Part shown: piece after piece, positions 1 through 64,000 of the stretch
Numbering within the stretch: position 1 is the stretch's first letter
Layout of the letters: every line of letters begins with the position of its first letter
Sequence record: PQ306574.1
Length of the DNA stretch: 64,000 nucleotides
From: Escherichia phage vB_EcoM_PTE-Eco09
Reading direction: 5' to 3' (one strand)
Position numbers and translations under genes: made by a program
Notes under the pieces: generated by a model
The model's database searches: none
Told to the model about the DNA's origin: nothing
The model's input: only the letters and a program-made list of their open reading frames with translations

Positions 1-126
1 TTGATTATGAAAGATGATGAATCATTGAAAATTGCACTGGTTATGCTATTACAAGGTATAGAATTAGCAAACCACGAAAAAATGTTGAAACAACAGCGTG
101 AAATTATGAGAGGTGATTATGATCGA
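1..126 (+). CDS. 3' end of an upstream gene (partial, hypothetical)
   Basis: Frame-1 open from window edge to TGA at 124-126 (…LKQQREIMRGDYDRV*); overlaps the next ORF start. Confidence 0.3.
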
Positions 127-442
127 GTTTGAAATTGACAACTTTCACGAAAAAGCAGAAGACCTAACCAAAATTTTGATTAGTCGAGGTGCATATAATA
201 CGAAAGATATTATAAAAGAAGTTAATGTAGCGATGGACGCGATCCGAAAGGAATTTAAACATATTTCAGCAATTGGAGAAAATGGTCATCTTGAAGATGT
301 TGAGCTGGTAGCACTGCGACGCTATTACTTCTTTGTTGATTGCATCATTGATCTAGCTAAAAATTATAGTCATTACATGAAAGATATTGTAAAAGATGCA
401 CGTAAGCTGGCAGAGAATGTTTACGGGAAGTTTCCAGAATGA
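113..442 (+). CDS. hypothetical protein (109 aa)
   Basis: ATG ORF, overlapping stop/start (ATGA) with next ORF; no recognisable motifs. Confidence 0.5.
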   Translation: MIMIEFEIDNFHEKAEDLTKILISRGAYNTKDIIKEVNVAMDAIRKEFKHISAIGENGHLEDVELVALRRYYFFVDCIIDLAKNYSHYMKDIVKDARKLAENVYGKFPE

Positions 443-687
443 AATTAGAACAAGCGATTGTTTATTTTGAGATGGGCTATGATATTGCTCGTGTAGAGTG
501 GGAAGATGGTGATTTTGTCCGATTGATTGATCTTCCCGAAACAGCTATTGCACTGGTCAAAGTAGAAAACGGCATACAACGCAATTACGCGTTTTCTGAC
601 GAAGACAAACAAGCCGATGACTGGTACGCTACCTGTTTTCATCATACAGCGTCAAAATGTGATTCAGGGGCTTCTATGCGCCAATAA
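439..687 (+). CDS. small protein resembling DUF2829 family (the family I recall Tad2 anti-Thoeris proteins belonging to)
   Basis: 82 aa; pattern MKLEQAIVYFEMGYDIARVEW…DDWYAT resembles DUF2829 N-terminal signature (ALxALKxGxxxxRxxW … DW) from memory; needs profile search. Confidence 0.4.
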   Translation: MKLEQAIVYFEMGYDIARVEWEDGDFVRLIDLPETAIALVKVENGIQRNYAFSDEDKQADDWYATCFHHTASKCDSGASMRQ

Positions 688-698
688 AAAAGAAGGGG

Positions 699-718
699 AG
701 GCCGAAAGGCTTCCCCTT
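699..718. terminator. GC-rich hairpin between convergent genes
   Basis: GGGGAGGCC-GAAA-GGCTTCCCC stem-loop flanked by A/T runs between ORF 439-687 (+) and holin (-). Confidence 0.4.
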
Positions 719-722
719 TAAG

Positions 723-1379
723 TTATCTAATCCTTCCGAGGATTCTGGCAGATTGATTGCAAAGAGTATCTAAATTCTCAATGTCAATATCCGGTTTATT
801 CTTCCATGCAATGGCGATACTACCAGAATAGACATTATCGAGATTGAATATAGGGCAAGAATACATAAACCCTATATCGATACTCTCTAATTTCTTTTCT
901 CTTGATGGAATATACTGGAAATCTTTATCGGTAAAATAGGATTTACCTAAAAGATGCCTACGATATTCTTCACTCGTTTTATTGATAGGGAATCCGCCTA
1001 AATTCTTTTCGTCGATTGTATGAGGTAACTTTCCTTCATATGCCACCAAATCAACAAAATAGTTTAGGTTTTTCGGACGAAAACTAAAAACAGCAGAAAA
1101 ATCGGCATCAGCCGACACATGAACTATCTGTAACTGCTCCTGTGCTGCATTATCAAAATTGCGGTCTTTCTCTACCTGGAGAACGTGAGCATAAGTCTCA
1201 TAACGAGTCTCTTTATAAAGCGCAAATAACTCGTTTTTACTATAAACGACAAATGCTAATATGGACAACACGACGGCAGCAAAAACACGAAGTACGAGCA
1301 ACTCCGTGCTTTTAGTTGTGAAAATAGCGCGCAGGACATTTGAGATAGCAAAGTCTTTCCCTTTTTCAGAAACTTGCAT
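723..1379 (-). CDS. t: holin T
   Basis: 218 aa; N-terminal TM segment; strong match to T4 holin T motifs (YETY, EQLQIVHVS, FSAVFSFRPKNLNYFVD, YMYSCPIFNLDNVYSG, ARILGR). Confidence 0.9.
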   Translation of the reverse strand: MQVSEKGKDFAISNVLRAIFTTKSTELLVLRVFAAVVLSILAFVVYSKNELFALYKETRYETYAHVLQVEKDRNFDNAAQEQLQIVHVSADADFSAVFSFRPKNLNYFVDLVAYEGKLPHTIDEKNLGGFPINKTSEEYRRHLLGKSYFTDKDFQYIPSREKKLESIDIGFMYSCPIFNLDNVYSGSIAIAWKNKPDIDIENLDTLCNQSARILGRIR

Positions 1380-1412
1380 ATAATGCCCTAAGATAACTAT
1401 GACAGTGTACTC

Positions 1413-1652
1413 TTATTTAGGTAGTTGACTATCACTAGGGTTATCTTGCTCGTTACTATCTTCTGACTGATCTTTATTAAACTCCTTATAAAGTTCTTCC
1501 ACAAAACGATCATCAATTGGCGTATTGGTATAAGCCGCAAGACGACGAGCGCAATAGAAGAAAATTTTAGTGAGCATCTTTTCACTAATTAGCTTTGACA
1601 ATAATTTCATTCCGAAATTAGACAAAGCACCAATGACGATATTATAGACCAT
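1413..1652 (-). CDS. hypothetical small protein (79 aa) between gene 37 and t
   Basis: ORF in the position where T4 carries gene 38; no similarity to gp38 noticed; hydrophobic N-terminus, acidic C-terminus. Confidence 0.35.
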   Translation of the reverse strand: MVYNIVIGALSNFGMKLLSKLISEKMLTKIFFYCARRLAAYTNTPIDDRFVEELYKEFNKDQSEDSNEQDNPSDSQLPK

Positions 1653-1692
1653 AGCCGTTTCTCCTTAGTAGTTCCCTTCCCTGGGAGTTTCC

Positions 1693-4635
1693 TTAATTCT
1701 TTTTAAGTTCCGCTAGTTCAGCTTTAACGGCTTTCAATTCTTCGCTCATTTCCTGAAACGCCTTAATTAAAAGAGCGTTGACAGCGGAGTTAGAAATTGT
1801 TAAGATCTCTTCTGGATTATCTGGATCGCCGATCTTAGAAGTTGTTACGGCTTCCGGCAATTCTTTTTCAAGATCCTGAGCAATAATACCAACTTCATGA
1901 GCAATGACAGTACGGTCGGTTAAAGATTTAACCTTGTCATAGGTGTATACCGTCAAGCGATTAACTTTATCGGTTGCATTCTCTTTATACTCTTCCTTGT
2001 TGATTTTAAGGCGAGCATCAGAACGAATATACACATCGTTAAAGTTACCATTGCGACCAGCTTGGAAATCACCGGAGGCGTTAAAGTCAAAGTTTGTGGT
2101 ATGAATATGAAGACGTGCCATAGCATTAGTAATAACACCACTAGGAACGTGTACACCCATTGCTGCGATGTGGTCGAAACCCCATTTGGTCGCTTTCCAT
2201 ACGTTATATGCGGAAGTTTGAGCATTAGGACAATCAACCAATAAGCCAGCAGCGCGAGTTTTCCATTCTGACCATGCACCACCTTGTACTTCTCCGCGAA
2301 TCAGGCCATTACCATCACCGGATACAGTGCCAGATTCCAACTGGATCATTTTATCCGCAAATTTCCACGCCTGGGCTTGTTTCTGACCACGGAAGCGAAT
2401 AACACCAGCATCATCGCAGTACATCAAGCCTAACTCTAAACCGTTTGGATCTCTAAACCAGATGTGCTTATTGCCAGTGCGTTTAAACTCAATATCAGCA
2501 CCGTTCAGGGTAATATTACCGCCAGTGTGAATTGCTTTAGGCTTAACAGTACCATTAATGCCAAACTCGATTAATTCAGTACCCGGACCACCCGCACGTT
2601 GAGTATACCAATGCCAGCCGCTTTCATCAGCACATTCAAATACTTGTTTACGAGCATCAGCGCCCCATGCACGAATATTGAAACTAGAAGTAGCTGTACC
2701 CTTACCCCAGCGAATCAGACCAGCAGATTCCAAATCACCGAAGAATTTAGTTTTAATCGCACCAGTTGCTAAAGTACGTTCAGTGGTGAAGTGAGCACCT
2801 TTACTATCTTCAAGCTGTATAACGTTATCACGAGCGTTATTGCTATCGCCCCAATGACTCAAACGGAAATAGTCGCGGGATTGTCCAGCACCAGCATCAA
2901 ATGTTAAATATTGGCCTTTAATGTATGTGTTTCCAGCAAAACGAGCAGCACGACTTGCACGTTCTAAGACTAATGCACCTTCTTTACCATCACCACCCAA
3001 AGTAACATTACCGCTACCCAGATTGTAAGTGAATGGACGATAGCCGTTCCAACCACCAAATTTATCATTTTCGGCAGTAGACAGAAGATATACGTTTTGA
3101 CCATCATTACGCCAGAATGCACCATAGTTACCGTAAATCATACGGAATGCATCACTGTTAGCAGCTACATATTGACCATTGGTGTATACAATTTTTGTTT
3201 TTCCTGTAGTCAAATTTACTTGTCCACTACCTTCCAAATCAAATGAGTTAGCACCAACATCATTACGCCACACAAAACCATCACTAGTACCATCCGCATG
3301 ACCGATATAACCACTACGTTGGTTTTTACCATCACGACGATCCCACCACGCCATATATGCAGCTTGACCAGTCTGTCGATGTAAAGTCATCGCATTACCA
3401 CCACCGTGCAATTCCATTTTACCAGTAATTACATATCCTTTATAATTACCCGGTATTGCACTATTAGAATCAATTCTAATAACTTCTGTAGAATCTGTAG
3501 CACCAGTAGCAAGACGATATACAGCACCCTGAACGGTTTCATGCCAGGTCATTTCATTATAGTTACTACGGAATTTACGAATATATTTTCGTCCAGTACC
3601 CCTATCATTACTCAAGTGAACAATATCATAACTGTTTTGTGTGTTATCGTCAAAACTCAACACACCTCGTTTGTTTTCGGTGTTGAAAAGAGTTACAGCA
3701 CGACCGCCAATAACATTATCACCAGCAGGACGTTCAGCAACAAAATCTGGAACGTCATGAACTACCAGATTAACACCAACACTTTTACCAAATTCAACAA
3801 TAACGTTATCAGTGTAACGCTGATATTTCACATAGATATCATAGTTATCACCAGAAGTATTAACAGCCAAAACATCAAATGATTTGTTTGTATTTCGGCG
3901 ATATGCAATAACGTTAACACCTTTAGGGCGACCATTTCCACTGCGAATAACAATTTCTACAATATCAACTTGATCGTATGCAGTAACGTTATATCCGTTA
4001 CCGCCATGAATACGGAAAAATACGCTAAGACCGTTTTGTGGAATCATTGCAGTTGCTAATTTAAAATAGCCTTCAACGATATCACTAGGAGATGTAGCAA
4101 GTTTAACGTTCTTAACAAACATACGGTCAACTTCTTGTTTGCTATAGACGTTCAATTCTCCTGGAGTTGGTTTATCACCTTCGTGATACATTTTATAGCT
4201 AAATGCTTTTTGACCTTCTCTATTATAGCCATAGGTTTCAACACGAGATCCAGCAGACGCATAACGGAAAGTAAATCCGCGACCGTGCGCTTTACCGGCA
4301 GAATGAGGAACGTTAAGAGTTAGATCCCTGAGTCCATCTTGACCATTGGTACGGAAAGCACCAAAGTAGTTAAGATCTCTCGCTGTCTGGTCTTCCAAAT
4401 AGTTAGCTGTTTTACTTAAGATATAATTATTACCTTTAACCTTACCCGCCATTGTAACATCGCGGTCATACACCGGAGGACAACTTAAATTGATAATATC
4501 ACCGGAATCATTTTTAGTAAGAAGATATTGATCCGCAAGGTTGATTGCCAATTCCCCCGGATTCATCGTACTAGCATCCGGTTTACGACCTTTAGTGCTA
4601 GTGCGTTTAAATTGGATTCTGCTTAAATCTGCCAT
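1693..4635 (-). CDS. 37: long tail fibre distal subunit gp37 with C-terminal intramolecular-chaperone (peptidase S74-like) domain
   Basis: 980 aa; N-terminus MADLSRIQFKR…GELAINL matches T4 gp37 N-terminus; C-terminal ~110 aa carry SDARLK…GIIAQDL…coiled-coil typical of self-cleaving chaperone domains of endosialidase/T5 pb1 type. Confidence 0.85.
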   Translation of the reverse strand: MADLSRIQFKRTSTKGRKPDASTMNPGELAINLADQYLLTKNDSGDIINLSCPPVYDRDVTMAGKVKGNNYILSKTANYLEDQTARDLNYFGAFRTNGQDGLRDLTLNVPHSAGKAHGRGFTFRYASAGSRVETYGYNREGQKAFSYKMYHEGDKPTPGELNVYSKQEVDRMFVKNVKLATSPSDIVEGYFKLATAMIPQNGLSVFFRIHGGNGYNVTAYDQVDIVEIVIRSGNGRPKGVNVIAYRRNTNKSFDVLAVNTSGDNYDIYVKYQRYTDNVIVEFGKSVGVNLVVHDVPDFVAERPAGDNVIGGRAVTLFNTENKRGVLSFDDNTQNSYDIVHLSNDRGTGRKYIRKFRSNYNEMTWHETVQGAVYRLATGATDSTEVIRIDSNSAIPGNYKGYVITGKMELHGGGNAMTLHRQTGQAAYMAWWDRRDGKNQRSGYIGHADGTSDGFVWRNDVGANSFDLEGSGQVNLTTGKTKIVYTNGQYVAANSDAFRMIYGNYGAFWRNDGQNVYLLSTAENDKFGGWNGYRPFTYNLGSGNVTLGGDGKEGALVLERASRAARFAGNTYIKGQYLTFDAGAGQSRDYFRLSHWGDSNNARDNVIQLEDSKGAHFTTERTLATGAIKTKFFGDLESAGLIRWGKGTATSSFNIRAWGADARKQVFECADESGWHWYTQRAGGPGTELIEFGINGTVKPKAIHTGGNITLNGADIEFKRTGNKHIWFRDPNGLELGLMYCDDAGVIRFRGQKQAQAWKFADKMIQLESGTVSGDGNGLIRGEVQGGAWSEWKTRAAGLLVDCPNAQTSAYNVWKATKWGFDHIAAMGVHVPSGVITNAMARLHIHTTNFDFNASGDFQAGRNGNFNDVYIRSDARLKINKEEYKENATDKVNRLTVYTYDKVKSLTDRTVIAHEVGIIAQDLEKELPEAVTTSKIGDPDNPEEILTISNSAVNALLIKAFQEMSEELKAVKAELAELKKN

Positions 4636-4675
4636 TTTATAAAATCCTTAAACGGTTATTAGAATAATATTATTT

Positions 4676-4700
4676 AGAAAAGCGGGGAGATAATCCCCGC
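4676..4700 (-). terminator. hairpin after gene 36
   Basis: GCGGGGA-GATAA-TCCCCGC stem followed by T-run on minus strand. Confidence 0.4.
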
Positions 4701-4705
4701 TAAAA

Positions 4706-6196
4706 TTAGAAAGTACCAAAATCAATCACCGCATTAAGTGGAACCGCTCCAACATCAGCCGGAGTAGGTTTATTACCTTCATGATAAAGCTGATAGCGGT
4801 CCACGGTTTGAGTATTGTTTCGAGAACGGAAAAACACGACCTTTGAGTCGTGGGTGATCCCCAGCTTTTCGGTCCCTTTAATATCACTAATGCGGTGAAT
4901 CATAGCAGTACCATCAGCACCGCTTAACGCCGCATAACAGTTATCCCCGTTATAGTTAGTTTTAGCTGTTCTAACGCCATTTGCAGCCGGAACAGTTAAC
5001 GGTCCTGTCATGGTATCGCCAGTTACGTTAACATAGCGAATATCGGCTAATTTACGGTGATCTACATAGTTCCATGCAGTCCAGGATTCATTAGAACACG
5101 AACGCCAGCACATCGGATGGTCAATAGATTCAGGATAATACACCTGAACAATTCGACGAGTACCGACCGCATCTTCTGGTCGATATACCATCAAAACGCC
5201 GTTATAATAGCTATCAGACGGTTTATTAGTACCTGACCCAGCATTTTCCACACGATAGATACCGCGATTAATAAGAGTGTTCCAATCAACGTTTCCAATG
5301 ATGGTTGGATTTGCTACCATTGATTTTCGCTCAAAGTAGCTCAAACGAACCAATTCATTAGGACCAGCGGGATCGTTTGTCGCCAACATTCTAGGCGCTT
5401 GCAAGTTACCTTCCATAATATCACCAGCACGTTTAACCTGTGCATCATTGGTGACATTGCCTAGCCCAACATCGGCTTTAGTTGGTTTATTGTTGGTGTG
5501 ATAAAAACGACCTTCTCTGCCATTAACAAAAATGGTAGGCTCATCTTTACTTCGGAAGACCAACGTATCAAGAACGTTACCATAATAGATCTTAGTCGCA
5601 TCAAAATTAATTAAATCACGTTCCCTTGCAATTAATTTCGAATCAACCGATAGTTTAACAGTGACAGTGTTTAAATTATACGTTCCTGAGAGAGTATCAC
5701 CGCGACGGGAAACTAAATCCAAATCATTATTCGTTGGTTTATTAACAGGGCTATAGACACGTTGACCTGTGTCTTTAATGGTTGTCCCTTCGATAGTCCC
5801 TTTAGACTTAAATTCGCCCGTTGTGGTGTCAATATACGCCATAATAACGCCATCACGGGCATTAACAAAGCCGATTGACTTCCATGAATGCAAACCCCAG
5901 CTTACGCCGTCAAAATTAGCAGCGTCGCTCTGACCTTTAAAGATACCATTCTTTTTGGTTTCTCCAGCCGATGCGCTACCTACGCTTAAACCTTCCTCGA
6001 AATGAACTTGCTTTTGAAATGTGCCACCTTCGGATGCACTAACAGCATCAAAATCGGTAGCCGAAGGTCTATCAAAAGCGGTATAGATTTTATGACCTTT
6101 GTAGAAAAGCTGATCCCCCGCTGGCTGGATCGTCAAGTTTCCTTGCGTCCAAATGGGAGATCCACCTACAGTAGATCCATATTTCAAATCTGCCAT
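4706..6196 (-). CDS. 36: long tail fibre subunit gp36 (enlarged, 496 aa)
   Basis: N-terminus MADLKYGSTVGGSPIWTQGN…PAGD matches T4 gp36 N-terminus; about twice T4 gp36 length. Confidence 0.8.
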   Translation of the reverse strand: MADLKYGSTVGGSPIWTQGNLTIQPAGDQLFYKGHKIYTAFDRPSATDFDAVSASEGGTFQKQVHFEEGLSVGSASAGETKKNGIFKGQSDAANFDGVSWGLHSWKSIGFVNARDGVIMAYIDTTTGEFKSKGTIEGTTIKDTGQRVYSPVNKPTNNDLDLVSRRGDTLSGTYNLNTVTVKLSVDSKLIARERDLINFDATKIYYGNVLDTLVFRSKDEPTIFVNGREGRFYHTNNKPTKADVGLGNVTNDAQVKRAGDIMEGNLQAPRMLATNDPAGPNELVRLSYFERKSMVANPTIIGNVDWNTLINRGIYRVENAGSGTNKPSDSYYNGVLMVYRPEDAVGTRRIVQVYYPESIDHPMCWRSCSNESWTAWNYVDHRKLADIRYVNVTGDTMTGPLTVPAANGVRTAKTNYNGDNCYAALSGADGTAMIHRISDIKGTEKLGITHDSKVVFFRSRNNTQTVDRYQLYHEGNKPTPADVGAVPLNAVIDFGTF

Positions 6197-6229
6197 AAAG
6201 TAACCTCAAAAATTAGTTATAGTTCCGAG

Positions 6230-6237
6230 TATTTATA
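6230..6237 (-). promoter_or_regulatory. T4-type late promoter (TATAAATA) for gene 36
   Basis: TATAAATA on minus strand about 34 nt upstream of gene 36 ATG. Confidence 0.5.
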
Positions 6238-6398
6238 GAATGTTAACAAAATATCGCTTCGCGACGTGCCGTAGGCACTGGCTATTTTTTAACCGAAACA
6301 AATTTTCTATTATTCTAAAGATCTTTCTTCGTTTTGGTTACAATTTAACCAACTGTATAAAAATAAAGCCGACCACATGGATCGGCTTGTTAAAAATG

Positions 6399-7538
6399 TT
6401 AATCAACATCGAACTCTTTAAAGTTGTTGGATGTGATGTGTTTATTATCTCTGGGTAGTTTAAGAAGACTCATTACAGGGTTAGTAAAATCACCGTTATC
6501 CTGAATATGAGTTGTTCTAACACCATTAACACCAAATGAAGTAGGACCAGTAGTTTTGACGACTCCACTGATCGGCGTTATTAGTATGTTTCTAATTTTA
6601 ACCATACCTTCATTGGAGTTGGTTGGATATCTGATACAACCAGTTACTACACTATCAACTCCTTCCGGTACGGTATAGACGGCTTCAAACTTTTCCCATT
6701 GGTCTTTTTTGCTGGCATTGTATCGAACACCAGTTTGATATTGTCCATCGGTGAAGTAGTTGTGATAGAAACGCGCTGTTACGTTGGCTGCGGCTGCGGC
6801 ACTATCACGGAACAATTCAAAGGATATTGATAGTTTGTCACCTGCCTTTATGTTAAAATCCTCAAGTGGGGCGCTGGTCTCATCATGAGGCCATTGTATT
6901 AGCTCGAAATGTTCGGCATCTTCGCTAACATACTCAACCGGATAATCTAAAAATCGTTGTGGTGTTCCTGTTATAGCAAGATCATCTATAGTATCATAGA
7001 CTTTCTCAATTTGTATAGATGAATCTTGTCCTTCCCCGTGAGTTGCTTGCATCCCTTCGCACACAATTTTACCCATTTTAGTAGAATAAATTGCTGCATA
7101 TGATACACGAGGCATTTGCTGTAGCAAAATGTGATTCGGGAATGATACAGATCCCAGCTTAGAGAATACACCATCACTGATCGGATCTGCAAACAATTCT
7201 CCATGCGTTGCCATCGCAATGATATAGTCACCTTTCAGCAAAGAAAGATAATCACGCATTGCCAAAACAGCACCGCGACCATAGAATACCTTTTCTTCGT
7301 GTAGTTGTCCAGTTGGAGTAAGAACTTTAAAATTTAGGCCATTTTCATAGCCAGTGCCAACGATCTCCACTCCATTAAATCTAATCCTTGCTGGTTTGGT
7401 AGAATCCGCATTAGATCCGCGCACTTCCAGCTTATACATCACAGAGTTATTTTCTGAAATGCTGGTAAATGTCGCAGAGTCTTCGTCGAAATGCGCAAAC
7501 CTAATTCCAGTATTGCGTAATTCTATATCTTGTGTCAT
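6399..7538 (-). CDS. 35: long tail fibre hinge protein gp35
   Basis: 379 aa ORF between 34 and 36, size and position as T4 gp35 (assignment by synteny). Confidence 0.65.
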   Translation of the reverse strand: MTQDIELRNTGIRFAHFDEDSATFTSISENNSVMYKLEVRGSNADSTKPARIRFNGVEIVGTGYENGLNFKVLTPTGQLHEEKVFYGRGAVLAMRDYLSLLKGDYIIAMATHGELFADPISDGVFSKLGSVSFPNHILLQQMPRVSYAAIYSTKMGKIVCEGMQATHGEGQDSSIQIEKVYDTIDDLAITGTPQRFLDYPVEYVSEDAEHFELIQWPHDETSAPLEDFNIKAGDKLSISFELFRDSAAAAANVTARFYHNYFTDGQYQTGVRYNASKKDQWEKFEAVYTVPEGVDSVVTGCIRYPTNSNEGMVKIRNILITPISGVVKTTGPTSFGVNGVRTTHIQDNGDFTNPVMSLLKLPRDNKHITSNNFKEFDVD

Positions 7539-7571
7539 AATAACCCCATAGGGGGCTTTCGCCCCCTTTAA

Positions 7572-10500
7572 TTAGTCTTCCCAGATAAAGTCTACGGTAC
7601 GAGTCAGATTATTGGCGATGATTTTAACATTACCAACCTTGATCCAGTCACGAACCGTCATAGAGTTCATTAAACCACCTTCTGCAACAACTGCCCCGAT
7701 TTCCTGAGCGGTAGGCTTATTCTGTTTGGTGTAAATTTCACCCCATGCGGTCCATTGACCACCAGTACCGGAACGGATATAATGTTTATGAGTACCATCA
7801 GGGGACCAAAGCTGGGTAAGCCCGTCCGCGTCAGTACCCCATTGCATCAGAGTACCGTTTTTCTTCTCTGGATAAGTTTCTTTGATGTTCTGGGTAGTAA
7901 CTCGCATATTCCAGAAACCGATGTTACCGATTGCCGGAGCGGTTGCCGCGCTAGCTTCATGCTTAACAGAAACAATAGGCGCATTATCCATAGTCAGCTT
8001 GCCGACCATTGTATCGCCAGCATTCTTAACAAACCGACGGTTAAGAACTTCGTCGGCGTTTCCTGCGTGTACGATCTGATATTTCTGTCCGGCGATCTCT
8101 GTAGTTAACGTTTGAGAACCTGCCTTGATGTTAACACTTCCACCGTGACCGATATTCAGCGTACCATCTGGGGAACGAGTCATTGCCGGATTAGACTGGT
8201 CAACAATGTATAAACCGCCTTGTTTCGCATACAGGTTACGACCTGCAATAAAGTCTCTATATGCTGTCGCGTCGCCATTGTGTTTCATAGCAAAGGCGTA
8301 ATGCTCAACGACTCCACCATCATTGATTTTACCGAAAGAGATAGCATCACTATCAACAACTTGCGCTGTTCCAGTACCACCAACGATAATAGACCAAGAG
8401 TTTTTCATTCCTTCCGATGCGGTTGTGCCATGCAGAGTAATTCCGGTGTGACCGTCAACTCCACGATCACCCAACACCAGATGACCATTACTCGGAACAT
8501 CGGTCGAGTTCTTAGTCACAGACAGAGTTTCAAAGGAACCTGATTTTAAGCACTCTAAATCGCCCTTCACGTTAACGTTTTTATTAAACGTGTAATTGCT
8601 CTCTATGGTCTGATCAATGTCTCTACGCGCCCATTTAGAGGCCTCTACGTTACCCAATTTCAAACTATTCTGAGCGGTTGCCATCTTAGGTAAGAAATTA
8701 GCAAGTGCGTAGTTTAATCCTTTAGGGGTAACAGCAATTCCGTCATGCTGGTAGTTTCCTAGTTCTTGAGTAGAACCTTGCAGATTATCACCAACAAAAC
8801 AGTTTTCCTGAGTAGCAACTTTCAAGAATCCACGACGCGCTTCGGTTGCTTTCCATGTATCCTCTGTCTGAACAACATATTTGAAGTTCTTCGGAGAAAT
8901 TGCTACATTGTCCATAATACCAGCCACGGTTTCGGCGTGAGTACCAACTCGGATAATACCTTCTTTACCTTCGGTGGCCTTTTTGCCTTGCAGCTTTTTA
9001 GGCGTGATGATTGTAGTATCATCTTGACCAGCGTCAGTAAGCTGAGTAGTCGCAACTTTAGCGACACCTTTTGTATCTTCGGTTGCATCCAGACCGCTGA
9101 TCATGATACCTTGCCACAAATCACCAGTAAGGTTAAGCCCCTGAGTCGGATCTACTTTCAAACGCTGTGCATTCTCAAAGAAGGTTTTAATCTTCAATGG
9201 GGTAGAAATGCGATCATCGTCACGACCTGCGTCAAATTCCGGCTGAGTTGCAATTTCTGCTAAACCGTGTAAAGTTTCCGTTGCGCGGCGAGTATGCAAC
9301 TTTTTAGGCGTGATGATATGGTTATCACTTTGACCTAAGTTTGTTTCTTCCTGAGTTGCAATTTCAGCGATACCAGTGCGCGATTCGGTAGCAGTACGTT
9401 TCGTTAGCGTGCGAGTCGTGATTAGTAAAGCATCTTGCGGGGTTGATTCTGTAGCCCCTTGCACTTCCGCGTCAGTTGCCAGATAGCCAACACCACGGGA
9501 AGTTTCGGTCGCCTTGACTTCGTTGATGTTTTGTGGCGTAACAATTTTAGCATGGTCGTTGATGTTATAGATCCCTGTACCAGCTTCGCCACGTCGAGCG
9601 GCAGCACTACCGCCAACCTGAACAATTTCAGCAATACCAGCGAGATCTTCGGAAGCGCGACGTTCTTCTAATTTCTTAGGAGTTATTGCGCGAGTATCGT
9701 CTAAACCTTCATTGGTTTCGTGCTGGGTTGCAATTTCCATCACACCACGACGGGCTTCGGTAGCAACACAGTCATTTAACTTTTTGGGTGTAACGATAAC
9801 ATCATCCAGGAAGTTGGAACCAGTATCTTGATGCGTTTCCGCTTGAGTCGCAATGCGAGCAATACCGCGTCGAGTTTCGTTGGCTGTTTTATTAGACAGC
9901 ATTTTTGGTGTTACAGCAACTTCGTCGCTAGGATTCTCTTCATGGTTTTTATTCGTTTCAGTCTGGGTAGCCAGTGCAATTACACCAACACGATCTTTAC
10001 GAGTCGGATCTACTCGTTCTACAATCGGGTGAGCATGTGCCACCAACCAGTATTTCTTACCATCATCACCTTCTGAATAAGAGAACTCCAGATAAGGTAC
10101 ATAATCATTTGCAGCGTTGAAAGACAATTCAGACACTCCAGTCCATGTATCGGTCCCATTGAATGGGTACTCGCTACGCTTAGGAAACTGAACCATGTTT
10201 TTCTGCATAAGGATTTTTGTATCCTCTTCTGAGGTAATGATTCGGCAAGTCTGGTTTCCGTGCATATACTGCATAGAAACTTGAATACGATCACCCGGCT
10301 CGACATTGGTCGGCAGCGTCAGAGTAACATCACGACCACCAAATACAGCAACATAGCTATTAGGTTGCAAGCGAGTGTCATTGATGATCGGTTTAAGACG
10401 AACAGACTGATCACCATCCCACAAACGCCATAAGTTTTCCGTCTTGTCAAAGATGAATACACCATGACCGCTACGCTTACCGATAATCTCTTTTAGACCG

Positions 10501-11312
10501 GACGTGCCAATTGATTGTTCTTCTGCGTGCTCATGAACTTTAACCGTAACGTGGTTGGTTGCGGTTAATCCGTCAAGGTCTGTAGTCTGGATCATGTCGC
10601 CATTGTTGGCAAACTTAGGAAGCACTAAGGTAATATTACCCAACGAACTACGACGAAATACCTGATCACCATTCTGCATTTGAATAGCATCAATCGCTGG
10701 CTGTGCGTACACACCGCGTGGCTCTGTTCCTGTCTGATAAACATGCCAACGATTACGAACAAAGATGAAATAGTTCATTGCATACGGGGTAGTGCAATAC
10801 CATTTTCGGTTGTACACATTACCGTTATGGTAAAACTCATGTCCTGTACTCAAAAACGATAATTCGTTAACACCACACTTGCCACCGATATCTTTTACTG
10901 TTATAGTGTCTCCCTCTGCTGGTTTAGTTGGCATAGAGAAAGTCAAGTTTGCAAATTGACCATCTGCTGCGATATAATCACCAGACTGTAAAGGAGTATC
11001 ACCGGAAGTTGCTGCAATATAATCCCAACGTGGGTCCGTGCGCAGTGCTTGCCATTTAGTCGGGTCAAAATCACCTGCTGGCTTTGTGATATCTTCTTTT
11101 GCATAATACGGACGGTTTTGATAGATTGTAGTTCCGTATTGATCATAACCGCGAGTTGTGTCATACTGAGTAATGCCATTATGGTAATTGAAAAATTCAA
11201 CGTTGACCGCATCCGTTGATGTGTTTTTATCTGCGTATGCTACATTGACGACCTTTTCATTACCAGCGTCAAAGCCAAATGTGGCCTTGAAATGTTGAGA
11301 AAAATCTGCCAT
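7572..11312 (-). CDS. 34: long tail fibre proximal subunit gp34
   Basis: 1246 aa; N-terminus and C-terminus (…GNVKIIANNLTRTVDFIWED) match T4 gp34; about 10 tandem ~35-aa ATExRRG…ATQ…ITPKKL repeats as in T4 gp34. Confidence 0.9.
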   Translation of the reverse strand: MADFSQHFKATFGFDAGNEKVVNVAYADKNTSTDAVNVEFFNYHNGITQYDTTRGYDQYGTTIYQNRPYYAKEDITKPAGDFDPTKWQALRTDPRWDYIAATSGDTPLQSGDYIAADGQFANLTFSMPTKPAEGDTITVKDIGGKCGVNELSFLSTGHEFYHNGNVYNRKWYCTTPYAMNYFIFVRNRWHVYQTGTEPRGVYAQPAIDAIQMQNGDQVFRRSSLGNITLVLPKFANNGDMIQTTDLDGLTATNHVTVKVHEHAEEQSIGTSGLKEIIGKRSGHGVFIFDKTENLWRLWDGDQSVRLKPIINDTRLQPNSYVAVFGGRDVTLTLPTNVEPGDRIQVSMQYMHGNQTCRIITSEEDTKILMQKNMVQFPKRSEYPFNGTDTWTGVSELSFNAANDYVPYLEFSYSEGDDGKKYWLVAHAHPIVERVDPTRKDRVGVIALATQTETNKNHEENPSDEVAVTPKMLSNKTANETRRGIARIATQAETHQDTGSNFLDDVIVTPKKLNDCVATEARRGVMEIATQHETNEGLDDTRAITPKKLEERRASEDLAGIAEIVQVGGSAAARRGEAGTGIYNINDHAKIVTPQNINEVKATETSRGVGYLATDAEVQGATESTPQDALLITTRTLTKRTATESRTGIAEIATQEETNLGQSDNHIITPKKLHTRRATETLHGLAEIATQPEFDAGRDDDRISTPLKIKTFFENAQRLKVDPTQGLNLTGDLWQGIMISGLDATEDTKGVAKVATTQLTDAGQDDTTIITPKKLQGKKATEGKEGIIRVGTHAETVAGIMDNVAISPKNFKYVVQTEDTWKATEARRGFLKVATQENCFVGDNLQGSTQELGNYQHDGIAVTPKGLNYALANFLPKMATAQNSLKLGNVEASKWARRDIDQTIESNYTFNKNVNVKGDLECLKSGSFETLSVTKNSTDVPSNGHLVLGDRGVDGHTGITLHGTTASEGMKNSWSIIVGGTGTAQVVDSDAISFGKINDGGVVEHYAFAMKHNGDATAYRDFIAGRNLYAKQGGLYIVDQSNPAMTRSPDGTLNIGHGGSVNIKAGSQTLTTEIAGQKYQIVHAGNADEVLNRRFVKNAGDTMVGKLTMDNAPIVSVKHEASAATAPAIGNIGFWNMRVTTQNIKETYPEKKNGTLMQWGTDADGLTQLWSPDGTHKHYIRSGTGGQWTAWGEIYTKQNKPTAQEIGAVVAEGGLMNSMTVRDWIKVGNVKIIANNLTRTVDFIWED

Positions 11313-11346
11313 TATTGGGTCTCCTGTTATAATATGAAATTATTTA

Positions 11347-11928
11347 TTGTGTGAGGTGTTTGTTGTGGCAAAAACAAAATTTTGGGATATCGAGACACAG
11401 AAAGCGATAAAAGGTAGATTCTATCATGTCGATGGAATATTATACCATTTAAAGGATTCTGTAGCTGCTGGATTCCGAAAAGAAGGGTCCATATACAAAA
11501 AAGGTGATGTGGTAAGGGTATGTCTCCATAAAGAAGGATATTTATACTTTACATTTTACAACAATGGTCATAAACTTAATCTGTTTGTACATAGAGTTGT
11601 CTGGTTTTTAGAGTATGGTACTCAGGTTGAACGAATAGATCACATAGACCAAGACAAAACTAACAATAGACCGTCAAACATGAGAGAAGCAACCGAACAG
11701 CAAAATCAGTTTAACGTCTCAAAGAAAAAGGCTTGCCATAGCAAATATAAAGGTGTATCATTATCACCAAGCAAGAAAAAGCCGTGGAAGGCGTATATTG
11801 TTATCAATCGAAAGAATATACATCTAGGATACTTTGAGACAGAAGTTGAGGCGGCTAAGGCTTATGACCGTGCAGCACATGAAATAGTTGGCGAGTATGC
11901 TTATTTAAATTTTCCAAAAAGAGGATGA
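11347..11928 (+). CDS. HNH homing endonuclease with AP2 DNA-binding domain
   Basis: HNH motif (ERIDHIDQDKTNNRPSNMREATEQQN) plus AP2-like domain (YKGVS…WKAYIVINRKNIHLGYFETEVEAAKAYDRAA); track start is TTG, true start likely slightly downstream. Confidence 0.65.
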   Translation: MCEVFVVAKTKFWDIETQKAIKGRFYHVDGILYHLKDSVAAGFRKEGSIYKKGDVVRVCLHKEGYLYFTFYNNGHKLNLFVHRVVWFLEYGTQVERIDHIDQDKTNNRPSNMREATEQQNQFNVSKKKACHSKYKGVSLSPSKKKPWKAYIVINRKNIHLGYFETEVEAAKAYDRAAHEIVGEYAYLNFPKRG

Positions 11929-11934
11929 TATATT

Positions 11935-12120
11935 ATGGTTAAAGTTGATTTGTCAGAAGGTGCAAAATGGGTAGTTGACAGAATCCCTGATAAGGATTAC
12001 AATTATTTCCGCGCCGAATTAAACAATGCAATTCTGCGAGTTATGGAGAAGTACGGGTATGACCGTGAAGTATCTAACTCGTTTGGCGAATATGTTGTTG
12101 TGAGAGTGGAGAGAACTTAA
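11935..12120 (+). CDS. hypothetical protein (61 aa)
   Basis: ATG ORF with SD, immediately upstream of rnh. Confidence 0.4.
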   Translation: MVKVDLSEGAKWVVDRIPDKDYNYFRAELNNAILRVMEKYGYDREVSNSFGEYVVVRVERT

Positions 12121-12122
12121 TT

Positions 12123-13070
12123 ATGACGTATAACCCATTTACAAAAACGACCGCTACACTTAATGATTTCTTCGATGATCCAGAAGATAAACTGCCGGAA
12201 GGTGTGCATTTGATTGATATGTCGCAGCTTATGATTGCTACTATCTCACATACCTTTAAACCGGAAGATCCTATTAATGAAGGTATGATCCGTCATCTTA
12301 TCCTTGACACCATGCGTTATAATATGACAAAATTCAAAGAGCAATACCCAATTACGGTACTTGCCTTTGATTCAAGCAAAGGTTACTGGCGACGTGATAT
12401 CGCCCCTTACTATAAACGCAACCGTAAGGAAAAACGAGACGCAGATCCGCGTGATTGGGAGATGATCTTTGCTGCGATCAATAAGATCACCGAAGAGTTT
12501 AAAGAGAACATGCCTTATCACGTTATTAAGGTTGACAAAGTTGAAGCGGATGATATAATCGCTGTATTAACTAAAAAGTTTTCTGTAGAAGGTCGCCAGG
12601 TGCTAATCAACTCCGGCGATGGTGACTACACACAGTTGCACAAATACAAAAATGTGAAACAGTGGGCACCAGTACAGAAAGCGTGGAAGAAATGCAAATA
12701 TGGTAGCCCTTACAAAGACCTTATGGTAAAATGTGTTAAGGGTGACGCAAAAGACGGTGTAGCTTCTATCAAGTGCCGTAGTGATTTCATTATCTCACGA
12801 CTGGAAGGAGAACGAGCTAAACCAATTGCAACCAAATGGTTAGAGCAAATTTTCGATGCCGAAGATCCAAAGTCTTTGATGACAGAGGAAGAAGCACGAC
12901 GCTTTGACGAAAACCGCGAACTTATTGATTTTGAATTTATTCCTGATAACATCGAATATGAAATTTTGTTAGCATGGGAAAAATCTAAACCAGCACCACG
13001 CGGTAAAATTTATAACTATTTTGTAACAAATGCGTTAGTTAAAATGTTGCAGAAAATTGGTGAGTTCTAA
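12123..13070 (+). CDS. rnh: RNase H (5'-3' exonuclease / flap endonuclease)
   Basis: 315 aa; colinear similarity to T4 RNase H (SGYWRRD, YKKNR, YEADD, DGDFTQLHKY-like, KQW-P, NVASVK-like, RSDF, EGER, IDF-YIPDNI, PRGKIY-YF). Confidence 0.9.
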   Translation: MTYNPFTKTTATLNDFFDDPEDKLPEGVHLIDMSQLMIATISHTFKPEDPINEGMIRHLILDTMRYNMTKFKEQYPITVLAFDSSKGYWRRDIAPYYKRNRKEKRDADPRDWEMIFAAINKITEEFKENMPYHVIKVDKVEADDIIAVLTKKFSVEGRQVLINSGDGDYTQLHKYKNVKQWAPVQKAWKKCKYGSPYKDLMVKCVKGDAKDGVASIKCRSDFIISRLEGERAKPIATKWLEQIFDAEDPKSLMTEEEARRFDENRELIDFEFIPDNIEYEILLAWEKSKPAPRGKIYNYFVTNALVKMLQKIGEF

Positions 13071-13080
13071 GGGTTGACAC

Positions 13081-13680
13081 ATGAAAGAACTTGAATTAAA
13101 ATACTATGCACACTCACAAATTGGCGTCGAAACCATCTGTGATTTGTGGGTGGCAATGTATGACGGGTACAATCTCTTAGACCGAGATAACATATTAAAA
13201 CACGAATTTTATTATGATACCGAAGATCATGCGCTACGTCAAAAAGGAATTTATGCACGACTTGACTGTAGAAAATCAGAGATCATGGTCAAAATGGGTG
13301 ATAATGAATCTGGACTATTCAACCGCGAGGAAATGACATTTTCAAATTGGGATGAGTTCGTCCATTTTATTGATAGTCTAGGGGTAAACTCCGACTATAT
13401 CACTGCAATAATGCAAGTAATGACATATCGCAAGTCATTGACTCTAGATATGGGTTGTGGTATAGTGGAAATGTGCAAAGACACTTTCTATTATGGCAAA
13501 GTAGGCGAAGGATTGGGAAACACTGCTCATTATGAACTTGAGTTCGAGTTAAAATCAGGTGATGAAAAAGCACTTGACATTATCCGAGAAATGATGCTAG
13601 AATATGTTGGTGACGATTTAAGTCCTAGCGAAATTTCAAAAGCTGAACGTGGTTTTCAATTAATGACGAAAGAGGGTTAA
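13081..13680 (+). CDS. CYTH-like (triphosphate tunnel metalloenzyme) domain protein
   Basis: 199 aa; N-terminal ExExK (MKELELKY) and C-terminal acidic ELEFELK motifs typical of CYTH; inserted between rnh and dsbA. Confidence 0.5.
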   Translation: MKELELKYYAHSQIGVETICDLWVAMYDGYNLLDRDNILKHEFYYDTEDHALRQKGIYARLDCRKSEIMVKMGDNESGLFNREEMTFSNWDEFVHFIDSLGVNSDYITAIMQVMTYRKSLTLDMGCGIVEMCKDTFYYGKVGEGLGNTAHYELEFELKSGDEKALDIIREMMLEYVGDDLSPSEISKAERGFQLMTKEG

Positions 13681-13685
13681 ATATT

Positions 13686-13961
13686 ATGACTGAACAGAAA
13701 AAAGAAAAAGTAGTATTCGATGAAAATGTACACGGAAATACCCTGGCACAACTGATTAAAGAAGCCAGCGATCAGAAAACCATTCAAGAAGCATATGGCG
13801 ATAAGATCAAAGAGATCAAACAGCGTGCTAAAGAAGAATTAGGCGTAGATGGTAAAATGTGGGGCATTCTGTTTAAACTGTATCACCAGCAACAGCGCGA
13901 AACCTTCGAAGCAGAACGCGACGAAGCGGTAGAACTCTATGATCGGGTGTTCAATGCTTAA
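13686..13961 (+). CDS. dsbA: double-stranded DNA binding protein DsbA
   Basis: 91 aa; matches T4 DsbA (FDE-HG, FIKEASD, RAKDELGVDGKM, VELYD-VF). Confidence 0.8.
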   Translation: MTEQKKEKVVFDENVHGNTLAQLIKEASDQKTIQEAYGDKIKEIKQRAKEELGVDGKMWGILFKLYHQQQRETFEAERDEAVELYDRVFNA

Positions 13962-14208
13962 TGAACATGCGGTAAAAGCCGCGAATAAAACAGCAAACGG
14001 TCTTGCAATCGAAAAACTGGTTGTTGAAGAGGGATTGACTTATCTTGAAGCGACAACGCAGTTTGTAGAGGAAAACTCTATCGAATATGGTCACTATCAG
14101 AAGTATATTCCGGTGTCCATTATTGACAAGATCACACAAGAATGTATAGTAAATAGAACACTCAGGAAGGGAGTGATCGACGAACCAACCAACACTCTCG
14201 ATATTTAA
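13939..14208 (+). CDS. 33: late transcription co-activator gp33
   Basis: Matches T4 gp33 (IEKLVVEEGL-YLEATT-F-EENSI, TNTLD C-terminus); true start probably the ATG near 13954. Confidence 0.8.
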   Translation: MIGCSMLNEHAVKAANKTANGLAIEKLVVEEGLTYLEATTQFVEENSIEYGHYQKYIPVSIIDKITQECIVNRTLRKGVIDEPTNTLDI

Positions 14209-14217
14209 GGGGTATGT

Positions 14218-14898
14218 ATGATCAGAAACCGTCTTCCTCCAGATCCAGATATGCGAATTAATGCTAAATCTGTGTATATGTTATATTGCATGATGAAAGC
14301 TCATATGAACGGGCGTTATGATTGCGTAAAATACAATTGGAGGATGCGGTTGTCTGATGCCGCATTCAATAAACGCAGAGATAAGTATTATTTCGCAAAA
14401 TTAGCGGAAAAGTACAATCTAAGAGAATTATACTTCCTATTCCTAAGCAATCTGGTAGCTAATACCGATGCATGGGTAGGTGAAATCACCGATGTTGACG
14501 CATACGGGTTTTACATGGAGTACATCGGTAAAATCACTGATGCGGCAACACGATTTGACGATGACATTAAAAGTCTTGTATACTTCTCAGAGAAACGCGG
14601 GGTTACTCTTAAAGAGCTAATTACATATAATCCCGCAACCGAAACTAGCGGTATCTTTAAACTACTGCAAAATCGGATTATATCGTTTGAGTCGTTTATG
14701 TTGTTAGATAGCTTTCTAAATATAATCGACGAACACGACAAGGTAGCCAAAGACTTGATTTGGCAAACTTATAGTGTTAAAATGAAGGCGTACAAGAAAC
14801 TACTTGTTATTGACGCCGCAAAAGCAAGAGCATTATTTGTTAAAGTAGTTAAAGAGTGTAAAGAAATATCTCAATTAAAAGCCGAAACAAATAGTTGA
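14218..14898 (+). CDS. 59: helicase loader gp59
   Basis: 226 aa; matches T4 gp59 (KSVYMLY-M-KAHMNGRYD-VKYNW-MR-SDAA, FLSNLVAN-DAW-G-I-D-DA, YNP, IFKLLQ-IISFE-F-LLDSFLNIID-HD). Confidence 0.85.
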   Translation: MIRNRLPPDPDMRINAKSVYMLYCMMKAHMNGRYDCVKYNWRMRLSDAAFNKRRDKYYFAKLAEKYNLRELYFLFLSNLVANTDAWVGEITDVDAYGFYMEYIGKITDAATRFDDDIKSLVYFSEKRGVTLKELITYNPATETSGIFKLLQNRIISFESFMLLDSFLNIIDEHDKVAKDLIWQTYSVKMKAYKKLLVIDAAKARALFVKVVKECKEISQLKAETNS

Positions 14899-14922
14899 CA
14901 AGTAAATTTAAATCTGTATAAT
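14895..14922 (+). promoter_or_regulatory. sigma70-like early promoter upstream of gene 32
   Basis: TTGACA-N16-TATAAT about 35 nt upstream of gene 32 ATG. Confidence 0.5.
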
Positions 14923-14958
14923 AGTCTAGTAAATTAATCAAAAGAAGGAATAGTGAAT

Positions 14959-15927
14959 ATGTTTAAACGCCAAGATTCTTCCAAACTGCAAGCTCAACTG
15001 GCCGCACTGAAAGGTGGCAACGGTTTCTCCAAAGAAGATCCGAAAGAGTGGAAGATTAAGACTGATGCAGCAGGTAACGGTGAAGCCCTGATTCGCTTCC
15101 TGCCGTCTAAGACAGAAGACGGTCTGCCGATTGTGAAACTGGTAAACCATTCCTTCAAAGTTAATGGCAAATGGTATTGGGAAAACTGCTCCAGCACCCA
15201 CGGTGATTTTGATTCTTGCCCTGTGTGCAAATATATTAACGAAAAAGACTTGTACAATACCGATAAAACCGAATGGCAACTGATTAAGCGTAAAGCGTCT
15301 TACTACGCAAACATTCTGGTACTGAAAGATCCTCAAGCACCAGAAAATGAAGGTAAGGTATTCAAATTCCGCTTCGGTCAGAAAATTTATGATAAGATCG
15401 TTGCAATGGTGAACGTGAATACCGATATGGGCGAAGTTCCGGTCGATGTAACTTGTGTGTTCTCTGGTGCTAACTTCCTCCTGAAAGCTAAGAAGGTTGA
15501 TAAACACCAGAACTATGATGATTCTCGTTTCATGCAGCAATCACAGCTTCCGAAAATTGAAGACGAAGCATATCAGAAATATCTGATGGAAAACATGGTT
15601 GATCTGAGTGAGATTGTAGCGCCTAGCCAGTTTAAACCGTTCGATGAACTGGAAACCAAATTTAAGAAAACTATGGGCGTTTCTATGGTAGCTGGTGCTG
15701 CGGCTTCCAGTGCTGCGGCAGCGATTAACAGCCAGCTTGACGATTTTGACGCACAGATGAATGCATTCGATTCTGGTATGACCGCAGCTAACACTGTAGT
15801 TGGTATTAACGCAGCTAGCACGGCGTTAGATTCTTCCGCTGATGACCTGATGGCATCTCTGGACCTGGGTGGCGGTACTTCCTCCGCTTCTGATCTGGAT
15901 GATCTTGACGCTCTGTTAGGGATGTAA
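14959..15927 (+). CDS. 32: single-stranded DNA binding protein gp32
   Basis: Strong match to T4 gp32 throughout (MFKR…LPSK…VNH-FK-NGKWY-E-CSSTHGD-DSCPVC-YI…[30 protein letters not shown]…acidic C-terminus); start taken at ATG 14959 with SD. Confidence 0.95.
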
Positions 15928-15938
15928 TGAATTTTACA

Positions 15939-15962
15939 GCCTCCCTCCGGGAGGCTTTTTTA
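15939..15962 (+). terminator. rho-independent terminator after gene 32
   Basis: GCCTCCC-TCC-GGGAGGC stem followed by TTTTTT. Confidence 0.6.
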
Positions 15963-15987
15963 TTGCCTAAAATTTTATGAAAAGGTG

Positions 15988-16015
15988 TTGACATGCTTAT
16001 GTGGTAATGTATAAT
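15988..16015 (+). promoter_or_regulatory. sigma70-like early promoter with conserved leader
   Basis: TTGACA-N16-TATAAT then GCACACATCGAAACA…GGAGG leader. Confidence 0.5.
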
Positions 16016-16045
16016 GCACACATCGAAACAATGGAGGATAAAAAT

Positions 16046-17260
16046 ATGTTAGTACGTCAAGCGCATGAAATTGAATGGACTAAGGAGAAACATAATTGTA
16101 GAGCGAAAAGCCCAACAGATTTTTATGGTAAAATTTTAGAAATATGTAAAACAGAAAATTTAGTTTTTGTCGGCTTTGTTGGGGAATGGGAAGGAAACAA
16201 AACAAAAATAAAACTTATCTGCGAACATGGTCATGAATGGATATGTTCGATAGATAAATTTGTAAGTAAAGGAACAAGATGTTCTCATAAACAATGTAAA
16301 GGTAAACGAATATCTAAAAAATTGTCTATATCCGAAACGGAATACAAAACGAGAATTTTAGAAATATGTGAAACTGAAAATCTAATTTTCTTAGGTTTTG
16401 TTGGTGAATGGAAAGGGTGTGATACTAAAATTCGCATAAAATGCAAATACGGTCATGAATGGGATGTATCTATATATAGCTTCACAAAAATGAATACCAG
16501 ATGCCCTACATGCGCAGGACAGAACAGGACAAAAGACGAATACAAAACGAGAATTTTAGAAATATGTGAAACTGAAAATATAATTTTCTTAGGTTTTGTT
16601 GGTGAATGGAAAGGATGCCGCACAAAAATAAAACTTAGCTGCAAACACGGTCATGAATGGATATCTTCCATATTATGTTTTGTGTATCAAAATACTCGCT
16701 GTCCTGTATGTGTTGGTAGATTGTCTATCGACGATAGAATGATACAGATTAATCAAGTTTGCAATTCTTTAGGTTATGTAATAATTAAGATCCACGAAGA
16801 ATGGAAAAACACAGAAACTAAAATTGATGTTAAATGTTTATGTGATTATATATGGACAACAACAATACATAGAGTCATACATGGGACTACAGGTTGCAGA
16901 AAGTGTGCTACACATGGATACAATACAAAAAAATCGGGGACTCTTTATATACAGAAATTAACCAACGATGATTCCTTTGTTGGTGTGAAATTTGGAATAA
17001 CAAACAGAGACACGAATGAACGAATGAAAAACCAATCATCAAAGTCTAAATTCGACCATGAGATCTTTTATGAATTGACTTTACAAGACGGTCAAAAGAT
17101 CTTAGAATTAGAGAACAAGATCAAGAAAGCGATGAAAGGTAAAACTTCCTATATCTCAAAAGAAGATATGCCGGATGGCTGGACCGAAACAGTAGCGCCG
17201 TCTGAATTGAGCACTATCATGTATATCGTAAAAACTTTTGAAAAAGAGTTGACAGCGTAA
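16046..17260 (+). CDS. hypothetical protein with four tandem Cys/His-rich repeats and a C-terminal T5orf172/GIY-YIG-like domain
   Basis: Four ~70-aa repeats (TRILEICETEN-IFLGFVGEWKG…K-GHEW…TRCP-C) then GTLYIQKL…VGVKFGITNRD…ERMK; start set at ATG after GGAGG. Confidence 0.45.
   Translation: MLVRQAHEIEWTKEKHNCRAKSPTDFYGKILEICKTENLVFVGFVGEWEGNKTKIKLICEHGHEWICSIDKFVSKGTRCSHKQCKGKRISKKLSISETEYKTRILEICETENLIFLGFVGEWKGCDTKIRIKCKYGHEWDVSIYSFTKMNTRCPTCAGQNRTKDEYKTRILEICETENIIFLGFVGEWKGCRTKIKLSCKHGHEWISSILCFVYQNTRCPVCVGRLSIDDRMIQINQVCNSLGYVIIKIHEEWKNTETKIDVKCLCDYIWTTTIHRVIHGTTGCRKCATHGYNTKKSGTLYIQKLTNDDSFVGVKFGITNRDTNERMKNQSSKSKFDHEIFYELTLQDGQKILELENKIKKAMKGKTSYISKEDMPDGWTETVAPSELSTIMYIVKTFEKELTA
16111..16740. 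repeat. in-frame tandem DNA repeats (~210 bp units, 3-4 copies)
   Basis: Units beginning near 16120, 16333 and 16540 are highly similar; copies 2 and 3 are near-identical over about 80 nt. Confidence 0.7.
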
Positions 17261-17276
17261 CGCAATAGTGTATAAT
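17249..17276 (+). promoter_or_regulatory. sigma70-like early promoter with conserved leader
   Basis: TTGACA-N16-TATAAT-GCACAT-ATCGAAACA…GGAGG, overlapping 3' end of upstream ORF. Confidence 0.5.
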
Positions 17277-17305
17277 GCACATATCGAAACAACGGAGGAT
17301 TAACA

Positions 17306-17635
17306 ATGTTTTTGAATGCCACCCTTTCCCAGAAAAGTGATAAAATCGAACTTCTGTATGTCATTGCTGATGTGGACGTACAACGAAGAAATATAGATTT
17401 AAAAATTCACAAATATTATACTATGAGCGAATATCATGAAATAGAGATCCCACATAGTGTGTATCCTGCATTATTGTTAGGAAAAGGAAATCTAAGTGAA
17501 TATTCTTTGAAAGTCATCAAAGATTCTAAATCAATGCTTGCTCATATGGAAAAAGATTTTCTTGATGAAGTTTCCGCGCTAGTTATTAAACTGAAAGAAG
17601 AAACAGCACCGCTTTTCATGGAACAAAAAGGTTGA
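17306..17635 (+). CDS. hypothetical protein (109 aa)
   Basis: ATG ORF behind promoter/leader/SD cassette. Confidence 0.5.
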   Translation: MFLNATLSQKSDKIELLYVIADVDVQRRNIDLKIHKYYTMSEYHEIEIPHSVYPALLLGKGNLSEYSLKVIKDSKSMLAHMEKDFLDEVSALVIKLKEETAPLFMEQKG

Positions 17636-17659
17636 CGCCGAACACAGATGATGTATAAT
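17632..17659 (+). promoter_or_regulatory. sigma70-like early promoter with conserved leader
   Basis: TTGACG-N16-TATAAT-ACAAAC-ATCGAAACA. Confidence 0.5.
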
Positions 17660-17690
17660 ACAAACATCGAAACAAAGAGAGGACTATATT

Positions 17691-18020
17691 ATGTGGACAG
17701 TAGAAAAAATCGTTGACGAATCAACCGAAATTGTCTCGTGTGGCACTATTGAAGAATGTCTTAAAGCCGCTAACCGTGAATGTATTACGGTTTATGAATC
17801 CCGTCGCGGTGATGGTAGCTTGATTCAAAGTGATTATCGTTACACCGCACATAAAATTGTATTCCGTTTCTGGGAAAACGGTGTCAATGTCGGTGTCAGC
17901 TTACTGAAAATGTGGCGTGATTATTCCGAACGCTACTATGTTTCTCCTGATGATGGTAATGAATTTAAGACAGCAATCACAGAAGAAAATGTAAACGAAA
18001 ACTATTTCAAACTGATTTGA
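17691..18020 (+). CDS. hypothetical protein (109 aa)
   Basis: ATG ORF with SD behind promoter. Confidence 0.5.
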   Translation: MWTVEKIVDESTEIVSCGTIEECLKAANRECITVYESRRGDGSLIQSDYRYTAHKIVFRFWENGVNVGVSLLKMWRDYSERYYVSPDDGNEFKTAITEENVNENYFKLI

Positions 18021-18035
18021 TGGGAGATTTATATT

Positions 18036-18605
18036 ATGATTCAATGTGTATTTGCTATTGGTGACACTAAAATGTCAGATGAAAATTGGGCTTTTGGTTT
18101 TAAAGGCGGTTTACCGTGGGGGCGTCCAATTAAAAAGGACATGGAAAACTTTAAAATGCGCACTATGGGAGATGTTGATCTTGCGGCGGTTGTAATGGGA
18201 CGTAATACCTTTGAAAGTCTGCCTAAAGCACTGGAAGGTCGTCTTAATGTGGTTATTAGTACCGATGCCAGCAAGCCGACACCGAAAGCCAAAAACGGCG
18301 ACCAGCCTAATGTGTATACTGGAATTGAATTAAAGGATCTGTTAAAAGTCCTGGAGAAAACGCAAGGTTTGGTAAGTGTTATCGGTGGACCTTCCCTGAT
18401 TGAAAAAGCGGTTGACTTTGCGGATCGTATTGTGTTAACATATGTTCAACGAGCAGGAATTAATGATCCGTTCGAATATGATGTTGGTATCTCTAAGGAA
18501 ATGATTCAGGAATTATATTTTGACTTTGCAACAAAAGAAGAACATAATTACTTCCTTGATGATTACCTGATCAGCGAACAAATTTTAGAACGTAAGAAGG
18601 CGTAA
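18036..18605 (+). CDS. frd: dihydrofolate reductase
   Basis: 189 aa; DHFR-like motifs (IGD-TKM-W, GGLPW, VVMGRNTFESLP, VIGG); adjacent to td as in T4. Confidence 0.85.
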   Translation: MIQCVFAIGDTKMSDENWAFGFKGGLPWGRPIKKDMENFKMRTMGDVDLAAVVMGRNTFESLPKALEGRLNVVISTDASKPTPKAKNGDQPNVYTGIELKDLLKVLEKTQGLVSVIGGPSLIEKAVDFADRIVLTYVQRAGINDPFEYDVGISKEMIQELYFDFATKEEHNYFLDDYLISEQILERKKA

Positions 18606-18606
18606 C

Positions 18607-18699
18607 ATGAAAATTCTGACAGATTATGAGTGCAAACATTGTGGTGAATCTTTGATGTTTGCTGGTAGTCGGTGCTTACATTGCGGACGGGAACAATAA
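18607..18699 (+). CDS. small zinc-ribbon peptide (30 aa)
   Basis: MKILTDYECKHCGESLMFAGSRCLHCGREQ; two CxxC pairs; below track size cutoff, hand-derived. Confidence 0.3.
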   Translation: MKILTDYECKHCGESLMFAGSRCLHCGREQ

Positions 18700-18968
18700 T
18701 GAAAGTCGGTATTATTCAATTATGGACGGCTACCAGTGAAAACTACGCAGTAGCCGTAGATTATTACGGTTTACAATATCTCTATGATGAAGCGAGCGCA
18801 TCATGGCTTCCTGTGCAAGAAAATAGCGATATCTCAAGACCTGCTACTATATTCGACCGTGGCGTTGTCTTTATCGATATTGACGAGACAGTAGCAAAAC
18901 TGCGTAAGAAAGCAATCAACAAGAAAAAGGTGATGTGGGATGAAAGAATATTTGAAACTATTGCGTGA
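18699..18968 (+). CDS. hypothetical protein (about 89 aa)
   Basis: Track ORF 18672-18968 starts at GTG; internal ATG (MKVGII) overlaps the stop of the preceding peptide. Confidence 0.4.
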   Translation: MKVGIIQLWTATSENYAVAVDYYGLQYLYDEASASWLPVQENSDISRPATIFDRGVVFIDIDETVAKLRKKAINKKKVMWDERIFETIA

Positions 18969-20160
18969 TGTTCTCGATAATGGCTGGCCTCGTGAAGATC
19001 GAACGGGGGTAGGTACGCTCTCTAAATTCGGCGCAGAGATGCGAATTGACTTAAGCAAGGGTTTCCCATTACTGACCACTAAAAAGATGGCTACAGCCTC
19101 TGTAATTGGCGAATTGCTATGGTTTATGGAGGGATCACTTGACCGCCGTCGCTTACAGGAAATTACACGCGGTAAGTTTGACGAAGAAGCCTTCGACATT
19201 TGGCGCGGCAACTGTCTTGATATGAAAGAAAAGAATCCTTTGCGATTCAATGGTTATAATGTCGGCAATATGTATGGTATGGCGTGGCGACGCAAACCGA
19301 TTCATCCACACGGTGAAATCAAAATTAAGCGCGTTAAGAGCAAATATACACATACATTTAAGCACCCGTGGGTAGAAGACTTTACGCCAACCAATGAAAC
19401 AGAAGACCGTTTATGTGCTATCTGGCGTGGTATGCGTTATGAAGAGTTTGATTATATTCTGGTAGCAGACCACTGGAAGACTCAATCTAATTTTGTTAAT
19501 GATGCATATTGCTTGTGGGGATTCCAGGAATGGGTAGATGATGGTTATTTCGGTTATCTGCTTGATAGTGATTATCTGGGTGGGGATATTATAGCACCGG
19601 ATACCACGATGTTTGTTAGTATGGACGTAGACACATCAAGCACTAAAGACGATGAAGAATATGTCTATCGCCCGAAGATTTGGGAAGACCAGTTACAAAA
19701 CGTGATCGAACAAATTAAAAACAATCCAACGGATCGCCGGATCATTATTGACTCATGGAACGTACAAGGAACACATAATGCTGTATTAGGTGTATGTCAT
19801 CCTTTCGTGCAATTCTACGTCAATGAAGGTAAACTGTCTTGTATGTGGTTTCAGCGAAGCGTAGACAGCTTTTTAGGCTTGCCCTTTAACGTCGCCAGCT
19901 ATGCGCTGTTAACTCACATCATAGCGAAAATGTGTGATCTTGAGGTAGGAGAACTGATTTTCTCTGGTGGAGATACTCACATTTACAAAAACCATTTTGA
20001 TCAAGTCATGGAACAGTTAAGCCGTGTTCCGTTTGATAAACCAACAATTGAGTTGCCGGAATTTAAATCTTTAGATGAGGTATTGACAAAGACTCCGAAA
20101 GACTTTAAAATTCACAACTATCAAAGCCATCCAGCGATCACCGCTCAAATGGCAGTATAA
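18940..20160 (+). CDS. td: thymidylate synthase (ThyA family) with a ~120-aa in-frame insertion
   Basis: N- and C-terminal regions colinear with T4 Td (DRTG-GT, GFP-TTKK, ELLWF, catalytic CH, QRSVDSFLGLPFN-ASYA-L-HI-AKMC, FSGGDTHIY-NH, PKDF…MAV); extra segment between YGMAWRR and DQLQNVIEQI; no intron. Confidence 0.85.
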   Translation: MKEYLKLLRDVLDNGWPREDRTGVGTLSKFGAEMRIDLSKGFPLLTTKKMATASVIGELLWFMEGSLDRRRLQEITRGKFDEEAFDIWRGNCLDMKEKNPLRFNGYNVGNMYGMAWRRKPIHPHGEIKIKRVKSKYTHTFKHPWVEDFTPTNETEDRLCAIWRGMRYEEFDYILVADHWKTQSNFVNDAYCLWGFQEWVDDGYFGYLLDSDYLGGDIIAPDTTMFVSMDVDTSSTKDDEEYVYRPKIWEDQLQNVIEQIKNNPTDRRIIIDSWNVQGTHNAVLGVCHPFVQFYVNEGKLSCMWFQRSVDSFLGLPFNVASYALLTHIIAKMCDLEVGELIFSGGDTHIYKNHFDQVMEQLSRVPFDKPTIELPEFKSLDEVLTKTPKDFKIHNYQSHPAITAQMAV

Positions 20161-20165
20161 ACAAA

Positions 20166-20181
20166 GGGGGCGAAAGCCCCC
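20166..20181 (+). other. GNRA-tetraloop hairpin after td (no T-tract)
   Basis: GGGGGC-GAAA-GCCCCC. Confidence 0.4.
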
Positions 20182-20228
20182 AATATGGAGGATAAACTTG
20201 TTCCTGCTAAAATATGAAGTGAGGTAAT

Positions 20229-22472
20229 ATGATTAAAAATGTTGTTAAGTCTTCCGGTCTGACTGTTCCGTTTGAAAAAGAAAAAGTAATGAAAATTCTG
20301 GAAGCGGCAGCCGAAGGTCATAACGTTGATCCATATGAATTGTTTGATATGGTTGAACCACTTCTGACAGAAGGTATGTCTACCAATGATATCCAGAAAG
20401 TATTGATTAAGGTCGCCGCAGATAACATCACGGTAGAAACACCCGATTATCAATATGTAGCAAGTAACCTTGCAATGTTCGCGCTTCGTAAATCAGTATA
20501 CGGTCAATTCCAACCTATTGATTTTTATAGCCATATTGAGCGTAATATTGCAACCGGAAAATATGATCGCGAAATTCTGCAAAAATATTCCCGTGAAGAA
20601 GTGGAATATCTGGAGAAATTCATCGACCATAAACTTGATTTTAAAATGACCTATGCTGGTGCGATGCAGTTAAAAGAGAAATATCTTGTTCAGGATCGCA
20701 GCACTAAGAAAATCATCGAAACACCGCAATTTGCGTATATGCTGATCGGTATGTGCTTGCATCAAGAAGAGACCGAAAATCGACTTGAACATGTGATTGA
20801 TTTTTATAATGCGGTTGCGAATAAGCAAATCTCTCTGCCTACTCCGATTATGGCAGGTGTGCGTACCCCAACACGCCAATTTAGTTCGTGTGTGGTGATT
20901 GAAAGTGATGACTCATTGCAGGGTATTAATGAAACCGCAAATGCAATCATCAAGTATATTAGCAAGCGTGCTGGTATCGGTATCAACGCTGGCATGATTC
21001 GCGCGGAAGGATCTAAGATCGGGCATGGTGAAGTTCGTCATACTGGAGTTATCCCATTCTGGAAACATTTTCAGACTGCCGTTAAGTCATGCTCACAAGG
21101 CGGTATTCGTGGCGGGGCGGCGACTCTCTATTACCCAATGTGGCATTTAGAGTTTGAAAGTCTGATTGTGTTAAAGAACAATAAGGGGGTGGAAGATAAC
21201 CGCATTCGTCATCTTGATTACGGCGTACAGATTAATAACCTGATGGTAGAGCGATTCCTTAAACGGGATTACATTACTCTGTTTAGTCCAGATGTTGCAG
21301 GTGGCTTGTTGTGGGATCTATACTTCCGAGATGAGGAAGGTTTCCGCCAGCTTTACGAAAAACTGGAAAAAGATCCGAGTGTTCGTAAAACTCGTGTTAA
21401 AGCCGAAGACCTGTTTTTAGCGGTGGCAATTGAACGTTTTAACACTGGTCGAATCTACCCAACGTTCACAGACAACATGAACAATCACGGGGCGTTTATT
21501 CGTAATGTAGCACCGATTAAACAATCTAACCTGTGTTGTGAAATTGCTCTGCCAACAAAACCGATGGGTCGTGATGATTCAGAGATCAGCCTATGCACTT
21601 TGGCAGCATATGTTTTAGGTAATTTCGATATCGAAAATATGGAAGAAGTAGAACGCATTGCTATGGTTATGGTGCGTGCACTTGACAACCTGTTAGATTA
21701 TCAGGATTATCCTGTAGAACAAGCTCTGACAGCCAAAAAACGTCGCTCTCTGGGTGTTGGTGTGACTAACTTTGCATCGTATCTAGCAGATAATTTCTTC
21801 ACATATGAAGACGCTAGCGAGTTTACGCATAAAACGTTTGAACGCTTGCAATATGCTCTGATTAAGGCTAGTGTGCGACTGGCTAAAGAGAAGGGTGCTT
21901 GCGAACTGATGCACGAAACACGCTATGGTCGCGGTGAACTTCCTATCGACTGGTACAAAAAGACAGTAGATGAACTGGTTGATCCGGTGTATGAGATGGA
22001 TTGGGAAGAACTGCGCGAAGACCTGAAAAAATATGGCATTCGTAACAGTACGCTTTCGGCGCTGATGCCCTGTGAGTCATCTTCTCAGGTGTCTAACAGC
22101 ACAAACGGTATTGAACCGCCTCGCGGGATTGTATCGGTTAAAGGATCGAAAGAAGGGCAATTTAATCAGGTTATTCCGAACGTAGAGAATAATGCTGATG
22201 TTATTGACCTGCTTTGGACACTGATCAAGAAAGGTAACAAGCCCTATCTGACACTGGCAGCGATCATGCAGAAGTTTGTAGATCAGGCGATTAGTTCCAA
22301 TACATCCTATGATCCAAGCACTTATAAGACTGGTAAAGTCGATATTGCTGATGTGTTAGATGATATGTTGTTCGCTCAACATTACGGTCTGAAAACCCTG
22401 TATTATGCGAACGTTCGCGACGGTGCAGATGGTACGGAAGACGCTAGCGAGTGCTCATCTTGCAAGCTGTAA
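20229..22472 (+). CDS. nrdA: ribonucleotide reductase large subunit (class Ia alpha)
   Basis: 747 aa; ATP-cone N-terminus, catalytic core motifs (NLCCEI, SALMP-ESSSQ), C-terminal CSSCKL; size as T4 NrdA. Confidence 0.95.
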   Translation: MIKNVVKSSGLTVPFEKEKVMKILEAAAEGHNVDPYELFDMVEPLLTEGMSTNDIQKVLIKVAADNITVETPDYQYVASNLAMFALRKSVYGQFQPIDFYSHIERNIATGKYDREILQKYSREEVEYLEKFIDHKLDFKMTYAGAMQLKEKYLVQDRSTKKIIETPQFAYMLIGMCLHQEETENRLEHVIDFYNAVANKQISLPTPIMAGVRTPTRQFSSCVVIESDDSLQGINETANAIIKYISKRAGIGINAGMIRAEGSKIGHGEVRHTGVIPFWKHFQTAVKSCSQGGIRGGAATLYYPMWHLEFESLIVLKNNKGVEDNRIRHLDYGVQINNLMVERFLKRDYITLFSPDVAGGLLWDLYFRDEEGFRQLYEKLEKDPSVRKTRVKAEDLFLAVAIERFNTGRIYPTFTDNMNNHGAFIRNVAPIKQSNLCCEIALPTKPMGRDDSEISLCTLAAYVLGNFDIENMEEVERIAMVMVRALDNLLDYQDYPVEQALTAKKRRSLGVGVTNFASYLADNFFTYEDASEFTHKTFERLQYALIKASVRLAKEKGACELMHETRYGRGELPIDWYKKTVDELVDPVYEMDWEELREDLKKYGIRNSTLSALMPCESSSQVSNSTNGIEPPRGIVSVKGSKEGQFNQVIPNVENNADVIDLLWTLIKKGNKPYLTLAAIMQKFVDQAISSNTSYDPSTYKTGKVDIADVLDDMLFAQHYGLKTLYYANVRDGADGTEDASECSSCKL

Positions 22473-22480
22473 AATAAGTG

Positions 22481-22509
22481 TTGACGCGGGGAGAAATCCC
22501 CGCTATAAT
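22481..22509 (+). promoter_or_regulatory. early promoter with palindromic spacer (PeSL-like)
   Basis: TTGACG-CGGGGAGAAATCCCCGC-TATAAT then ACAACC-ATCAAAAACA leader. Confidence 0.5.
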
Positions 22510-22540
22510 ACAACCATCAAAAACAAGTGAGGATTTTATT

Positions 22541-22708
22541 ATGACCAAATTAAAATGTGTTGCTGTAGATTTTGAGCTAGCTGATAGCTTTGTTGTTGGT
22601 GATGAATATGATGCTCGACATGATGGGACTTGCTACTACGTCGAGGATGAATACGGTGTAGAATGGGCGATTCTTCCTGATGATAAATGTTTTGAGGTTG
22701 TCGGATAA
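22541..22708 (+). CDS. hypothetical small protein (55 aa)
   Basis: ATG with SD GTGAGG downstream of promoter; track ORF extends upstream without start signals. Confidence 0.45.
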   Translation: MTKLKCVAVDFELADSFVVGDEYDARHDGTCYYVEDEYGVEWAILPDDKCFEVVG

Positions 22709-22881
22709 TGGCTACTGTATGGTTATTGATTGCAATAAGCAATTCAATGTATAATTACGGAAATATGTCAAGCATTGAGTTTGCAACAAAGCAGGATTGC
22801 GTTAAAGCTCGCGAGATTATCCGCGAAGACAATAAACGCTTTATGAATCTATATTGCGTTGAAAAACAAAAGGTGAACTAA
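22708..22881 (+). CDS. small hydrophobic-N-terminus protein, paralog 1 (57 aa)
   Basis: MATVWLLIAISNS…CVEKQKVN; start overlaps upstream stop (TAATG); hand-derived. Confidence 0.4.
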   Translation: MATVWLLIAISNSMYNYGNMSSIEFATKQDCVKAREIIREDNKRFMNLYCVEKQKVN

Positions 22882-23048
22882 TGGCTACATTATGGTTATT
22901 GCTTTCCGTTAGCGTAGGCGTATATAATAAAGGAACTGTTACCAGCGTAGAGTTTTCATCATATCAAAATTGTTTTGAAGCTGTGCAGGAATTGCAGCAG
23001 GATAGCGAAATAAACAGAAATACTAAGTTCTTTTGTGTTAAAAAGTGA
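22881..23048 (+). CDS. small hydrophobic-N-terminus protein, paralog 2 (55 aa)
   Basis: MATLWLLLSVSVG…FCVKK; paralogous to previous ORF; start overlaps upstream stop. Confidence 0.4.
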   Translation: MATLWLLLSVSVGVYNKGTVTSVEFSSYQNCFEAVQELQQDSEINRNTKFFCVKK

Positions 23049-23117
23049 TAGTGAGGTGAATTAATCCTTCTTCTGGATACCTGATAAATAATGGTATACA
23101 GAAAAGAGGATTAATTC

Positions 23118-23765
23118 ATGAACTTACAAAAACTACATGACGCAATCATAGAAAAAGCAAAGACGAGAGGAACCGTTGAAGGGTATAAGGAAACACATCA
23201 TATTTTACCGCGATCTATGGGTGGCGGTGATGAAGTTGATAACCTGATTGAGTTGACAGCAAAAGAACATTTCGTGATTCATCATCTGCTAGCAAAAATT
23301 CATGGTGGACCTATGGCACAAGCATTTGGTATGATGTGTTTAGCAAAAAATGCGAAGACCAATAAAAGAGATTATATTGTTTCGTCTAGGGTATATGAAC
23401 AAGCTAGGGTACTTATCTCTGAACAAAGAAAGGGCAAACCTATGAAAGAAGAAACGCGAAGAAAGATTAGCGAATCTTCGAAAGGTGTGTTGAAATCAGA
23501 AGAGACAAAAGCTAAAATGCGTAAGCCAAAAACAAAGGAGCACGCGTTAAACATTTCAAAAGCTAGAATGGGCAGTAAAAATCCTATGTTTGGGAAACCA
23601 TCGCCAACTAAAGGAATACCACATAGTGAGGAAATGAGAAAGCTGATTGCACAAAGGACAAAGGAAGCAACAATGGCAGATCCTTGTCCGCATTGCGGTA
23701 AAATTACCAATAAAGGCAATTCTCTACGATGGCACTTTGATAACTGTAAAATGAGGAATATGTGA
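23118..23765 (+). CDS. HNH homing endonuclease with NUMOD-like repeats, in the nrdA-nrdB intergenic position (as mobE in T4)
   Basis: HNH motif (HHILPRSMGGGDEVDNLIELTAKEH-HH); repeated KxExxxK(I/M)(S/R) NUMOD-like modules. Confidence 0.7.
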   Translation: MNLQKLHDAIIEKAKTRGTVEGYKETHHILPRSMGGGDEVDNLIELTAKEHFVIHHLLAKIHGGPMAQAFGMMCLAKNAKTNKRDYIVSSRVYEQARVLISEQRKGKPMKEETRRKISESSKGVLKSEETKAKMRKPKTKEHALNISKARMGSKNPMFGKPSPTKGIPHSEEMRKLIAQRTKEATMADPCPHCGKITNKGNSLRWHFDNCKMRNM

Positions 23766-24932
23766 ATGGGAAATACGGTATTTAATCGTGAACACGTTGA
23801 TATTATGAATGAACCGATGTTTCTGGGCAGCGGTTTAGGTATCGCTCGTTATGACATTCAGCGTCATCAAGTATTTGAAGAATTAATTGAAAAATCTCTG
23901 TCATTTTTTTGGCGCCCCGAAGAAATTTCACTTGCAACCGACCGCATTCAATATCTTAATATGGGTGACGTTGAAAAGCGTTTCTTTACTGAAAACTTGA
24001 AGTATCAGACATTACTTGATTCTATTCAAGGTCGCGCACCGTCCGCAGCATTTGGTCCAATTGTATCTGATCCAACTCTCGATACATGGTTGCAAACATG
24101 GACATTCAGCGAAACGATTCATAGCCGAAGCTATACACACATTATGCGTAACTGTTTCATTGATCCGGCTAGTGAGTTCGACCAGATCATCGATAACCCT
24201 GCTATCATGAAGCGAGCGGAATCTATCGGGAAATATTATGATGATGTTCTTTATTGGATTCGTAAGTATGAGAATGCAAAAGAAGATCTCCGCTATTGGG
24301 AAGAACGAGACGACCAGACAGCATTAGATGATGCAAGAAGATTTTTTGAAGATACAAAACGAGATCTGATGGCTTCGATTTATCTGTGTGCACACTGCGT
24401 AAATGCACTGGAAGCAATCCGTTTTTATGTGTCCTTTGCATGTACTTTCAGCTTTGCCGAACGTGGTTTACTGGAAGGTAACGCGAAGATCATGAAATTT
24501 ATTGCGCGTGATGAACAACTTCACTTAAAAGGAACACAATACATTATTCGTCAATGGCAAACGGGGGTTGATGGTGATGAGTGGAAACAGATTGCGGAAG
24601 AACTTGAAGGCGAAGCAACGAAAATCTTTCTGGATGTTGTCGAGCAAGAAAAAGAATGGGTAGACCACCTATTCGCAATGGGGGCAATTCCTAACCTGTC
24701 ACCGGAAATTCTGAAAACCTATGTAGAATACCTGGCAGATTCCCGTATGCGTGCTGCCGGACTGAAAAGCCCGTTTAGTGTTCGTCGTCATCCGTTACCG
24801 TGGATGCGTAAATGGTTGAACTCTGACGAAGTACAGAATGCAGCGCAGGAAGTAGAGATTATGTATCTGGTATCTCAGGTTAATACCGATTTAACAGACG
24901 ACGACTACAACCGATTCGGGAAATATCTATGA
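23766..24932 (+). CDS. nrdB: ribonucleotide reductase small subunit (class Ia beta)
   Basis: 388 aa, same length as T4 NrdB; di-iron/tyrosyl radical protein motifs (SETIHSRSYTHI, CTFSFAERG, ARDEQLH); continuous ORF. Confidence 0.95.
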   Translation: MGNTVFNREHVDIMNEPMFLGSGLGIARYDIQRHQVFEELIEKSLSFFWRPEEISLATDRIQYLNMGDVEKRFFTENLKYQTLLDSIQGRAPSAAFGPIVSDPTLDTWLQTWTFSETIHSRSYTHIMRNCFIDPASEFDQIIDNPAIMKRAESIGKYYDDVLYWIRKYENAKEDLRYWEERDDQTALDDARRFFEDTKRDLMASIYLCAHCVNALEAIRFYVSFACTFSFAERGLLEGNAKIMKFIARDEQLHLKGTQYIIRQWQTGVDGDEWKQIAEELEGEATKIFLDVVEQEKEWVDHLFAMGAIPNLSPEILKTYVEYLADSRMRAAGLKSPFSVRRHPLPWMRKWLNSDEVQNAAQEVEIMYLVSQVNTDLTDDDYNRFGKYL

Positions 24933-25405
24933 TATATTTTGTCGATTTAGATTTTACGATCACAGATCCAACGCATCGACTAGCAAAGATGCCAACCGAA
25001 AATCTTGATAAAGTCGAGTCATGGATCGAATATAACAAAGCATGTGGGGGAGATTCCCCCATTTACGATGTAATTCGTGTTATTAATGCTCTTTCCGACA
25101 ACGGGCATTTGATTTACATCCTCACAGGACGAAGTTCACATGCTTACATGGAAACAATTGATTGGTTAATTTCTAACGGGGTGTGTTTTGATAAAATCTT
25201 TATGAGAGGCCGTACCGATTCCCGTAAAGACTATCACATCAAATTAGAGGTAATTAAATCCTTTGATAAAGATGAAGTTGTCGGAGTCTTTGAGGATAAC
25301 CCAGAAGTGATTAAAGTTTTGCGTGAAAATGGTTATCGTGTCTTTGACGTAGGAAATCACAAAGATAAGACGCGAGCGGATATTGCAAATCACGGTCATG
25401 ATTAA
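24929..25405 (+). CDS. HAD-superfamily phosphatase-like protein
   Basis: 158 aa; N-terminal DxDxT (VDLDFTIT) and downstream HAD-like elements; resembles the phosphatase half of PseT. Confidence 0.5.
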   Translation: MIYFVDLDFTITDPTHRLAKMPTENLDKVESWIEYNKACGGDSPIYDVIRVINALSDNGHLIYILTGRSSHAYMETIDWLISNGVCFDKIFMRGRTDSRKDYHIKLEVIKSFDKDEVVGVFEDNPEVIKVLRENGYRVFDVGNHKDKTRADIANHGHD

Positions 25406-25416
25406 TGTTTGTTCAA

Positions 25417-25441
25417 AGTCGCCCATAGTGGCGACTTTTTT
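25417..25441 (+). terminator. rho-independent terminator
   Basis: AGTCGCC-CATAGT-GGCGACT followed by TTTTT. Confidence 0.6.
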
Positions 25442-25452
25442 GTTATTGGGTG

Positions 25453-25481
25453 TTGACAATCGGATCGGGGTATAGCATAAT
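25453..25481 (+). promoter_or_regulatory. early promoter with conserved leader
   Basis: TTGACA-N17-CATAAT-GCACCC-ATCGAAACGGAGG. Confidence 0.5.
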
Positions 25482-25505
25482 GCACCCATCGAAACGGAGG
25501 AACAT

Positions 25506-25724
25506 ATGGAAACAGAAGAACAAGTCATTGCATATTTTCATCGTAAAAAGATGAAACTTAGAATCGAAAAGCAGTACATCAATCACTACATTGACCGAGT
25601 TCACTTAACAAGTACACCTTACCTATTCCGGTTGATAAACCCTAGAAAACGGTGGGAGAAGTTGGATAGAAACACAAAAATAATTGATAAGCTCACCCAG
25701 TGGTGGAATGAATACAACAAGTAA
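25506..25724 (+). CDS. hypothetical protein (72 aa)
   Basis: ATG ORF behind promoter cassette. Confidence 0.5.
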   Translation: METEEQVIAYFHRKKMKLRIEKQYINHYIDRVHLTSTPYLFRLINPRKRWEKLDRNTKIIDKLTQWWNEYNK

Positions 25725-25731
25725 AAAGTAG

Positions 25732-25765
25732 TTGACACTGAATAACTGGGGTAGTAAGATACTCC
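25732..25765 (+). promoter_or_regulatory. PeSL-like element: early promoter with stem-loop enclosing the -10
   Basis: TTGACA-N17-TAAGAT; inverted repeat GGGGTAGTA/TACTCCC; then ATCGAAACGA leader and GGAGAATCAAAATG. Confidence 0.55.
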
Positions 25766-25793
25766 CATCGAAACGAAACAAAGGAGAATCAAA

Positions 25794-26012
25794 ATGAAAT
25801 TTACTTGCACCGACTCTATCAGCAAGCACTTTGTAGTAGGCGAAGTATACGAATCTACTACCATTCGCCAGCGTGACCTGATGGGTCGCCTTTACAATCA
25901 GCCAGTATTCATTATTGGCGAAGAATTGTTCTACATTGAAAACCGTCCGTGGGTTGCTTTCAATAAACGAGGACGCAAGGTAGCAAAATTCGAACTTGTC
26001 ATTAAAAAGTAG
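25794..26012 (+). CDS. hypothetical protein (72 aa)
   Basis: ATG ORF behind PeSL-like cassette. Confidence 0.5.
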   Translation: MKFTCTDSISKHFVVGEVYESTTIRQRDLMGRLYNQPVFIIGEELFYIENRPWVAFNKRGRKVAKFELVIKK

Positions 26013-26047
26013 TTGACAGCATGAAACGGGGGTAGTAATATACCCCC
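26013..26047 (+). promoter_or_regulatory. PeSL-like element
   Basis: TTGACA-N17-TAATAT; perfect inverted repeat GGGGGTA/TACCCCC around -10; ATCGAAACGA leader. Confidence 0.55.
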
Positions 26048-26079
26048 ATCGAAACGAAATACACTTTAAGGAGAATCAA

Positions 26080-26229
26080 ATGAACAACTTTGACGCGGTA
26101 CTGAAAATGGCAATCGAAACTTACGCGGAGATCTCCGGCGAGAAAGTAGAGGACATTATCAAAGAATGTCAGAACTTTGAAAGCCAGACAGCCAAGAATG
26201 TTCAAATGTTGATGTTTGCGGTTGCATAA
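26080..26229 (+). CDS. hypothetical small protein (49 aa)
   Basis: MNNFDAVLKMAIETYAEISGEKVEDIIKECQNFESQTAKNVQMLMFAVA; SD AAGGAG; hand-derived. Confidence 0.4.
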   Translation: MNNFDAVLKMAIETYAEISGEKVEDIIKECQNFESQTAKNVQMLMFAVA

Positions 26230-26237
26230 AAAAGCAG

Positions 26238-26272
26238 TTGACAGCATATCACGGGAGTAGTAAGATACTCCC
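26238..26272 (+). promoter_or_regulatory. PeSL-like element
   Basis: TTGACA-N17-TAAGAT; inverted repeat GGGAGTA/TACTCCC. Confidence 0.55.
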
Positions 26273-26299
26273 ATCCCAAAACAACTAAGGAGTATCAAG

Positions 26300-26698
26300 A
26301 TGATTAAATTTCAAACTCGCAAAGACGTTCTGGACTTCGTTAAAGTTTTCGGTTACGCTGCATTGCAACATGCAATGGACAAAATGACCATCTCCCCAGA
26401 TCAGACTATGCTGATCCGTATGGTTAAAGCAACCGCCTACAAAAACGACATTACCCTCTCAGAAATCAACGACGGTAATACTGTCCGCGAGGTAATTGTT
26501 TCTTTCGAATCACCGAAAATTGGAGGTTTTCATACCACGATGTTAGGTGAAATCACTGTCACTGTATACGGGCAAGGTGGCGGAGTGTTTACCGTCAAAG
26601 AAGCAATGGAAAACGGAACACTGAACAAAGAAAAACTGGAATTTGTCCTGAAAATCATCAATGAGCGTAACGAAGCTCGCGATATTCTGGAAAGTTAA
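26300..26698 (+). CDS. hypothetical protein (132 aa)
   Basis: ATG ORF with SD behind PeSL-like cassette. Confidence 0.5.
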   Translation: MIKFQTRKDVLDFVKVFGYAALQHAMDKMTISPDQTMLIRMVKATAYKNDITLSEINDGNTVREVIVSFESPKIGGFHTTMLGEITVTVYGQGGGVFTVKEAMENGTLNKEKLEFVLKIINERNEARDILES

Positions 26699-26705
26699 TA
26701 AGGTG

Positions 26706-26729
26706 GGCGGGAGAAATCCCGCCTTTGTT
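26706..26729 (+). terminator. terminator-like hairpin
   Basis: GGCGGGA-GAAA-TCCCGCC followed by TTTGTTG. Confidence 0.5.
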
Positions 26730-26748
26730 GTGACGTGAGGAAAGGATA

Positions 26749-27150
26749 ATGATTAATGAGCTAATAGAAAACTATGGATTCGTTAAATATTCATGTTTAG
26801 AGTGTAAAGATGGTGACGTGATTCTACCGCCTCAGAAGAACCGTTTAAATGTTCTTTACGCTATTTCGGTTGATGATGAACTGGTATACATTGGTCAGAC
26901 TGTCAATCTCAGAAAGCGGATCAATTATTAACGGACTAGCATTAACAGACAAACACCAACAGCGGATACTCGCAAGAGTAAGAATATTCATAAGGCGCTA
27001 GAGGAAGGTAAGACAGTAACATTCTATTACCGCCAGTGCTTTGAGTTATATATTGAGAATCCAACGGGTAAAGATATTATAAGCACTGCCGATATCGAAG
27101 AACCTGTTTTGATCACCAAATTTAAACCAGAATGGAACACAAATTATGTC
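26749..27150 (+). pseudogene. GIY-YIG nuclease-like reading frame interrupted by one in-frame TAA (at about 26929-26931)
   Basis: N-part VLYAISVDDELVYIGQTVNLRKRINY, then TAA, then same frame stays open with GIY-YIG-like C-part (…ELYIEN…EEPVLITKFKPEWN); 3' end overlaps rnlA start. Confidence 0.4.
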
Positions 27151-28315
27151 AACAAAAGAAAACAACAAAAAAGTTTTAGCATTGTTCAAAAATCTGATGG
27201 CACTATGTGACGGATCTGATACGTTCTATTACAAAGATGAAATTACGGCGATGCAAACCCGTATGCGCATTTTTAGCTATCTGTACTTGAGCAAACCTGA
27301 AATGTGGAATAAACCAGATGCGTTAGAGTGTCGCGGGATCATGTTTGAAATTGACGATAAAGGTCGTCCGGTCCGCATCGCATCTCGTCCTATGGAGAAG
27401 TTTTTTAATTTGGGTGAGAATGATCGCGCTCGCTTTAAGCCGGAAGATGTGGAAATGGTCATGGACAAAATGGACGGTAGTCTAGTAAGCACATACATTG
27501 ATAACGGCTATGTTCAGTTGAAGTCTAAAGCGGCCTTGTACTCAAGCCAGGCAGAGAGAGCAAACGGTCTTCTGTATTCAGAGAAGTATGCGGATCTACG
27601 CGCTAAGATTGCTGATATTGGGTCTGATTATACTTTCAACTTTGAATATACAGCGCCCAGCAACCGAATTGTTGTAGAATATTCTGAACCGTCGCTAACA
27701 CTTCTGAATGTACGCCATAACGTCACAGGAGAGTACGTACCGCATCAAATGCTATTTTCTGACGCAATCCTACGTCCTCATCTGGTAAATGCGTTACAGG
27801 TTGATTCAGCGCGTTTTAGCAATATTCTTGATGAAGTTCGGACCGCAGAAGGTATCGAAGGAATTGTTGCACGCACTAAAGACGGTCAAATGTTCAAAGT
27901 GAAGAGTGAATGGTATATTGGTGTGCATAACATTAAAAACACATCGATGTTTCCTAATAACCTGATCTACTATGTCGTAGAAAGCGAAACCGATGATTTG
28001 CGTGCTGCATATGAAGGCGAACCGGAAGCACTGGAACGAATCGAGCTATTCGAGGAAGCATTCAGGTCTATTCTTCGCAATGCCTTCACGACAGCAACAG
28101 AATTTTATAACGCACACGCGGGAGAAGACAGAAAGACATATGCATCAAATGCGACTATCGAATCACGTAAACATGGTGATGCACAAGCATATATTTTCAT
28201 GTGTCTGATGATTGCATTTGATGGTCTTGATTATGACCGTATTCTGGATTCAATGAAAACTTACTATCTACGGAATTATAAGAAACTTATTCCGGCTGAT
28301 AAGATTGATTGGTAA
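27146..28315 (+). CDS. rnlA: RNA ligase 1
   Basis: 389 aa; nucleotidyltransferase motif I lysine in KMDGSL; size and neighbourhood as T4 gene 63. Confidence 0.8.
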   Translation: MSTKENNKKVLALFKNLMALCDGSDTFYYKDEITAMQTRMRIFSYLYLSKPEMWNKPDALECRGIMFEIDDKGRPVRIASRPMEKFFNLGENDRARFKPEDVEMVMDKMDGSLVSTYIDNGYVQLKSKAALYSSQAERANGLLYSEKYADLRAKIADIGSDYTFNFEYTAPSNRIVVEYSEPSLTLLNVRHNVTGEYVPHQMLFSDAILRPHLVNALQVDSARFSNILDEVRTAEGIEGIVARTKDGQMFKVKSEWYIGVHNIKNTSMFPNNLIYYVVESETDDLRAAYEGEPEALERIELFEEAFRSILRNAFTTATEFYNAHAGEDRKTYASNATIESRKHGDAQAYIFMCLMIAFDGLDYDRILDSMKTYYLRNYKKLIPADKIDW

Positions 28316-28359
28316 TAATAAGCGGGGCTAGTTCCCCGCCTTTTGTCGTTGGGGGTAAT

Positions 28360-28683
28360 ATGTCAAAGCTGATATACATTGTTATCATCTCTGTGTTGCT
28401 AGGGGTAGGTGGTAATATGTGGTGGGAAAATAAAAAGGAGGTAGATCGACTGAATCAGGAATTTACAGAGTATAAGAAAAAGACAGATGAAAAGATGAAG
28501 GTCGTAGACTCACTACAAAAGGAGATGTACGGAATAAGAACTAAGTTTGCAGAAGAACAAAACAAAGCAATGAAAGACGCTACACGAGGCTATGTAGTAG
28601 CACAAAAACCAAAGTTGGTAGAGAAACAGCTTAATGATTCATTTAAGGAGTTTACCGAAGAATTAAAGGAGGCTACTAAATGA
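28360..28683 (+). CDS. i-spanin-like protein (N-terminal TM, periplasmic coiled coil)
   Basis: MSKLIYIVIISVLLGVGG TM then charged coiled-coil-like region; next to pseT as T4 pseT.3; track ORF starts upstream at a non-ATG codon. Confidence 0.5.
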   Translation: MSKLIYIVIISVLLGVGGNMWWENKKEVDRLNQEFTEYKKKTDEKMKVVDSLQKEMYGIRTKFAEEQNKAMKDATRGYVVAQKPKLVEKQLNDSFKEFTEELKEATK

Positions 28684-28799
28684 GCATAGAAATATTGCCT
28701 ACACAAGAGCAGATAAGCAATTTTAATCTGGTTGATTATCTGTGGATAGGTGCAAGCATTATTATCCTGATGGTGTTTTCAATTTTCGTGATACACTGG

Positions 28800-29132
28800 A
28801 TGTTTAAGAAAGCACATAAGAATTTTCAGACCTCCATAATCCATGTCTTCGCTTTGCCTATTGTATTTGCGCTTTCTTCGTGTACAATGGACCATTATTC
28901 ACAGGAACCGAAAGTACATCCTCCACTACCAGCACCAATAGAAAAAGTTGACATTGACCTGAAAGTGGATACAATAGACGGTAAACCTAGAGTTTCTATG
29001 TCGTGGGAGGACTCCCAAAAATTCAGAGTCTGGCTTGCGGATATTAAGAGATATACACTTGAAAGTAAGTTGATCATGTGTTATTATCGAAAAGAACTTA
29101 ATGAGGAACGGTGCAAACCGAAGGAGAAATAA
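28800..29132 (+). CDS. o-spanin-like lipoprotein (the ORF could instead start at 28680)
   Basis: Internal ATG gives signal peptide MFKKAHKNFQTSIIHVFALPIVFALSSC with lipobox-like LSSC; Pro-rich mature part; position as T4 pseT.2. Confidence 0.45.
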   Translation: MFKKAHKNFQTSIIHVFALPIVFALSSCTMDHYSQEPKVHPPLPAPIEKVDIDLKVDTIDGKPRVSMSWEDSQKFRVWLADIKRYTLESKLIMCYYRKELNEERCKPKEK

Positions 29133-30010
29133 TGCCGAAATGTGAAGTGATTTTAACCGTTGGTTGTTCTGGGTCCGGTAAAACTACATGGGCGATGGAA
29201 ACATGTAAACGGTTTAGTAATTATCGTAATGTGAATCGTGATGATCTTCGTCTTATGTTGTTTGGTGTTGACTCACATTTGAAATACAAGTATACTAAGG
29301 AAAAAGAAAAGCTGGTAGAGTCTATTCAGAGAATGATTGCTCGTGAGACTCTATCACGCGGATTGAGTATCATTATCTCCGATACCAACCTGAAAGAAAA
29401 ACATCGTGTATTCTACAAAGAACTTGCAAAAGAATTTAACGCGGTGTATACTGAACAAGTGTTCAATGAATCATTTGAGACACTAAAGAAACGTAATTTC
29501 TATCGCGGTGAGAAAGCAATTCCACTTTCTCATTTGCGCAACCAATTTTATCTGATGCAGGAATATATGGGTCAAGAAGTATACAAACCGAATACCATGC
29601 TGCCAAAGGCAGTGATCTTTGATATTGATGGGACATTAGCGGATAAGGGCGGTCGTCATCCGTTTGACTGGACAAAGGTCAAAGAAGATAAACCTCGTCC
29701 GCAAGTGGTCGAAATGCTTAAACTGTATCGTGATAATGGTTATCGTATCATTACATGCTCAGGGCGTGAGGATGTTTGCGAAGAAGATACTCTGCAATGG
29801 TTGCGTGAACAGGGTATTGAACCGAGTGATCACTTTCAACGTGAAACTAATGATCGTCGTCCTGATCATGAAGTGAAGAAAGAGATCTTCTTCTCTGAAA
29901 TTGCACCGCGTTATCATGTTGTTTTGGCGGTAGATGACCGTGATCAAGTGGTTGACATGTATCGCTCAATTGGTGTAGAATGTTTTCAGGTTAACTACGG
30001 AGACTTTTAA
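29132..30010 (+). CDS. pseT: polynucleotide 5'-kinase / 3'-phosphatase
   Basis: P-loop GCSGSGKTT, HAD phosphatase DxDGT (IFDIDGTLA), C-terminus VDDR-QVV-MYRSIGVEC-QV--GDF matching T4 Pnk; start at ATG after GGAG. Confidence 0.9.
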   Translation: MPKCEVILTVGCSGSGKTTWAMETCKRFSNYRNVNRDDLRLMLFGVDSHLKYKYTKEKEKLVESIQRMIARETLSRGLSIIISDTNLKEKHRVFYKELAKEFNAVYTEQVFNESFETLKKRNFYRGEKAIPLSHLRNQFYLMQEYMGQEVYKPNTMLPKAVIFDIDGTLADKGGRHPFDWTKVKEDKPRPQVVEMLKLYRDNGYRIITCSGREDVCEEDTLQWLREQGIEPSDHFQRETNDRRPDHEVKKEIFFSEIAPRYHVVLAVDDRDQVVDMYRSIGVECFQVNYGDF

Positions 30011-30213
30011 TGTTTACCGATAAACTCAAGCAATTAGGCGAAGCACTTGCTAAACGTGGTTTTAGTGTTGATATTGAACCAGCGCCAGTTATGCCGTTTA
30101 GCGATGAACGTCGCAGTGTATATGTCATCATGAGAAATAATCATGGTGTGAATACATTCAATGTAAAACAGTATAGCGACGGATCAGTAGAATACTTTCG
30201 CGTATACGGTTAA
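30010..30213 (+). CDS. hypothetical protein (67 aa)
   Basis: ATG ORF overlapping pseT stop. Confidence 0.45.
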   Translation: MFTDKLKQLGEALAKRGFSVDIEPAPVMPFSDERRSVYVIMRNNHGVNTFNVKQYSDGSVEYFRVYG

Positions 30214-30234
30214 TTAATATGTGAGGATTATATT

Positions 30235-30741
30235 ATGTTGTCACAAACTTACATGCAGATCGCCTATCTGATCGCAAAGAACTCTAAATGTGTTTCGTGG
30301 AAGGTAGGCGCACTGATCGAAAAAGACGGGCGAATCATTTCTACTGGATTTAACGGAACTCCAGCAGGGCAAGTAAATTGTAGCTGTCATGCACATAAAA
30401 ACGGTTGGCTGGATGATGACGGCAAAATGATCCCAGAAAAACGACCAGAGCATAGTGCATGGTCACAGAAAAACGAGATCCACGCTGAATTAAATGCTAT
30501 TTTGTTTGCTGCCCGTAGCGGTGTATCGATTGAAGGCGCTAGTATGTGGTGTACTGCTTCACCGTGTCCAGATTGCGCTAAAGCAATTGCAAACAGTGGA
30601 ATTAAATATCTATACTATTGCGACACATATGATCGAAATGGTGGGCGTGATTGGGCTGATATTCTGAATAATGCAGATATTACAATCACGCGTATTCCAA
30701 AAGCATTATTGACTGATTTGAAGGGTATTGATAATGACTGA
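30235..30741 (+). CDS. cd: dCMP deaminase
   Basis: Cytidine/dCMP deaminase zinc motifs HAELNA and PCPDC. Confidence 0.85.
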   Translation: MLSQTYMQIAYLIAKNSKCVSWKVGALIEKDGRIISTGFNGTPAGQVNCSCHAHKNGWLDDDGKMIPEKRPEHSAWSQKNEIHAELNAILFAARSGVSIEGASMWCTASPCPDCAKAIANSGIKYLYYCDTYDRNGGRDWADILNNADITITRIPKALLTDLKGIDND

Positions 30742-31048
30742 ACAAGTTGATAATATCGCACTTCGTGAAGCACTAAAGAAAATGTTTTCGGTCGGTACTC
30801 ACTCTTTTCAGTTTACTAAGAAAGATGGTACTGTCCGTGAGATGATCGCCACGCGAGATCCGGCACTGATGCCGTTTGAAACATACGAAAAGTGGTTAGT
30901 TCCGAATGTTGAAAAACCGCGTAAAGAATCAGAAACATCTTTGCCAGTATATGAAATTGCAGTTGAAGGTTTCCGTAGTTTTGGGCTTGATAGTCTGATT
31001 AATGTAGACGGGCTGACTCCAGCGCAGATCGTCGAAATTTATAAATAA
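30734..31048 (+). CDS. hypothetical protein (about 105 aa)
   Basis: ATG ORF overlapping cd stop. Confidence 0.45.
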   Translation: MTEQVDNIALREALKKMFSVGTHSFQFTKKDGTVREMIATRDPALMPFETYEKWLVPNVEKPRKESETSLPVYEIAVEGFRSFGLDSLINVDGLTPAQIVEIYK

Positions 31049-31089
31049 TTCATCATTAAACTGTATTGATTTGAAGAGGTAATAAAATT

Positions 31090-31413
31090 ATGACCGTTAA
31101 AACTCCTAAAGCACTTGGTGACTATGTGATCATTGAAGCTAAAGCAGAAAGCGCAGGGACAGAAGTAAAAAGCTCTATGGGGATCATTATTGAGCAAAAG
31201 CGCACTATGGGCGAGATTCCGCTGGTAGGTAAGATTATTGATATCGGTGAAACGGTAGATAAAGAATTGCTGGGTAAAACTGTTTTACTGCCACATGGCA
31301 AGATGAATAAAGTTCCTCATCCAGACGTTATTAACGGCGTTAAGAAGGAAGAAGAGATCGACCTGAAATGGACTGTAACACACAAACAGAATATTGTGGT
31401 AGTTTACGGTTAA
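31090..31413 (+). CDS. 31: co-chaperonin gp31 (GroES-like)
   Basis: 107 aa; size, position next to cd, GroES-like pattern (GDYVII, mobile-loop-like region, NKVPHP). Confidence 0.7.
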   Translation: MTVKTPKALGDYVIIEAKAESAGTEVKSSMGIIIEQKRTMGEIPLVGKIIDIGETVDKELLGKTVLLPHGKMNKVPHPDVINGVKKEEEIDLKWTVTHKQNIVVVYG

Positions 31414-31424
31414 TGATTTTAAAC

Positions 31425-31445
31425 GGCGGGAAATAATCCCGCCTA
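31425..31445 (+). terminator. terminator-like hairpin after gene 31
   Basis: GGCGGGA-AATAA-TCCCGCC followed by T-rich run. Confidence 0.5.
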
Positions 31446-31495
31446 TATTTTGGCTATATGATTTTGTAAGTTATTGATTATTAAGGAATTTTATT

Positions 31496-31660
31496 ATGAA
31501 AACTATGAATGTAAACATCCACGAAATCCATACCGAAGTATTCACCGAAGAAGACCAGTTTGGTGTATGGGTAAATCCTCATTCGATTACTATCGATATT
31601 CCTAATGACGATTATGATCCGTTCTCTCTGATTAGCGAGATTAGTTTTAATGACTTCTGA
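31496..31660 (+). CDS. hypothetical small acidic protein (54 aa)
   Basis: MKTMNVNIHEIHTEVF…; SD AAGGAA; hand-derived. Confidence 0.3.
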   Translation: MKTMNVNIHEIHTEVFTEEDQFGVWVNPHSITIDIPNDDYDPFSLISEISFNDF

Positions 31661-32129
31661 AATTGATATCTATGCGGGTGGACCTTATCCATCGGGTGAA
31701 TTGAGTAATTTCAATAAAAGACCATTCCGTCTATTTGGTTGCGATATTAACAGCACAGAAGGATTTTTACAGGGGCTAAGATTTAAGAACCCTCAGAGAC
31801 AAAGAGAAATCTTTTTGATGCACGGTGGCAAAGCAAAAAGAACCGGAAGAACTGAAAAGATTGAGAATCACCTGTTATATTTTCAGGGTCGCCAGATTCA
31901 TCGAATGAGTGAGCATTATTACAGACTGGTACATCTGGCATTTGTTACGATGGCACGGAATAACCCAGAATTTTGTAAAGCATTACTCGCTACCGGAAAT
32001 AAGAAATTACGTCATAGTATAGGTGGAACTGATCCGTTAAAGACTATATTGACTGAATCGGAATTTTGTAGTATCCTCAATGATATTCGTGAACGTTTAA
32101 CAAAACGAGGTGAAAATGTCAATTCTTAA
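31650..32129 (+). CDS. NADAR (YbiA/DUF1768)-like domain protein
   Basis: 159 aa; motifs in NADAR order (GELSNF; STEGFLQGLRF; GGKAKRTGR; ALLATGNKKL-HSIGGTDP). Confidence 0.5.
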   Translation: MTSEIDIYAGGPYPSGELSNFNKRPFRLFGCDINSTEGFLQGLRFKNPQRQREIFLMHGGKAKRTGRTEKIENHLLYFQGRQIHRMSEHYYRLVHLAFVTMARNNPEFCKALLATGNKKLRHSIGGTDPLKTILTESEFCSILNDIRERLTKRGENVNS

Positions 32130-33612
32130 TATCATTAATCAGCTTGCAGCAACAGACAAAACATCGCTGAAAGAAAAGATTCTGAAAGAATCAGCAAGCA
32201 ATGAAACGCTGAAAGAATGCTTTTATCTGGCATATTGCAAACAGGTTACGTTTGGCGTAAAGAAATACGATAAACCGTCTCGCTATTCGTCTGTATTGTC
32301 TTTATCCGGTGCATTACAGGTCTTTAAAAATAAACTTGCCACGCGTCAAGTAACTGGTAATGCAGCATTACAACTAGTTACCGATACTCTGACTTGCTTG
32401 TCAGAGGATGATGCTAAAGTTGCAATGATGGTCCTGAATCGTGATCTGGAATGCGGCTGTTCCGCTACCACTGCAAACAAGGTATGGAAGAAACTGATCC
32501 CCCAGCAACCGTGCCACCTTGCATCGTCATGTTCTGATAAGACTATTGCTAATATCAAGTATCCGGCGTATGCACAACTTAAAAGCGATGGCGCTCGTGG
32601 TATGGCTGATATTGACGGGGAAACATTAGCAATCTATACCCGCTCAGGTAATACCTATCAAGGGCTTGATGATTTGTTTGCGGTTTTAGAGCGTCTACGA
32701 GGCCGTGGAATTGTTCTAGATGGCGAATTGGTATATATGCCTACCCTTTCGCAAACACCAGCGCAGAACTTCGTTGAAAGCGTTTATGATGGTACTCTGT
32801 CATGGATATTTGAAGAAGAGGAAATGCCATTAACGCCAGTAGCGGAAGCAGTGAAAGAATCCGTTGTTGCAGATCGTCAGACCGGAAATGGTATCCTCAA
32901 CAAATCACTTAAAGGAACTATTCCAAAAGAAGAAGCCCAATGTATTGTTTACACTGTCTGGGATGTTATCGACCGTGATGTGTATTACGGAAACGAGAAA
33001 GCAACGAAGCAATATAAAGATCGATTCGAAGAACTAAAACAGATTGTTGAAGAACTTAACGATCCTCGTGTTCAGATCATCGAAAACACTGTAGTTAACA
33101 ATATCGATGAAGCTCGCGAAGTATATCATCGTTATGTCAACATGGGCTTAGAAGGTATTATCCTTAAAAATTTACATGGTGTATTTGAAGATCGCCGTAG
33201 TAAAGATCAGGTTAAATTTAAAGAAGTGATTGACTTCGACGCGGAAATTGTTGATGTATATCCGCATAGTAAAGACCCCAATAAGGTAGGCGGTTTTACT
33301 GTCCGTAGTGCGTGCGGACGAATGATGACTAACACCGGATCGGGATTAACCGACACTACAACCGAAAAAGGTGATGATGGTATCGAACGTGTAATTCCGT
33401 TCGATCGTCGAAATGAACTCGACCGAGAAATGTTATGGGCTGACCGTCATAACCTGATTGGAAAAGTCATTGAGATGACATGCAACGGGTATATCCGCAG
33501 CAAATCACGTAAAGAAGATGAACCGGAGTTCTCTTTATTTCTCCCAATCATCAAACGTATTCGCTACGACAAGACCACTGCAAATACAGTAAAAGAGGTA
33601 TTCGATGTGTGA
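32116..33612 (+). CDS. 30: ATP-dependent DNA ligase
   Basis: Colinear with T4 DNA ligase (KQLKADGAR active-site lysine region, LDGELVY, NKSLKGTI-KEEAQC, NNIDEA, LEGIILKN, KFKEVID, PHRKDP-K-GGF, FLPI-R-R-DKT-ANT). Confidence 0.9.
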   Translation: MSILNIINQLAATDKTSLKEKILKESASNETLKECFYLAYCKQVTFGVKKYDKPSRYSSVLSLSGALQVFKNKLATRQVTGNAALQLVTDTLTCLSEDDAKVAMMVLNRDLECGCSATTANKVWKKLIPQQPCHLASSCSDKTIANIKYPAYAQLKSDGARGMADIDGETLAIYTRSGNTYQGLDDLFAVLERLRGRGIVLDGELVYMPTLSQTPAQNFVESVYDGTLSWIFEEEEMPLTPVAEAVKESVVADRQTGNGILNKSLKGTIPKEEAQCIVYTVWDVIDRDVYYGNEKATKQYKDRFEELKQIVEELNDPRVQIIENTVVNNIDEAREVYHRYVNMGLEGIILKNLHGVFEDRRSKDQVKFKEVIDFDAEIVDVYPHSKDPNKVGGFTVRSACGRMMTNTGSGLTDTTTEKGDDGIERVIPFDRRNELDREMLWADRHNLIGKVIEMTCNGYIRSKSRKEDEPEFSLFLPIIKRIRYDKTTANTVKEVFDV

Positions 33613-34081
33613 TAATGAAGGGGCGAAAGCCCCTAAACCTAAAAAATTGTCAAAGAAAGAGCAACGCCAGATCCTGAAAATGAAATATGGTGGACGTTGT
33701 GCCTATTGTGGCGAGGAACTAGGGGATCGCTGGCACGCGGACCACATCAAACCAGTATTGCGACGCTCAAAGGTAGTCTATGATGAAAATGGACGAATTG
33801 CCCGTAATGATGATGGATCATGGAAATATAAGGTTGTAGGAATGCATAAACCGGAGCATGATATACTTGATAACATGAATCCGGCGTGTGTGCAATGCAA
33901 TCTTTATAAAAGCTGTATGGGCTTAGAATACTGGCGTAAGTGTATACGCGAGAACTTCCAGAAGTACATTCAGCGCAATATGGGATTGCGAGCGGCTAAA
34001 CGCTTTGGCTTGCTGTCAATCCACGACCAGCCAGTAGAATTTTATTTCGAAAAGTACGATCGCGAGCATCAAGAAAAATAA
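33605..34081 (+). CDS. HNH endonuclease-like protein
   Basis: CAYCG…HADHIKP…N…CVQCN arrangement; true start may be downstream of the GNRA hairpin at about 33621-33637. Confidence 0.6.
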   Translation: MCDNEGAKAPKPKKLSKKEQRQILKMKYGGRCAYCGEELGDRWHADHIKPVLRRSKVVYDENGRIARNDDGSWKYKVVGMHKPEHDILDNMNPACVQCNLYKSCMGLEYWRKCIRENFQKYIQRNMGLRAAKRFGLLSIHDQPVEFYFEKYDREHQEK

Positions 34082-34093
34082 TTCAAAAAGTTG

Positions 34094-34122
34094 TTGACAG
34101 GGGATCGGTGATCCCCTATACT
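34094..34122 (+). promoter_or_regulatory. PeSL-like element (promoter with palindromic spacer)
   Basis: TTGACA-GGGGATCGGTGATCCCC-TATACT; leader ACACAC-ATCAAAACGA…GGAGAATCAAAAATG. Confidence 0.55.
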
Positions 34123-34167
34123 ACACACATCAAAACGAAACACACTTTCTTAAACGGAGAATCAAAA

Positions 34168-34479
34168 ATGAAATACATCGTAACGCTGCCAATGATTGAC
34201 TTCGACGGAACCATGAACACCCAGAAGACCATGAGCGCGGAGAACCAACTGAAAAACGCTACCCTGATTCGTGAAGTTCGCAAGGCACTGGCAAAAGAAT
34301 TTAACACCAAAATTCATTCTGTAACTGGCGAACGTTTCGCGGATCATCTTGATATCAACATCAAACCAGTGCGCAACGGTGTTATCTCTGTAACAACCAG
34401 CCGCCCACATGCTGACGCTGATAATCTGACCGCTCGCGCAGAAGATGTAATTATGACCGTTATCATGGAAAAACTTTAA
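34168..34479 (+). CDS. hypothetical protein (103 aa); paralog of ORF 36360-36647
   Basis: Shares AKEFN-K block with 36360 ORF (REVRKALAKEFNTKI vs VRDAVAKEFNFKF). Confidence 0.5.
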   Translation: MKYIVTLPMIDFDGTMNTQKTMSAENQLKNATLIREVRKALAKEFNTKIHSVTGERFADHLDINIKPVRNGVISVTTSRPHADADNLTARAEDVIMTVIMEKL

Positions 34480-34487
34480 AAAAGTTG

Positions 34488-34516
34488 TTGACAGGGGATC
34501 ACCGATCCCCTATACT
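34488..34516 (+). promoter_or_regulatory. PeSL-like element
   Basis: TTGACA-GGGGATCACCGATCCCC-TATACT; spacer palindrome kept with its centre inverted relative to 34100. Confidence 0.55.
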
Positions 34517-34550
34517 ACACACATACCAACGAGATATAGGAGAATCAAAA

Positions 34551-34718
34551 ATGTTCCAGACTAAAGCAGAATGCGAAGCATACATTGTAGCAAACCACGG
34601 CGAAGATTATCTGAAATTTGACATTGTAGTAGCACAGAAGATCACCGGAATGGTTGCAAAATATCTGGGTGTTAAAGAAGGTTACTATCCGAGCAACGCA
34701 CCGGAAATCAACAAATAA
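34551..34718 (+). CDS. hypothetical small protein (55 aa); duplicated at 37835-38002
   Basis: MFQTKAECEAYIVANHGEDYLKFDIVVAQKITGMVAKYLGVKEGYYPSNAPEINK; near-identical second copy. Confidence 0.55.
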   Translation: MFQTKAECEAYIVANHGEDYLKFDIVVAQKITGMVAKYLGVKEGYYPSNAPEINK

Positions 34719-34721
34719 TAG

Positions 34722-34756
34722 TTGACAATGATTAAAGGGAGTAGTAAGATACTCCC
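34722..34756 (+). promoter_or_regulatory. PeSL-like element
   Basis: TTGACA-N17-TAAGAT; inverted repeat GGGAGTA/TACTCCC. Confidence 0.55.
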
Positions 34757-34782
34757 ATCAAGACAACAAACGGAGAATCAAA

Positions 34783-34962
34783 ATGAAAGCTATCGAAGTT
34801 CAGAAGTACATGGAAATCATCGTTGAAGGTAAAGCACATACAGTATTGACTACCCACGTAGGATATGATAAAAATGTGCATATGCTGGTAGACAATATCG
34901 GCTGGATGAAGTTTAATCCTAACGAGAACGTACAAGCTCAAGAAATGACCATCCCTTTCTAA
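34783..34962 (+). CDS. hypothetical small protein (59 aa)
   Basis: MKAIEVQKYMEIIVEGKAH…; hand-derived. Confidence 0.4.
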   Translation: MKAIEVQKYMEIIVEGKAHTVLTTHVGYDKNVHMLVDNIGWMKFNPNENVQAQEMTIPF

Positions 34963-34974
34963 GAGGAATATATT

Positions 34975-35253
34975 ATGATGCGAATTACTGCAACGCTGGA
35001 TAAGACACACAAAGAAAGATTTTTCGGTATGATCTTAAAAACGCCGATTTTCGATAATTACCTTTATGTTGACTATGAAGGTCACATTAGCTATAAATGT
35101 AAAAATGATATTCGTGATTCCTTTGGTGATAAATCACAATCTGATATTCATGACCACTGGTGGAACCATGACGAACCTTTACGAGTTATCGCAGTTGATG
35201 TAAAAACAACAAAAGAAGCTGATAAGGTAGTGAATGATTATGAGCAAATTTAA
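34975..35253 (+). CDS. hypothetical protein, paralog family A member 1
   Basis: Y-Y-D block, His-rich HDHWW motif and VIAVDV block shared with ORFs 35677, 36000, 36701. Confidence 0.5.
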   Translation: MMRITATLDKTHKERFFGMILKTPIFDNYLYVDYEGHISYKCKNDIRDSFGDKSQSDIHDHWWNHDEPLRVIAVDVKTTKEADKVVNDYEQI

Positions 35254-35497
35254 AGAATACAAAGCATATCAACAGATCCTGCGAGTATACGCACCAGAGT
35301 TCGCCGAAAAGATGATGGAAGATGCATCAAAATGCCCGTCCTTTTCTGGAAACAAAAACCATTATTCTACTCGTATTGTATCATGGAAAGAAACATGCTA
35401 CACTCAACAGTGGATAAACGTTTTCTCAAAAACAATTGGTTGGAATGGTGTTAATTATGGGTATTCAGAGTCAATTCAAAGATTATCGAGTGTATAA
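35234..35497 (+). CDS. hypothetical protein, paralog family B member 1
   Basis: F-EYKAY…AEKMMEDASKCPSF…IVSWKET shared with next ORF. Confidence 0.5.
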   Translation: MIMSKFKEYKAYQQILRVYAPEFAEKMMEDASKCPSFSGNKNHYSTRIVSWKETCYTQQWINVFSKTIGWNGVNYGYSESIQRLSSV

Positions 35498-35675
35498 AGA
35501 AATCTGTGCTGTATTTGATGAGAAAACAGCAGATAAAATGATGAAAGAAGCGTCACAATGTTCATCTTTTGTTGATAACAAAGATTTAAGAGTAAATGAG
35601 ATCGTGTGCTGGAGCGACACGAAACATGAAATTGTATGGCGTACCGTGTACTATAGCCGCGACCGAGGATTATAA
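35457..35675 (+). CDS. hypothetical protein, paralog family B member 2
   Basis: FKDYRVY…ADKMMKEASQCSSF…IVCWSDT; tandem paralog. Confidence 0.45.
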   Translation: MGIQSQFKDYRVYKEICAVFDEKTADKMMKEASQCSSFVDNKDLRVNEIVCWSDTKHEIVWRTVYYSRDRGL

Positions 35676-35676
35676 A

Positions 35677-35985
35677 ATGAAATTAACTAAAAAGATTTTC
35701 CCAGAATTGCGTAACTGTCTGTTACTGGTTACTGAATATAAGCCGTATACGATCTACTTGTACGTTGATGAAAATCTGAAAATCCGTTACTATGATTATA
35801 CGTCTCCAGTGATGCAATCATTTTCTCACTCGATAGCAAATAACTGTATGAATCACAATCATTGGGTATCAAAAACGGATGACGATGCGTCAGAAGTTGT
35901 AGTGGTTGCATGGAATCTATCACCAGCGGAAGCAGATCAAGCACGCATTCAGCATTACGCGAAAAACAACGGTCAAACTTTATAA
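35677..35985 (+). CDS. hypothetical protein, paralog family A member 2
   Basis: YTIYLYVDENLKIRYYDY…NHNHW…VVVVAW. Confidence 0.45.
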   Translation: MKLTKKIFPELRNCLLLVTEYKPYTIYLYVDENLKIRYYDYTSPVMQSFSHSIANNCMNHNHWVSKTDDDASEVVVVAWNLSPAEADQARIQHYAKNNGQTL

Positions 35986-35999
35986 GTGAGGAAAATATT

Positions 36000-36278
36000 A
36001 TGTTCAAAGTAGGTGATAAGTTTATTCTTAGTCGTGATATTCTCCCTAATCTGAAAGGTTGTATCATCAATCCTAGTAAAAATTCATGGTTTTATCTGTT
36101 TATCGACGACAAACTGAATGTACGCGCAGAATATAAAGAAGGTCTTCGTACTGGTCTAGGTTTCTTTCACGATCATGATCATAGCCATTGGCTAAACGGT
36201 GGATTCGAAGCAACGGTGCTAGCGGTTGATGTGACTTACACGAACATCATAGAAAAATATCAAAAAATTATTTTATAA
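36000..36278 (+). CDS. hypothetical protein, paralog family A member 3
   Basis: FYLFIDDKLNVRAEY…HDHDHSHW…VLAVDV. Confidence 0.45.
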   Translation: MFKVGDKFILSRDILPNLKGCIINPSKNSWFYLFIDDKLNVRAEYKEGLRTGLGFFHDHDHSHWLNGGFEATVLAVDVTYTNIIEKYQKIIL

Positions 36279-36284
36279 AAAGTA

Positions 36285-36318
36285 TTGACACCGGATCGGG
36301 GATATAGCATAATATCCC
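36285..36318 (+). promoter_or_regulatory. PeSL-like element
   Basis: TTGACA-N17-CATAAT; inverted repeat GGGGATAT/ATATCCCC around -10; ATCGAAACGAGATACACTTTC leader. Confidence 0.55.
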
Positions 36319-36359
36319 CATCGAAACGAGATACACTTTCTAACTAGGAGAATCAAATT

Positions 36360-36647
36360 ATGGCATACATTACTATCACTCTGAAAGTTAACAAATTCGC
36401 TCACGCTGCACACGAAACCGATAATGCAATCCGTAACAACAAGTTCGCACGTCTGGTACGCGATGCGGTAGCTAAAGAGTTCAACTTCAAATTTGCAGAT
36501 GGTAAAGTTATCACTAAATGGACTCATGACGGCGAAACTAAAGTAGAACTTGCTGATAACTTCGCAAATCAGGAATATGCACACCGTCGCATTAATGAAA
36601 TTATCAGCGATGAACTCTACTACGGTGTACAGGAAGGACTGTTTTAA
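36360..36647 (+). CDS. hypothetical protein (95 aa); paralog of ORF 34168-34479
   Basis: ATG ORF behind PeSL; shared AKEFN block. Confidence 0.5.
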   Translation: MAYITITLKVNKFAHAAHETDNAIRNNKFARLVRDAVAKEFNFKFADGKVITKWTHDGETKVELADNFANQEYAHRRINEIISDELYYGVQEGLF

Positions 36648-36652
36648 TATAC

Positions 36653-36676
36653 GGGGCGTTAAGCCCCACCCCTTTT
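36653..36676 (+). terminator. terminator-like hairpin
   Basis: GGGGC-GTTAA-GCCCC then CCCCTTTT; same hairpin sequence recurs at 40433. Confidence 0.5.
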
Positions 36677-36700
36677 CATCCAACTATTGAGGATAATACT

Positions 36701-37009
36701 ATGAAAGATAATATCTTTGAATTTACCCGCGAAAATCTCCCAATGTTCCGAAAGTCTCTGCTTAAACTAGAGAACAGTAATTATGATGTATATTTTTACA
36801 TCACCGAAGACCTAGAGATCCTTTACGCAGATTATCCAGGTCCGATCCGTACCTTCGAAGAAGCATCGCAGTATAAAAATGTTCACGGTCATGAGCACTG
36901 GTTACGAGAAAACCCAGGTCGCAAGAAAGCACGCGTTAAAGTGATTGCGATTGACGTAACACCAGCATACGCCGACCGGATTGCACTGAATGATTATTTG
37001 TCTAAATGA
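36701..37009 (+). CDS. hypothetical protein, paralog family A member 4
   Basis: YDVYFYITEDLEILYADY…HGHEHW…VIAIDV. Confidence 0.5.
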   Translation: MKDNIFEFTRENLPMFRKSLLKLENSNYDVYFYITEDLEILYADYPGPIRTFEEASQYKNVHGHEHWLRENPGRKKARVKVIAIDVTPAYADRIALNDYLSK

Positions 37010-37016
37010 TTTTATT

Positions 37017-37042
37017 AGCCGACCTTAGTGTCGGCTTTTTTA
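37017..37042 (+). terminator. rho-independent terminator
   Basis: AGCCGAC-CTTAGT-GTCGGCT followed by TTTTTT. Confidence 0.6.
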
Positions 37043-37065
37043 TTGCATAAAATTTTAAAAAAGTT

Positions 37066-37094
37066 GTTGACACCAGATCACGCCTATAGCATAA
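37066..37094 (+). promoter_or_regulatory. early promoter with conserved leader
   Basis: TTGACA-N17-CATAAT-ACACCC-ATCGAAACGAGATACCACTTAGGAGAATCAAACAATG. Confidence 0.5.
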
Positions 37095-37135
37095 TACACC
37101 CATCGAAACGAGATACCACTTAGGAGAATCAAACA

Positions 37136-37405
37136 ATGGCGCTGACTAAAACCACTACCAACTTTGCAAAACGTCACGGCTTCGACCTTGAAATCAATAG
37201 CTTTAACGATTACACCCTTCTGTGTGTATATGAAATCGAAAATGATTGCGAGTGGATGTTCAGCTATCGCGTAAACGAAGACGGATCTTTCACTTGGAAC
37301 GGAAATATCTATCTTGCACAGGAAGTAAAAGAAGAACTACCGGCGACTATCAAAGATGAGAAGCATTTACGTCAAGTTTTAAAATTTATTTCTGAAAATA
37401 TCTAA
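37136..37405 (+). CDS. hypothetical protein (89 aa)
   Basis: ATG ORF behind promoter cassette. Confidence 0.5.
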   Translation: MALTKTTTNFAKRHGFDLEINSFNDYTLLCVYEIENDCEWMFSYRVNEDGSFTWNGNIYLAQEVKEELPATIKDEKHLRQVLKFISENI

Positions 37406-37413
37406 AAAAGTTG

Positions 37414-37442
37414 TTGACACCAAAGTAAGAACATAGCATAAT
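37414..37442 (+). promoter_or_regulatory. early promoter with conserved leader
   Basis: TTGACA-N17-CATAAT-ACACAC-ATACCGAAACGA. Confidence 0.5.
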
Positions 37443-37475
37443 ACACACATACCGAAACGAACTGGAGAATCAAAA

Positions 37476-37757
37476 ATGAAATTCATCAAAGCAACCGAAA
37501 TCCTGAAAAACAAAGAAGCATACATCGGAAACATCGTTGGTATGAACATTCGCGGCGCTGGTAGCCAGTGGACCAAACTGGTTGATGTTAAAGCTAAAGG
37601 CGATAAAATTGAGTTCACTGTAAAAATGCTTACTCATAACGCACATATGGGTATCAAGACAAAAACGATGGCAGCAGATAAAAGCATCAACTATCAGGAT
37701 CTGGGCGATTGGCTGAACTGGTGCAAAATACACAACATCGAAACTAATCACGAATAA
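37476..37757 (+). CDS. hypothetical protein (93 aa)
   Basis: ATG ORF behind promoter cassette. Confidence 0.5.
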   Translation: MKFIKATEILKNKEAYIGNIVGMNIRGAGSQWTKLVDVKAKGDKIEFTVKMLTHNAHMGIKTKTMAADKSINYQDLGDWLNWCKIHNIETNHE

Positions 37758-37771
37758 TTTTAAAAAAGTTG

Positions 37772-37800
37772 TTGACGGGGATCGGGAGATCCCCTATAAT
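37772..37800 (+). promoter_or_regulatory. PeSL-like element
   Basis: TTGACG-GGGATCGGGAGATCCCC-TATAAT; palindromic spacer. Confidence 0.55.
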
Positions 37801-37834
37801 GCACACATACCAACGAGATATAGGAGAATCAAAA

Positions 37835-38002
37835 ATGTTCCAGACTAAAGCAGAATGCGAAGCATATATCATTGAAACCCACGGCGAAGATTATCTGAAA
37901 TTTGACATTGTAGTAGCACAGAAGATTGTAGGGATGGTTGCGAAATACCTCGGAGTTAAAGAAGGTTACTATCCTAGCAACGCACCAGAAATTAACAAAT
38001 AA
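37835..38002 (+). CDS. hypothetical small protein (55 aa); second copy of ORF 34551-34718
   Basis: MFQTKAECEAYIIETHGEDYLKFDIVVAQKIVGMVAKYLGVKEGYYPSNAPEINK; 3 aa differences from first copy. Confidence 0.55.
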   Translation: MFQTKAECEAYIIETHGEDYLKFDIVVAQKIVGMVAKYLGVKEGYYPSNAPEINK

Positions 38003-38015
38003 TTTTATAAAAAGT

Positions 38016-38044
38016 GTTGACAGGGGAGGATAACTCCCCTACAA
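38016..38044 (+). promoter_or_regulatory. PeSL-like element
   Basis: TTGACA-GGGGAGGATAACTCCCC-TACAAT; then ACAACC-ATCAAGACGAGATACCACTTAGGAGAATCAAACAATG. Confidence 0.55.
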
Positions 38045-38085
38045 TACAACCATCAAGACGAGATACCACTTAGGAGAATCAAACA

Positions 38086-38337
38086 ATGGCTAACATCGAA
38101 ACCGCAAAGAAAATCGCTAAAGACCTGAACGTTAAAGGCTTCCGTAAACTGAAATTACAGCGTGTACGCTACACCATCGGCAAACAGTGCTCTTTCATGA
38201 GCGAAGAAGTTGCTAACAGCCTGATTGATAACCTGATTGCGGCTGGCTGGGAAGTTGCGGATCTGAAAACTTGCCGCGAACTGGCTAAAAAAGGTCTTTT
38301 AGATTCTGTTACTATCAAACCAATGGGGGCAGCGTGA
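38086..38337 (+). CDS. hypothetical protein (83 aa)
   Basis: ATG ORF behind PeSL; first codons MANIE shared with ORF 40214. Confidence 0.5.
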   Translation: MANIETAKKIAKDLNVKGFRKLKLQRVRYTIGKQCSFMSEEVANSLIDNLIAAGWEVADLKTCRELAKKGLLDSVTIKPMGAA

Positions 38338-38579
38338 AAAGAAAATTAATTAAACGCAATAAGGAATTTCTTAATAACTGCATTAAGGCCGCTAATGGTT
38401 GGCCTTTGTGCCTCTTCCTTTATGATTGGTATTCTAAACAATCAGTTGAGGAAGCACGACACTATAAGAAGATCAGAAAAGAATCACACACAAAACAAGG
38501 TCGCATTAACGGACTTTACTTAATGTGGCACGGTAAAGAACCGACTAAAATCTGTGCTGGGTTAAAGGGTCGTATATGA
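38334..38579 (+). CDS. hypothetical basic protein (81 aa); first gene of coupled four-gene module
   Basis: Start overlaps upstream stop; stop overlaps next start. Confidence 0.45.
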   Translation: MKRKLIKRNKEFLNNCIKAANGWPLCLFLYDWYSKQSVEEARHYKKIRKESHTKQGRINGLYLMWHGKEPTKICAGLKGRI

Positions 38580-39292
38580 AACAAAAATTAATATTCTGCA
38601 ACTTTGACGGATCGGGAATAATGGGGCTAGAATGGGCTAAAGCAGGTCATAAGGTAGTCTGCTTTAATGCGGATGACGCCGACCACGGTACATACAAAAA
38701 GTATAATACCAGATTTGAACATCCAAACATTACCTATGTAAACACATGGATTGATTTGAATTGGCTGGAAAGAGCAATGGACCTTGAATGGGGGAAACCG
38801 GATATTATCTTTGCATTCCCACCGTGCACCAATTTAGCTGTTAGTGGCGCTGCGCACTTTGAACGAAAGAAACTAGAACAAGGACCATTGATTCAAGTTC
38901 ATGATGTAAGGGCAGCTAAAATAACCGCTTATTTGGGTGAATGGCTAGGAGTTCCCTACATGATAGAGAATCCTGTAAGCGTTATCTCTAGTATGTGGCG
39001 TAAGCCTGATTACATGTTCCATCCGTGGGAATATGGCGGTTATTTGCCGGAAGATGATAAACATCCTACTTTTCCTGAGTATATCGCCGCCCGTGATATG
39101 TACCCGAAAAAGACTTGCTTATGGACCGGACAAGGCTTTATAATGCCAGAAAAGAAACCGTTGCAGATTAATAAAGGGTACAGTAAACAGCATTCTAAGC
39201 TAGGCGGGAAAGGAACGAAAACAAAGACTATCAGGTCACTTACCCCGCGAGGATTCGCAAAGGCAGTATTTGAAGCCAATAAGGATCTATGA
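38576..39292 (+). CDS. DNA C5-cytosine methyltransferase-like protein (minimal, 238 aa)
   Basis: Motif order and spacing of C5-MTase catalytic domain: FDGSGIMG (motif I-like), AFPPC (PCQ-like with Cys), IENPV (ENV-like); too short for a canonical target recognition domain. Confidence 0.45.
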   Translation: MKQKLIFCNFDGSGIMGLEWAKAGHKVVCFNADDADHGTYKKYNTRFEHPNITYVNTWIDLNWLERAMDLEWGKPDIIFAFPPCTNLAVSGAAHFERKKLEQGPLIQVHDVRAAKITAYLGEWLGVPYMIENPVSVISSMWRKPDYMFHPWEYGGYLPEDDKHPTFPEYIAARDMYPKKTCLWTGQGFIMPEKKPLQINKGYSKQHSKLGGKGTKTKTIRSLTPRGFAKAVFEANKDL

Positions 39293-39621
39293 TGAGATTG
39301 TTTAAGTATTCGCTAACGTCAAATTACGATAAACAAGGTCATTGCATCCGTTGCCCTGATTGTCATAGCCATAACATCGAAAGCAAGATCACCGATCATA
39401 TTGATGGACTTTGGTCGCCAGCAAGTGAAATAGAATACTATTGCGCTGATTGTGGAATTGTAGTAGCATATTGGGCATACGGATCATATGATCCATACTT
39501 CCAGATGGGAGAGCGTTCAATCCCTGCGCTTATCTGGAGAATTAAGAACAATATCCGGCATTCATGGGATGAGTTCTTAAAAGATATTGATTTACGTGAT
39601 GACCCATTCAGGAGACTATAA
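39289..39621 (+). CDS. zinc-ribbon protein (110 aa)
   Basis: CIRCPDC … CADCG four-cysteine arrangement; overlapping start with upstream stop. Confidence 0.45.
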   Translation: MMRLFKYSLTSNYDKQGHCIRCPDCHSHNIESKITDHIDGLWSPASEIEYYCADCGIVVAYWAYGSYDPYFQMGERSIPALIWRIKNNIRHSWDEFLKDIDLRDDPFRRL

Positions 39622-39622
39622 C

Positions 39623-40141
39623 ATGAACCGTTTAACGCCTAAACGCCGTTACTATACCAATACTAAAAACTTTGTCATCTCTGTTTATGATGCATGGTTA
39701 GAAGATGGCTATATCAACATGAACCCAGATTATCAGCGTCCTTTAGTATGGGACACCGAAAACAAACGTATGTTTATTGAAAACCTGATTAATGATTTTC
39801 CGGTTGGTGCTATCGCAATGGCTAAGATTGATGATGGCTCTCGCTATGAGATCGAAATCGTGGACGGTAAACAGCGTTTAAACGCAATATTCTCCTTTAT
39901 GAAGGATGAGTTTAGCATTGCTTGTAATGATGATTCTATGTTGTATTACAGTGATTTTACGCCAGCAGAAAAGCGACGTTTCCGAAATCTCGGACTACCC
40001 GCGATCATGATGGAAGAGAGCACACGAGAAGACCGATTAGAGTATTTCTACAAAACAAACTTTTTCGGTGTACCTCAATCGGAAGAACATCGCCAGCATG
40101 TGATTGCATTATTGCAAGATGAACAATTAAAAAATAACTAA
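39623..40141 (+). CDS. DUF262 / ParB-like domain protein (about 172 aa) without nuclease domain
   Basis: DYQRPLVW and EIVDGKQRLNAI resemble DUF262 signatures (FQRxxVW, DGQQR) of GmrSD-type N-terminal domains; start at ATG after GGAG. Confidence 0.45.
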   Translation: MNRLTPKRRYYTNTKNFVISVYDAWLEDGYINMNPDYQRPLVWDTENKRMFIENLINDFPVGAIAMAKIDDGSRYEIEIVDGKQRLNAIFSFMKDEFSIACNDDSMLYYSDFTPAEKRRFRNLGLPAIMMEESTREDRLEYFYKTNFFGVPQSEEHRQHVIALLQDEQLKNN

Positions 40142-40148
40142 AAAGTTG

Positions 40149-40177
40149 TTGACAGGGGATCGGTGATCCCCTATAAT
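40149..40177 (+). promoter_or_regulatory. PeSL-like element
   Basis: TTGACA-GGGGATCGGTGATCCCC-TATAAT; same spacer palindrome as at 34100. Confidence 0.55.
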
Positions 40178-40213
40178 GCACACATACCGAAACGAACTAC
40201 TAAGGAGTATCAA

Positions 40214-40426
40214 ATGGCTAACATCGAAATCATCATTACCGACGTAACTTATGACCGCATTAACGAAATCGGTACTGCATTACTGGAAGATGGAACAACT
40301 CGTACCATCAACTACGCAGAATACGTTGAAATGCGTGGTTGTATTAAACGAGTAGGAAAATATATCCTGATTGAAAAAGACTATTCAGGATACACCTTAG
40401 AGCAATTGCTTGATGGTGCATTATAA
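40214..40426 (+). CDS. hypothetical protein (70 aa)
   Basis: ATG ORF (MANIEIIITDV…) behind PeSL. Confidence 0.5.
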   Translation: MANIEIIITDVTYDRINEIGTALLEDGTTRTINYAEYVEMRGCIKRVGKYILIEKDYSGYTLEQLLDGAL

Positions 40427-40432
40427 TAAAAA

Positions 40433-40452
40433 GGGGCGTTAAGCCCCGTTTT
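40433..40452 (+). terminator. terminator-like hairpin
   Basis: GGGGC-GTTAA-GCCCC then GTTTTC; same hairpin as at 36653. Confidence 0.5.
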
Positions 40453-40493
40453 CATAAATATAGGTTTATAGGTTATCAACTAGAGGATATAAA

Positions 40494-42545
40494 ATGTTTA
40501 ACTTAGAAATCGACGATCTAATGATTGAATCTTTCGAGAAATGGCTGTTGACGGAAGAGGAAGAAAACTTTGGCAGTATTGCTCCTGTACAGTGCTTAAA
40601 GCCTAAGCAGAATCCTAAACAGCTTTTTGCAGTACAGACACGCGATAAAGATGTGATTGTCCGTCTTTGCAACTTCACCAACAAAACACCTAAAATCATT
40701 CGTATGGGTGACAAGACCGCACATGTTGTACTGTGCGAAATGAACAAAAGCGGTCGTATTGTACAGCTTAAAAATGGTCTAGGCGATAACCCGATTGCAG
40801 TTATGTCAAGTGCTTTTGATGTGGTTATGGAAACAGCCCGTAAAGCGCAATTAGACGCTGTTATGTTCCGTTTTAACGTATCCCGCATGAAAGGTAAGAC
40901 CGAACTGGTTAAGCGCGTTATAGAGCGTTTGGTGCGTCGTACACCGAAGTTTGAAGTATTCCAGCAGGAAGTAATGACCAGCAAAAAGATCGCTTTAGTT
41001 GTTGTCAAGCGTCGCGGTATGGCGATTGATAAGATTAAAGGGATTAAACTTGATGATTCCTTGTTCACTAAAGTAGAAAGTGATTTAGGTGATCGCTGGG
41101 TATCTAAGGCTACTGGTGAATCTCTGACTAAAGATGAGGCATATGCGGCTAGTCTTGTGTCAGAAGAAGAACGAAACGCGGAAGCGGAACAACGCGTAGC
41201 GGCTAAATCTCGTTTGACTAAAGAAGAAATGCTGAAAACTCAAGCGACCTATAACAGCGACTATGTGAATCATCCAGAAAAAATTAATCTTAAACCGGAA
41301 GAAGATATCACCGAAGCCGAACCTAAGAAACAGTTTAATACTCTGATTGATCGTCAAGCCTTAGAACGTTCAACCGCCCGTTCTCTGAATGACTGGACAA
41401 GTGATATTATCACTCGCTATGGTTTCATGCGTACTATTTTTGAAAGCGAAGCCGATGCAAAATACGCAGTAAGCGAACTGGTAAAAGTTCAGGATCAATA
41501 TGATCCGTTGTCTGCGGAAGTTATCGCAGCATCAATCAAACGCTTAAAAGAAATCATGAGCGAGGAAGTATTCGAAAACAAGATCACCGCCCGGGCAATG
41601 GATCGAGTAGACCAGTCTATGCCAGCAGATGTAAAAGCTGAAATGCTGCGTAGTCATATCACCCAGATTAAAACCGATGCCCTACGTAATGTTGCGTCCG
41701 GTATGTTTGAAGCAATTGCTAGCAACATGGGTGAAATGATGGCAGATATTGATCTTGATCTGCCAGGCGCGGAAGGTTTTGTGTTGAGCGAATATGCCGA
41801 TGCAGCATACATCAATATGAACAACTTCCTAACTGATCGTAAGCTGGAAGAGTTTGAAGGCATCGCAGATCCAGAAGAATTGGTCAAGATGTGCGATGCA
41901 CTGGATAATGCCTTCTCCAACTATGGCGTTAAACTTGATCCGGGTACTATTCTGTATCGTGGTATGGACTTCCGGTCGCAAATGTGGGAAACTGCACGTA
42001 AGCAAAAAGCGTTTTACTTTAAAAACTATGTGAGCACTTCCCTTGCACCTAACATTTTTGGCGGCTGGAATGCAAACGTGGCTAGTGCCGTTGCTGGTGT
42101 TGATTCTATGGCTGGCTCTCGCGGTGAAGGTGGCGCTAATGTTGCTTTCTCCATTGCTGGCGCGGAAAACATCCCTGTATTGCCAGTAGGTAACAAAGCA
42201 TTTGCTTACAAAGAATGCGAGATTTTACTTCCTCGCGGTGTTGTGTTATCCTTTGATACGGTAACTCGTGCTACGGCATCGACGGATTCACAAGAAACTT
42301 ATTACATTGAGGCACATATTATGAACAAAAATGAACTGGCAGCATTACAAGAATCTGGCGAGATGATCGCGGACGGTGATGCATTCATCCGTGAAGGTGT
42401 TATTAAACCTGCTTCTGACCTGTCTTTCTCCAGCTTTATTACCGAAGCTAAAACCGAACGTAAGAAAGCAGATAAGGCAACTCTACGTCAGCTTATCGCT
42501 GATCTGGTATCTGTAGACGCAATGCCAGATAAATTTAAAATGTAA
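40494..42545 (+). CDS. alt: ADP-ribosyltransferase Alt
   Basis: 683 aa, essentially the T4 Alt length; shared blocks (LFTKVES-GD…TKDEA-AAS); R-S-E ART motifs (LYRG, STS, ECEILLPRG). Confidence 0.8.
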   Translation: MFNLEIDDLMIESFEKWLLTEEEENFGSIAPVQCLKPKQNPKQLFAVQTRDKDVIVRLCNFTNKTPKIIRMGDKTAHVVLCEMNKSGRIVQLKNGLGDNPIAVMSSAFDVVMETARKAQLDAVMFRFNVSRMKGKTELVKRVIERLVRRTPKFEVFQQEVMTSKKIALVVVKRRGMAIDKIKGIKLDDSLFTKVESDLGDRWVSKATGESLTKDEAYAASLVSEEERNAEAEQRVAAKSRLTKEEMLKTQATYNSDYVNHPEKINLKPEEDITEAEPKKQFNTLIDRQALERSTARSLNDWTSDIITRYGFMRTIFESEADAKYAVSELVKVQDQYDPLSAEVIAASIKRLKEIMSEEVFENKITARAMDRVDQSMPADVKAEMLRSHITQIKTDALRNVASGMFEAIASNMGEMMADIDLDLPGAEGFVLSEYADAAYINMNNFLTDRKLEEFEGIADPEELVKMCDALDNAFSNYGVKLDPGTILYRGMDFRSQMWETARKQKAFYFKNYVSTSLAPNIFGGWNANVASAVAGVDSMAGSRGEGGANVAFSIAGAENIPVLPVGNKAFAYKECEILLPRGVVLSFDTVTRATASTDSQETYYIEAHIMNKNELAALQESGEMIADGDAFIREGVIKPASDLSFSSFITEAKTERKKADKATLRQLIADLVSVDAMPDKFKM

Positions 42546-42561
42546 TTTTAAGAAATAATGG

Positions 42562-42602
42562 TTGACTCAAACGGGGACTAGTTTTATACTAGCCCCGTTT
42601 TC
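42562..42602 (+). promoter_or_regulatory. PeSL-like element that also looks like a terminator for alt
   Basis: TTGACT-N17-TATACT; inverted repeat AACGGGGACTAGT/ACTAGCCCCGTT enclosing -10, followed by TTTT. Confidence 0.5.
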
Positions 42603-42622
42603 TGTTATATGGGAGGCTTAAA

Positions 42623-43447
42623 ATGTTCAAGAAATTACAGGATTTTCGTATTTCAGAAGAATCACGCGAATCAATGATGGAACGTATGGATAATTACATC
42701 GAAACATATGACATTGAGGGGATTAATGGTTACATGATCACTGAGATGATCAGTGATCAGATTAACTTTGATGATTATGTGAAGGTTATCCGCTTCCTTG
42801 AGCGCGAGACACAAGATTATGGATTTGTCAAGAAAATCATTAATGTGATGTATGAAGTACACTCCGAAGAATTTGGAGATAATGTATTCAAACATTACAA
42901 ACATAACAACATAACCCCAGCAGAATATAATGCAATCTGTGATTATGTGTCTGAACAATACGAATGGGTAAATGGTGCTCTCTTAGGGGAAGAAGACATG
43001 ACCGATGAGATATCAGAGATTGTCGATTTGATGGATTGCGTCATGGATAAAACCGAAAAGTTAAACGGTACTCTTTATCGAGGTCAACATCTTGACATTC
43101 AGACAATAGAGCGTATCATTGAAGATAAGGAGTTTACCTTTAAAAACTTTGTATCTACCAGCATGACACCGATCATATTTGGAGGATGGCTATCAAACAG
43201 CACTAGCCTTTATTGTGAGAATCGATATGAATCAATGACCGGAAAGATGCAACATTCTTGTAATGTATCATGGGTAATTGACGTAAAAGATCATAAAGGT
43301 TTTGTTGTTGGGTCAATTGCATGGAACCCTTGCGAATGTGAAGTAATTTTACCGCGAGGGACTTGCGTCAAGGTAAACGACGTAGTAGAATCTTTCGGCG
43401 ATGAGAATCGTAGACAATTTACAATTTTCGGTGAGGTGACTAAATGA
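42623..43447 (+). CDS. second ADP-ribosyltransferase (Alt/Mod-like paralog, 274 aa)
   Basis: R-S-E motifs: TLYRGQ, FKNFVSTSMTP (compare Alt FKNYVSTSLAP), ECEVILPRG. Confidence 0.6.
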   Translation: MFKKLQDFRISEESRESMMERMDNYIETYDIEGINGYMITEMISDQINFDDYVKVIRFLERETQDYGFVKKIINVMYEVHSEEFGDNVFKHYKHNNITPAEYNAICDYVSEQYEWVNGALLGEEDMTDEISEIVDLMDCVMDKTEKLNGTLYRGQHLDIQTIERIIEDKEFTFKNFVSTSMTPIIFGGWLSNSTSLYCENRYESMTGKMQHSCNVSWVIDVKDHKGFVVGSIAWNPCECEVILPRGTCVKVNDVVESFGDENRRQFTIFGEVTK

Positions 43448-43956
43448 AAATGATTAAACTGATTGGTCTTGCGGCTTTGGTTGCTATGCTTAATGGGTGC
43501 GCTGTACATGAACTGGCACTGGCATCTAAGAATACACACGAGTTTGTACGGTCATGTGAACGATGGCAGAAAGAGTCACGTTTTCCATTTAATAGCGTTG
43601 AAGATTGCGTGATTGACTACCTTGAAAAGAAAGACGCCTCATTACAGCGTTTAGGTCGTCAACCGGAATCAGCAGAACAGATCGCAAAGATTAAGGCAGA
43701 TAAAGAAGCAGAGAAGAAACGCATTTACGAATATTATTATGGTCGTGAAAATTCAATTGAAGAAATGAATCGCAAAGCAATGGAAGATGCCGACCGTCGT
43801 AGACAATTTGGAGTATGTGTAATCGGGACGGAAGCAGCATATCAAGATGATCTTAATAGTGCGTATGATAACGGAGACTACGAAAAAGTTAAAATGCTGC
43901 GGTCTAAAGAATACCGTTATAAGCTACGTAAACAATGCGAACAGTTATTAAAATAA
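43444..43956 (+). CDS. predicted lipoprotein (170 aa)
   Basis: Signal peptide with lipobox (LVAMLNGC); start overlaps ART stop (ATGA). Confidence 0.55.
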   Translation: MKMIKLIGLAALVAMLNGCAVHELALASKNTHEFVRSCERWQKESRFPFNSVEDCVIDYLEKKDASLQRLGRQPESAEQIAKIKADKEAEKKRIYEYYYGRENSIEEMNRKAMEDADRRRQFGVCVIGTEAAYQDDLNSAYDNGDYEKVKMLRSKEYRYKLRKQCEQLLK

Positions 43957-43983
43957 TAAAAGGGGGTATAATCCCCCTTTACA
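43957..43983. terminator. bidirectional terminator between convergent genes
   Basis: AAAAGGGGG-TATAAT-CCCCCTTT. Confidence 0.55.
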
Positions 43984-43984
43984 T

Positions 43985-44914
43985 TTAGAATAACCTAGTA
44001 ATAGAGTTGACTATCCTACCACCAACACCCTGTAATCTTGACAATGCACTACCAGCAAAGGTCAACGAACTTTTTTTACCCTCACCAACAGTATTTTGAA
44101 TAAGATTTATTGCCTTATCCTCAATCCATTCTCGCGCGGCTTGCTCTCCTACTGCACCAGTTTGCATAGAACGATATGCGAAAGTAACATCGAATGTTGT
44201 GATCTCGTTGTTATTTTCATAACTCAATTCAGGAGAACTAACACCAACTGGAATACATCCACTAAACATCATAATTGTATGTGGTACACCCATTCGGTTA
44301 TGTAAGTTAACCTGAATATCGGCTTCAACGTCAACAGGAAGCGCACGAAGCCCTGTAACGGGGTCTTCTACTGAGTTAACCCAATCCTGCATCGCACGGT
44401 AATTTGATGCGCTAGCGTCCATTCTAAAGCTCAACACAATCGGATCAAAATCACGTCCGGTAATTCGAATGTTTGGCGCATTGTGGTTACGGTCCATTTC
44501 ATAATTCAATCTGTTTTCTGGAACCTTAACAGCATACACCAGAAGACCGCTTGTCTTATATGCCATATTGAACCAATCCATGACATATGTACCAACTTCA
44601 AATTGCCCCAAAAGAGATTGAACTACTCGTGATGACATTGCACCCAACAAATATTTTTTAACACCGGACGAGCTAACAGCTTTACGCACACCACCAATAG
44701 CAAGATTTGCTACCGCGTCAGTATAATCCCCACGAGTAATACCAAAATAATCATTTAGTTTACCTGGTATAATATCATATACAGCACCACCAAAATTTTC
44801 TAGAATTTGCTGCGTCTTGCTACTAGGAACGGTGGCAAACGCCACCGAAAATAGATTAGAACGCTGGAAGTCTAGATTAGCGGCTTGTTCATTGAAATCG
44901 TTTAAATCAAACAT
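43985..44914 (-). CDS. 54: baseplate tail-tube initiator gp54
   Basis: 309 aa; assignment by size and synteny (first of six-gene baseplate block next to alt). Confidence 0.65.
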   Translation of the reverse strand: MFDLNDFNEQAANLDFQRSNLFSVAFATVPSSKTQQILENFGGAVYDIIPGKLNDYFGITRGDYTDAVANLAIGGVRKAVSSSGVKKYLLGAMSSRVVQSLLGQFEVGTYVMDWFNMAYKTSGLLVYAVKVPENRLNYEMDRNHNAPNIRITGRDFDPIVLSFRMDASASNYRAMQDWVNSVEDPVTGLRALPVDVEADIQVNLHNRMGVPHTIMMFSGCIPVGVSSPELSYENNNEITTFDVTFAYRSMQTGAVGEQAAREWIEDKAINLIQNTVGEGKKSSLTFAGSALSRLQGVGGRIVNSITRLF

Positions 44915-45972
44915 TATAATTGACTCCCAAATACAGTACCACGGGAAAGAGTAAGAATCTCCCTGAACGATACTTCCAAAACAAAAGTGCTCGGTAAATT
45001 AGGAGATATTGCAAGCCCACCAAATTTACCATCTGGGGATTTATCAAGTCTTACGTTAGAAATTTGCGCTGGTCCGAAAACATCACTTCTTCCCTCATAT
45101 TCAGAACGTTTTCCAAAGTTTGATATCATCCATATAGTAGGATTCGATACAGTGGTTACGTTTGTCAAAAAGTCAGTTATTCCCTCAAATACAGTACCCG
45201 TTGTATCAGCACCTTCTGGAACCGTTTTAGAAAGAATTGTCTTTTTATACCATGCGTCAACTTCCGCTTTTAATTGTTTTGCGGTACTGGAAATACCACT
45301 AGACCCATAAGATAACTCTACAAACGTCTCATAGATAATCAGGATATTTCGTAGGTCTTCAATACTGCGTGGGGTTAAGTTCCAAACATAGTTTTTAGTT
45401 CTAGGATCTGCCCCAGCATACATGCTACGAGCGGTATTATAGATTTGCTCGTTTTTATCCGCAAGATAACCACCCGTCAAACTTTCCAACCCACCAAATA
45501 CTGCGGTCGATGCCATAGTAGATAATGCGCCAGAAATAGTGCCACCGCCACGCGTAACGAGAGATTCACCAACATCATTAAACTTGTGACTTACCGCATC
45601 AACATCTGATTGACTACGAGGAAGTAGAATATTAGCAACGGCCTCACGTTCAAATCCAACTCCCCTATTACTCGTATATTCTGCCTTACCACCATTAGAA
45701 ATAGATAGACCAAACCCCTTGATCGTGTTTCCTTTATTTCTGAAATCTCGTAGAGAGTCGGTAACACGACTTTTATAATCATAGGCAGTAAACAACAAGC
45801 CGTTATTATAAAGGTCATTTATGTATATACCAGATGAATCATTGCCGCTAGCTCGTTCAGATGGAAATTGAGCGGTTAAAGTTGACTTGTCTTGTTTTTG
45901 AGTAAAACCAGCAGACGCTTTGACGCCTTTGTTAAAGGCGTCTTTAGCATCATCCAAAATTTGAATTTTCAT
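44914..45972 (-). CDS. 48: baseplate tail-tube cap gp48
   Basis: 352 aa; synteny and size. Confidence 0.65.
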   Translation of the reverse strand: MKIQILDDAKDAFNKGVKASAGFTQKQDKSTLTAQFPSERASGNDSSGIYINDLYNNGLLFTAYDYKSRVTDSLRDFRNKGNTIKGFGLSISNGGKAEYTSNRGVGFEREAVANILLPRSQSDVDAVSHKFNDVGESLVTRGGGTISGALSTMASTAVFGGLESLTGGYLADKNEQIYNTARSMYAGADPRTKNYVWNLTPRSIEDLRNILIIYETFVELSYGSSGISSTAKQLKAEVDAWYKKTILSKTVPEGADTTGTVFEGITDFLTNVTTVSNPTIWMISNFGKRSEYEGRSDVFGPAQISNVRLDKSPDGKFGGLAISPNLPSTFVLEVSFREILTLSRGTVFGSQL

Positions 45973-45973
45973 A

Positions 45974-47659
45974 TTAAACTATTCCTTTCTGTAATAGACC
46001 GGGAGAAGGTGTACTAGTTTGAGGTCTGGTTATCTGAACCGTTCTATTATTGTTATAGATCTGCGTGTTTGCAACGTTGGCAGTATTAGTAACAGTATTA
46101 TCGTTTCTAATATTTTGTAGCTGACCTTGTTCTATAGACTTAGCTTGTTTTGCTGTATCGGTTTCATCCGGTGGCGGTGGAGTAACAGCAGGTGCGTTCT
46201 TAGTAATACGAATCTTGTCGTATTGGTCAAGAAGTTCTTTAATTTTCTGTCTGTCTGTAGAAAGAAGGTCTGGATTGTCCAACACTTTACGCTGTTCATT
46301 AACATCATTATCAAGCGCAGCTAATTTATCTGGAAGAGTACCCGGTTTTACGGTCTTTAACATAGAGATATTTCGAACCATGTCACCCTCAACGTCAATA
46401 GTGATATTGCTACTCTTTCTATAGGCATCATCACTAACAGATTTTAGCTCTTTCATCCTAGTAACTTCATATTTTTCCTGTTCAGTTAAAATAGGCTCTA
46501 CTTGCATACTTGCCATACTGCTATATTGCTGATTAGCAAGTTTTGCTTGAGTCTGCATACCTTTCTGAATTTCTTCTTCTTTCTTCATACGGGCGTACAA
46601 CTCTTTTTCTCGTTCATCCATTTTAACACCGCTACGCGCTTGTGCTTGTTTTAAAGCACCATATTCCAGAGTATCAGCCAACGAACCCATACCAGGAATA
46701 GAACGAAGTACCGACGCAAGACCTTTAGTTATTATTCTATCAAGCTGAAAAAACGCATCAACCAACACATCAGCCAAACCACTAACAAGCTCGGTTACAA
46801 GTTCACCATATTCTTTATTTTCCCAATAGTTTTGTATACTTTCAACGGAAGTTAAAACTTTATCTAATGTAGAACCCCAATTTCCTGCCTTCCTCATAAA
46901 CTCGCCAAAGTTCTCGTCAAACTGCTTACTCCAGTATCTAAAATGAATCATTAGAGTATCAACAGCAACAACGATCCCCAGAAGAATAGCTCCCCATTTG
47001 ACAACCTCAAACATTGCGGTCACCGTCATTTTAAACAGCATAGAGAATATCTTGTTGGATACACCAACAGTCTCTTTAAATCCACCGCGAACCGCTTTGA
47101 GTAGCAGTTGCATATTATTGTCACGGTCGCTATTCTTATCTTTCTTTTTCTTTTTATTATCGTCTTTAGGCTTCTTAGGTAACGTAGGGTAGTTATCGTT
47201 ATTTTGTTGTTCCGGTACACTCGGCAAAACTGGTTGCGGTGATGGCATAGTTTGTTCCGGCTGTTTATCATCCTTGATGGCATTTTCGATTGCATCGAGA
47301 CCACTGGTGATCTTAGAAACGACGCTGAATCGACGTTCCATCATGACACCAAAACCGCGTAATTTCTCATTCATTTGAGAAGAAAAGCTATTCAACTTCT
47401 GCAATTCTTCATAGGTTTTTTGAGTATTGCCAGCGGTAGATTGTGTGTTTTCTGCCGTTAATTCGTTGGCTGCGGTGTTATCCTCCACCGCTCCAATAAC
47501 TTCATTAGATTTTTGTTCTACTGTCTCCGCCACCAATTCACTTGCAGCTTGAAGATTATCAATAGAATCAAGTTTATCTAATTTGTTAAGTTTATCAATC
47601 GGGTTTTCTTCCGCTTCCTTGCGCATCCCGCGAAATGATGTTAATGCGTCATTATTCAT
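45974..47659 (-). CDS. 29: baseplate hub subunit gp29
   Basis: 561 aa; internal TM segment and low-complexity Lys-rich stretch; synteny and size. Confidence 0.65.
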   Translation of the reverse strand: MNNDALTSFRGMRKEAEENPIDKLNKLDKLDSIDNLQAASELVAETVEQKSNEVIGAVEDNTAANELTAENTQSTAGNTQKTYEELQKLNSFSSQMNEKLRGFGVMMERRFSVVSKITSGLDAIENAIKDDKQPEQTMPSPQPVLPSVPEQQNNDNYPTLPKKPKDDNKKKKKDKNSDRDNNMQLLLKAVRGGFKETVGVSNKIFSMLFKMTVTAMFEVVKWGAILLGIVVAVDTLMIHFRYWSKQFDENFGEFMRKAGNWGSTLDKVLTSVESIQNYWENKEYGELVTELVSGLADVLVDAFFQLDRIITKGLASVLRSIPGMGSLADTLEYGALKQAQARSGVKMDEREKELYARMKKEEEIQKGMQTQAKLANQQYSSMASMQVEPILTEQEKYEVTRMKELKSVSDDAYRKSSNITIDVEGDMVRNISMLKTVKPGTLPDKLAALDNDVNEQRKVLDNPDLLSTDRQKIKELLDQYDKIRITKNAPAVTPPPPDETDTAKQAKSIEQGQLQNIRNDNTVTNTANVANTQIYNNNRTVQITRPQTSTPSPGLLQKGIV

Positions 47660-48177
47660 GATAGGAGATCCAATATGTTAATGCCACCATAGATAGTACC
47701 TTCTGGAGTATCTAAGGCAACGGTTTTTCTTAATCCTGTAGCCCAATTCATAATAAACGCTGGGAATTTATGAAAGTCTACACTAGGATCGTGATAGTGA
47801 TTGCTTAGGAAATTTGCATCATCATGTGTATATTCAGAAGAGAGCATAGGAGGCGTGAACTTGAATTTCTCGCCATTAAATTCAAACTCCGATTCTGTAC
47901 AGATATAAACATCATCCAATCGCAAACCATCTTTTTCTTCTAGGCATTTGCCATTAAAAGAGCATAAGTGAAGCATAACATATTCTGCTTCGGCTGCATT
48001 TAGTCCTGGGTGAATGGAATCAAGTAGAATTTTTAAAGTATCTTCACAGCTACGAACATCTTTTAATAATCTGTGCTGTTTGATCCCCATTTTAGGGATC
48101 TTGATATGTTTCCCGTTAACGGTAATATTTTTAACAGGAACAACAAATTTTAGAGATGGTTTAGTATCAGTCATCAT
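47656..48177 (-). CDS. 28: baseplate hub distal subunit gp28
   Basis: 173 aa; synteny and size. Confidence 0.6.
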   Translation of the reverse strand: MMTDTKPSLKFVVPVKNITVNGKHIKIPKMGIKQHRLLKDVRSCEDTLKILLDSIHPGLNAAEAEYVMLHLCSFNGKCLEEKDGLRLDDVYICTESEFEFNGEKFKFTPPMLSSEYTHDDANFLSNHYHDPSVDFHKFPAFIMNWATGLRKTVALDTPEGTIYGGINILDLLS

Positions 48178-49283
48178 ATTTTACCTTCAAATTGTACATC
48201 TTTCAAAATCTCACTATGACTAAACATGTGAATATGTGTTAATGATTGTTCTCGACAAATTTCATGAACAACTTCATCGACAATAAAATCGGTGCGAATT
48301 TGCTGTTTAGCATCAAAGAATCTTAGCTTTTGTGCTGGACGTAGAGAGAAATTACCATGACACACCGCGCTGGCATAGGAATCAAATTGTCCAAAAGTTG
48401 CCAGTTTAGAACCTTCAAGATACGCGTTTTTATATGTCAAATTACCATAAGCGCCACCATGAGCAAAATGAGCTATGTTATCACCATTACCCACTACAAT
48501 CTTGTTATACTGCTTCGTGATGAAATCAATTGTTGTGTAAGTGACATTAGCGAATGAGTTTTTTGTTACCGCATTACTCTTAGTATCCCACTCAAAGTTA
48601 AACACCATCAAATATTCGCTCATATCCATGAATTGTCCTGTTAGGGTAGGCTCGGTGACGATAGCAGGAATTGGATCACCCTGCATCAGTAGTTTATGAT
48701 CGGTGATCTTGATCCCGTCAAAGTCCTCCCAACAATAAACGAACGATTCGTTGTCTACACTCTGACCATGCGTTCTCACATATTCAAAATAATCGTTAAC
48801 GGTGTTCACCCACGGACACTTAGGAATGAATACGTTTACTCCCGTAATGGCAGGTTTCCACAATGGAACATTTTTATAGATCGCGTCTATCATACTGGTG
48901 ATGTTATTCACCGCGTTAGTGTCGGTAGCGCGAGAAAACTTTAGATTCAGCGTTTCATGGTAGCTCTTTAACTGGAAGGTTATTATATTATCGGCCTTAG
49001 AGTCAACCGTCACATTACTATGCGCGATACCATATATCCGGTTGAATACTTGTTCAGTATTAGCCGTTGATAATGAAATTTGTATAATCTCTGTTCCTGC
49101 TAATTTCGTATGAAGCGCCTTAGAATCATATATTTGTAACAATCCTTCATTGACACCACGAAGAGAATCACGTAATGTCATTGTAATGAAGGTAGCACCC
49201 AATTCAACAAATCTATTTTCCAAAAATGCTTCATAATCTTGATATAGCTTTATAGAGACGTTAGGAAATCCGGGTCTTTGCAT
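48174..49283 (-). CDS. 27: baseplate hub subunit gp27
   Basis: 369 aa; synteny and size. Confidence 0.65.
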   Translation of the reverse strand: MQRPGFPNVSIKLYQDYEAFLENRFVELGATFITMTLRDSLRGVNEGLLQIYDSKALHTKLAGTEIIQISLSTANTEQVFNRIYGIAHSNVTVDSKADNIITFQLKSYHETLNLKFSRATDTNAVNNITSMIDAIYKNVPLWKPAITGVNVFIPKCPWVNTVNDYFEYVRTHGQSVDNESFVYCWEDFDGIKITDHKLLMQGDPIPAIVTEPTLTGQFMDMSEYLMVFNFEWDTKSNAVTKNSFANVTYTTIDFITKQYNKIVVGNGDNIAHFAHGGAYGNLTYKNAYLEGSKLATFGQFDSYASAVCHGNFSLRPAQKLRFFDAKQQIRTDFIVDEVVHEICREQSLTHIHMFSHSEILKDVQFEGKI

Positions 49284-50034
49284 TATTTGCCTCTTTAACG
49301 TCTTTTTCTACTAATGTTAGGGCGATATTTCTTTCTACTGGCAACATATCCATTAGATCACCAAACGAATAACTACTTTTCACAAGCAGATGATTAATCC
49401 TATAAAAAGTAAAAAGCTCATCTGGATTAAGGATTAGTTTATATAACCCCAACAAATCGGTATATCTTAATTCGTGTGTATCACAGCATTTGATCTTCTG
49501 CTCAATCAAAATGGTGTGCATTTTCTTTACTATGGTTTCAAATTCTGAGAAGGATATCGAATCTATAACCTGATCGCGCACTTCCTCCGGCAATTCGGTC
49601 CATGCATACTCATTATCACCATCAGAAACGCTCTCAATCGCTTCTAGAAACGTTTTTGCGTAGTCGGTTGATGGTTTCACATACTTAAACTTAATTTTAA
49701 GTCCAGCCGTTTCTAGGACGATTGGTTGCAGTGCCGGAACAGCAAGGTTTAACAATATTCGCTTTTCCTTACCGCAGGTCGGACACTTAAAAGAAAGTGG
49801 TAATTTTGTTTTACCTATTGAGCTAGTAAAAACGTTCAGGAAAATATATTCTCGGAATATCGGGTCCACATCAGGGTATAATTCCTCCAACAATTCATCT
49901 AGAATCAATTGTTCCTCCGATGGATTGCCCTTCATATCAGCCGAAACTAAAAGAAAATCACGATAATCTTTTACAGTGAATGGCTTAAAACGTTTAGCCC
50001 CGCCATCTGGCATTTTAATTCGTATAACATTCAT
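49261..50034 (-). CDS. 51: baseplate hub assembly protein gp51
   Basis: 257 aa; synteny and size. Confidence 0.6.
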   Translation of the reverse strand: MNVIRIKMPDGGAKRFKPFTVKDYRDFLLVSADMKGNPSEEQLILDELLEELYPDVDPIFREYIFLNVFTSSIGKTKLPLSFKCPTCGKEKRILLNLAVPALQPIVLETAGLKIKFKYVKPSTDYAKTFLEAIESVSDGDNEYAWTELPEEVRDQVIDSISFSEFETIVKKMHTILIEQKIKCCDTHELRYTDLLGLYKLILNPDELFTFYRINHLLVKSSYSFGDLMDMLPVERNIALTLVEKDVKEANNAKTRIS

Positions 50035-50054
50035 AATACAATCCCCCTTTCGGG

Positions 50055-50062
50055 TATTTATA
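50055..50062 (-). promoter_or_regulatory. T4-type late promoter (TATAAATA) for gene 51 block
   Basis: TATAAATA on minus strand about 21 nt upstream of gene 51 ATG, in divergent region with gene 26. Confidence 0.5.
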
Positions 50063-50103
50063 AAATACTAAATAATTTCTATGTATCATAAGAGGTGTAT
50101 ACT

Positions 50104-50733
50104 ATGCAACATATTTTCAAGATTAAGTTAGGTGATAAGACGATCACCGCTAGAGCATTCACCTATGAAGAATTTCAGAAACTAGTAGAATATAAGAGCA
50201 CCGGACGTCTTAAGGAAGCGGTATTAGACATTATCAATGATTGCACAGGAATTAACGCATTAGAGTTAGAGAAATGCGAGGCTGAATACCTATTCCTTAT
50301 GCTATGGTGTCATAGCCTAGCAAAAGAAAATTTCAAATCTACGTGGGTGTGTGGAGTATGTAACAAAGAGAAAGAATATAATCTTAATGTTGAACGGACA
50401 CAGATCCCAGACACAGAACCATATCTGTTAGATTTAGGAGGGGTTAAAATCAAATTCCGTCCTCCGCGTTTTACAGAAGATGACGATATCATGCAGATGG
50501 TAATTGCTTGTATTGATTATATTGTCATTGATAATCAGGAATTTGATATTCATGACCTAAACGAACAAGACTTCGACACCATACTAAGTATGTTGACAAC
50601 AGAACACGTAGAGACTATCATCGATGAATTGACAGGTCCACAAATCACACTGGCAGTACCGATCAAGTGTGATTGCGGGGAGTCCGGTATTCATTCGATC
50701 AGGGGTCTTAATGAATTTCTGACGATCCTTTGA
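50104..50733 (+). CDS. 26: baseplate hub subunit gp26
   Basis: About 209 aa; synteny and size; start at ATG. Confidence 0.6.
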   Translation: MQHIFKIKLGDKTITARAFTYEEFQKLVEYKSTGRLKEAVLDIINDCTGINALELEKCEAEYLFLMLWCHSLAKENFKSTWVCGVCNKEKEYNLNVERTQIPDTEPYLLDLGGVKIKFRPPRFTEDDDIMQMVIACIDYIVIDNQEFDIHDLNEQDFDTILSMLTTEHVETIIDELTGPQITLAVPIKCDCGESGIHSIRGLNEFLTIL

Positions 50734-50740
50734 GGTAGTT

Positions 50741-51127
50741 ATGACAACAGTTAACCAGATGTACACTGACTTAAACCTAGAGTTTAAGCTAGCATGGAAC
50801 AACGATATTAAAAAGAACACAGGGATTAAAGCGATTAAAGATTCCATATTGCTGATCATAACCACGGCTAAGGGATCTCGCCCGTTTGATCCGAACTTTG
50901 GATGCGATCTAAACCGCGCACTATTCGAAAACATCAACCCATTGACTGTGGATACCTTGTCTAAGAACATAACCGAATCGATAAGAAACTACGAACCACG
51001 AGTAAAAAGGCTTGACGTAGACGTCACTCCGCAGTATGATGAGAACTCGATTATAGTAACGGTTTATTTTTCTGTTATAGACAATCCAGATGAGTTAGAA
51101 CAACTTAGAGTTAGATTGTCTAAATGA
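50741..51127 (+). CDS. 25: baseplate wedge protein gp25 (GPW family)
   Basis: 128 aa; GPW/gp25-like pattern; T4 gp25 size. Confidence 0.75.
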   Translation: MTTVNQMYTDLNLEFKLAWNNDIKKNTGIKAIKDSILLIITTAKGSRPFDPNFGCDLNRALFENINPLTVDTLSKNITESIRNYEPRVKRLDVDVTPQYDENSIIVTVYFSVIDNPDELEQLRVRLSK

Positions 51128-51142
51128 TTGAGGTGTTTTATT

Positions 51143-51550
51143 ATGGATCTGAATGAACTAAAAGACCAGCTTGACGCTGACGTCAAGATCGACGCAACAA
51201 AGCTACAATGGGAAGCACTTAATAACCCTGTAGTTTACTCTAAATGGCTGCGTGTGTATAGTGAAGCAAAGCGCGAGATCATTGCGCTGGAAGCAAAGAA
51301 AAAGAAAGCCACAAAAAATAAACTTGACTTTTACACTAATCGTAGTGATGAATGGTGTAGAGTGGAGTACGCCACATCAGAATTGAAAGTTGTGATGGCG
51401 GCAGATGATGATATCCTACCATTGGATACAAAAATTGCTTATTATCAAATGGTTATGGATTTTGCTGGCAAGGCTCTTGATATAATCAAATCACGAGGAT
51501 TCGCGATCAAGAATGCTATAGAGTTGCGTATGCTTGAGTCTGGAAAGTAA
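51143..51550 (+). CDS. uvsY: recombination mediator UvsY
   Basis: About 135 aa helical protein right after gene 25 as in T4; start at ATG MDLNELK. Confidence 0.65.
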   Translation: MDLNELKDQLDADVKIDATKLQWEALNNPVVYSKWLRVYSEAKREIIALEAKKKKATKNKLDFYTNRSDEWCRVEYATSELKVVMAADDDILPLDTKIAYYQMVMDFAGKALDIIKSRGFAIKNAIELRMLESGK

Positions 51551-51580
51551 GACACTAAATATATGCAGGAGGAAGGATTT

Positions 51581-51754
51581 ATGACTTGTATTTGTGCTGT
51601 ATGTAAACAGCCAATCGAAATGGCGTTGGCTGTTAAAATCGAAAATCATGTTGTTCATCCGGGATATTGCGAAGAATTTGCAAGCCGGAATCATTTGAGC
51701 GAATCAAGTGCAGAAGAACAAGAACAACTGGTAGAAACTACTTTGATTCTCTAA
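51581..51754 (+). CDS. small Cys-containing protein (57 aa), position of T4 uvsY.-1/-2
   Basis: SD GGAGGAAGG then ATG; MTCICAVCKQP…. Confidence 0.45.
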   Translation: MTCICAVCKQPIEMALAVKIENHVVHPGYCEEFASRNHLSESSAEEQEQLVETTLIL

Positions 51755-51792
51755 AGGAATTTGTTGATAACCGATTTTAATTGGTTTATTTC

Positions 51793-51817
51793 GCCCCATC
51801 AATGATGGGGCTTTTTT
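51793..51817 (+). terminator. rho-independent terminator
   Basis: CCCCATC-AAT-GATGGGG followed by TTTTTT. Confidence 0.6.
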
Positions 51818-51832
51818 GTATCCGATGATTTA

Positions 51833-52069
51833 TTAAAAATCCTCTTCCGGCTCCTCTTCCGGCTCATTTTCACTCTCTAACTGTTTTCTTCGACCTGCGA
51901 TTGCATCACGAATAGAGATATCATCTGACGGTTTGAGATCGGTCTCTTTCTTGCGCTTTTCATAATATTTTTCAAGCTCGTCCAAACCTTCCATAGTATT
52001 ACAAGAATAGATTTTATTCATGAAACCATCAATAACCGCCTCGGCTAAGAATCGTTTAAAACTAATCAT
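51833..52069 (-). CDS. small acidic protein in the position of T4 UvsW.1
   Basis: 78 aa ORF directly downstream of uvsW on the same strand. Confidence 0.5.
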   Translation of the reverse strand: MISFKRFLAEAVIDGFMNKIYSCNTMEGLDELEKYYEKRKKETDLKPSDDISIRDAIAGRRKQLESENEPEEEPEEDF

Positions 52070-52111
52070 TTTTAATCTCCGTAAAAATAAGGGGCATACA
52101 GCCCCTATTTA

Positions 52112-53668
52112 TTAAATTTCGATTGTTTTGGTTGAATAATCGAATTTATCTTCGTTGTACACTCGAACCCTTTCTATGCCGTGCTTAGTTGCGTAATTGA
52201 GATGACTATATTGCTTCTTAGCGGTCTTACTCTTTGTCTTTATACCCAACAAATCAATAATATCCCATACATAAGCAATATCCTTAGAACCATGCTTACG
52301 CAATGCACGACCAATACTTTGACGAACAATAGTAGACTCTTTGACAGGATGACCGAAAATTACATGGTGTAAGTTCTTGATAGAAACGCCAGTAGAGAAA
52401 ACGCCGTAGGAGGCGACGCAAATGATCCCGGTCTCTCCTTCCGCTAATTTTTTGAACTCGTCTCGTTCCGCAGTCTTAACCCCACCATCAATGTAGTAAA
52501 CCTTATCATGTACCTTCTGTAAGGCTTCATACATCATTTTTCCGTGTTTAGTGTTGCGAAACATTAAAAAGACGTTTTCGTTCTTCTTAGCGAGTTTTAG
52601 TGCCAAATTACACACAAACTTATTCCGTCTGCCGTGTGAAGTTATATATTTGATCTCTTCCGCGTATTCTTTCCCCTTAATAGCCGCGCATTCATCATCA
52701 GCATATTTTAGGAATAGACAGTTGATTTTCAGTTTTGTAACTTGTCCTTCATCCATAAGACGATCAATACTTACGATCCTAGATATATCTCCAAACAATC
52801 CAACGTATTGCAAAGCATTACACTTACCCTCACGAGGTGAACCAGTCATACCAATCTTAAATTGGCAATGAGTCATATCATTTACAATATTTTGAAGGTT
52901 TTTAGCGGTTGCTTTGTGACATTCATCGACAATAACCATTCCGTATTGCTGGAACCACTCTTTAGGCATCTTACATGCAGATTGCCAAGTTGAAACAGTT
53001 ATCAATCGTTCCCCCGGATGTTTTTGGCTACCACTCATCATTGTATGGATAGCCTCAAAAGGGAATAGCCTATAATCAATGAAGTCATCACGCATCTGGA
53101 GAACAAGAGAAGTAGTTGGAACAATGATTAACACCTTTCCCTCGTAGTTTTCCAGATACCATCGAGATAATAAACAAGCAATCAAACTTTTACCAGCAGA
53201 AGTAGGCAAAACTAACATTCTACGACGATTATGTATACCCTGAAATACAGCTTCACTTTGATACCAGTGAGGGGTGATCTTATTAGCGCCAGAATATATC
53301 GCCAACGAACCGATCCAACTGTCAATGTCTTCTTTAGTGATTTTCTCCTTTTCCAGAAGACGGGGATCAATCCAAACAGAATAGCTCATATTCTTAGCAA
53401 AGATACCCAAAGTTTTGATCAGTCCGATAGGAAGAGTGTTTTCATAGGTAAATAGCCGGATTCGCCCATCCCATTGCCCGTAGCGATAACGAGGATTAAA
53501 TCTTGCACCTTCAATCTCAAAAGAAAAATAGTCTCGTAGTTCCATAGATATTGAATCAGAGCATTCAATTTTAACAAAACTATAATTCATAAAATGCACA
53601 TGAATATCTTGCATCACATCACCTTTTAACAAGTTTTCCAAGAACAAAACCATCAGGAGGGGTGTCAC
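52112..53668 (-). CDS. uvsW: SF2 DNA helicase UvsW
   Basis: 518 aa; Walker A (LPTSAGKS), DExH (VDECH), helicase C-terminal motifs; T4 UvsW size and neighbourhood. Confidence 0.8.
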   Translation of the reverse strand: MTPLLMVLFLENLLKGDVMQDIHVHFMNYSFVKIECSDSISMELRDYFSFEIEGARFNPRYRYGQWDGRIRLFTYENTLPIGLIKTLGIFAKNMSYSVWIDPRLLEKEKITKEDIDSWIGSLAIYSGANKITPHWYQSEAVFQGIHNRRRMLVLPTSAGKSLIACLLSRWYLENYEGKVLIIVPTTSLVLQMRDDFIDYRLFPFEAIHTMMSGSQKHPGERLITVSTWQSACKMPKEWFQQYGMVIVDECHKATAKNLQNIVNDMTHCQFKIGMTGSPREGKCNALQYVGLFGDISRIVSIDRLMDEGQVTKLKINCLFLKYADDECAAIKGKEYAEEIKYITSHGRRNKFVCNLALKLAKKNENVFLMFRNTKHGKMMYEALQKVHDKVYYIDGGVKTAERDEFKKLAEGETGIICVASYGVFSTGVSIKNLHHVIFGHPVKESTIVRQSIGRALRKHGSKDIAYVWDIIDLLGIKTKSKTAKKQYSHLNYATKHGIERVRVYNEDKFDYSTKTIEI

Positions 53669-54350
53669 CGCGTTTCACGACCTTATTAACTACCCCGTTG
53701 TTATACCACTTACTACCAGTATGAAAATCGTTAAGCCTTGCTACACGCTCGGCGAGAGCACCGGACTCACGATCCTTTTGGACTTGTCTTAGACACATTT
53801 CCCTGTTAGCGGCTTTGCGTTCCTCCGTCCATTCTATATGGTCCCACCCAACATGTAAATTACCCTTGACGAATCCGTCAGGTGGAGTTTCTCCATCTCG
53901 AACTCGTATAGATTTAACACCGTCGTTGTACCATGTGCTGCCGGAAACACTATCTCGCATACCTACTATTGCTTTTTTTAGTTTTCCAGTTTTCATATCA
54001 CGTTCTACGCGCTCTTTGGCAGAAGAAGACATTTTAGCGCGTACAGAGTCTGAGTATACCTGGTCTCCGTCATAACGACCGCCAGTAACTACATTATAAT
54101 AATTGGGATCTTTTACAATGTCAACAGTGACAAGTTCTTTTTCGTATAGGTAAGCATCTTGCTCGGTATCAAACATTTTTAATATGCGCTTCTCGAAGTT
54201 CTCAATGCCATATTTTTCAAATGCAGCACGAAGAAGGTCACCAGACCCCATATATCCATCATGCATATTGTTAGTAGAATGTTTACCTATATACAATTTG
54301 CCGTTTACAAGATTCTTTATCTCATAAACATAATGAAATCTTTTAGCCAT
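53619..54350 (-). CDS. GIY-YIG homing endonuclease (Seg-like) with two C-terminal DNA-binding repeats
   Basis: N-terminal YVYEIKNLVNGKLYIGKH; two ~30-aa repeats (WYNDGV…RDGETPPDGFVKG); 3' end overlaps uvsW start. Confidence 0.7.
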   Translation of the reverse strand: MAKRFHYVYEIKNLVNGKLYIGKHSTNNMHDGYMGSGDLLRAAFEKYGIENFEKRILKMFDTEQDAYLYEKELVTVDIVKDPNYYNVVTGGRYDGDQVYSDSVRAKMSSSAKERVERDMKTGKLKKAIVGMRDSVSGSTWYNDGVKSIRVRDGETPPDGFVKGNLHVGWDHIEWTEERKAANREMCLRQVQKDRESGALAERVARLNDFHTGSKWYNNGVVNKVVKRGDTPPDGFVLGKLVKR

Positions 54351-54422
54351 AGTAAAAATCTCCGTATGCAATAAATACAGTATACAAATATTTATACAAA
54401 CACCCCCAATCAGGAGAATAAC

Positions 54423-55151
54423 ATGTTTGATAAAGAATATTTCGAAGAACTCCGCGCTATTGCGGCGTCCGACGACAAAGAATCACAGAAAGCCACTAAA
54501 ACAGAATTAGCGGACTACGCAAAACAATTTGATATAAAGGTCAAAAAGACGCTCTCGCTAGAGAACATGATCGAGTTCGTAGAAACAGAATTAACTAAAC
54601 TGGCTTCCGAAATGGAAGAAGAAACTCCGGCAGAAGGAACCAGTATTAACGATCTTATTCTGGCAGCAGACACCGCAGATGATAAAGTGGTATTCGACGA
54701 AGTTGATCCGTCTCTGGTTGAAGCAATGAAAGAACCAGAACAAAAAGAAGAACCAATTACAATTGAAGTTGTAGAAGAAGCCAAACCACACACAGTACCA
54801 GTTACAATTGAAGTTGTAGATGTACCGGAAGTTAAAGTGGAATCTCCGGTAGCCAACCTTTTCTCTGACGAAGCAGATCATCGTTCCCCAGCACATGACA
54901 CTGATTCATTTTGCGATCTTACTGGCTTCCGTCCGACCATTTGCTTGATCGGTGGCGGTCGTGGTTACTACTCCTGCCCGTGGTGGATTTTCGACTGGAT
55001 CGTTAATACTCCAGATTGGAAGAAGTATCCAGAGCGTTTCCCGCACGCGTATGTACACGACACCCTCAAGTCACTGATCTATTATATCAAACGCGATGGG
55101 TCTGTCAAGGTGCGAGAGACTAAACATAGCCAATTCCACACACTCAAGTAA
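54423..55151 (+). CDS. hypothetical protein with acidic repeat-containing N-terminus and Hoc-C-terminus-like tail (position of T4 inh)
   Basis: Repeated PITIEVVEEAK / PVTIEVVDVPE; C-terminal CPWWIFDWIV resembles WWVFDEIV block in the next ORF. Confidence 0.35.
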   Translation: MFDKEYFEELRAIAASDDKESQKATKTELADYAKQFDIKVKKTLSLENMIEFVETELTKLASEMEEETPAEGTSINDLILAADTADDKVVFDEVDPSLVEAMKEPEQKEEPITIEVVEEAKPHTVPVTIEVVDVPEVKVESPVANLFSDEADHRSPAHDTDSFCDLTGFRPTICLIGGGRGYYSCPWWIFDWIVNTPDWKKYPERFPHAYVHDTLKSLIYYIKRDGSVKVRETKHSQFHTLK

Positions 55152-55416
55152 TTTTTGGGTGATAAAAGTTGTGAAATATTTGTTATAATTTTAATTGTAG
55201 TTCCGTTATGCAATTAAAAAGAGGATACTACATGTCTAACAAAATCAATGTATTACATCAAACAGAACAAATACCCAGACGAGATCGATACTATTTCGGC
55301 CTCGTTGCATCACTATTCTAATACTCATGTATTGGAATCTCGCAATGGTTATCTGGTTGATGGCAATCAACTATTTCAATTAATTAAATTCGGATTTTCT
55401 ATGGGAGTGGCTTTAT

Positions 55417-56631
55417 ATGGCTTTCACAGTATCAATTAAATCTGACAAAAGATGTTTTCTTGCTGGAGATGGTTTCACCTTAACGGCGACTGTAGCGGGT
55501 GACGAACCATTACCCAGCAATTTGACATATACATGGACAAAAGACGACCAACCACATGAAAATAGCACAGCTACGCTATCTGTAGTAGGTGCAACAAGTG
55601 AAAATGCGGGTAGCTATAAAGTAACGGTACAGGATACCGATACGATGGAATCAGTAGAATCTGAAGTTTTCCTCATGGAAGAAGCTGAATTAATCGTAAA
55701 TATCACCGAACCGCAGCATTTCTACGTATCATCACAAACAGACGTAGAATTACATGCAACAGTAAAATTTTCTGGTGGGAAGACTCCAGCAGACAACTAT
55801 GAACTACATTATAGTTGGAGTAAGGGCGAAGACGTTATAGACACAACACAGGATATTACGATCCAAAAATTTACAGCAGATAAAAACGGCGTGTATACTG
55901 TAAAAGTGTGGGGTGAGTCGGAAGATTCAGCCGCTAGCGCATCGACTAAAATCATGCTGGCAACAATGAACGTAGATCAGGATGTGGTGGAATCAAAGAC
56001 CGTGGCACTAGGTAAGGAGATCTTACTTAATTATGTTGTGTCAGAGGACATTGTAGGCGATTCTAGCGGTATGCCTAAATTGACGATCAAACATAACTGG
56101 TATTTGCAGCGCGAAGGGCAACCGTCACCGACTCTGATCGGTAGTGAGGACGGCGAAGCACTGGAAGGATTTTCTATCATGCCAGACGGTCATCTGTTCA
56201 AAGAGAGTGCTACTTACGATGACACAGCCAAATTCTGGTGTGTTGCTAAACTATATCAACAGATTGAAGATGAACCAGTAGAAGTTGCAACAAGTACAAG
56301 TAGAAAATGTTCAATGGAAGTTGTTAAAATGTTTCGTTACGTACACCCGATCCCGTGGCGCAAAACTTCATTTATCTACATTGGATGGTGGGTATTTGAC
56401 GAGATTGTTAAATTCAATGAGGCTGGGTTAGAGTGGCGTGACCGAGAAGTTTATTCTACCAGCAAGTACGCCAAAGATCTGGAGACAATCGCGGCAGCGG
56501 AAGAAAAATATAGTGATTGCACTTGCATGGAATCTCGCAATGGTTTCATGTATCATTCCAAAGAGTTACATAAACTGGACCGAGATACGTTAGAGCGAGT
56601 TCTACGCATTCGTGAAACGCATCCTGCTTAA
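55417..56631 (+). CDS. hoc: capsid decoration protein Hoc-like (Ig-like domains)
   Basis: 404 aa; repeated Ig-like segments (TLTATV…YTWTK…AGSYKV; ELHATV…YSWSK…GVYTVKV); position near uvsW as in T4. Confidence 0.6.
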   Translation: MAFTVSIKSDKRCFLAGDGFTLTATVAGDEPLPSNLTYTWTKDDQPHENSTATLSVVGATSENAGSYKVTVQDTDTMESVESEVFLMEEAELIVNITEPQHFYVSSQTDVELHATVKFSGGKTPADNYELHYSWSKGEDVIDTTQDITIQKFTADKNGVYTVKVWGESEDSAASASTKIMLATMNVDQDVVESKTVALGKEILLNYVVSEDIVGDSSGMPKLTIKHNWYLQREGQPSPTLIGSEDGEALEGFSIMPDGHLFKESATYDDTAKFWCVAKLYQQIEDEPVEVATSTSRKCSMEVVKMFRYVHPIPWRKTSFIYIGWWVFDEIVKFNEAGLEWRDREVYSTSKYAKDLETIAAAEEKYSDCTCMESRNGFMYHSKELHKLDRDTLERVLRIRETHPA

Positions 56632-56642
56632 TGAAATCTATC

Positions 56643-56668
56643 AGCCATCCTTCGGGGTGGCTTTTTTG
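56643..56668 (+). terminator. rho-independent terminator with UUCG tetraloop
   Basis: AGCCATCC-TTCG-GGGTGGCT followed by TTTTTTG. Confidence 0.65.
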
Positions 56669-56678
56669 TTTTTAGTGC

Positions 56679-56706
56679 TTGACAGAGCGATTTAGATGCC
56701 TATAAT
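56679..56706 (+). promoter_or_regulatory. sigma70-like promoter
   Basis: TTGACA-N16-TATAAT. Confidence 0.5.
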
Positions 56707-56833
56707 GGCACGCATCGACATGCTACTGTCCATAGTGAGGCGAATAAAATATTATGAATATGGGGGTTGAAATGGCGTTGATAACTGTTACTGTATTATT
56801 CGTTGTTGTGTTTATGAATGTATGAGGTGAAGT

Positions 56834-57031
56834 ATGAATGAGATTGTACGATTGATCAAAGAAGCACCAATCGAGATGTATTTTCTGGCTTTGGTTGCAA
56901 CAATGGTCTATCAGCTAGTCGCATGTCATGTGTGGAAGTCGGAAAATGCTTTTATCCGGTTTTTTGGTACTGTCATGATCCAGTTTCCGGTACTGATCAC
57001 TATCCTGTTAATCGTCAATGGGGCGAAGTGA
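56834..57031 (+). CDS. small hydrophobic protein (65 aa)
   Basis: Two predicted TM segments; SD GAGGTGAAG upstream. Confidence 0.35.
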   Translation: MNEIVRLIKEAPIEMYFLALVATMVYQLVACHVWKSENAFIRFFGTVMIQFPVLITILLIVNGAK

Positions 57032-57306
57032 TGGACAAGAAAACAGCGTTAATGGTTTACATGCTACGAGAAGACCACGGTCTTAATTTTGTTGATATTG
57101 CTAAAAAGATTGGCGGGATCAGCGGACAAGATGCGGCTAAGGCATGGTTGATGGTAAAAGATGCACGCGAGGCTTACGCCAGCCGCGAAAAGGTTGTTTA
57201 TCGTAAACACCATATCAACAAAAAATTTAAAAATAAAGTTCAAAAACGTGTTGACAAGCCAAATAACACTGTTATAATGGACGCATTCAAACGGGCAATG
57301 TCCTGA
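57031..57306 (+). CDS. hypothetical basic protein (91 aa), possibly DNA-binding
   Basis: Internal ATG of track ORF 56923-57306; start overlaps previous stop; Lys/Arg-rich C-terminus. Confidence 0.4.
   Translation: MDKKTALMVYMLREDHGLNFVDIAKKIGGISGQDAAKAWLMVKDAREAYASREKVVYRKHHINKKFKNKVQKRVDKPNNTVIMDAFKRAMS
57251..57278 (+). promoter_or_regulatory. sigma70-like promoter inside 3' end of upstream ORF
   Basis: TTGACA-N16-TATAAT. Confidence 0.5.
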
Positions 57307-57352
57307 TTTGTAATTAATATTCTGAATAACTAATCAATAGAGGTGACTAATT

Positions 57353-57790
57353 ATGAAATTCCGTAAAAACCACGTAGCAATGAAAAAGGCAATGTTCGAA
57401 GCATTCAAAGCAGTTGATCAGGGCGGTGTTACTCTGATTGAGCAAATTAATGTTGATGTTTGGCAATCTCCGGCGATCACCTGCTCCCGTCTTGCTACGG
57501 CTGGCCTTCTGAAAGTTCACAGCTCTACCGCATACGACGAAGCATTGCAAGTCATTAAGGCTTTTGCGGGAGACGTTACCAGCAAGTGGGTCTATGTGAA
57601 TAAAGGTGAAATTGCGGTTGCTCACGTAGGCAACAATATTCAGATGGAAATCAAGATTAAGGAAGGGTCTAAACGCAATCAGATGCTTGTTCGATTCCAA
57701 CCATACAAAACTAACGTAGTGCCGGATGATCTGATCATCTCTAAGAGTAATGTTACCATTCGCCGAAATCAGATCGTTATCAACAAATAA
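57353..57790 (+). CDS. hypothetical protein (145 aa)
   Basis: ATG ORF with SD GAGGTGA. Confidence 0.5.
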   Translation: MKFRKNHVAMKKAMFEAFKAVDQGGVTLIEQINVDVWQSPAITCSRLATAGLLKVHSSTAYDEALQVIKAFAGDVTSKWVYVNKGEIAVAHVGNNIQMEIKIKEGSKRNQMLVRFQPYKTNVVPDDLIISKSNVTIRRNQIVINK

Positions 57791-57798
57791 TTAACATT

Positions 57799-57824
57799 AG
57801 CCGTCCTTCGGGGCGGCTTTTTTG
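57799..57824 (+). terminator. rho-independent terminator with UUCG tetraloop
   Basis: AGCCGTCC-TTCG-GGGCGGCT followed by TTTTTT; covaries with the 56643 terminator. Confidence 0.65.
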
Positions 57825-57825
57825 T

Positions 57826-58200
57826 ATATGTTATTAACATAATTTTAGTTTACATGTGCACAATATTAATACTGTTTGATTAAATTATGATCAAAACGAA
57901 GAAAGATCTTTAGAACATAGAAAATGTATCTTTGGTTAATTATTAATCACTACATATTGTAACACAAATGTTATACTCCGTAGGAGTTCGCGAAGCGATA
58001 TCCTTTTGTGTAGTTTTTACATGTATGATTAAATTATGATCAAAACGAAGACTTATCTTATAGAATAATAAAAATTTGTTTCGAACATTTATTAATCAAT
58101 TACTGGAAGTGTTTTTAATGCTCGCTGTGCTCGCTTCCGCTACGCGGATACTTGTATTTGTTATTAACTTGTAGTATGATATTGCTTTCTATGGAGGAAA
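57826..58200. repeat. AT-rich intergenic region with two ~45-nt direct repeats
   Basis: TACATGT-GATTAAATTATGATCAAAACGAAGA at about 57850-57905 and 58017-58052; GTTATTAAC at 57828 and 58160; TTCGCGAA palindrome. Confidence 0.5.
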
Positions 58201-58204
58201 TATT

Positions 58205-58792
58205 ATGTTTGACCAGTTACAAGATCTATTTGGAGTAAAACCACTTCGTAGATGTGCTTTAATCGGCTCTAGAAAAGCGCCTAGCGACATTTTGATAATG
58301 GCTAGTACCATTGGGAGGGTATTGTCAGAAAATCGCGTTGTAGCGCATTCTGGAGGGGCTTACGGTATGGACAATGCTTTCATGAAGTATTACGATCCAG
58401 AGTATAGAAAAATTTTCATTCCAAATTGGAAGTTTTATGACCACAAGCATAACGGTCATGATGTGATTGCATGGCAAACCTTAGAACAAAAAAATCTGGC
58501 GATGGATGAATTAGAACACGTTTATGATAATCCTCGTTCTATACCGTTATACATGCAAAATCTGTTTTCTAGAAATGTTGCTCAAGTCTTAGGTGAGACA
58601 CTTGATGATCCTGTAGATTGTGTGATATTCTGGGCGAAAGAAGTTAATGGAATCGTTTCTGGAGGAACTAGAATTGCTGTTTATGTTGCCCGTAGACATG
58701 GGATACCATGTTTTAACTTATATCATCAAGAAAATAGATCCGCCGTCGAAAAAATCTTGGGCGGATCTGACTTGTCTTGGTTAGATATTTAG
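58205..58792 (+). CDS. DprA/Smf-like (SLOG-superfamily Rossmann) protein
   Basis: 195 aa; IGSRKAPSD…VVAHSGGAYGMD and C-terminal IVSGGTRIAVYVARRHGIPCFNL match the DprA-type Rossmann core pattern. Confidence 0.45.
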   Translation: MFDQLQDLFGVKPLRRCALIGSRKAPSDILIMASTIGRVLSENRVVAHSGGAYGMDNAFMKYYDPEYRKIFIPNWKFYDHKHNGHDVIAWQTLEQKNLAMDELEHVYDNPRSIPLYMQNLFSRNVAQVLGETLDDPVDCVIFWAKEVNGIVSGGTRIAVYVARRHGIPCFNLYHQENRSAVEKILGGSDLSWLDI

Positions 58793-60034
58793 TTAAGCGT
58801 TGTCAATCTCAAGCGGTGGCAGTTCGATTCCTAAAATGTAGGACATTTCTGAACGTCCAGCCATTTTACCCCAATCGTCACCCTTGATGACCTGGTGTTC
58901 TTCCTGATCAACTTTTGATGTATATGGGTTGACAGAGAGTGAATAACGATTCATAATAGCTACATGATGCTGGAAGCTATTAGGGTCAATTACACTCTTA
59001 TACGCGCCAGCGCCGTCGGCTTCTGTATATGGGGAGTAGAACAGAGAACCTACACTCTCCATATCACCGATCATGTGCTTACAACCAACGAGCATATAAT
59101 CGAAAGGTGTTGTCGTGTCTGCGTACACTTCCAGACCGCAACGTAGACGACCTTCGCTTAGAGCATTGTCGGTTTCTTCCATCCAACCGGAAGATTGCAG
59201 GAGGCCAACCACGCGAGAAGACGCCAAAACGTATGTACCAGCAAAGGAGGAAGTCCGCAACATTTGATTGCTCATTTCGCAAGCATAGCGGTAAAGTTCA
59301 CGCGCTTGTGTTGGTGCATCCTGAACGCTAACGAGAGAAAGTACGCCATCAGGGGTGATCCCTTTAATTTTATAGCGAGATGATACAGTGATCAACTTCT
59401 GAATAATATCTTTGTTGATCTCTTCGGAAGCAACAGTAGCCAGAAGATCAATTACAGAGTTTTCAGAGTTGATTTGGCTTGCCTCAAGATCCTGCATCAA
59501 TTCGGTCGTGAATGAGGTTTTCAGTTTACGAGAACCTACATTAACTTGCCACTTGTCAAACTGCATAGAGGTAGACGCAATTTCGGTGTTTTTATCTTCA
59601 AAGTATTCTACCGATGCACAATCGCTATAGAAACGAATTTTGTTTGTCATTACGCCTTTAAAGATCGCAGCTTCTGGAGTTGCGGCATCTTCACCGACTG
59701 TACCAGCGGTCACAACTTCGTATACAACATCGCCTGATTTGAATAGTGCGCCTTCGTCATAAGATTTTTCTTTTGAAAACTCTTCAATCTCTGTGCGATC
59801 ACCAACCGCGCCACCGTAGGTTGCAGCAGTTCGGAAAGTCATCTGACCATCATGATTAAGATAACGTAGGCCGTACAATGCAGATACTGGTTGATCCGTT
59901 GGCTGGATTGCTACCAGATCAGAGAAAATCAGGTTGTTTACCGCGCGAGTTAATGATAATAGTTGCGGTCGCGCTGTCTGGTTAGCTACTGAGGAAGTAG
60001 ATTCCCGCAACAGTTCAGTAAAAATATGAGTCAT
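58793..60034 (-). CDS. 24: head vertex protein gp24
   Basis: About 413 aa; adjacent to gene 23 and similar to it in places (paralog relation as in T4); start at Met 38-45 nt downstream of a TATAAATA late promoter. Confidence 0.75.
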   Translation of the reverse strand: MTHIFTELLRESTSSVANQTARPQLLSLTRAVNNLIFSDLVAIQPTDQPVSALYGLRYLNHDGQMTFRTAATYGGAVGDRTEIEEFSKEKSYDEGALFKSGDVVYEVVTAGTVGEDAATPEAAIFKGVMTNKIRFYSDCASVEYFEDKNTEIASTSMQFDKWQVNVGSRKLKTSFTTELMQDLEASQINSENSVIDLLATVASEEINKDIIQKLITVSSRYKIKGITPDGVLSLVSVQDAPTQARELYRYACEMSNQMLRTSSFAGTYVLASSRVVGLLQSSGWMEETDNALSEGRLRCGLEVYADTTTPFDYMLVGCKHMIGDMESVGSLFYSPYTEADGAGAYKSVIDPNSFQHHVAIMNRYSLSVNPYTSKVDQEEHQVIKGDDWGKMAGRSEMSYILGIELPPLEIDNA

Positions 60035-60071
60035 GTTTATGAATCCTGTATTTGCCTTAATGGATATATCA

Positions 60072-60079
60072 TATTTATA
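60072..60079 (-). promoter_or_regulatory. T4-type late promoter (TATAAATA) for gene 24
   Basis: TATAAATA on minus strand upstream of gene 24 start. Confidence 0.55.
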
Positions 60080-60118
60080 CAAAAAGAAAAAGGAATCCAA
60101 AGGATTCCAAAAATAAAC

Positions 60119-60271
60119 TTACTTCTTCCTAGAAACATTATCAACGCTACGGTTAACTTTGTTTACCAGATTAATTGCATGATCAGAACGAATAATTGCA
60201 TAAGCTAATGCTAACATCAATTCGTTGTATTCCTTACGAGTCATAACATAGCTGTTTTCTTTCTTACTCAT
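60119..60271 (-). CDS. hypothetical small protein (50 aa)
   Basis: Strong SD AAGGAGG 6 nt before ATG; MSKKENSYVMTRKEYNELMLALAYAIIRSD…; hand-derived. Confidence 0.4.
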   Translation of the reverse strand: MSKKENSYVMTRKEYNELMLALAYAIIRSDHAINLVNKVNRSVDNVSRKK

Positions 60272-60566
60272 GCATTCCTCCTTATGGAGAATTTTGGGTT
60301 AGTTCAGGGAACAGCGTACCAAAACCAAAAATTACCGCTAGCGTCACGCTGGAATGCCATAACAAGGTCCGTCATACACCAGATCTTGTATATCTATCAA
60401 ATCTATCCGACCCAACATCAGCATGAACGCTCATTTCATTCATTGGTCCCTTTGCCATGCAGTTACTACGAAAATTGGTGGAATTGTTTGTTGTGTGTAT
60501 CTATTTTCGCTCCCAATAGAATATAGGCTTGCAACCTTATTTATGACGGGTTATAATACGCAAAAA

Positions 60567-60592
60567 GGGAAGACCCTTTCGAGTCTTCCCTT
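60567..60592 (-). terminator. terminator after gene 23
   Basis: GGGAAGAC-TCGAAAGG-GTCTTCCC followed by TTTTT on minus strand; second hairpin GGTCGGGT/ACCCGACC at about 60633-60653. Confidence 0.55.
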
Positions 60593-60675
60593 TGGAATTA
60601 ACACTTTACACTGTCATAAGGTTTATGATAGGTCGGGTATTGCACCCGACCGGAGTTTTTCAGGAATTGCTTATA

Positions 60676-62259
60676 TTAGCAACCTTTAACCCAAACACGA
60701 CGGAAGTATGCGTTTTTACCTACGCTGTCTTTGCTCAACATACCGGAGGTGATGCGAGCGGACGGTGACTGGGATTTGCTGTCTGCAAACGGGTTAATAC
60801 CGATGCCGTAGCGAGTCTTGAAGCCAAGAACCGGGTGGAAAGACTGCGGGTCAGTTGCACGCAGCGGAGTCAGAGCAACATACGGAGCATAGTAGATACC
60901 AGCATCCATTTCGTTATCGCCTTTGTAACCTACGGTGAAGTAGTCCTGACGAGCATACTGGTCGATGAATACTTTGTACTTACCAGCCAGAACACCAGCG
61001 AAAACAGCTTTAGTGGTGTCGGTATTCAGACCCTGTGCAGCACCCTGCATAGCAAGACTGATACCCTGATCAGCAGAAGCCAGAATGTTTACAACGTTAC
61101 GGGAAGCGATAATAAAGTTACCAGCACCGCGACCAGTCTGACGAGCGATTTCAGCAGCTTCTTTGTCGATCTGGTAGATCAGAGATTTGAAGGATTCACC
61201 AGCCCAACGAGCACCGCGAGTATCGATCGGGTCTTGCAGGTCAAATACACCAGCTTTAGAACCAACGGTCTGAGTCATACCAGTCTTACCAACCTGAGCG
61301 GTAAAGTTGATCACATCAACGATTTCGCGGTTGATTTCCAGCAGAACTTCGTTAGCCAGGATAGCATTCAGTTCGGCATCAGCATCCATACCGTGTACAG
61401 CACGCAGATCCTGCGCAACTTCGATAGAGTAACGAGCTTTCAGTTGGCGAGATTTCGCTTCAACAACCTGTTTGTCAATACGCATTGACATTTCGTTCCA
61501 CGGGTTATTCTGAGAACCATTAAACCCTTGCTGCAATTCAGCGATGGAAGTAGCCATACCAGCAGCAATTTCAGCCAGTTCGCCTTTTTCGATCAGCTTC
61601 ATTACGCATTCATCAAGGGTATCTCCCGCCTGAGTAGGTGTTACGGTAGAACCTTTAACGTTTTGCAGATATGCAATACCAGTCTGTTCGAATACGTGAT
61701 ATACAATATCACCTTCGTTGATTGCTTGGCTGTTTTGCAGTTTCTGGAATGCAGTACCAGTCGGAGAGCTTGCGGTTGCGTCTTTAGCGGCAAGAGAGCT
61801 ATGATATACATCCGGCGCAAACATCGGGTGGAATGCTTCGCGAGCATCGGATTTCAGCGGATCGCCACCGTATACAGAACGGATTGCAAAGATCTGGCTA
61901 GTCGGAGTGCTCATCGGCTGAACGCCACAAATATCAAATGCGATCAGGTTAGGGATAGCACGGCGAACCATACCGATAACAGCCGGACCTACGTTGGTGA
62001 TTGCACCAGTGGTCTGACCTGCGGCGATTTTGGATGCATCGTAACCGTGGTCGCCAGCAACTTCTGCTTCGGTGATAAAGCCACCAAATGCTTCAACAAC
62101 TTTTTCATCCTTATAGATCGGGTCTACAGCAAAATCCGCTTCCTGAGATTCCAGAATTTTAGCAACCAGTTTCTGCTTAGACGCAGTTGCGATTTCCGGC
62201 AGTTTTTCGTTCTCCAGCAGCGGGGACCATTTTTCCATCAGTTCTTTGGTAGTTTTCAT
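60676..62259 (-). CDS. 23: major capsid protein gp23
   Basis: 527 aa; near-colinear identity to T4 gp23 (PEIA, KDEK, GDHGY, IAAGQT, GPAV-GMVRRAIPNLIAFDICGVQPM, SIAELQ-GFNGS-NPWNEM, RIDKQV-EAKSRQLKA-YSIE-AQDLRAVHGMDADAEL, GIYYAPYVALTPLR). Confidence 0.97.
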   Translation of the reverse strand: MKTTKELMEKWSPLLENEKLPEIATASKQKLVAKILESQEADFAVDPIYKDEKVVEAFGGFITEAEVAGDHGYDASKIAAGQTTGAITNVGPAVIGMVRRAIPNLIAFDICGVQPMSTPTSQIFAIRSVYGGDPLKSDAREAFHPMFAPDVYHSSLAAKDATASSPTGTAFQKLQNSQAINEGDIVYHVFEQTGIAYLQNVKGSTVTPTQAGDTLDECVMKLIEKGELAEIAAGMATSIAELQQGFNGSQNNPWNEMSMRIDKQVVEAKSRQLKARYSIEVAQDLRAVHGMDADAELNAILANEVLLEINREIVDVINFTAQVGKTGMTQTVGSKAGVFDLQDPIDTRGARWAGESFKSLIYQIDKEAAEIARQTGRGAGNFIIASRNVVNILASADQGISLAMQGAAQGLNTDTTKAVFAGVLAGKYKVFIDQYARQDYFTVGYKGDNEMDAGIYYAPYVALTPLRATDPQSFHPVLGFKTRYGIGINPFADSKSQSPSARITSGMLSKDSVGKNAYFRRVWVKGC

Positions 62260-62292
62260 GTTCTTTAAACCTTGTTTGTTGTTAACCTAAAG

Positions 62293-62300
62293 TATTTATA
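62293..62300 (-). promoter_or_regulatory. T4-type late promoter (TATAAATA) for gene 23
   Basis: TATAAATA on minus strand 34-41 nt upstream of gene 23 ATG. Confidence 0.6.
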
Positions 62301-62318
62301 AAGTAGATTTGAATTACA

Positions 62319-63113
62319 TTAGATGAAATTCAGGTAGCGGGATACGCCGGAATCTACAGTTGCCTTTTTCTCTGATTCTTCGACAGCTTCTGCAATAACA
62401 TTCAGCTTGTCGGCATCAGTATTTAGTGATTCTTCAATCTTCGCTGGTTTGTCTTCTTTCTTAGCAACCATTTCGACAATTGCAGTTAATTTCTTATCGA
62501 AAGTTTCGCTATATTCCAGACCTTCAATCAGCGCGGTTACTTTTTCTTTCTGAGTATCGGAAAGATCACGAGTGCTTTCATTGATCGCTTGTTCTCGCTT
62601 CATGCCACGAATTTCGCTTTCAAGTTGCAGTTTGGCATCAAAGAGTTCAGAGGTTTTTTCTTTTTCTTCTTTGAGTGCTTCGTCAAGTTCAGCAACAACG
62701 TCTACAGATTCTTCCGGTACTACAACATTGTGAGTAACGAAAACATCTTTCAGAGAACCAATCAGGGATTCGCACAGATCCGCTTTAATATTACGGGTGA
62801 CGGCTTCTTTATTTTCTGCCAGCCATTTAGCGCCTAAGTGATTCAGGAATTTGTCTGCATCTTCGTACAGTTTGGTTTCAATCTCGGTGCGTGCTTCTTC
62901 GACCTTTGATTCTACCAGTTCATCGGCTTTAGCGGCGATTTTTTCAATGTGGCTTTCTGCCAGAGCAACAGCATTAGCTTTTACCGCCTGAGCGTAGATA
63001 GTACCAAAATTTTCTTTTACTTCCGGCGACAGTTCGACGGATTCAAACAGGTCATCGAGAGCAACGTCTACGGTGATCTGTTTTGCTTCTTCGAGCAGCA
63101 TTTCTTTAAGCAT
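62319..63113 (-). CDS. 22: prohead core scaffold protein gp22
   Basis: 264 aa, highly charged coiled-coil-like protein between 21 and 23; T4 gp22 size. Confidence 0.75.
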   Translation of the reverse strand: MLKEMLLEEAKQITVDVALDDLFESVELSPEVKENFGTIYAQAVKANAVALAESHIEKIAAKADELVESKVEEARTEIETKLYEDADKFLNHLGAKWLAENKEAVTRNIKADLCESLIGSLKDVFVTHNVVVPEESVDVVAELDEALKEEKEKTSELFDAKLQLESEIRGMKREQAINESTRDLSDTQKEKVTALIEGLEYSETFDKKLTAIVEMVAKKEDKPAKIEESLNTDADKLNVIAEAVEESEKKATVDSGVSRYLNFI

Positions 63114-63144
63114 GGTTATAACCTTCTTGTTGATAACGACGTTA

Positions 63145-63840
63145 TTATTTATAGCGTTTAGATAACGCTTCTGCGAGCGCCATAAACGCGCTATTATTCG
63201 ATTCTACGATGTTTTGTTGTGAGGCTGTAGGGTTAGTCACTTTTTCGGTTTTGTCGCTTTCTGGTGCGTCTGACGAGCTAGAATCGCTATCCGTTGACTC
63301 AACCACCGGAGTTACCCACGCATCAGGTGCGCTCGGACCCCATACAACATCAACACCAACCGTCAACACAAAACCTTCCTGTACAATATTGTATCCGCGA
63401 CCGGAGTCTTTCAACCGACCCAACCCACGGGAGGAAACGCCAGGAATCCAGCCAGCGCGAATCAGTGCAGCAAGTTTATCACCTGCGCCTTTATCCCCTT
63501 CAATAACACGGGCTTTACCCATCACGTTATTACCTTCCCACCATAATTTTTCAATTATGATGCAAGCATTAGATGGATCTGGCATTGCTCTTGCTGGGTG
63601 ATTAAGTTCGCCTAGAGCTTGATGTGTCTCAACTTGTTCATGTATGTATTTAGTAACCGCATTTTCTAGAACACTGCGAGGATACCAGCGTTTATTGCGG
63701 TTTACTGTTTCGGCTTGCAGGAAAATCCCTTGAATATAGAGATTTCCTGTAGCCTTATCATCAAATGATTCAAGCAATGACGAACTACCGCGAGCACAAG
63801 GAACGCCCCATTGTTCGATCAGTAATTCGTTCTTTTCCAT
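63145..63840 (-). CDS. 21: prohead core protease gp21
   Basis: 231 aa; conserved His (GELNHP) and Ser (GVSSRGLG) regions typical of T4-type prohead protease; position upstream of 22. Confidence 0.75.
   Translation of the reverse strand: MEKNELLIEQWGVPCARGSSSLLESFDDKATGNLYIQGIFLQAETVNRNKRWYPRSVLENAVTKYIHEQVETHQALGELNHPARAMPDPSNACIIIEKLWWEGNNVMGKARVIEGDKGAGDKLAALIRAGWIPGVSSRGLGRLKDSGRGYNIVQEGFVLTVGVDVVWGPSAPDAWVTPVVESTDSDSSSSDAPESDKTEKVTNPTASQQNIVESNNSAFMALAEALSKRYK
63146..63153 (-). promoter_or_regulatory. T4-type late promoter (TATAAATA) for gene 22, inside 3' end of gene 21
   Basis: TATAAATA on minus strand 33-40 nt upstream of gene 22 ATG. Confidence 0.5.
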
Positions 63841-63852
63841 GTTGTTTCCTGT

Positions 63853-63993
63853 TATAATCCTAACGCCTTACGTTTACGCATTGCTTTTTTGCGCTTACGT
63901 TCCGCATGACGTTCGATAGATGGATTTGCACGTTTGGTTTTTGCAGCACGACGGGCAATTTGACGGCGTTTAGCTTTGCTTAGGCCAGTAGTC
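63853..63993 (-). CDS. small basic protein (about 46 aa), possibly a prohead core/internal protein
   Basis: [47 protein letters not shown]; immediately upstream of gene 21; hand-derived. Confidence 0.3.
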
Positions 63994-64000
63994 ATGTAAG

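Follow-up and report, generated by a model that had tools for sequence, protein, structure and literature searches.

The DNA analysed here, a 64,000-nucleotide stretch of Escherichia phage vB_EcoM_PTE-Eco09 (PQ306574.1) referred to below as the window, is in its entirety part of a Krischvirus (RB49-like, T4-type) genome, and its segment 42400-44100 shares 99% identity with phage AV108. The locus contains a full-length alt-like gene, a spacer with promoter and terminator elements, a second and shorter ADP-ribosyltransferase gene (ART2), a prolipoprotein gene that overlaps ART2, and a GC-rich hairpin, beyond which the convergent late gene 54 bounds the cassette (Table 1). The product of the 683-aa upstream gene aligns with T4 Alt at 26% identity across 695 aa (E 3e-57) and is 99% identical to RB49 Alt; judged by these alignments, it is this gene, and not ART2, that is the true alt orthologue. 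The gp54 of the window is 87% identical to that of RB49 at the amino acid level, and the lipoprotein gene adjoins the hub module gp54-gp48-gp29-gp28-gp27.

Table 1. Positions of the genes and elements at the alt-gp54 locus (window numbering).
Feature	Position	Strand	Basis
alt, full-length Alt-like ADP-ribosyltransferase, 683 aa	40494..42545	+	PHROG 802 E 9e-180; Pfam PF03496 E 2.5e-9
PeSL-like promoter/terminator spacer, 77 nt	42546..42622	+	Promoter scan, RNA fold, published PeSL anatomy
ART2, predicted R-S-E mono-ADP-ribosyltransferase, 274 aa	42623..43447	+	Pfam, PHROG, alignment, AF2 model
Prolipoprotein gene, 170 aa (RB49p182 position, PHROG 16112)	43444..43956	+	ORF, PHROG, alignment, AF2
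Lipoprotein signal peptide (codons 1-18) and Cys19 codon (43498-43500)	43444..43500	+	Five-phage nucleotide alignment
GC-rich hairpin AAAGGGGGTATAATCCCCCTTT between the convergent lipoprotein and gp54 genes	43959..43980	.	Terminator scan, both strands
gp54, baseplate tail-tube initiator, convergent late gene	43985..44914	-	AV108 and RB49 annotation

The spacer between alt and ART2 begins with an AT-rich stretch after the alt TAA, with TAATTTTAAGAAATAAT upstream of the promoter boxes. The -35 box TTGACT (42562-42567) and the -10 box TATACT (42585-42590) are separated by 17 nt and score 10/12 in the promoter scan, and a hairpin of 13 bp with one bulged A and a 5-nt loop (42569-42600) overlaps the -10. 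This is followed by a T-rich run, TTTTCTGTT, the Shine-Dalgarno sequence GGGAGG (42611-42616) and the ART2 start codon. The 80-nt fold has a free energy of -24.3 kcal/mol (z = -3.9), a terminator is annotated at this spacer in the Makalu_003 record, and the distant loci L010, L012 and L015 preserve this arrangement in front of ART2. The initial annotation had placed the gene pair behind a PeSL-like element, and the anatomy agrees with that description: published PeSLs consist of a stop codon in an AT-rich stretch, a -35, a -10, a stem-loop overlapping the -10, an SD and a start codon (Arbiol 2010), and the element at 42562, like the PeSLs of RB49 and phi1, has its parts in this order and precedes a plastic gene pair. 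In contrast, it bears no sequence likeness to the repeated PeSLs of the window (TTGACAGGGGATC..GATCCCCTATACT at 34094, 34488, 38017 and 40149), and a blastn-short search with the 83-nt element finds itself alone in the window and RB49, which places it outside the repeated PeSL sequence family. The element is therefore PeSL-like by anatomy only, and its roles as promoter and terminator are putative. The second hairpin, at the 3' edge of the cassette, is terminator-like on either strand; terminators are annotated at its position in the G37-3 and Makalu_003 records, and allele-specific variants of it are seen in a nucleotide alignment of five phages.

The second ADP-ribosyltransferase

The initial annotation had described the gene downstream of alt as a 274-aa paralogue with intact Arg, Ser-Thr-Ser and Glu-x-Glu motifs, which is borne out by profile searches and alignment. 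ART2 matches Pfam PF03496 (ADPrib_exo_Tox) over residues 82-266 with E 2.9e-16 and 59.8 bits against a cut-off of 23.4, and PHROG 15144, 'ADP-ribosyltransferase', with E 3e-197. R153 (in LYRG), S178-T179-S180 and E238-C-E240 are in register with the window Alt and T4 Alt, the ExE also aligns with those of ModA and ModB, and all these residues are invariant across lineages that share just 30-45% identity. Together with dN/dS values of 0.03-0.05, which indicate strong purifying selection, the AF2 model (pLDDT 81.9, pTM 0.80) completes the picture: its best Foldseek matches in the PDB are Vis, C3bot (C3bot2), Certhrax and CDTa, all at E of about 1e-10, so that a C3/Vis-like ART fold is predicted. 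No signal peptide is found in ART2.

ART2 is a short Alt paralogue, corresponding approximately to Alt residues 330-600 (positions 329-602 of the 674-position PHROG 802 profile), without the N-terminal ~330 residues of Alt and without its last ~75. The absence of the full-length architecture, with its N-terminal ~330 residues, means that ART2 is not an orthologue of T4 Alt. Membership in the ModA/ModB family was likewise rejected, the identity being 13-16% and only the ExE region aligning; T4 ModA gives no tblastn match in RB49 or the window, and the match to T4 ModB is RB49p014, not ART2. By sequence comparison, ART2 is thus on the Alt branch and not on the Mod branch, and it may be a stand-in for ModA in the RB49 group. 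This enzyme half of the pair is already described: RB49p183 carries the annotation 'similar to C-terminal part of T4 Alt', and the gene was listed in 2006 as an alt paralogue, a paralogous duplication of alt (Nolan 2006).

The lipoprotein and its exchange between phages

The stop codon of ART2 (TGA, 43445-43447) overlaps the start codon of the 170-aa reading frame (ATG, 43444-43446) in an ATGA sequence, as the initial annotation had stated. The N-terminus encoded there, MKMIKLIGLAALVAMLNGC, contains Lys2 and Lys5, an 11-residue hydrophobic core (LIGLAALVAML) and Cys19, which is invariant in 18/18 family members. The lipoprotein signal had been called clear on the strength of its LNGC lipobox; the signal peptide and the invariant cysteine support this, whereas the consensus [LVI][ASTVI][GAS]C does not provide for an Asn at -2 and the strict pattern is not matched, most relatives carrying the canonical LTGC. 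Among the real genes of the window and RB49, just this gene and the o-spanin match a lipoprotein-signal pattern, and two more matches lie on the antisense strand of gp34. The residue at +2 is A, V, T or S in the family; since no member has Asp there, the predicted destination is the inner leaflet of the outer membrane. The mature protein (residues 19-170) is all-helical, with seven helices in the AF2 model (pLDDT 82.7), a GDY motif and four invariant cysteines (38, 55, 125 and 165), which, from helix neighbourhood only, probably form two disulfides, 38-55 and 125-165. Values of dN/dS between 0.12 and 0.28 within allele groups indicate coding constraint.

A word-seeded search followed by an exhaustive HMM search of 1.84 billion representatives retrieved 10 clusters of this family, all in RB49-like contexts. 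No Pfam family was matched, PHROG 16112 is a family of unknown function, and NCBIfam returned weak matches alone, most of them to signal-peptide segments in unrelated-function lipoprotein families other than this one. Against the PDB, a sequence profile search had no match under E 0.14 and Foldseek none under E 0.9, and BFVD returned the family itself alone. In nr, P0005 bears the label 'outer membrane protein assembly factor', which was not reproducible. T4 alt.-3 was considered as a counterpart and rejected, having neither a signal peptide nor similarity, and a search of the literature on RB49-group lipoproteins or exclusion found nothing specific.

The coupling of a lipoprotein gene with an ART had been regarded as unusual, a view that reaches beyond the evidence. 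The pair is present in all 58 Krischvirus records and in 7/7 more distant metagenomic lineages whose context was read (loci including L010/L011, L012/L013, L014, L015, L016 and L022/L023, with overlaps or gaps of at most 12 nt). As far as these records show, the pairing is a conserved, already annotated feature of Krischvirus and no oddity of the window.

What does vary is the lipoprotein. Between RB49 and G37-3, ART2, gp54 and gp48 are each 100% identical and the lipoproteins just 37%; across Krischvirus, ART2 is 97-100% identical, compared with 31-51% for the lipoprotein between allele groups. In the five-phage nucleotide alignment, near-identity extends through the Cys19-Ala20 codons and is followed by immediate divergence, with a second breakpoint within or after the 3' part of the gene. 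Broken down by module, the signal peptides are 83-100% identical, residues 20-124 16-31% and residues 125-170 33-76%. These alignments show the lipoprotein gene to behave as a recombination cassette, with the signal-peptide coding region and the downstream hairpin as conserved anchors, and residues 20-124 as the hypervariable module exchanged between otherwise near-identical phages. The LNGC form of the signal has been naturally recombined with three different mature parts, in the window, JK32 and Skers, which are isolated, viable phages. No omega above 1 was found within allele groups; the diversity arises through allele replacement.

The lipoprotein allele co-varies with none of gp37 tip, gp38, gp5, gp54/gp48 and ART2. 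The allele groups mix the gp38 adhesin types (AV108 has the RB49 type, E26, 011D4 and PHB13 the other, and Whisky differs from JK32) and also contain different gp37 tips, and gp5 identity is no lower than 98.8% throughout Krischvirus. In AV108, Whisky and JK32 the allele type occurs together with a divergent 10-kb hub haplotype; G37-3, E26, PHB13 and 011D4, however, combine a window-type lipoprotein with RB49-type gp54 and gp48. The linkage to the hub haplotype thus looks physical rather than functional.

Proposed role of the cassette and alternative explanations

Collectively, the locus is read as an early cassette of two genes, conserved in RB49-like T4-type phages, in which the lipoprotein is swapped and the link between the two genes is shared expression, a reading to which we assign a probability of roughly 0.5. 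Judging from the spacer anatomy, its hairpin and T-run would stop transcripts arriving through alt, and the near-consensus sigma-70 promoter wrapped around the hairpin would start a new early transcript. The first gene is expected, from its sequence and predicted fold, to yield a cytoplasmic R-S-E mono-ADP-ribosyltransferase. It would have arisen by an old tandem duplication of Alt's catalytic part and, since it lacks the first ~330 residues, is probably made after infection like T4 ModA and ModB, rather than packaged and injected like Alt; a third ART activity would thereby be added beside those of Alt and the ModB homologue. The second gene is translationally coupled through the ATGA overlap; for its prolipoprotein product, lipid attachment at Cys19 and sorting to the outer membrane's inner leaflet are predicted. 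Such processing would leave a periplasmic, all-helical domain of ~150 aa, probably stapled by two disulfides. Both genes appear to sit at the end of an early transcription unit and to share early expression. The connection between them looks like this shared expression and not like a physical or toxin-immunity partnership, because ART2 has no signal peptide and the alleles of the two genes reassort freely; strict pairing across such deep divergence could still reflect a functional link.

As to the lipoprotein itself, the leading guess, offered tentatively, is envelope modification: the protein would change the infected cell's envelope in a conflict with other phages or variable envelope factors of the host, that is, exclusion in a broad sense. 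In this form the superinfection-exclusion role hinted at in the initial annotation is kept. The classical form, a receptor mask that fits the adhesin of the phage itself, is not favoured, as judged from the absence of covariation with the gp37 tip or gp38 and of any known homologue. No homologues of T4 Imm and Sp are detectable in RB49 or the window by BLAST, which is weak evidence for such small, fast-evolving proteins; with Sp and Imm undetectable, an analogue is expected somewhere in the genome of RB49-like phages. A bolder extension, and a somewhat more speculative one, is that the lipoprotein founds a new envelope-conflict family of virulent T4-type phages: outer-membrane-anchored, disulfide-stapled and helical, with residues 20-124 as an exchangeable specificity module whose ancient alleles are shuffled between co-circulating phages, and with the ART coupling forming an 'inside plus outside' host-takeover operon. 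If true, this family would fill the Imm/Sp gap of RB49-like phages by a mechanism unrelated to Llp, Cor, Sp and Imm.

Among the alternatives, the one that survives best, while still unlikely, is that the lipoprotein targets a variable component of the host envelope or defence (it might neutralise a defence in the periplasm or outer membrane), or else tunes lysis timing. The adhesins and gp5 of the phage show no diversity to match that of the alleles, which leaves a variable partner outside the phage, and the gene is predicted to be early; against this, Pfam, NCBIfam and PHROGs reveal no known anti-defence likeness.

The failure of the alleles to track ART2, gp37 tip, gp38 and gp5 argues against three further proposals. 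The first, an Llp/Cor-type factor that plugs the phage's own outer-membrane receptor and thereby blocks superinfection and shields progeny from cell debris, would agree with the protein being, like T5 Llp, a lipoprotein of a virulent phage, with predicted early expression and outer-membrane location, and with hypervariability, which is frequent in conflict proteins. Known blockers, however, match the receptor-binding protein, whereas the allele groups here contain both gp38 types and different gp37 tips; moreover, the gene adjoins baseplate-hub genes and no adhesin, and the product has no sequence or fold likeness to any known protein (Pfam, PDB, BFVD), which together make such a factor improbable. 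A Spackle-like periplasmic inhibitor, directed at the tail tip of superinfecting phages (the gp5 lysozyme or hub, tube or tape-measure proteins), is improbable to the same degree. The lack of detectable sp and imm, the position next to the hub genes, the partial linkage of allele type to the divergent hub haplotype, and the predicted helical, disulfide-bearing build, which T4 Sp is said to have as well, all speak for it. Nevertheless, a gp5 that is nearly invariant throughout Krischvirus cannot drive alleles of 30% identity, the four phages with window-type lipoprotein and RB49-type gp54 and gp48 break the hub linkage, and the structural search of the PDB lacked a match below E 0.9. The third proposal, slightly weaker again, takes ART2 and the lipoprotein as functional partners, the lipoprotein serving as an immunity factor, regulator, substrate or export helper, so that the genes are never separated. 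The two genes are indeed neighbours with coupled translation in each lineage read, down to those with 30-45% ART2 identity, and the lipoprotein family is found nowhere else. In contrast, a protein without a signal peptide and an exported lipoprotein would occupy different compartments, and specific partners should co-vary, which the reassorting alleles do not, unless the contact involves conserved scaffold residues only.

It is very unlikely that the window allele is a non-lipidated secreted or membrane-tethered protein in which LNGC is no working lipobox: the non-consensus Asn at -2 would allow this, but the cysteine is invariant, most alleles have LTGC on the same signal peptide, and LNGC is joined to three mature parts in viable isolates. 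Identity as an o-spanin or other lysis component, suggested by a phage lipoprotein with periplasmic cysteines and by the occurrence of LNGC among unusual o-spanin lipoboxes, was rejected, since the regular spanin pair lies at 28309-29132 (equivalent to RB49 pseT.3 and pseT.2), the neighbours are an ART and gp54 with no adjacent type-II membrane protein as i-spanin partner, a C-terminal transmembrane segment is absent, and the gene stands behind an early promoter, distant from the lysis genes.

Significance and comparison with known systems

ART2 as an alt paralogue (Nolan 2006), the PeSLs (Arbiol 2010) and the annotated pair in Krischvirus are already on record, and the ART half, a known Alt paralogue, is of lesser weight. 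New are the recognition that the always-attached lipoprotein belongs to an orphan family swapped in cassette-like fashion between near-identical phages, and the recurrence of the pair in seven distant metagenomic lineages. Phage therapy is a common purpose for isolating Krischviruses, and many of the matching records come from such isolates. Should the lipoprotein govern superinfection, cross-exclusion or the condition of the host envelope, the joint behaviour of RB49-like phages in cocktails would be affected by the allele, and the protein would point to the counterpart of T4 Imm and Sp that is missing. The cassette is also a clean natural example of gene swapping. Unlike the published PeSL-to-PeSL exchange, the swap uses the conserved signal-peptide sequence and the terminator hairpin as anchors, and not the spacer.

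T5 Llp and lambdoid Cor are early phage lipoproteins that block FhuA. The window lipoprotein resembles them as a small phage lipoprotein predicted to be early and outer-membrane-bound; it differs in being about twice the size and all-helical, in lacking any sequence or fold likeness to them, and in being neither linked to nor co-varying with receptor-binding proteins. T4 Spackle and Imm are early envelope proteins of a T4-type phage as well, without homology to the window lipoprotein, and the target of Sp, gp5, is invariant in Krischvirus, in contrast to the hypervariable lipoprotein.

For ART2, the bacterial toxins Vis, C3-like, Certhrax and CDTa match the model in fold, with Foldseek E values of about 1e-10, a probability of 1.0 and TM scores, normalised to the target, that reach 0.65; sequence identity is just 13-20%. 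ART2 differs from these R-S-E toxins by an additional helical stretch at the N-terminus (residues 1-145) and by a loop modelled with low confidence (187-205). T4 Alt is a packaged NAD:arginine ADP-ribosyltransferase; ART2 shares its R-S-E core, being 31% identical to residues 413-593 (E 2e-20), and is probably not packaged. It has its own predicted sigma-70 promoter. Like the tandem alt paralogues of related phages (the T4 alt.-1/alt.-2 remnants, RB14 alt.-2 and 44RR ORF187c/188c), ART2 lies immediately downstream of alt, yet what T4 retains is the opposite part, in the form of the N-terminal pieces alt.-1 and alt.-2, whereas ART2 corresponds to the catalytic part. With T4 ModA and ModB, ART2 has in common the size class (200-274 aa) and a predicted cytoplasmic, early character. 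T4 has three ARTs and so does the RB49-like phage, in the latter case Alt, ART2 and the ModB homologue RB49p014.

The paired genes and their products

All 58 phage records that match window positions 42400-44100 belong to Krischvirus, the RB49-like T4-type coliphages, the top match being AV108 (99.1%, full length). The tip region of the distal tail fibre gp37 is 88-91% identical to its nearest relatives and entirely different in several Krischvirus phages. Since it shares only 89.9% identity with AV108, despite about 98-99% over 42400-44100 and 44000-53600, the window phage is a mosaic relative of AV108 and not AV108 itself.

Coordinates and strands of the features discussed, in window numbering
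Feature	Position	Strand	Remarks
gp37 distal tail fibre	1693-4635	-	
419-aa protein	16001-17260	+	four CapR-homology stretches, treble-clef zinc-finger match; part of it in sequence with a poor RB49 match
215-aa ORF	23118-23765	+	carries NUMOD3 (E 2.7e-9), a motif typical of homing endonucleases; no RB49 match
388-aa ORF	23766-24932		just downstream of the 215-aa ORF
Further intergenic repeats	near 25720-26310 and 36260-37480	+	
Spanin pair	28309-29132	+	i-spanin with N-terminal transmembrane segment, o-spanin
Classic PeSLs	34094, 34488, 38017, 40149	+	TTGACAGGGGATC..GATCCCCTATACT/TATAAT, stem-loop between -35 and -10
184-aa protein	39587-40141	+	GmrSD_N/DUF262-type domain (E 7e-20)
alt	40494-42545	+	RB49p184, annotated alt
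alt-ART2 spacer, 77 nt	42546-42622	+	13-bp hairpin at 42569-42600
ART2, 274 aa	42623-43447	+	RB49p183, annotated 'ADP-ribosyltransferase, similar to C-terminal part of T4 Alt protein'
Lipoprotein ORF, 170 aa	43444-43956	+	RB49p182, annotated hypothetical
gp54, gp48, gp29	downstream of lipoprotein gene	-	convergent
Divergent block, ~10 kb	43476-53614		
SegE-like ORF, 250 aa	53619-54371	-	GIY-YIG homing endonuclease, PF19835 (E 1.3e-8)

The second ADP-ribosyltransferase (ART2) matches Pfam PF03496 far over the curated cut-off (E 2.9e-16) and is covered end to end by a Krischvirus-specific PHROG, while the match of Alt PHROG 802 is confined to profile positions 329-602 of 674. By BLASTP it shares 37% identity with the window Alt over 109 aa (E 1e-16), and 31% with T4 Alt residues 413-593 (E 2e-20). 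The Arg, Ser-Thr-Ser and Glu-x-Glu motifs reported in the initial annotation are indeed in place: R153, S178-T179-S180 and E238-x-E240 align in register with window and T4 Alt, the last also with ModA and ModB, and all are unchanged in homologues just 30-45% identical. The AF2 model (pLDDT 81.9, pTM 0.80) retrieves Vis, C3 exoenzymes, Certhrax and CDTa in Foldseek at E about 1e-10, and dN/dS is 0.03-0.05. Collectively, these profile matches, invariant motifs, fold and low dN/dS indicate that ART2 is a real, constrained R-S-E transferase, predicted to be probably active.

The ART2 TGA overlaps the ATG of the lipoprotein gene, as first described, with GAGGTG 7 nt upstream. The product begins MKMIKLIGLAALVAMLNGC-A, and Cys19, the cysteines at 38, 55, 125 and 165 and a GDY motif are invariant in 18/18 aligned members. 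In E. coli, the residue at +2 governs lipoprotein membrane sorting; because this position is occupied by A, V, T or S, but in no case by Asp, sorting to the outer membrane is predicted. A scan for lipoprotein-signal patterns across the window and the whole RB49 genome returned, among real genes, only this gene and the o-spanin. The signal, initially called clear, agrees with the pattern match and invariant Cys19, but the LNGC lipobox itself is off-consensus at -2 and does not pass the strict regular expression; Kongari et al. 2018, the source for the consensus, name LNGC among unverified deviations. Most alleles carry the canonical LTGC, and natural phages combine the LNGC signal peptide with three different mature parts. 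A dN/dS of 0.12-0.28 within allele groups marks it as a coding gene under constraint, though roughly five-fold more relaxed than ART2. Its AF2 model is all-helical, with seven helices (pLDDT 82.7, pTM 0.48); profile searches gave no match, and no relatives beyond its own family turned up in the PDB or BFVD.

When 1.84 billion representatives were searched exhaustively by HMM, only 10 clusters of the lipoprotein family were recovered. Contexts were read at the more distant loci L010/L011, L012/L013, L014, L015, L016 and L022/L023; protein cluster P0052 and contigs L024 and L025, which end right after the ART, lie outside this set. In every one, a 264-282-aa PF03496 protein stands directly upstream (overlap or gap ≤12 nt) and gp54 converges downstream. 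No such lipoprotein adjoins the more distant ART P0061 (29% identical). Across the RB49-like supergroup, the pair thus forms a conserved module.

Regarding the element in front of the pair, which had been likened to a promoter-early stem-loop (PeSL), the anatomy proves correct. The spacer contains TTGACT-17-TATACT boxes, a hairpin overlapping the -10 (80-nt fold, -24.3 kcal/mol, z -3.9), a T-rich run and GGGAGG before the ART2 ATG. This order of parts defines PeSLs, whose commonest layouts place the stem-loop between the boxes or over the -10 (Arbiol et al. 2010). Upstream of ART2 the arrangement is kept in the distant metagenomic relatives L010 and L015 (TTGACA-17-TATACT, GGGG...CCCC stem), varied in L012 and degenerate in L014. 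The window's spacer has no sequence in common with the repeated, classic PeSLs found elsewhere in the window; it is PeSL-like by anatomy only, a putative promoter/terminator. Numerous intergenic repeats of 80-110 bp have counterparts, 72-94% identical, at multiple sites in RB49; these and the classic PeSLs all lie on the + strand, the early direction in that part of the window. The early region also encodes the 184-aa and 419-aa proteins, with nuclease or defence-related domains.

Variation of the lipoprotein and the adjoining hub block

Between the window and RB49, amino acid identity is 99% for Alt and for ART2, 32% for the mature lipoprotein, 87% for gp54 and 77% for gp48. Between G37-3 and RB49 (Alt not compared), it is 100% for ART2, gp54 and gp48, and 37% for the lipoprotein. 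Nucleotide alignment shows alleles alike through Cys19-Ala20 and abruptly divergent thereafter; the G37-3 gene changes type again near its 3' end, where the terminator hairpin is RB49-type. Identity to the window allele (group A) is 83-100% over the signal peptide and 16-31% over residues 20-124; over residues 125-170 it is 72-76% for group B (JK32 type) vs 33% for group C (RB49 type). Within the genus, alleles are as distant as between lineages that share only 30-45% identity in ART2; the diversity thus stems from old alleles exchanged by recombination and not from rapid point substitution.

Outside 43476-53614 the window is 93-98% identical to RB49; inside, RB49 offers no nucleotide match to the lipoprotein gene, and identity falls to 79% for gp54-gp48 and to 74% for the hub genes with uvsY and uvsW. 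This haplotype block comprises the lipoprotein gene, gp54, gp48, gp29, gp28, gp27, gp51, gp26, gp25, uvsY and part of uvsW; its flanks are 96-98% identical to RB49 on both sides, and its left edge lies inside the signal-peptide coding region. It is common only to AV108 (97.9%), Whisky (95.7%) and JK32 (94.3%), the phages with group A or B lipoproteins. E26, PHB13, G37-3 and 011D4 are mosaics with a window-type lipoprotein on an RB49-type hub, which suggests that the association is one of physical linkage, broken by recombination. The SegE-like ORF sits in sequence that RB49 lacks, precisely where the block ends on the right. Seg-type endonucleases bring about co-conversion of the markers beside them, so this one could have helped the block to spread.

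Possible roles of the lipoprotein

A function as partner or immunity protein of ART2 is unlikely, as the predicted compartments of the two proteins differ and their alleles reassort freely. A Spackle-like inhibitor of gp5 would fit the lack of detectable Sp and Imm, the T4 exclusion proteins, in RB49 and the window, but is not supported: with at least 98.8% identity throughout the genus, gp5 cannot explain the lipoprotein alleles, and the lipoprotein has no fold match. The exclusion role initially proposed is not supported in its classical receptor-matched form, that of Llp and Cor (T5/lambdoid lipoproteins blocking FhuA), because each lipoprotein group spans both gp38 adhesin types and different gp37 tips. 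An o-spanin is ruled out by the regular spanin pair. In that pair, the o-spanin lipobox ALSSC lies about 65 residues into the 150-aa ORF as called, which makes the Met at 28800 the probable true start.

What is left is a putatively early, predicted outer-membrane-anchored, fast-swapping periplasmic protein. This pattern suggests conflict with something variable beyond the phage's own adhesins, namely other phages or host envelope/defence factors. An exclusion factor in this broad sense is a tentative reading, with a probability of roughly 0.3.

Relation to known phage elements

Two Alt-like places are common among T4 relatives, and ART2 is already known as an alt paralogue: Nolan et al. 2006 count RB49ORF183c, 44RR ORF188c and T4 alt.-1/alt.-2 among the paralogous duplications of alt. 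T4 retains N-terminal remnants of the duplicate, and RB49-like phages its catalytic part. In T4 (L004, 5066-5451), alt.-1 and alt.-2 match the N-terminal part of RB49/window Alt (E 1e-5 and 8e-10), and an RB14 ORF annotated alt.-2 (FJ839692, 118734-119309) covers the ART domain; the duplication thus looks ancestral, and lineages differ in which half has survived. As ART2 has no counterpart to the first ~330 residues of Alt and follows a predicted sigma-70 promoter, we infer early production and not injection, which would make it a functional analogue of ModA and ModB. Of these two, only ModB has a detectable homologue in RB49.

The PeSL concept is likewise in the literature, one record already labels the downstream gene a putative lipoprotein, and UniProt calls the KFS-EC homologue 'Lipoprotein'. 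New are the depth to which the pairing is conserved, the finding that the lipoprotein family is an orphan, and its hypervariable, cassette-like exchange between defined recombination anchors.

Follow-up and report, generated by a model that had tools for sequence, protein, structure and literature searches.

We found that the 414-bp non-coding gap at positions 57791-58204 of the window (the whole 64,000-nt stretch of Escherichia phage vB_EcoM_PTE-Eco09, record PQ306574.1, that was analysed; coordinates are on its plus strand unless stated otherwise) contains two tandem units of ~150 nt, A and B. They are members of a dispersed family that every Krischvirus genome examined carries in four copies, spread over three intergenic sites. 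Each unit was shown to be a structured non-coding element of ~100-150 nt with two modules, an AT-rich imperfect hairpin followed by GC-rich mini-hairpins, and compensatory changes preserve the hairpins. The dispersed hairpin element is undescribed in the literature examined, namely the main text of the two papers on the PeSLs of RB49 and phi1 (PMC2839356, PMC4122927), Nolan et al. 2006 and a review of T4 replication (PMC3016281). On the basis of our analysis, we tentatively propose that the units may be DNA-level hairpin signals, ssi-like and origin-associated, and that the three loci would then be candidate origin or origin-accessory sites, a reading to which we give less than even confidence.

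The window phage is a T4-type coliphage of the RB49-like genus Krischvirus. A search with 601 nt around the locus matched 58 phage records at 95-100% identity, all of them Krischvirus, and the A-B locus was kept in all 58 genomes. The gap separates the stop of a 145-aa ORF (57790) from the ATG of a DprA-like gene (58205), and its equivalent in RB49, whose minus strand corresponds to the plus strand of the window, is a 413-bp gap from ORF165 to ORF164 (the DprA-like protein); the RB49 cluster around it reads inh-hoc-167-24.3-165-164, with ORF164 convergent with the capsid vertex gene 24. The original prediction of an AT-rich region without a credible ORF was borne out in both parts. With a GC content of 28.3% versus 40.4% for the whole window, the predicted 375-nt region falls in the lowest 0.08% of 375-nt windows, and no other stretch of that length in the window is richer in AT. 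The sole reading frame of at least 30 aa encodes 32 aa from a TTG start (58076-58174) and is not conserved: it is disrupted in 9 of 9 other aligned Krischvirus genomes, the window having an extra T at 58112. An 8-codon mini-ORF at 57886-57912 was considered as a gene and rejected, as it has no Shine-Dalgarno sequence and is missing from copies C and D. An Rfam 15 scan of window positions 57000-59000 gave no match inside the units; its best hits were to the terminator, which resembles the 3' ends of sRNAs (23.9 bits, the gathering score being 95). A tRNA/tmRNA scan found none. The comparison with related phages that had been proposed earlier showed the locus to be conserved not only in the 58 genomes but also in a more distant viral contig (L011), with homologues in prophages.

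Unit A (57849-57998; nhmmer E = 8e-29 for the RB49 copy) comprises a leader TTTACATGT, a long AT-rich imperfect hairpin at 57877-57949 whose outer stem pairs TGATTAA (57877-57883) with TTAATCA (57943-57949), a spacer, and two adjacent GC mini-hairpins at 57975-57998, namely ACTCC-GTA-GGAGT (57975-57987) and TCGC-GAA-GCGA (57988-57998). Unit B (58016-58148), a member of the same repeat family, has its long AT-rich imperfect hairpin at 58026-58098 (TGATTAA at 58026-58032, TTAATCA at 58092-58098, inner stem TCAAAACGAA/TTTGTTTCGA), followed by a GC-rich direct repeat, GCTCGCT-GT-GCTCGCT (58120-58135), and a mini-hairpin, TCCGC-TAC-GCGGA (58136-58148), the loop of which reads GTA on the minus strand. 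The long hairpin thus spans ~75 nt with closing pairs TG(A/G)TTA...TA(A/G)(T/C)CA, and each unit carries one or two mini-hairpins with three-base loops reading GNA on either strand. The GC-rich direct repeat of unit B is a conserved block in L011 and possibly represents a candidate protein-binding site upstream of the promoter. The two direct repeats first noticed in this region turned out to be the best-conserved part of the units; they are indeed present (57873-57910 and 58022-58059, exact 26-nt core, spacing 149 nt), but they measure 38 nt at 89% identity and not ~45 nt. A 25-nt core of the repeat occurs twice in the window against an expectation of 0.00. The predicted palindrome, TTCGCGAA, lies at 57987-57994 as part of the unit A mini-hairpin TCGC-GAA-GCGA, which includes GCGAAGC as well; GCGAAGC alone is not specific, with 11 occurrences in the window versus 5.2 expected.

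The units are framed by signals of the neighbouring genes. The strong terminator placed upstream by the original prediction is the intrinsic terminator of the 145-aa ORF (57799-57824), in which a hairpin at 57799-57818 with an 8-bp stem (AGCCGTCC/GGGCGGCT) and a UUCG loop is followed by a T-run. The same terminator was predicted in RB49 by TransTerm (supplement, PMC1524935), and L011 retains it, one G-C pair having been replaced by A-T in a compensatory manner. On the other side, the 3' edge of unit B overlaps a conserved sigma-70-type promoter of the DprA-like gene (58152-58180; TTGTAT at 58152-58157, 17-nt spacer, TATGAT at 58175-58180), which in scans with a promoter tool and our own weight matrix is the top-scoring and only good sigma-70 site of the region, of moderate strength (score 6.9), and has the counterpart TTGTTT-17-TATGAT in L011; published early-promoter predictions for RB49 include none at 974xx-978xx (supplement, PMC1524935). 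A Shine-Dalgarno sequence, GGAGG (58193-58197), and the start codon (58205-58207) follow at 58193-58207. The downstream gene is present as claimed, and its product is annotated as DprA-like in RefSeq; against Pfam DNA_processg_A, it scored E = 8e-5, below the curated cut-off. A search with the DprA-like protein identified L011 as the only intermediate relative among viral and metagenome contigs, and phage records with 60-95% identity were absent. The DprA-like gene of Slopekvirus and Karamvirus comes after rnlB or an HNH gene, and a spacer is lacking there.

A 17-nt repeat flanks the array. Its left copy, TTGTATATGTTATTAAC (57822-57838), is 94% identical to the right one and duplicates two parts of the promoter at 58152, namely its -35 box and the initial 11 nt of its spacer. 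L011 shows an equal relation between left and right copies. Since the -35 box and the start of the spacer are duplicated at its left edge, the array looks like an insertion or duplication inside the promoter. This repeat, TTGTAT(A/T)TGTTATTAAC, also accounts for the repeated motifs noted earlier: GTTATTAAC is found at 57830-57838 and 58160-58168, each time within it, and 3 times in the window versus 0.92 expected.

The suggestion that the region is a cluster of middle promoters did not survive. RB49 has neither a MotA orthologue nor a middle-promoter consensus (PMC1524935), which excludes such a cluster, and the gap holds a single good sigma-70 promoter, that upstream of the DprA-like gene. 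A MotA-type cluster, or a chance feature of an AT-rich spacer, is exceedingly improbable as an explanation: the DNA is AT-rich and has several weak promoter-like hexamer pairs, but the promoter-like count is 3 as against 5.6 expected in shuffles, the chance expectation of the repeats is zero, and the region is conserved in the 58 genomes, in L011 and in prophages.

That the repeats belong to a dispersed four-copy family goes beyond the original prediction. A profile search with nhmmer returned exactly four copies in RB49 and four in phage LF73P4, and nhmmer with --max revealed no further diverged copies in RB49, LF73P4 or L011. The third copy in the window, unit C (6351-6254, minus strand), lies between gene 35 and the tail-fibre gene 36, upstream of the latter, and consists of a long hairpin (6351-6279) and the mini-hairpins GTGCC-TAC-GGCAC (6278-6266) and TCGC-GAA-GCGA (6264-6254). 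On the same strand, the intrinsic terminator of gene 35 (6361-6387), also annotated in several phage records, lies immediately upstream of unit C, and the late promoter of gene 36, TATAAATA (6230-6237), immediately downstream. This promoter was predicted in RB49 as Pl:150089 (supplement, PMC1524935), and our late-promoter search found TATAAATA only downstream of unit C. The fourth copy, unit D, is situated upstream of gene 3 (between genes 2 and 3), outside the window, and was seen in the complete RB49 genome. All copies are intergenic and oriented like the flanking genes, and the three loci (ORF165/ORF164 beside gene 24, genes 35/36 and genes 2/3) all belong to late/virion modules. The gene 35-C-gene 36 arrangement is kept in 57 of the 58 Krischvirus genomes, with no empty sites. 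Units C and D are 90-95% identical; A shares 70% with B and 66% with C. Variable sites make up ~6% of the unit cores versus 16-21% of third codon positions in the flanking genes, and this deficit suggests a moderate constraint on the units.

L011 is a 10.7-kb viral contig with a DprA-like protein of 86% identity, and its layout is the same: terminator, two tandem units and promoter. The unit A stem ACTCC/GGAGT has become AATCC/GGATT (AATCC-GAA-GGATT) there, and the unit B stem TCCGC/GCGGA has become TCGGC/GCCGA (TCGGC-GTA-GCCGA), the latter through a compensatory C-G to G-C change. Among the copies, the mini-hairpin stems are wholly different (ACTCC/GGAGT, AATCC/GGATT, GTGCC/GGCAC, TCCGC/GCGGA, TCGGC/GCCGA) with the architecture retained. 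The long hairpin was the minimum-free-energy fold in 8 of 8 divergent copies tested, and in an alignment of these eight copies, 89% of cells were paired versus 24-45% with the partners slid, and seven hairpin pairs had changed on both sides. The covariation score, tested on the structure predicted from the same alignment, was 0.306 versus 0.151 +/- 0.036 for shuffled alignments and was reached by 0 of 500 shuffles; the RNAalifold consensus energy was weak (-0.5 kcal/mol). In one Krischvirus genome (L017), a pair of the small 5' hairpin is broken by changes on one side only, and in A and B alike it is the same pair. The tandem copies of L011 have evolved in concert in their 5' halves, the two copies being 86% identical to each other and 56% identical to unit A; the tandem pair with its distinct A-type and B-type 3' ends is older than the split from L011.

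Concerted change of this kind would also be expected if the units were an expanded PeSL-type cassette that merely insulates transcription units and provides short homologies for recombination and gene shuffling, a reading that we consider unlikely. PeSLs come from the same phage group and are composites of an intergenic stem-loop, AT-rich DNA and a promoter (PMC2839356, PMC4122927). Their layout recurs at the junction of unit B with the DprA-like gene (58136-58207), in the order stem-loop, T-run/TTGT(A/T)T box, promoter, Shine-Dalgarno sequence and ATG, and the 17-nt flanking repeat fits an origin of the array through duplication within a promoter. The similarity stops at that junction, however, and does not extend to the unit bodies, which are longer and have a conserved long hairpin and GNA mini-hairpins. 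What defines PeSLs is a strong sigma-70 promoter of the consensus type immediately preceding an ORFan in a hyperplastic region (PMC2839356); no promoter of that strength was found here, units A, C and D having none of the kind, and the loci lie in late/virion modules rather than in hyperplastic regions upstream of early ORFans, with C and D preceding late genes. The cassette reading also leaves unexplained the conserved ~75-nt hairpin, the strict GNA loops and the homology to an origin-like prophage region described below.

Recombination between copies is nevertheless suggested by one genome, and both PeSLs and the units are possible recombination substrates. Phage LF73P4 (OZ035795.1) carries both reciprocal D/C hybrid junctions of a large inversion, with second breakpoints at the ~90-nt PeSL211/210 repeat, which amounts to two nested inversions relative to RB49. 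Such exchange at units of 90-95% identity would agree with the cassette reading, but the arrangement may be a misassembly, because it equals an alternative path of the assembly graph through two ~90-nt repeat pairs.

The feature that points most directly to our preferred reading, that of DNA-level hairpin signals, is the type of mini-hairpin. The 414-nt region contains 3 mini-hairpins versus 0.07 in shuffles. The 164 kb of RB49 hold 92 GC-rich triloop mini-hairpins, only 11 of which are of the C(GNA)G type; 6 of these 11 lie within the four units, and directly adjacent pairs of mini-hairpins occur just three times in RB49, in units A, C and D. According to the review by Hirao, GNA alone among 64 loops yields an extraordinarily stable DNA mini-hairpin; the same review names the priming site of G4, ssiA of RSF1010 (CCGAAGG) and the promoters of N4 as places where such sequences occur, and it states that single-strand-binding protein binds them poorly (PMC13037366). 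The terminator at 57799-57818, in contrast, has the RNA-stable loop UUCG. Mainly from this difference in loops, GNA being DNA-stabilising, we infer that the mini-hairpins act in DNA.

The alternative that the units are structured RNAs, either genes for small RNAs, as also suggested earlier, or read-through 3' or 5' UTR elements affecting termination, stability or translation of neighbouring late and early messages, is one that we regard as rather improbable, even though several observations agree with it. All copies are oriented with the flanking genes, and several stems include gene-sense G-T pairs, which are A-C mismatches on the other strand; these pairs speak against a purely DNA-level reading insofar as they are equally compatible with RNA. 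Copies C and D fold with z-scores of -3.3 and -3.5, but the antisense strands of the units fold about equally well, and Rfam provided no match. The mini-hairpins of B and C with their T-rich runs were flagged as terminator-like; a GC hairpin with a T-run is clearly present at 57799-57824 and at gene 35 and weak in these mini-hairpins, and T-tracts are absent after the mini-hairpins of D, of L011 unit A and of the prophage. Each L011 unit has a near-consensus TTGACA-17-TGTAAT, from which a transcript of ~50-65 nt extending to the mini-hairpins is predicted, yet no promoter before or inside the units is conserved between the window and L011, the strong divergent promoters within the L011 units having no equivalent in the window, and the only good sigma-70 site in the window region is the gene promoter. 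Copy C, moreover, follows a strong terminator and has the late promoter downstream of it, extended complementarity to genes of the phage or of E. coli was looked for without success, and the GNA triloops are of the DNA-stabilising type.

The DNA-level reading gained a context from prophages, in which both modules have homologues beside iteron clusters, and this lends indirect support to the earlier suggestion that the region may be a replication origin. Among 5426 E. coli genomes, 53 contain a match to the long hairpin of A and B (77-78% identity across 75-76 nt, E = 6e-15). The match was traced to a 35-kb prophage in hicB, where it lies in a gene-free region of ~1.3 kb between divergent genes. 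This region contains, in order, the long hairpin, adjacent GAA mini-hairpins, GTA/GCA hairpins, an inverted TTC/TAC group and 7-9 iterons. Its pair ACGGC-GTA-GCCGT / GCGC-GAA-GCGC is homologous to the GTA and GAA pair of unit A, with compensatory stem changes. In 24 related viral or prophage contigs, the layout is constant and the stems and iteron types vary; 114 of 119 mini-hairpins beside the homologous module in these contigs have GNA loops or the complement. Co-variation links the type of iteron (TGTAGG or AGGGGCAA) to an adjacent 313-333-aa protein and not to a 60-aa protein, as would be expected of an origin and its initiator, and on this ground the region is origin-like and we infer that it is an origin. 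Beyond this, no replication genes could be recognised in the prophage; PHROGs and Pfam recognised no replication protein among its neighbours. Rfam found nothing in the region, a comparison with plasmids gave no match, the comparison with phages returned Krischvirus only, and a pattern scan of genome contigs gave no match.

The homology between phage and prophage starts and stops exactly at the hairpin boundaries, and the prophage copy (75%) resembles unit A more closely than do units B (70%), C (66%) and D. Both observations could be taken to mean that the units are a selfish or mobile palindromic repeat, similar to MITE, REP or ERIC sequences, which is in essence neutral and has spread both inside the phage genome and from one coliphage to another, unrelated one. 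REP/BIME, ERIC and Correia-type MITEs are likewise short imperfect palindromes, dispersed, intergenic and often located just downstream of genes. Unlike those repeats, the element is present in a lytic phage in just four copies, at fixed positions in 58 genomes, with neither a transposase nor a target-site duplication (none at the C and D boundaries). Empty sites are lacking at the A-B and gene 35-C-gene 36 loci, the deficit of variable core sites indicates constraint, and the A-type/B-type tandem pair predates the L011 split. We therefore consider a neutral mobile repeat distinctly unlikely.

The hairpins can be compared with ssi signals, and the likeness concerns the hairpin type and the prophage context. 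Strand-specific hairpins including C(GNA)G characterise RSF1010 ssiA/ssiB and the G4 complementary-strand origin, and strand-specific DNA hairpins with a GNA-loop mini-hairpin (motif as defined in PMC13037366) were found in the units as well. RSF1010 ssiA has CCGAAGG, the phage copies have TCCGTAGGA and CGCGAAGCG, and the homologues have ACCGAAGGT, CCCGAAGGG and TCCGAAGGA. The prophage hairpins adjoin iterons, with groups on opposite strands, like ssiA and ssiB in oriV, and would thus lie beside an origin of vegetative replication if the iteron region is one. The phage loci differ in that they lack iterons and belong to a T4-type phage with its own primosome, and no counterpart of the ~75-nt AT-rich hairpin is known from ssi or G4 signals. 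T4-type phages encode their own primase and helicase loader, which are not known to need hairpin signals, and this counts against the ssi reading. We know of no N4-type RNA polymerase in T4-type phages. The promoters of the phage N4 virion RNA polymerase also have GC stems of 5-7 bp with three-base, purine-rich loops in DNA (PMC13037366).

If the units do act as ssi-like signals, the following steps can be envisaged. The AT-rich stretch would be opened by transcription, an R-loop, a D-loop or supercoiling, upon which each strand could fold. On the opened strand, the long hairpin and the extraordinarily stable mini-hairpins, poorly bound by single-strand-binding protein, might then mark a loading site for helicase-primase or a primer start, and the three loci might thereby serve as origin or origin-accessory sites in a T4-type phage that has no MotA-dependent origins. 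Being repeats of ~100 nt, the copies may also be substrates for homologous recombination. In a bolder version of this proposal, the MotA-less RB49 group would initiate replication at the four units. These would constitute a new T4-like origin type, composed of an AT-rich hairpin and of GNA mini-hairpins that resist SSB and serve as strand-specific signals for priming or helicase loading, and horizontal transfer would have made the type common to this group and to the iteron origins in a family of temperate E. coli phages; we regard this as possible but doubtful.

The T4 origins offer support and objections alike. In T4, late-gene regions close to switches of the transcribed strand harbour the more active origins (PMC3016281), and the three loci resemble oriE, oriF and oriG in being multiple, in lying in late-gene regions near such switches, and in consisting of AT-rich, easily unwound DNA. 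Their distance from extremes of strand switching and cumulative skew is 1.6-5 kb, although nearness to skew extremes is not significant, as there are 8 extremes in 164 kb. T4 oriF and oriG need a MotA-dependent promoter, and RB49 has no MotA; the gap is AT-rich like these R-loop origins but has no Mot-box promoter. T4 oriE has 12-nt iterons and the phage loci have none; an iteron-type origin calls for at least three evenly spaced direct repeats of 11-22 nt that bind an initiator, the gap containing only its two large repeats and the doublet GCTCGCT-GT-GCTCGCT, and iterons being present only in the prophage homologue. This lack of iterons and of a strong promoter of the T4-origin kind counts against an origin reading, as does the absence of GNA mini-hairpin clusters from T4 positions 70-93 kb, which include oriE and the gene 2/3 spacer. 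Finally, T4 origins share no common motif (PMC3016281), whereas the loci of the RB49 group share one.

These findings may bear on how T4-type phages start replication and on the stability and assembly of their genomes. Two of the copies form inverted repeats of ~100 nt that lie 87 kb apart, which is relevant to genome stability and assembly; the rearrangement in one public Krischvirus genome falls precisely on family copies, which are long and similar enough for effects on recombination or assembly. T4 is the only detailed case of T4-type origins, and its origins share no motif and are mostly MotA-dependent, while RB49-type phages, which lack MotA, are widely used therapeutic coliphages. For these phages, a four-copy element whose homologue lies beside prophage iterons pinpoints three candidate initiation loci, and it suggests that ssi-type hairpin signals are perhaps used by large lytic phages.

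In the Krischvirus LF73P4 (OZ035795.1), we found that units C and D, two copies of the intergenic hairpin repeat, occur as hybrids of each other, with both reciprocal forms present, at 56,743-56,851 and 141,390-141,499 (locus L021, 1447-1656); the counterpart of these hybrids in the window is unit C at 6254-6351. One junction reads gene 2-ORF130-[D/C]-gene 36, and the other reads gene 35-[C/D]-gene 3. A second pair of breakpoints falls in the ~90-nt repeat PeSL211/210 (RB49 42,955-43,049 and 123,217-123,304), and, compared with RB49, the two breakpoint pairs combined amount to two inversions, one nested in the other. The LF73P4 order could also be a misassembly, because an assembly graph containing two pairs of repeats can be traversed in two ways and this order is the alternative one. 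A late promoter, Pl:150021 (window 6352-6375, minus strand; RB49 149,979-150,021), was predicted with a score of 15.4 on the strand opposite gene 36 and overlaps unit C at its 5' edge (Nolan et al., 2006). A similar TATAAAAATA was observed immediately upstream of unit D.

Around the tandem units A and B, a 27-nt terminator repeat was present in two copies with 93% identity, one after the hoc-like gene (56643-56669) and the other upstream of unit A (57799-57825); these terminators are another short dispersed repeat. The hoc-like and inh genes (55417-56631, plus strand) lie on the early-gene strand, opposite genes 23 and 24, and TATAAATA was not found upstream of them on their strand. The T-run at 58107-58112 of the window contains one T more (58112) than in all nine of the other aligned Krischvirus genomes, and the spurious 32-aa ORF at 58076-58174 owes its existence to this single extra T. 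In two other T4-type genera, Slopekvirus and Karamvirus (L015 and L016), the DprA-like gene, which in the window lies downstream of unit B, occupies the same hoc-to-gene 24 locus as in Krischvirus, without the spacer and directly 3' of either the RNA ligase 2 gene (rnlB) or an HNH gene; at this locus in Krischvirus, rnlB is missing and the repeat array is in its place.

Every unit of L011, the 10.7-kb viral contig that is the sole intermediate relative found, carries near-consensus divergent sigma-70 promoters within both arms of the long hairpin: rightward at 1976-2004 and 2146-2174 (plus strand, TTGACA-17-TGTAAT) and leftward at 1961-1934 and 2131-2104 (minus strand, TTGCTT or TTGATT-16-TATAAT). 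The Krischvirus unit copies lack these divergent promoters. L011 also has an extra leader of ~170 nt (2270-2440) separating the conserved promoter from the DprA-like start codon, with a possible hairpin, ACCCTAAAA...TTTTAGAGGGT, and the motif TTTACTAGAAT, which is shared with the prophage region.

That region, in a 35-kb E. coli prophage inserted in hicB, is gene-free, spans 1.3-1.45 kb and contains 7-9 iterons (L026 3885-5151, corresponding to 2,553,383-2,554,649 of E. coli H2, NZ_CP028733.1; also in L028, L029 and L030). At least three iteron types were found, namely TAGTGTAGG, TTCAGGGGC and TTGTACATC, and a downstream protein of 313-333 aa, of unknown family, co-varies with iteron type. The prophage iterons and this protein look like an uncharacterised origin-initiator module.

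Follow-up and report, generated by a model that had tools for sequence, protein, structure and literature searches.

The gene considered here lies at positions 58205 to 58792 of the window, by which we mean the whole 64-kb stretch of DNA that was analysed, and which derives from a Krischvirus, an RB49/Phi1-type T4-like coliphage. According to the ORF listing of the window, the reading frame starts with ATG and yields 195 aa on translation; the product is referred to below as the DprA-like protein. The gene (+ strand) is arranged tail-to-tail with gene 24 (capsid vertex, - strand, from 58793) and the two stop codons abut, in agreement with an earlier note on this sequence that had placed the ORF next to the capsid genes. 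Beyond gene 24, genes 23, 22 and 21 are also encoded on the - strand, and both uvsW and uvsY fall within one 7-kb stretch with the DprA-like gene. The features of the locus, together with one gene located elsewhere in the window, are as follows.

31650-32129, + strand: gp30.3/AdfN-type NADAR gene (PF08010, E 9.5e-38), a possible functional partner, as other phages have both domains within one protein
57799-57818, + strand: intrinsic terminator, which ends the upstream unit (ORF165 homologue, 57353-57790)
58136-58180, + strand: candidate PeSL-like early-promoter/stem-loop unit, a weak and purely inferred consensus match
58136-58148, + strand: stem-loop TCCGCTACGCGGA, listed by scan, part of the candidate PeSL-like unit
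58152-58157 and 58175-58180, + strand: candidate promoter, TTGTAT and TATGAT separated by 17 nt, assigned by eye
58193-58198, + strand: Shine-Dalgarno sequence GGAGGA, 6 nt before the ATG, read from the sequence
58205-58792, + strand: DprA-like CDS, 195 aa, a stand-alone DprA-type (SLOG superfamily) Rossmann domain and orthologue of Phi1 ORF164
58265-58273, + strand: DprA motif 1 (G-S/T/A-R), G21-S22-R23, in the beta1-alpha1 loop, equivalent to Gly50-Arg52 of Helicobacter pylori DprA (HpDprA)
58349-58372, + strand: SGxAxGxD loop, S49-G-G-A-Y-G-M-D56, common to DprA (SGLARGID in E. coli Smf)
58562-58576, + strand: DprA motif 2 (F/L/Y-x-x-R-N/D), L120-F-S-R123-N124, equivalent to HpDprA Phe140-Asn144 in the pocket helix
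58661-58669, + strand: invariant G153-G154-T155, equivalent to the DprA SG(S)xxTA and LOG PGGxGT loop

The 58205-58792 gene is a real conserved gene rather than a chance ORF, since its product matches PHROG 768, its length is unchanged in orthologues of 93%, 71%, 57-59% and 39-50% identity, the opposite strand is filled with stop codons, and comparison with an 86%-identical orthologue (locus L007) gives a dN/dS of 0.11 at a dS of 0.79. The gene evolves under purifying selection. An entirely identical protein (100%) is encoded by phage kaaroe. The terminator that closes the upstream unit implies that the DprA-like gene has its own promoter. The promoter scan listed none directly upstream of the gene, where the TTGTAT-17-TATGAT candidate falls below the scan cut-off; this candidate and the adjacent stem-loop may form a unit of the PeSL type, an architecture of early promoter plus stem-loop taken from PMC2839356. 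The gene is probably driven by an early-type promoter of its own, although the promoter assignment is weak.

The earlier note had proposed a DprA/Smf-like protein with a DprA-type Rossmann domain, and as candidate roles either recombinase loading or the processing of nucleotide-derived signals. Profile and fold searches all lead to the SLOG superfamily with DprA as the nearest relative, and no unrelated or competing family emerged from them. The protein matches PHROG 768, named "DprA-like DNA recombination-mediator protein", with an E value of 1.3e-60 (205 bits, residues 15-187 against profile positions 4-181 of 191), and Phi1 ORF164 carries the same "DprA-like" name in RefSeq. The identification as DprA-like is already in the databases, and our analysis re-derives this existing annotation; the putative "recombination-mediator" function in the database name is a transfer by profile similarity. 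In the Pfam search, PF02481 was the sole match, below threshold (22.3 against 29.6 bits) and covering residues 15-60, and weak PF02481 matches occur in 94 of 134 family members. The TIGR00732 score of 14.4 does not reach the threshold for canonical DprA (cut-off 191.15), and neither PF10686 (YAcAr/YspA) nor PF03641 (LOG) matched the DprA-like protein or any of the 134 members. While the family profile reaches H. pylori DprA in the PDB (E 8e-6), a single-sequence PDB search finds DprA at E 0.5 only, so profiles are needed to make the connection.

The family is large (4,319 clusters at 50% identity) and dominated by phages, where it is present in 1,353 of 50,697 records (~3%). Members of PHROG 768 include proteins from Klebsiella Slopekvirus and Jiaodavirus, Pseudomonas Pbunavirus-like and phiKZ-like phages, Vequintavirinae and others. 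On plasmids it is rare (30 of 72,556 records) and so does not generally characterise conjugative leading regions. The Krischvirus proteins have diverged into a subgroup specific to this lineage: none exceeds 60% identity to a homologue from outside Krischvirus, and the gene is uncoupled from rnlB. The view that the family is not part of the T4 core is borne out by T4 itself, where the position convergent with gene 24 is taken by rnlB; no DprA-like ORF was found in the corresponding 13-kb T4 stretch.

The AF2 model of the protein consists of one Rossmannoid domain (pLDDT 96, pTM 0.91), and in a Foldseek search against the PDB, chains of H. pylori DprA take the first nine places (E 2e-5 to 1.5e-4). 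The model has the five-stranded Rossmannoid sandwich of SLOG proteins: strands 1, 2 and 4 are each followed by a conserved glycine-rich loop, and the following helix contains a conserved Arg. The predicted structure thus shows a five-stranded Rossmannoid fold with DprA as its closest relative, and family members resemble each other with a structural TM of 0.7-0.8.

The motifs named in the earlier note are all present (LIGSRKAP at residues 19-26, HSGGAYGMD at 48-56 and VSGGTRIAVYVARRHGIPCFNL at 151-172), and their conservation was assessed over 134 family members. Motif 1 is found in 128 of these, with G21 invariant and R23 conserved in at least 90%, and motif 2 in 120, with R123 invariant; the two arginines are spaced 100 residues apart, against 95 in E. 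coli Smf. Just after motif 2 lies Q127, which is near-invariant and specific to the family. In the model, the invariant and near-invariant residues all lie in the loops that lead from strand to helix or at the N-termini of helices, which form the ligand crest of the Rossmann domain. The position of the catalytic Glu of LOG is occupied by Ala158 (S152-G-G-T-R-I-A158), and the LOG motif PGGxGTxxE was present in none of the 134 members. The G-S/T/A-R and F/L/Y-x-x-R-N/D motifs are the ssDNA-binding signature of DprA; in HpDprA they build a small positive pocket that grips one base together with the ssDNA backbone, and the R52E and R143E substitutions lower ssDNA affinity 315-fold and 173-fold, respectively (PMC3950713). 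The alignment shows that the DprA-like protein keeps both ssDNA-pocket motifs of HpDprA without the LOG hydrolase signature. Dimerisation is required for the function of DprA and ShosA (PMC3950713, PMC12961424); the residue aligned to Pro183 of the HpDprA dimer interface is Tyr173, at a position that varies within the family.

We consider the most likely role of the DprA-like protein, at about an even chance, to be that of a single-stranded nucleic acid- or nucleobase-binding accessory protein in DNA-level conflicts. One nucleobase would be inserted into the pocket formed by motifs 1 and 2, single-stranded nucleic acid would thereby be bound, and the protein would probably act on phage ssDNA intermediates in an accessory capacity. 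No experimental binding or activity data for family members were found in the literature. Among the top 150 cluster representatives there are five NADAR fusions (three of them also with weak matches of the T4 gp30.3 type), one fusion to RecJ (DHH-DHHA1-RecJ_OB) and one to DUF4326, and a Macro fusion is encoded on an Erythrobacter plasmid. In addition, polyvalent giant proteins combine a DprA-like domain with YAcAr and LDcluster4 SLOG domains and NADAR. In the fusions with AdfN-like NADAR, Macro, RecJ and DUF4326 the DprA-like domain may serve as the substrate-binding or targeting module. These partners are enzymes that work on ssDNA or remove ADP-ribose from bases in DNA. The stand-alone protein of the present phage would fulfil this role in trans, perhaps alongside gp30.3/AdfN NADAR, which has a gene of its own in the window.

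AdfN, a NADAR protein, takes ADP-ribose off ssDNA bases (PMC11825919), as does the DarG-type Macro domain (PMC11543638). A more specific proposal, which we regard as unlikely, is that the DprA-like protein recognises ssDNA on behalf of phage de-ADP-ribosylases, and would thus be a hitherto unnoticed component of counter-defence against DarT-type DNA ADP-ribosyltransferases. With its base pocket it would locate bases of phage ssDNA that are exposed or carry ADP-ribose, and pass these on to AdfN (gp30.3 NADAR) or Macro; in a variant of this scheme, the DprA-like domain would itself bind or cleave an ADP-ribose-derived ligand.

Counter-defence directed at small molecules is a possible alternative, if one on the doubtful side. 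Here the SLOG pocket would sponge or cleave a free nucleotide or an ADP-ribose-derived immune signal or toxin (candidate ligands are cADPR isomers, ADPR derivatives and AMP) and so blunt NAD+/ADPr- or nucleotide-based host immunity. The conserved residues are those used by DprA for ssDNA (PMC3950713), which argues against this alternative, as does the missing LOG catalytic motif. Even so, motif conservation does not separate an ssDNA base from a free nucleotide as the ligand, since free nucleotides or cADPR are bound by this pocket elsewhere in the SLOG superfamily, and the near-invariant Q127 and N171, which DprA does not have, hint at a more specific ligand. The fusions are likewise read in two ways: those with NADAR, DUF4326 and Macro, and the polyvalent proteins with YAcAr, LDcluster4 and NADAR, are consistent with small-molecule processing, whereas the RecJ fusion suggests DNA. 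Viral SLOG domains have also been predicted to sense or degrade ADPr derivatives (Iyer et al., PMC9503650), and anti-Avs type III activity is associated with DruSM1 ORF83, annotated as "Smf/DprA", but this protein is probably of another SLOG family (YAcAr).

Gene neighbourhoods were surveyed at 79 non-redundant viral loci found with a 22-member sub-alignment; the single DprA-like protein as query retrieved 3 near-identical loci only. Within 8 kb of the gene, Macro occurs 9 times, Nampt 8 times, DUF4326 7 times (two adjacent), and NADAR and a PRPP-synthetase-like gene 4 times each, all as raw counts without background control. Individual loci further include a Prs-like and NAPRTase pair (L011), an Acb2/Tad1-hairpin protein (L017), and a Gad2-family gene together with a Thg1 gene (L018), where the Gad2 assignment is a precomputed annotation and a Pfam scan of that ORF gave no match at E <= 0.01. 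These recurrent neighbours would suit action on small molecules, and those with NADAR, Macro, DUF4326 and Nampt fit soluble ADP-ribose-derivative processing equally well as the preferred nucleic acid-binding role; however, the counts are uncontrolled, and genes related to NAD lie dispersed across +/-8 kb instead of next to the DprA-like gene. BLAST clustering gave no conserved partner adjacent in more than 2 of the 79 loci, and no Pfam family occurs more than twice among the 149 flanking genes, except for the T4-type capsid proteins Gp23/Gp24 (four).

The role implied by the database name, that of a classical recombination mediator which dimerises, coats ssDNA and loads UvsX or host RecA for recombination-dependent replication, appears improbable. 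It would agree with the closeness to DprA in sequence and fold, the conserved ssDNA motifs, the PHROG and RefSeq names and the position of uvsW and uvsY in the same 7-kb stretch, and DprA/Smf of jumbo phages has been suggested to be an extra ssDNA-binding recombination protein (Iyer et al., PMC7824862). The context evidence nevertheless leans away from recombinase loading: the family is spread over many phage groups, and no recombinase family was detected among the 149 flanking genes of the 79 loci. The phage already encodes UvsY, a dedicated UvsX mediator, which makes recombinase loading less likely; nor does our model require it. Furthermore, the HpDprA Pro183 dimer-interface position is variable in the family, the protein has neither SAM nor DML1 domains, and the name itself was acquired by profile similarity.

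An accessory function in RNA repair, by binding of ssRNA ends or modified nucleotides in cooperation with RNA ligase 2 (Rnl2), is very improbable. It is suggested by Karamvirus, Jiaodavirus and Slopekvirus, in which the DprA-like gene comes immediately after rnlB and its start codon overlaps the rnlB stop codon (in Slopekvirus this pair is located away from the capsid genes), by an RNA ligase gene ~3 kb upstream of the DprA-like gene in Aeromonas phage G2, by Thg1 near the gene in L018, and by T4 rnlB in the same slot beside gene 24. In opposition to this, no Rnl2 homologue was found in the 64-kb window or in locus L007, nor a relic of one in the 414-bp upstream spacer, and RNA_ligase has only two matches among the 149 flanking genes, both at T4-like loci (L002, L004), so that it is not a recurrent neighbour outside T4-like phages; common descent of this hyperplastic region can account for the adjacency to rnlB. 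That the protein is an antitoxin mimic, which replaces or interferes with the host DprA-like antitoxins ShosA or PsyrA and perhaps sequesters the trigger phage ssDNA, is hardly credible, for while there are weak PADLOC matches (PsyrA E 4e-5, ShosA E 3.5e-4) and the antitoxin activity of ShosA requires ssDNA binding and is ssDNA-sensitive, the matches are confined to the common N-terminal 45 residues and ShosA also requires a SAM domain, which the phage protein lacks, dimerisation and RecA binding (PMC12961424).

The value of these findings lies in testable hypotheses on a large and widespread phage family of putative function. If the DprA-like domain guides ADP-ribose-removing enzymes to DNA, or binds immune nucleotides, phage counter-defence would gain a widespread component, and a misleading "recombination-mediator" annotation would be corrected on thousands of genomes.

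Comparison with known systems places bacterial DprA (H. pylori 4LJK/4LJR/5MLL, R. palustris 3MAJ and S. pneumoniae 3UQZ) nearest by both sequence and structure. The two share the motif order GSR, SGxAxGxD, [FLY]xxRN and G-[GS]-x-x-T-A, and the LOG Glu is missing in both. The phage protein differs in scoring under the curated Pfam and TIGRFAM cut-offs, with only the N-terminal ~50 residues HMM-alignable and a diverged middle third (residues ~74-114), and in being without the N-terminal SAM and C-terminal DML1/winged-helix domains that are common, though not universal, in DprA. The phage family has additional near-invariant residues (Q127, P73 and N171) and does not conserve the dimer-interface residue, and the phage protein comes from virulent phages whereas DprA comes from competence or SOS-related loci. 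ShosA (PDB 8ZVA) is a host protein with a SAM domain and one more helix at its C-terminus, and it functions together with a PRTase toxin and RecA, while the DprA-like phage gene lacks the toxin partner of ShosA and PsyrA. Among SLOG proteins more widely, LOG (PF03641) has the catalytic PGGxGTxxE missing from the DprA-like family, and the ThsA SLOG sensor is joined to a Sir2 effector, whereas the DprA-like protein has neither Sir2 nor another effector domain.

The YAcAr/YspA (PF10686) phage proteins belong to the same superfamily and are likewise small, stand-alone and annotated "Smf/DprA"; the fusion partners DUF4326 and NADAR are common to both families, and both domains meet in the polyvalent proteins P0017 and P0019. 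They are nonetheless a separate family of ~130 aa with AMP as the predicted ligand, and viral YAcAr models align to the DprA-like protein with a Foldseek TM of 0.41-0.47. DruSM1 ORF83 ("Smf/DprA"), with experimental anti-Avs type III activity and predicted AMP binding, probably belongs to this family: the only SLOG ORF found in the congeneric phage Seurat is the YAcAr protein gp80, which matches PF10686 at E 5e-18 and the DprA-like family HMM at E 0.02 only. As the Seurat SLOG protein is of a different family, the ORF83 anti-Avs phenotype is not transferable to the DprA-like protein, and it was rejected as an indication of function. Among the phage proteins of PHROG 768, in contrast, the DprA-like protein is a full-length member that differs in nothing essential.

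The DprA-like gene and the elements preceding it are arranged as follows:

57791-58204: non-coding spacer of 414 bp, also containing a short stem-loop
57799-57818: strong intrinsic terminator in the spacer
57822 and 58152: 17-nt repeat TTGTAT(A/T)TGTTATTAAC
57873-57910 and 58022-58059: two 38-nt direct repeats, 149 bp apart and 89% identical, each beginning a mini-ORF ATGATCAAAACGAAG...
6 nt 5' of the ATG: Shine-Dalgarno sequence GGAGGA
58205-58792, plus strand: DprA-like gene, 195 aa, ATG start, TAA stop

Translation recovered all the motifs that an earlier note had reported for this ORF, namely GSRK (21-24), SGGAYGMD (49-56) and SGGTRIAVYVARRHGIPCF (152-170), and the opposite strand has many stop codons and no open frame. 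The source is a T4-like coliphage, a Krischvirus of the RB49/Phi1/GEC-3S type; 58 phage records match this stretch at 90-99.6% nucleotide identity, and a protein of phage kaaroe is 100% identical to the gene product. The proposed capsid-gene neighborhood is borne out in Phi1, where the counterpart, ORF164, is arranged tail-to-tail with the capsid vertex gene 24, after which come genes 23, 22 and 21. On its 5' side are ORF165, 24.3, hoc and inh on the same strand and, farther out, uvsW, on the opposite strand, and uvsY. Purifying selection acts on the gene: dN/dS is 0.11 (dN 0.089, dS 0.79) against the 86%-identical orthologue at metagenomic locus L007. That locus also has a 308-aa ORF (4548-5474, minus strand) separating its homologues of genes 24 and 23, where the window has small ORFs only.

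The DprA-type Rossmann domain suggested previously was upheld in every profile and fold test. The single Pfam match was to DNA_processg_A (PF02481), but it covered residues 15-60 only and fell below the gathering score (22.3 vs 29.6 bits); the NCBIfam dprA model scored far under its cut-off, and PADLOC models for the DprA-like antitoxins PsyrA and ShosA matched weakly. The PHROGs match was full-length (E 1.3e-60), to phrog_768, 'DprA-like DNA recombination-mediator protein', exactly the RefSeq name of Phi1 ORF164 and its orthologues. An AlphaFold2 model built from 134 homologues has one five-stranded Rossmannoid domain (pLDDT 96, pTM 0.91), and Foldseek ranked H. pylori DprA chains first in the PDB (E 2e-5, TM about 0.55). 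The profile matches, predicted fold and Foldseek ranking make membership of the SLOG superfamily firm, with DprA the nearest branch by a modest margin only. The DprA-like identification is not new, because RefSeq and PHROGs already hold it.

The family is very widespread in phages, and its database name 'recombination-mediator' is probably too specific; the literature searched yielded no experiments on any PHROG 768 member. By tblastn it occurs in 1,353 of 50,697 phage records, with hosts that include Klebsiella, Pseudomonas, Escherichia, Aeromonas, Vibrio and Acinetobacter and carriers that include several T4-like genera, Vequintavirinae, Otagovirus and phiKZ-like jumbo phages. An exhaustive HMMER search (E <= 1e-3) gave 4,319 clusters at 50% identity, the majority stand-alone proteins of about 180 aa. 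Plasmid members are rare (30 of 72,556 records); one, on the conjugative MOBF plasmid pNL1 of Novosphingobium (L103, 3514-5513), sits three genes downstream from the gene for an SOS-response-associated peptidase (SRAP), a type of protein that acts at abasic sites in ssDNA.

The structure of HpDprA with ssDNA (Wang et al., PMC3950713) provides a residue-level reference: two proposed DprA-domain motifs, G-S/T/A-R (Arg52) and F/L/Y-x-x-R-N/D (Phe140-Asn144), form a base-binding pocket, and LOG proteins are identified by PGGxGTxxE (PMC3950713). The phage protein carries G21-S22-R23 and L120-F-S-R123-N124. Among the 134 aligned members, motif 1 is present in 128 and motif 2 in 120, and the LOG motif in none; the DprA pocket is thus conserved. 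Residues G21, G50, D56, R123, G153, G154 and T155 are invariant, and R23, P26, S49, A52, G54, P73, N124, Q127, G130, A158, A162 and N171 nearly so. We regard the DprA-type fold, ssDNA-pocket motifs, lack of LOG chemistry and stand-alone gene organization as established. From these, we give about even credence to a protein that binds single-stranded nucleic acid: a nucleobase would enter the conserved pocket, and the bound protein would have an accessory or targeting role on ssDNA intermediates of the phage. Classical loading of UvsX or RecA is improbable, since the phage has UvsY and no recombinase co-occurs among the 149 flanking genes surveyed.

Domain fusions are more telling than neighbor counts, and those to ADP-ribose-removing or ssDNA-acting enzymes are equally well established. 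Among the top 150 representatives, NADAR is fused to the DprA-like domain in five, three of which also match the T4 gp30.3 family weakly, and DUF4326 and RecJ in one each; Macro is fused in one plasmid protein. Two polyvalent proteins of ~1,480 aa (P0017, 1475 aa; P0019, 1488 aa), possibly injected counter-defense proteins, combine DprA-like, YAcAr and LDcluster4 SLOG domains with a C-terminal NADAR. The window separately encodes a NADAR of its own:

31650-32129, plus strand: gp30.3-type NADAR gene (PF08010, E 9.5e-38; weak NADAR match)

T4 gp30.3 is AdfN, a NADAR ADP-ribosylglycohydrolase that counters DarTG1 defense (PMC11825919), and the targets of ADP-ribosylation by DarT1 and DarT2 are G and T in ssDNA (PMC11825919; PMC11543638). 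One option is that the ssDNA-bound protein would cooperate with AdfN, which we consider unlikely. For SLOG domains of viruses in general, which are often found in fusion with Macro, NADAR or DUF4326, a role in sensing or degrading ADP-ribose derivatives has been predicted (Iyer group, PMC9503650). The main alternative, a less likely one, is that the ligand of the pocket is a free nucleotide or ADP-ribose derivative, which the protein would bind or cleave; the NAD-related neighbors fit this equally well.

Gene neighbors were surveyed in 79 non-redundant loci, drawn from 80 viral contigs together with loci collected before. Adjacent genes are mostly co-oriented with the DprA-like gene (136 of 157). 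No partner is conserved, and any one BLAST cluster adjoins the gene in at most 2 of the 79 loci; Pfam counts for 149 flanking genes show a mixture of nucleotide-metabolism, DNA-repair and host-takeover genes. The four clusters that recur most often within +/-8 kb are Macro (9 loci), Nampt (8), DUF4326 (7) and one without annotation (7); the next annotated clusters are ribonucleotide reductase small subunit (5), NADAR (4) and PRPP-synthetase-like (4). Because the counts have no background control, the recurrence of Macro, Nampt, DUF4326 and NADAR is a theme and not a statistic. At L018, a metagenomic phage contig (3737-6601), the gene upstream of the DprA-like gene, and overlapped by it, has a precomputed Gad2 (anti-Gabija) annotation, which our Pfam scan did not reproduce; an AAA/NACHT-like ATPase follows, beside topoisomerase II genes, with a Thg1 gene 4.5 kb downstream.

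The earlier statement that the family lies outside the T4 core agrees with T4 itself, where rnlB (RNA ligase 2) takes the position convergent with gene 24 and no DprA-like ORF was found in that 13-kb region. In Karamvirus and Jiaodavirus the gene is flanked by gene 24 and rnlB and overlaps the stop codon of rnlB; Slopekvirus has the pair elsewhere, away from the capsid genes:

L002 (Karamvirus), 3006-4555: rnlB then DprA-like gene, stop/start overlap
L004 (Jiaodavirus), 2991-4546: the same
L003 (Slopekvirus), 2938-4552: the same

This suggests co-transcription, possibly coupling, in these three genera only. The 64-kb Krischvirus window has no Rnl2 gene, and no relic upstream of the DprA-like gene. 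An RNA role linked to Rnl2, limited to some T4-like lineages, is very improbable. Elsewhere in the region, a homing endonuclease gene lies between uvsW and inh, the slot of segE in T4:

53615-54368 (ORF 53622-54347), minus strand: SegE-like GIY-YIG gene (PF19835, E 3e-8; PF01541)

Phi1 lacks it, its flanks being just 16 bp apart, and the adjoining uvsW stretch (51139-53614) is 74% identical to Phi1 vs 93-98% over the following 6 kb, as we would expect had the gene moved in with flanking sequence.

Related proteins offer further comparisons. Jumbo-phage DprA/Smf copies were suggested as possible extra ssDNA-binding proteins (Iyer and colleagues, PMC7824862), and ShosA is a host DprA-like antitoxin binding ssDNA and RecA (PMC12961424); mimicry of ShosA or PsyrA, based on weak partial matches, is scarcely credible. 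Activity against Avs type III has been shown for ORF83 of phage DruSM1, which bears the annotation 'Smf/DprA' (bioRxiv 10.1101/2024.04.14.589459); its predicted ligand is AMP, and the DprA dimer and RecA residues are predicted to be missing from it (bioRxiv 10.1101/2025.06.06.658234). Judged through the congeneric phage Seurat, this phenotype is not transferable to the DprA-like family, since the only SLOG ORF found there, gp80, is a distant YAcAr protein (PF10686) that barely matches the family HMM (E 0.02), and YAcAr models reach a TM of about 0.45 to a family whose internal values are 0.7-0.8. Upstream, the spacer resembles the promoter/stem-loop (PeSL) cassettes known in Phi1 and RB49 (PMC2839356) in the arrangement of its elements. 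Compared with E. coli Smf, in which the motifs are GSR114 and FPRRN208, the phage protein has an Arg-to-Arg spacing of 100 rather than 95 residues. It has neither a SAM nor a C-terminal winged-helix domain; Ala stands in place of the catalytic Glu of LOG proteins, and Q127, P73 and N171 are additions specific to the phage family.
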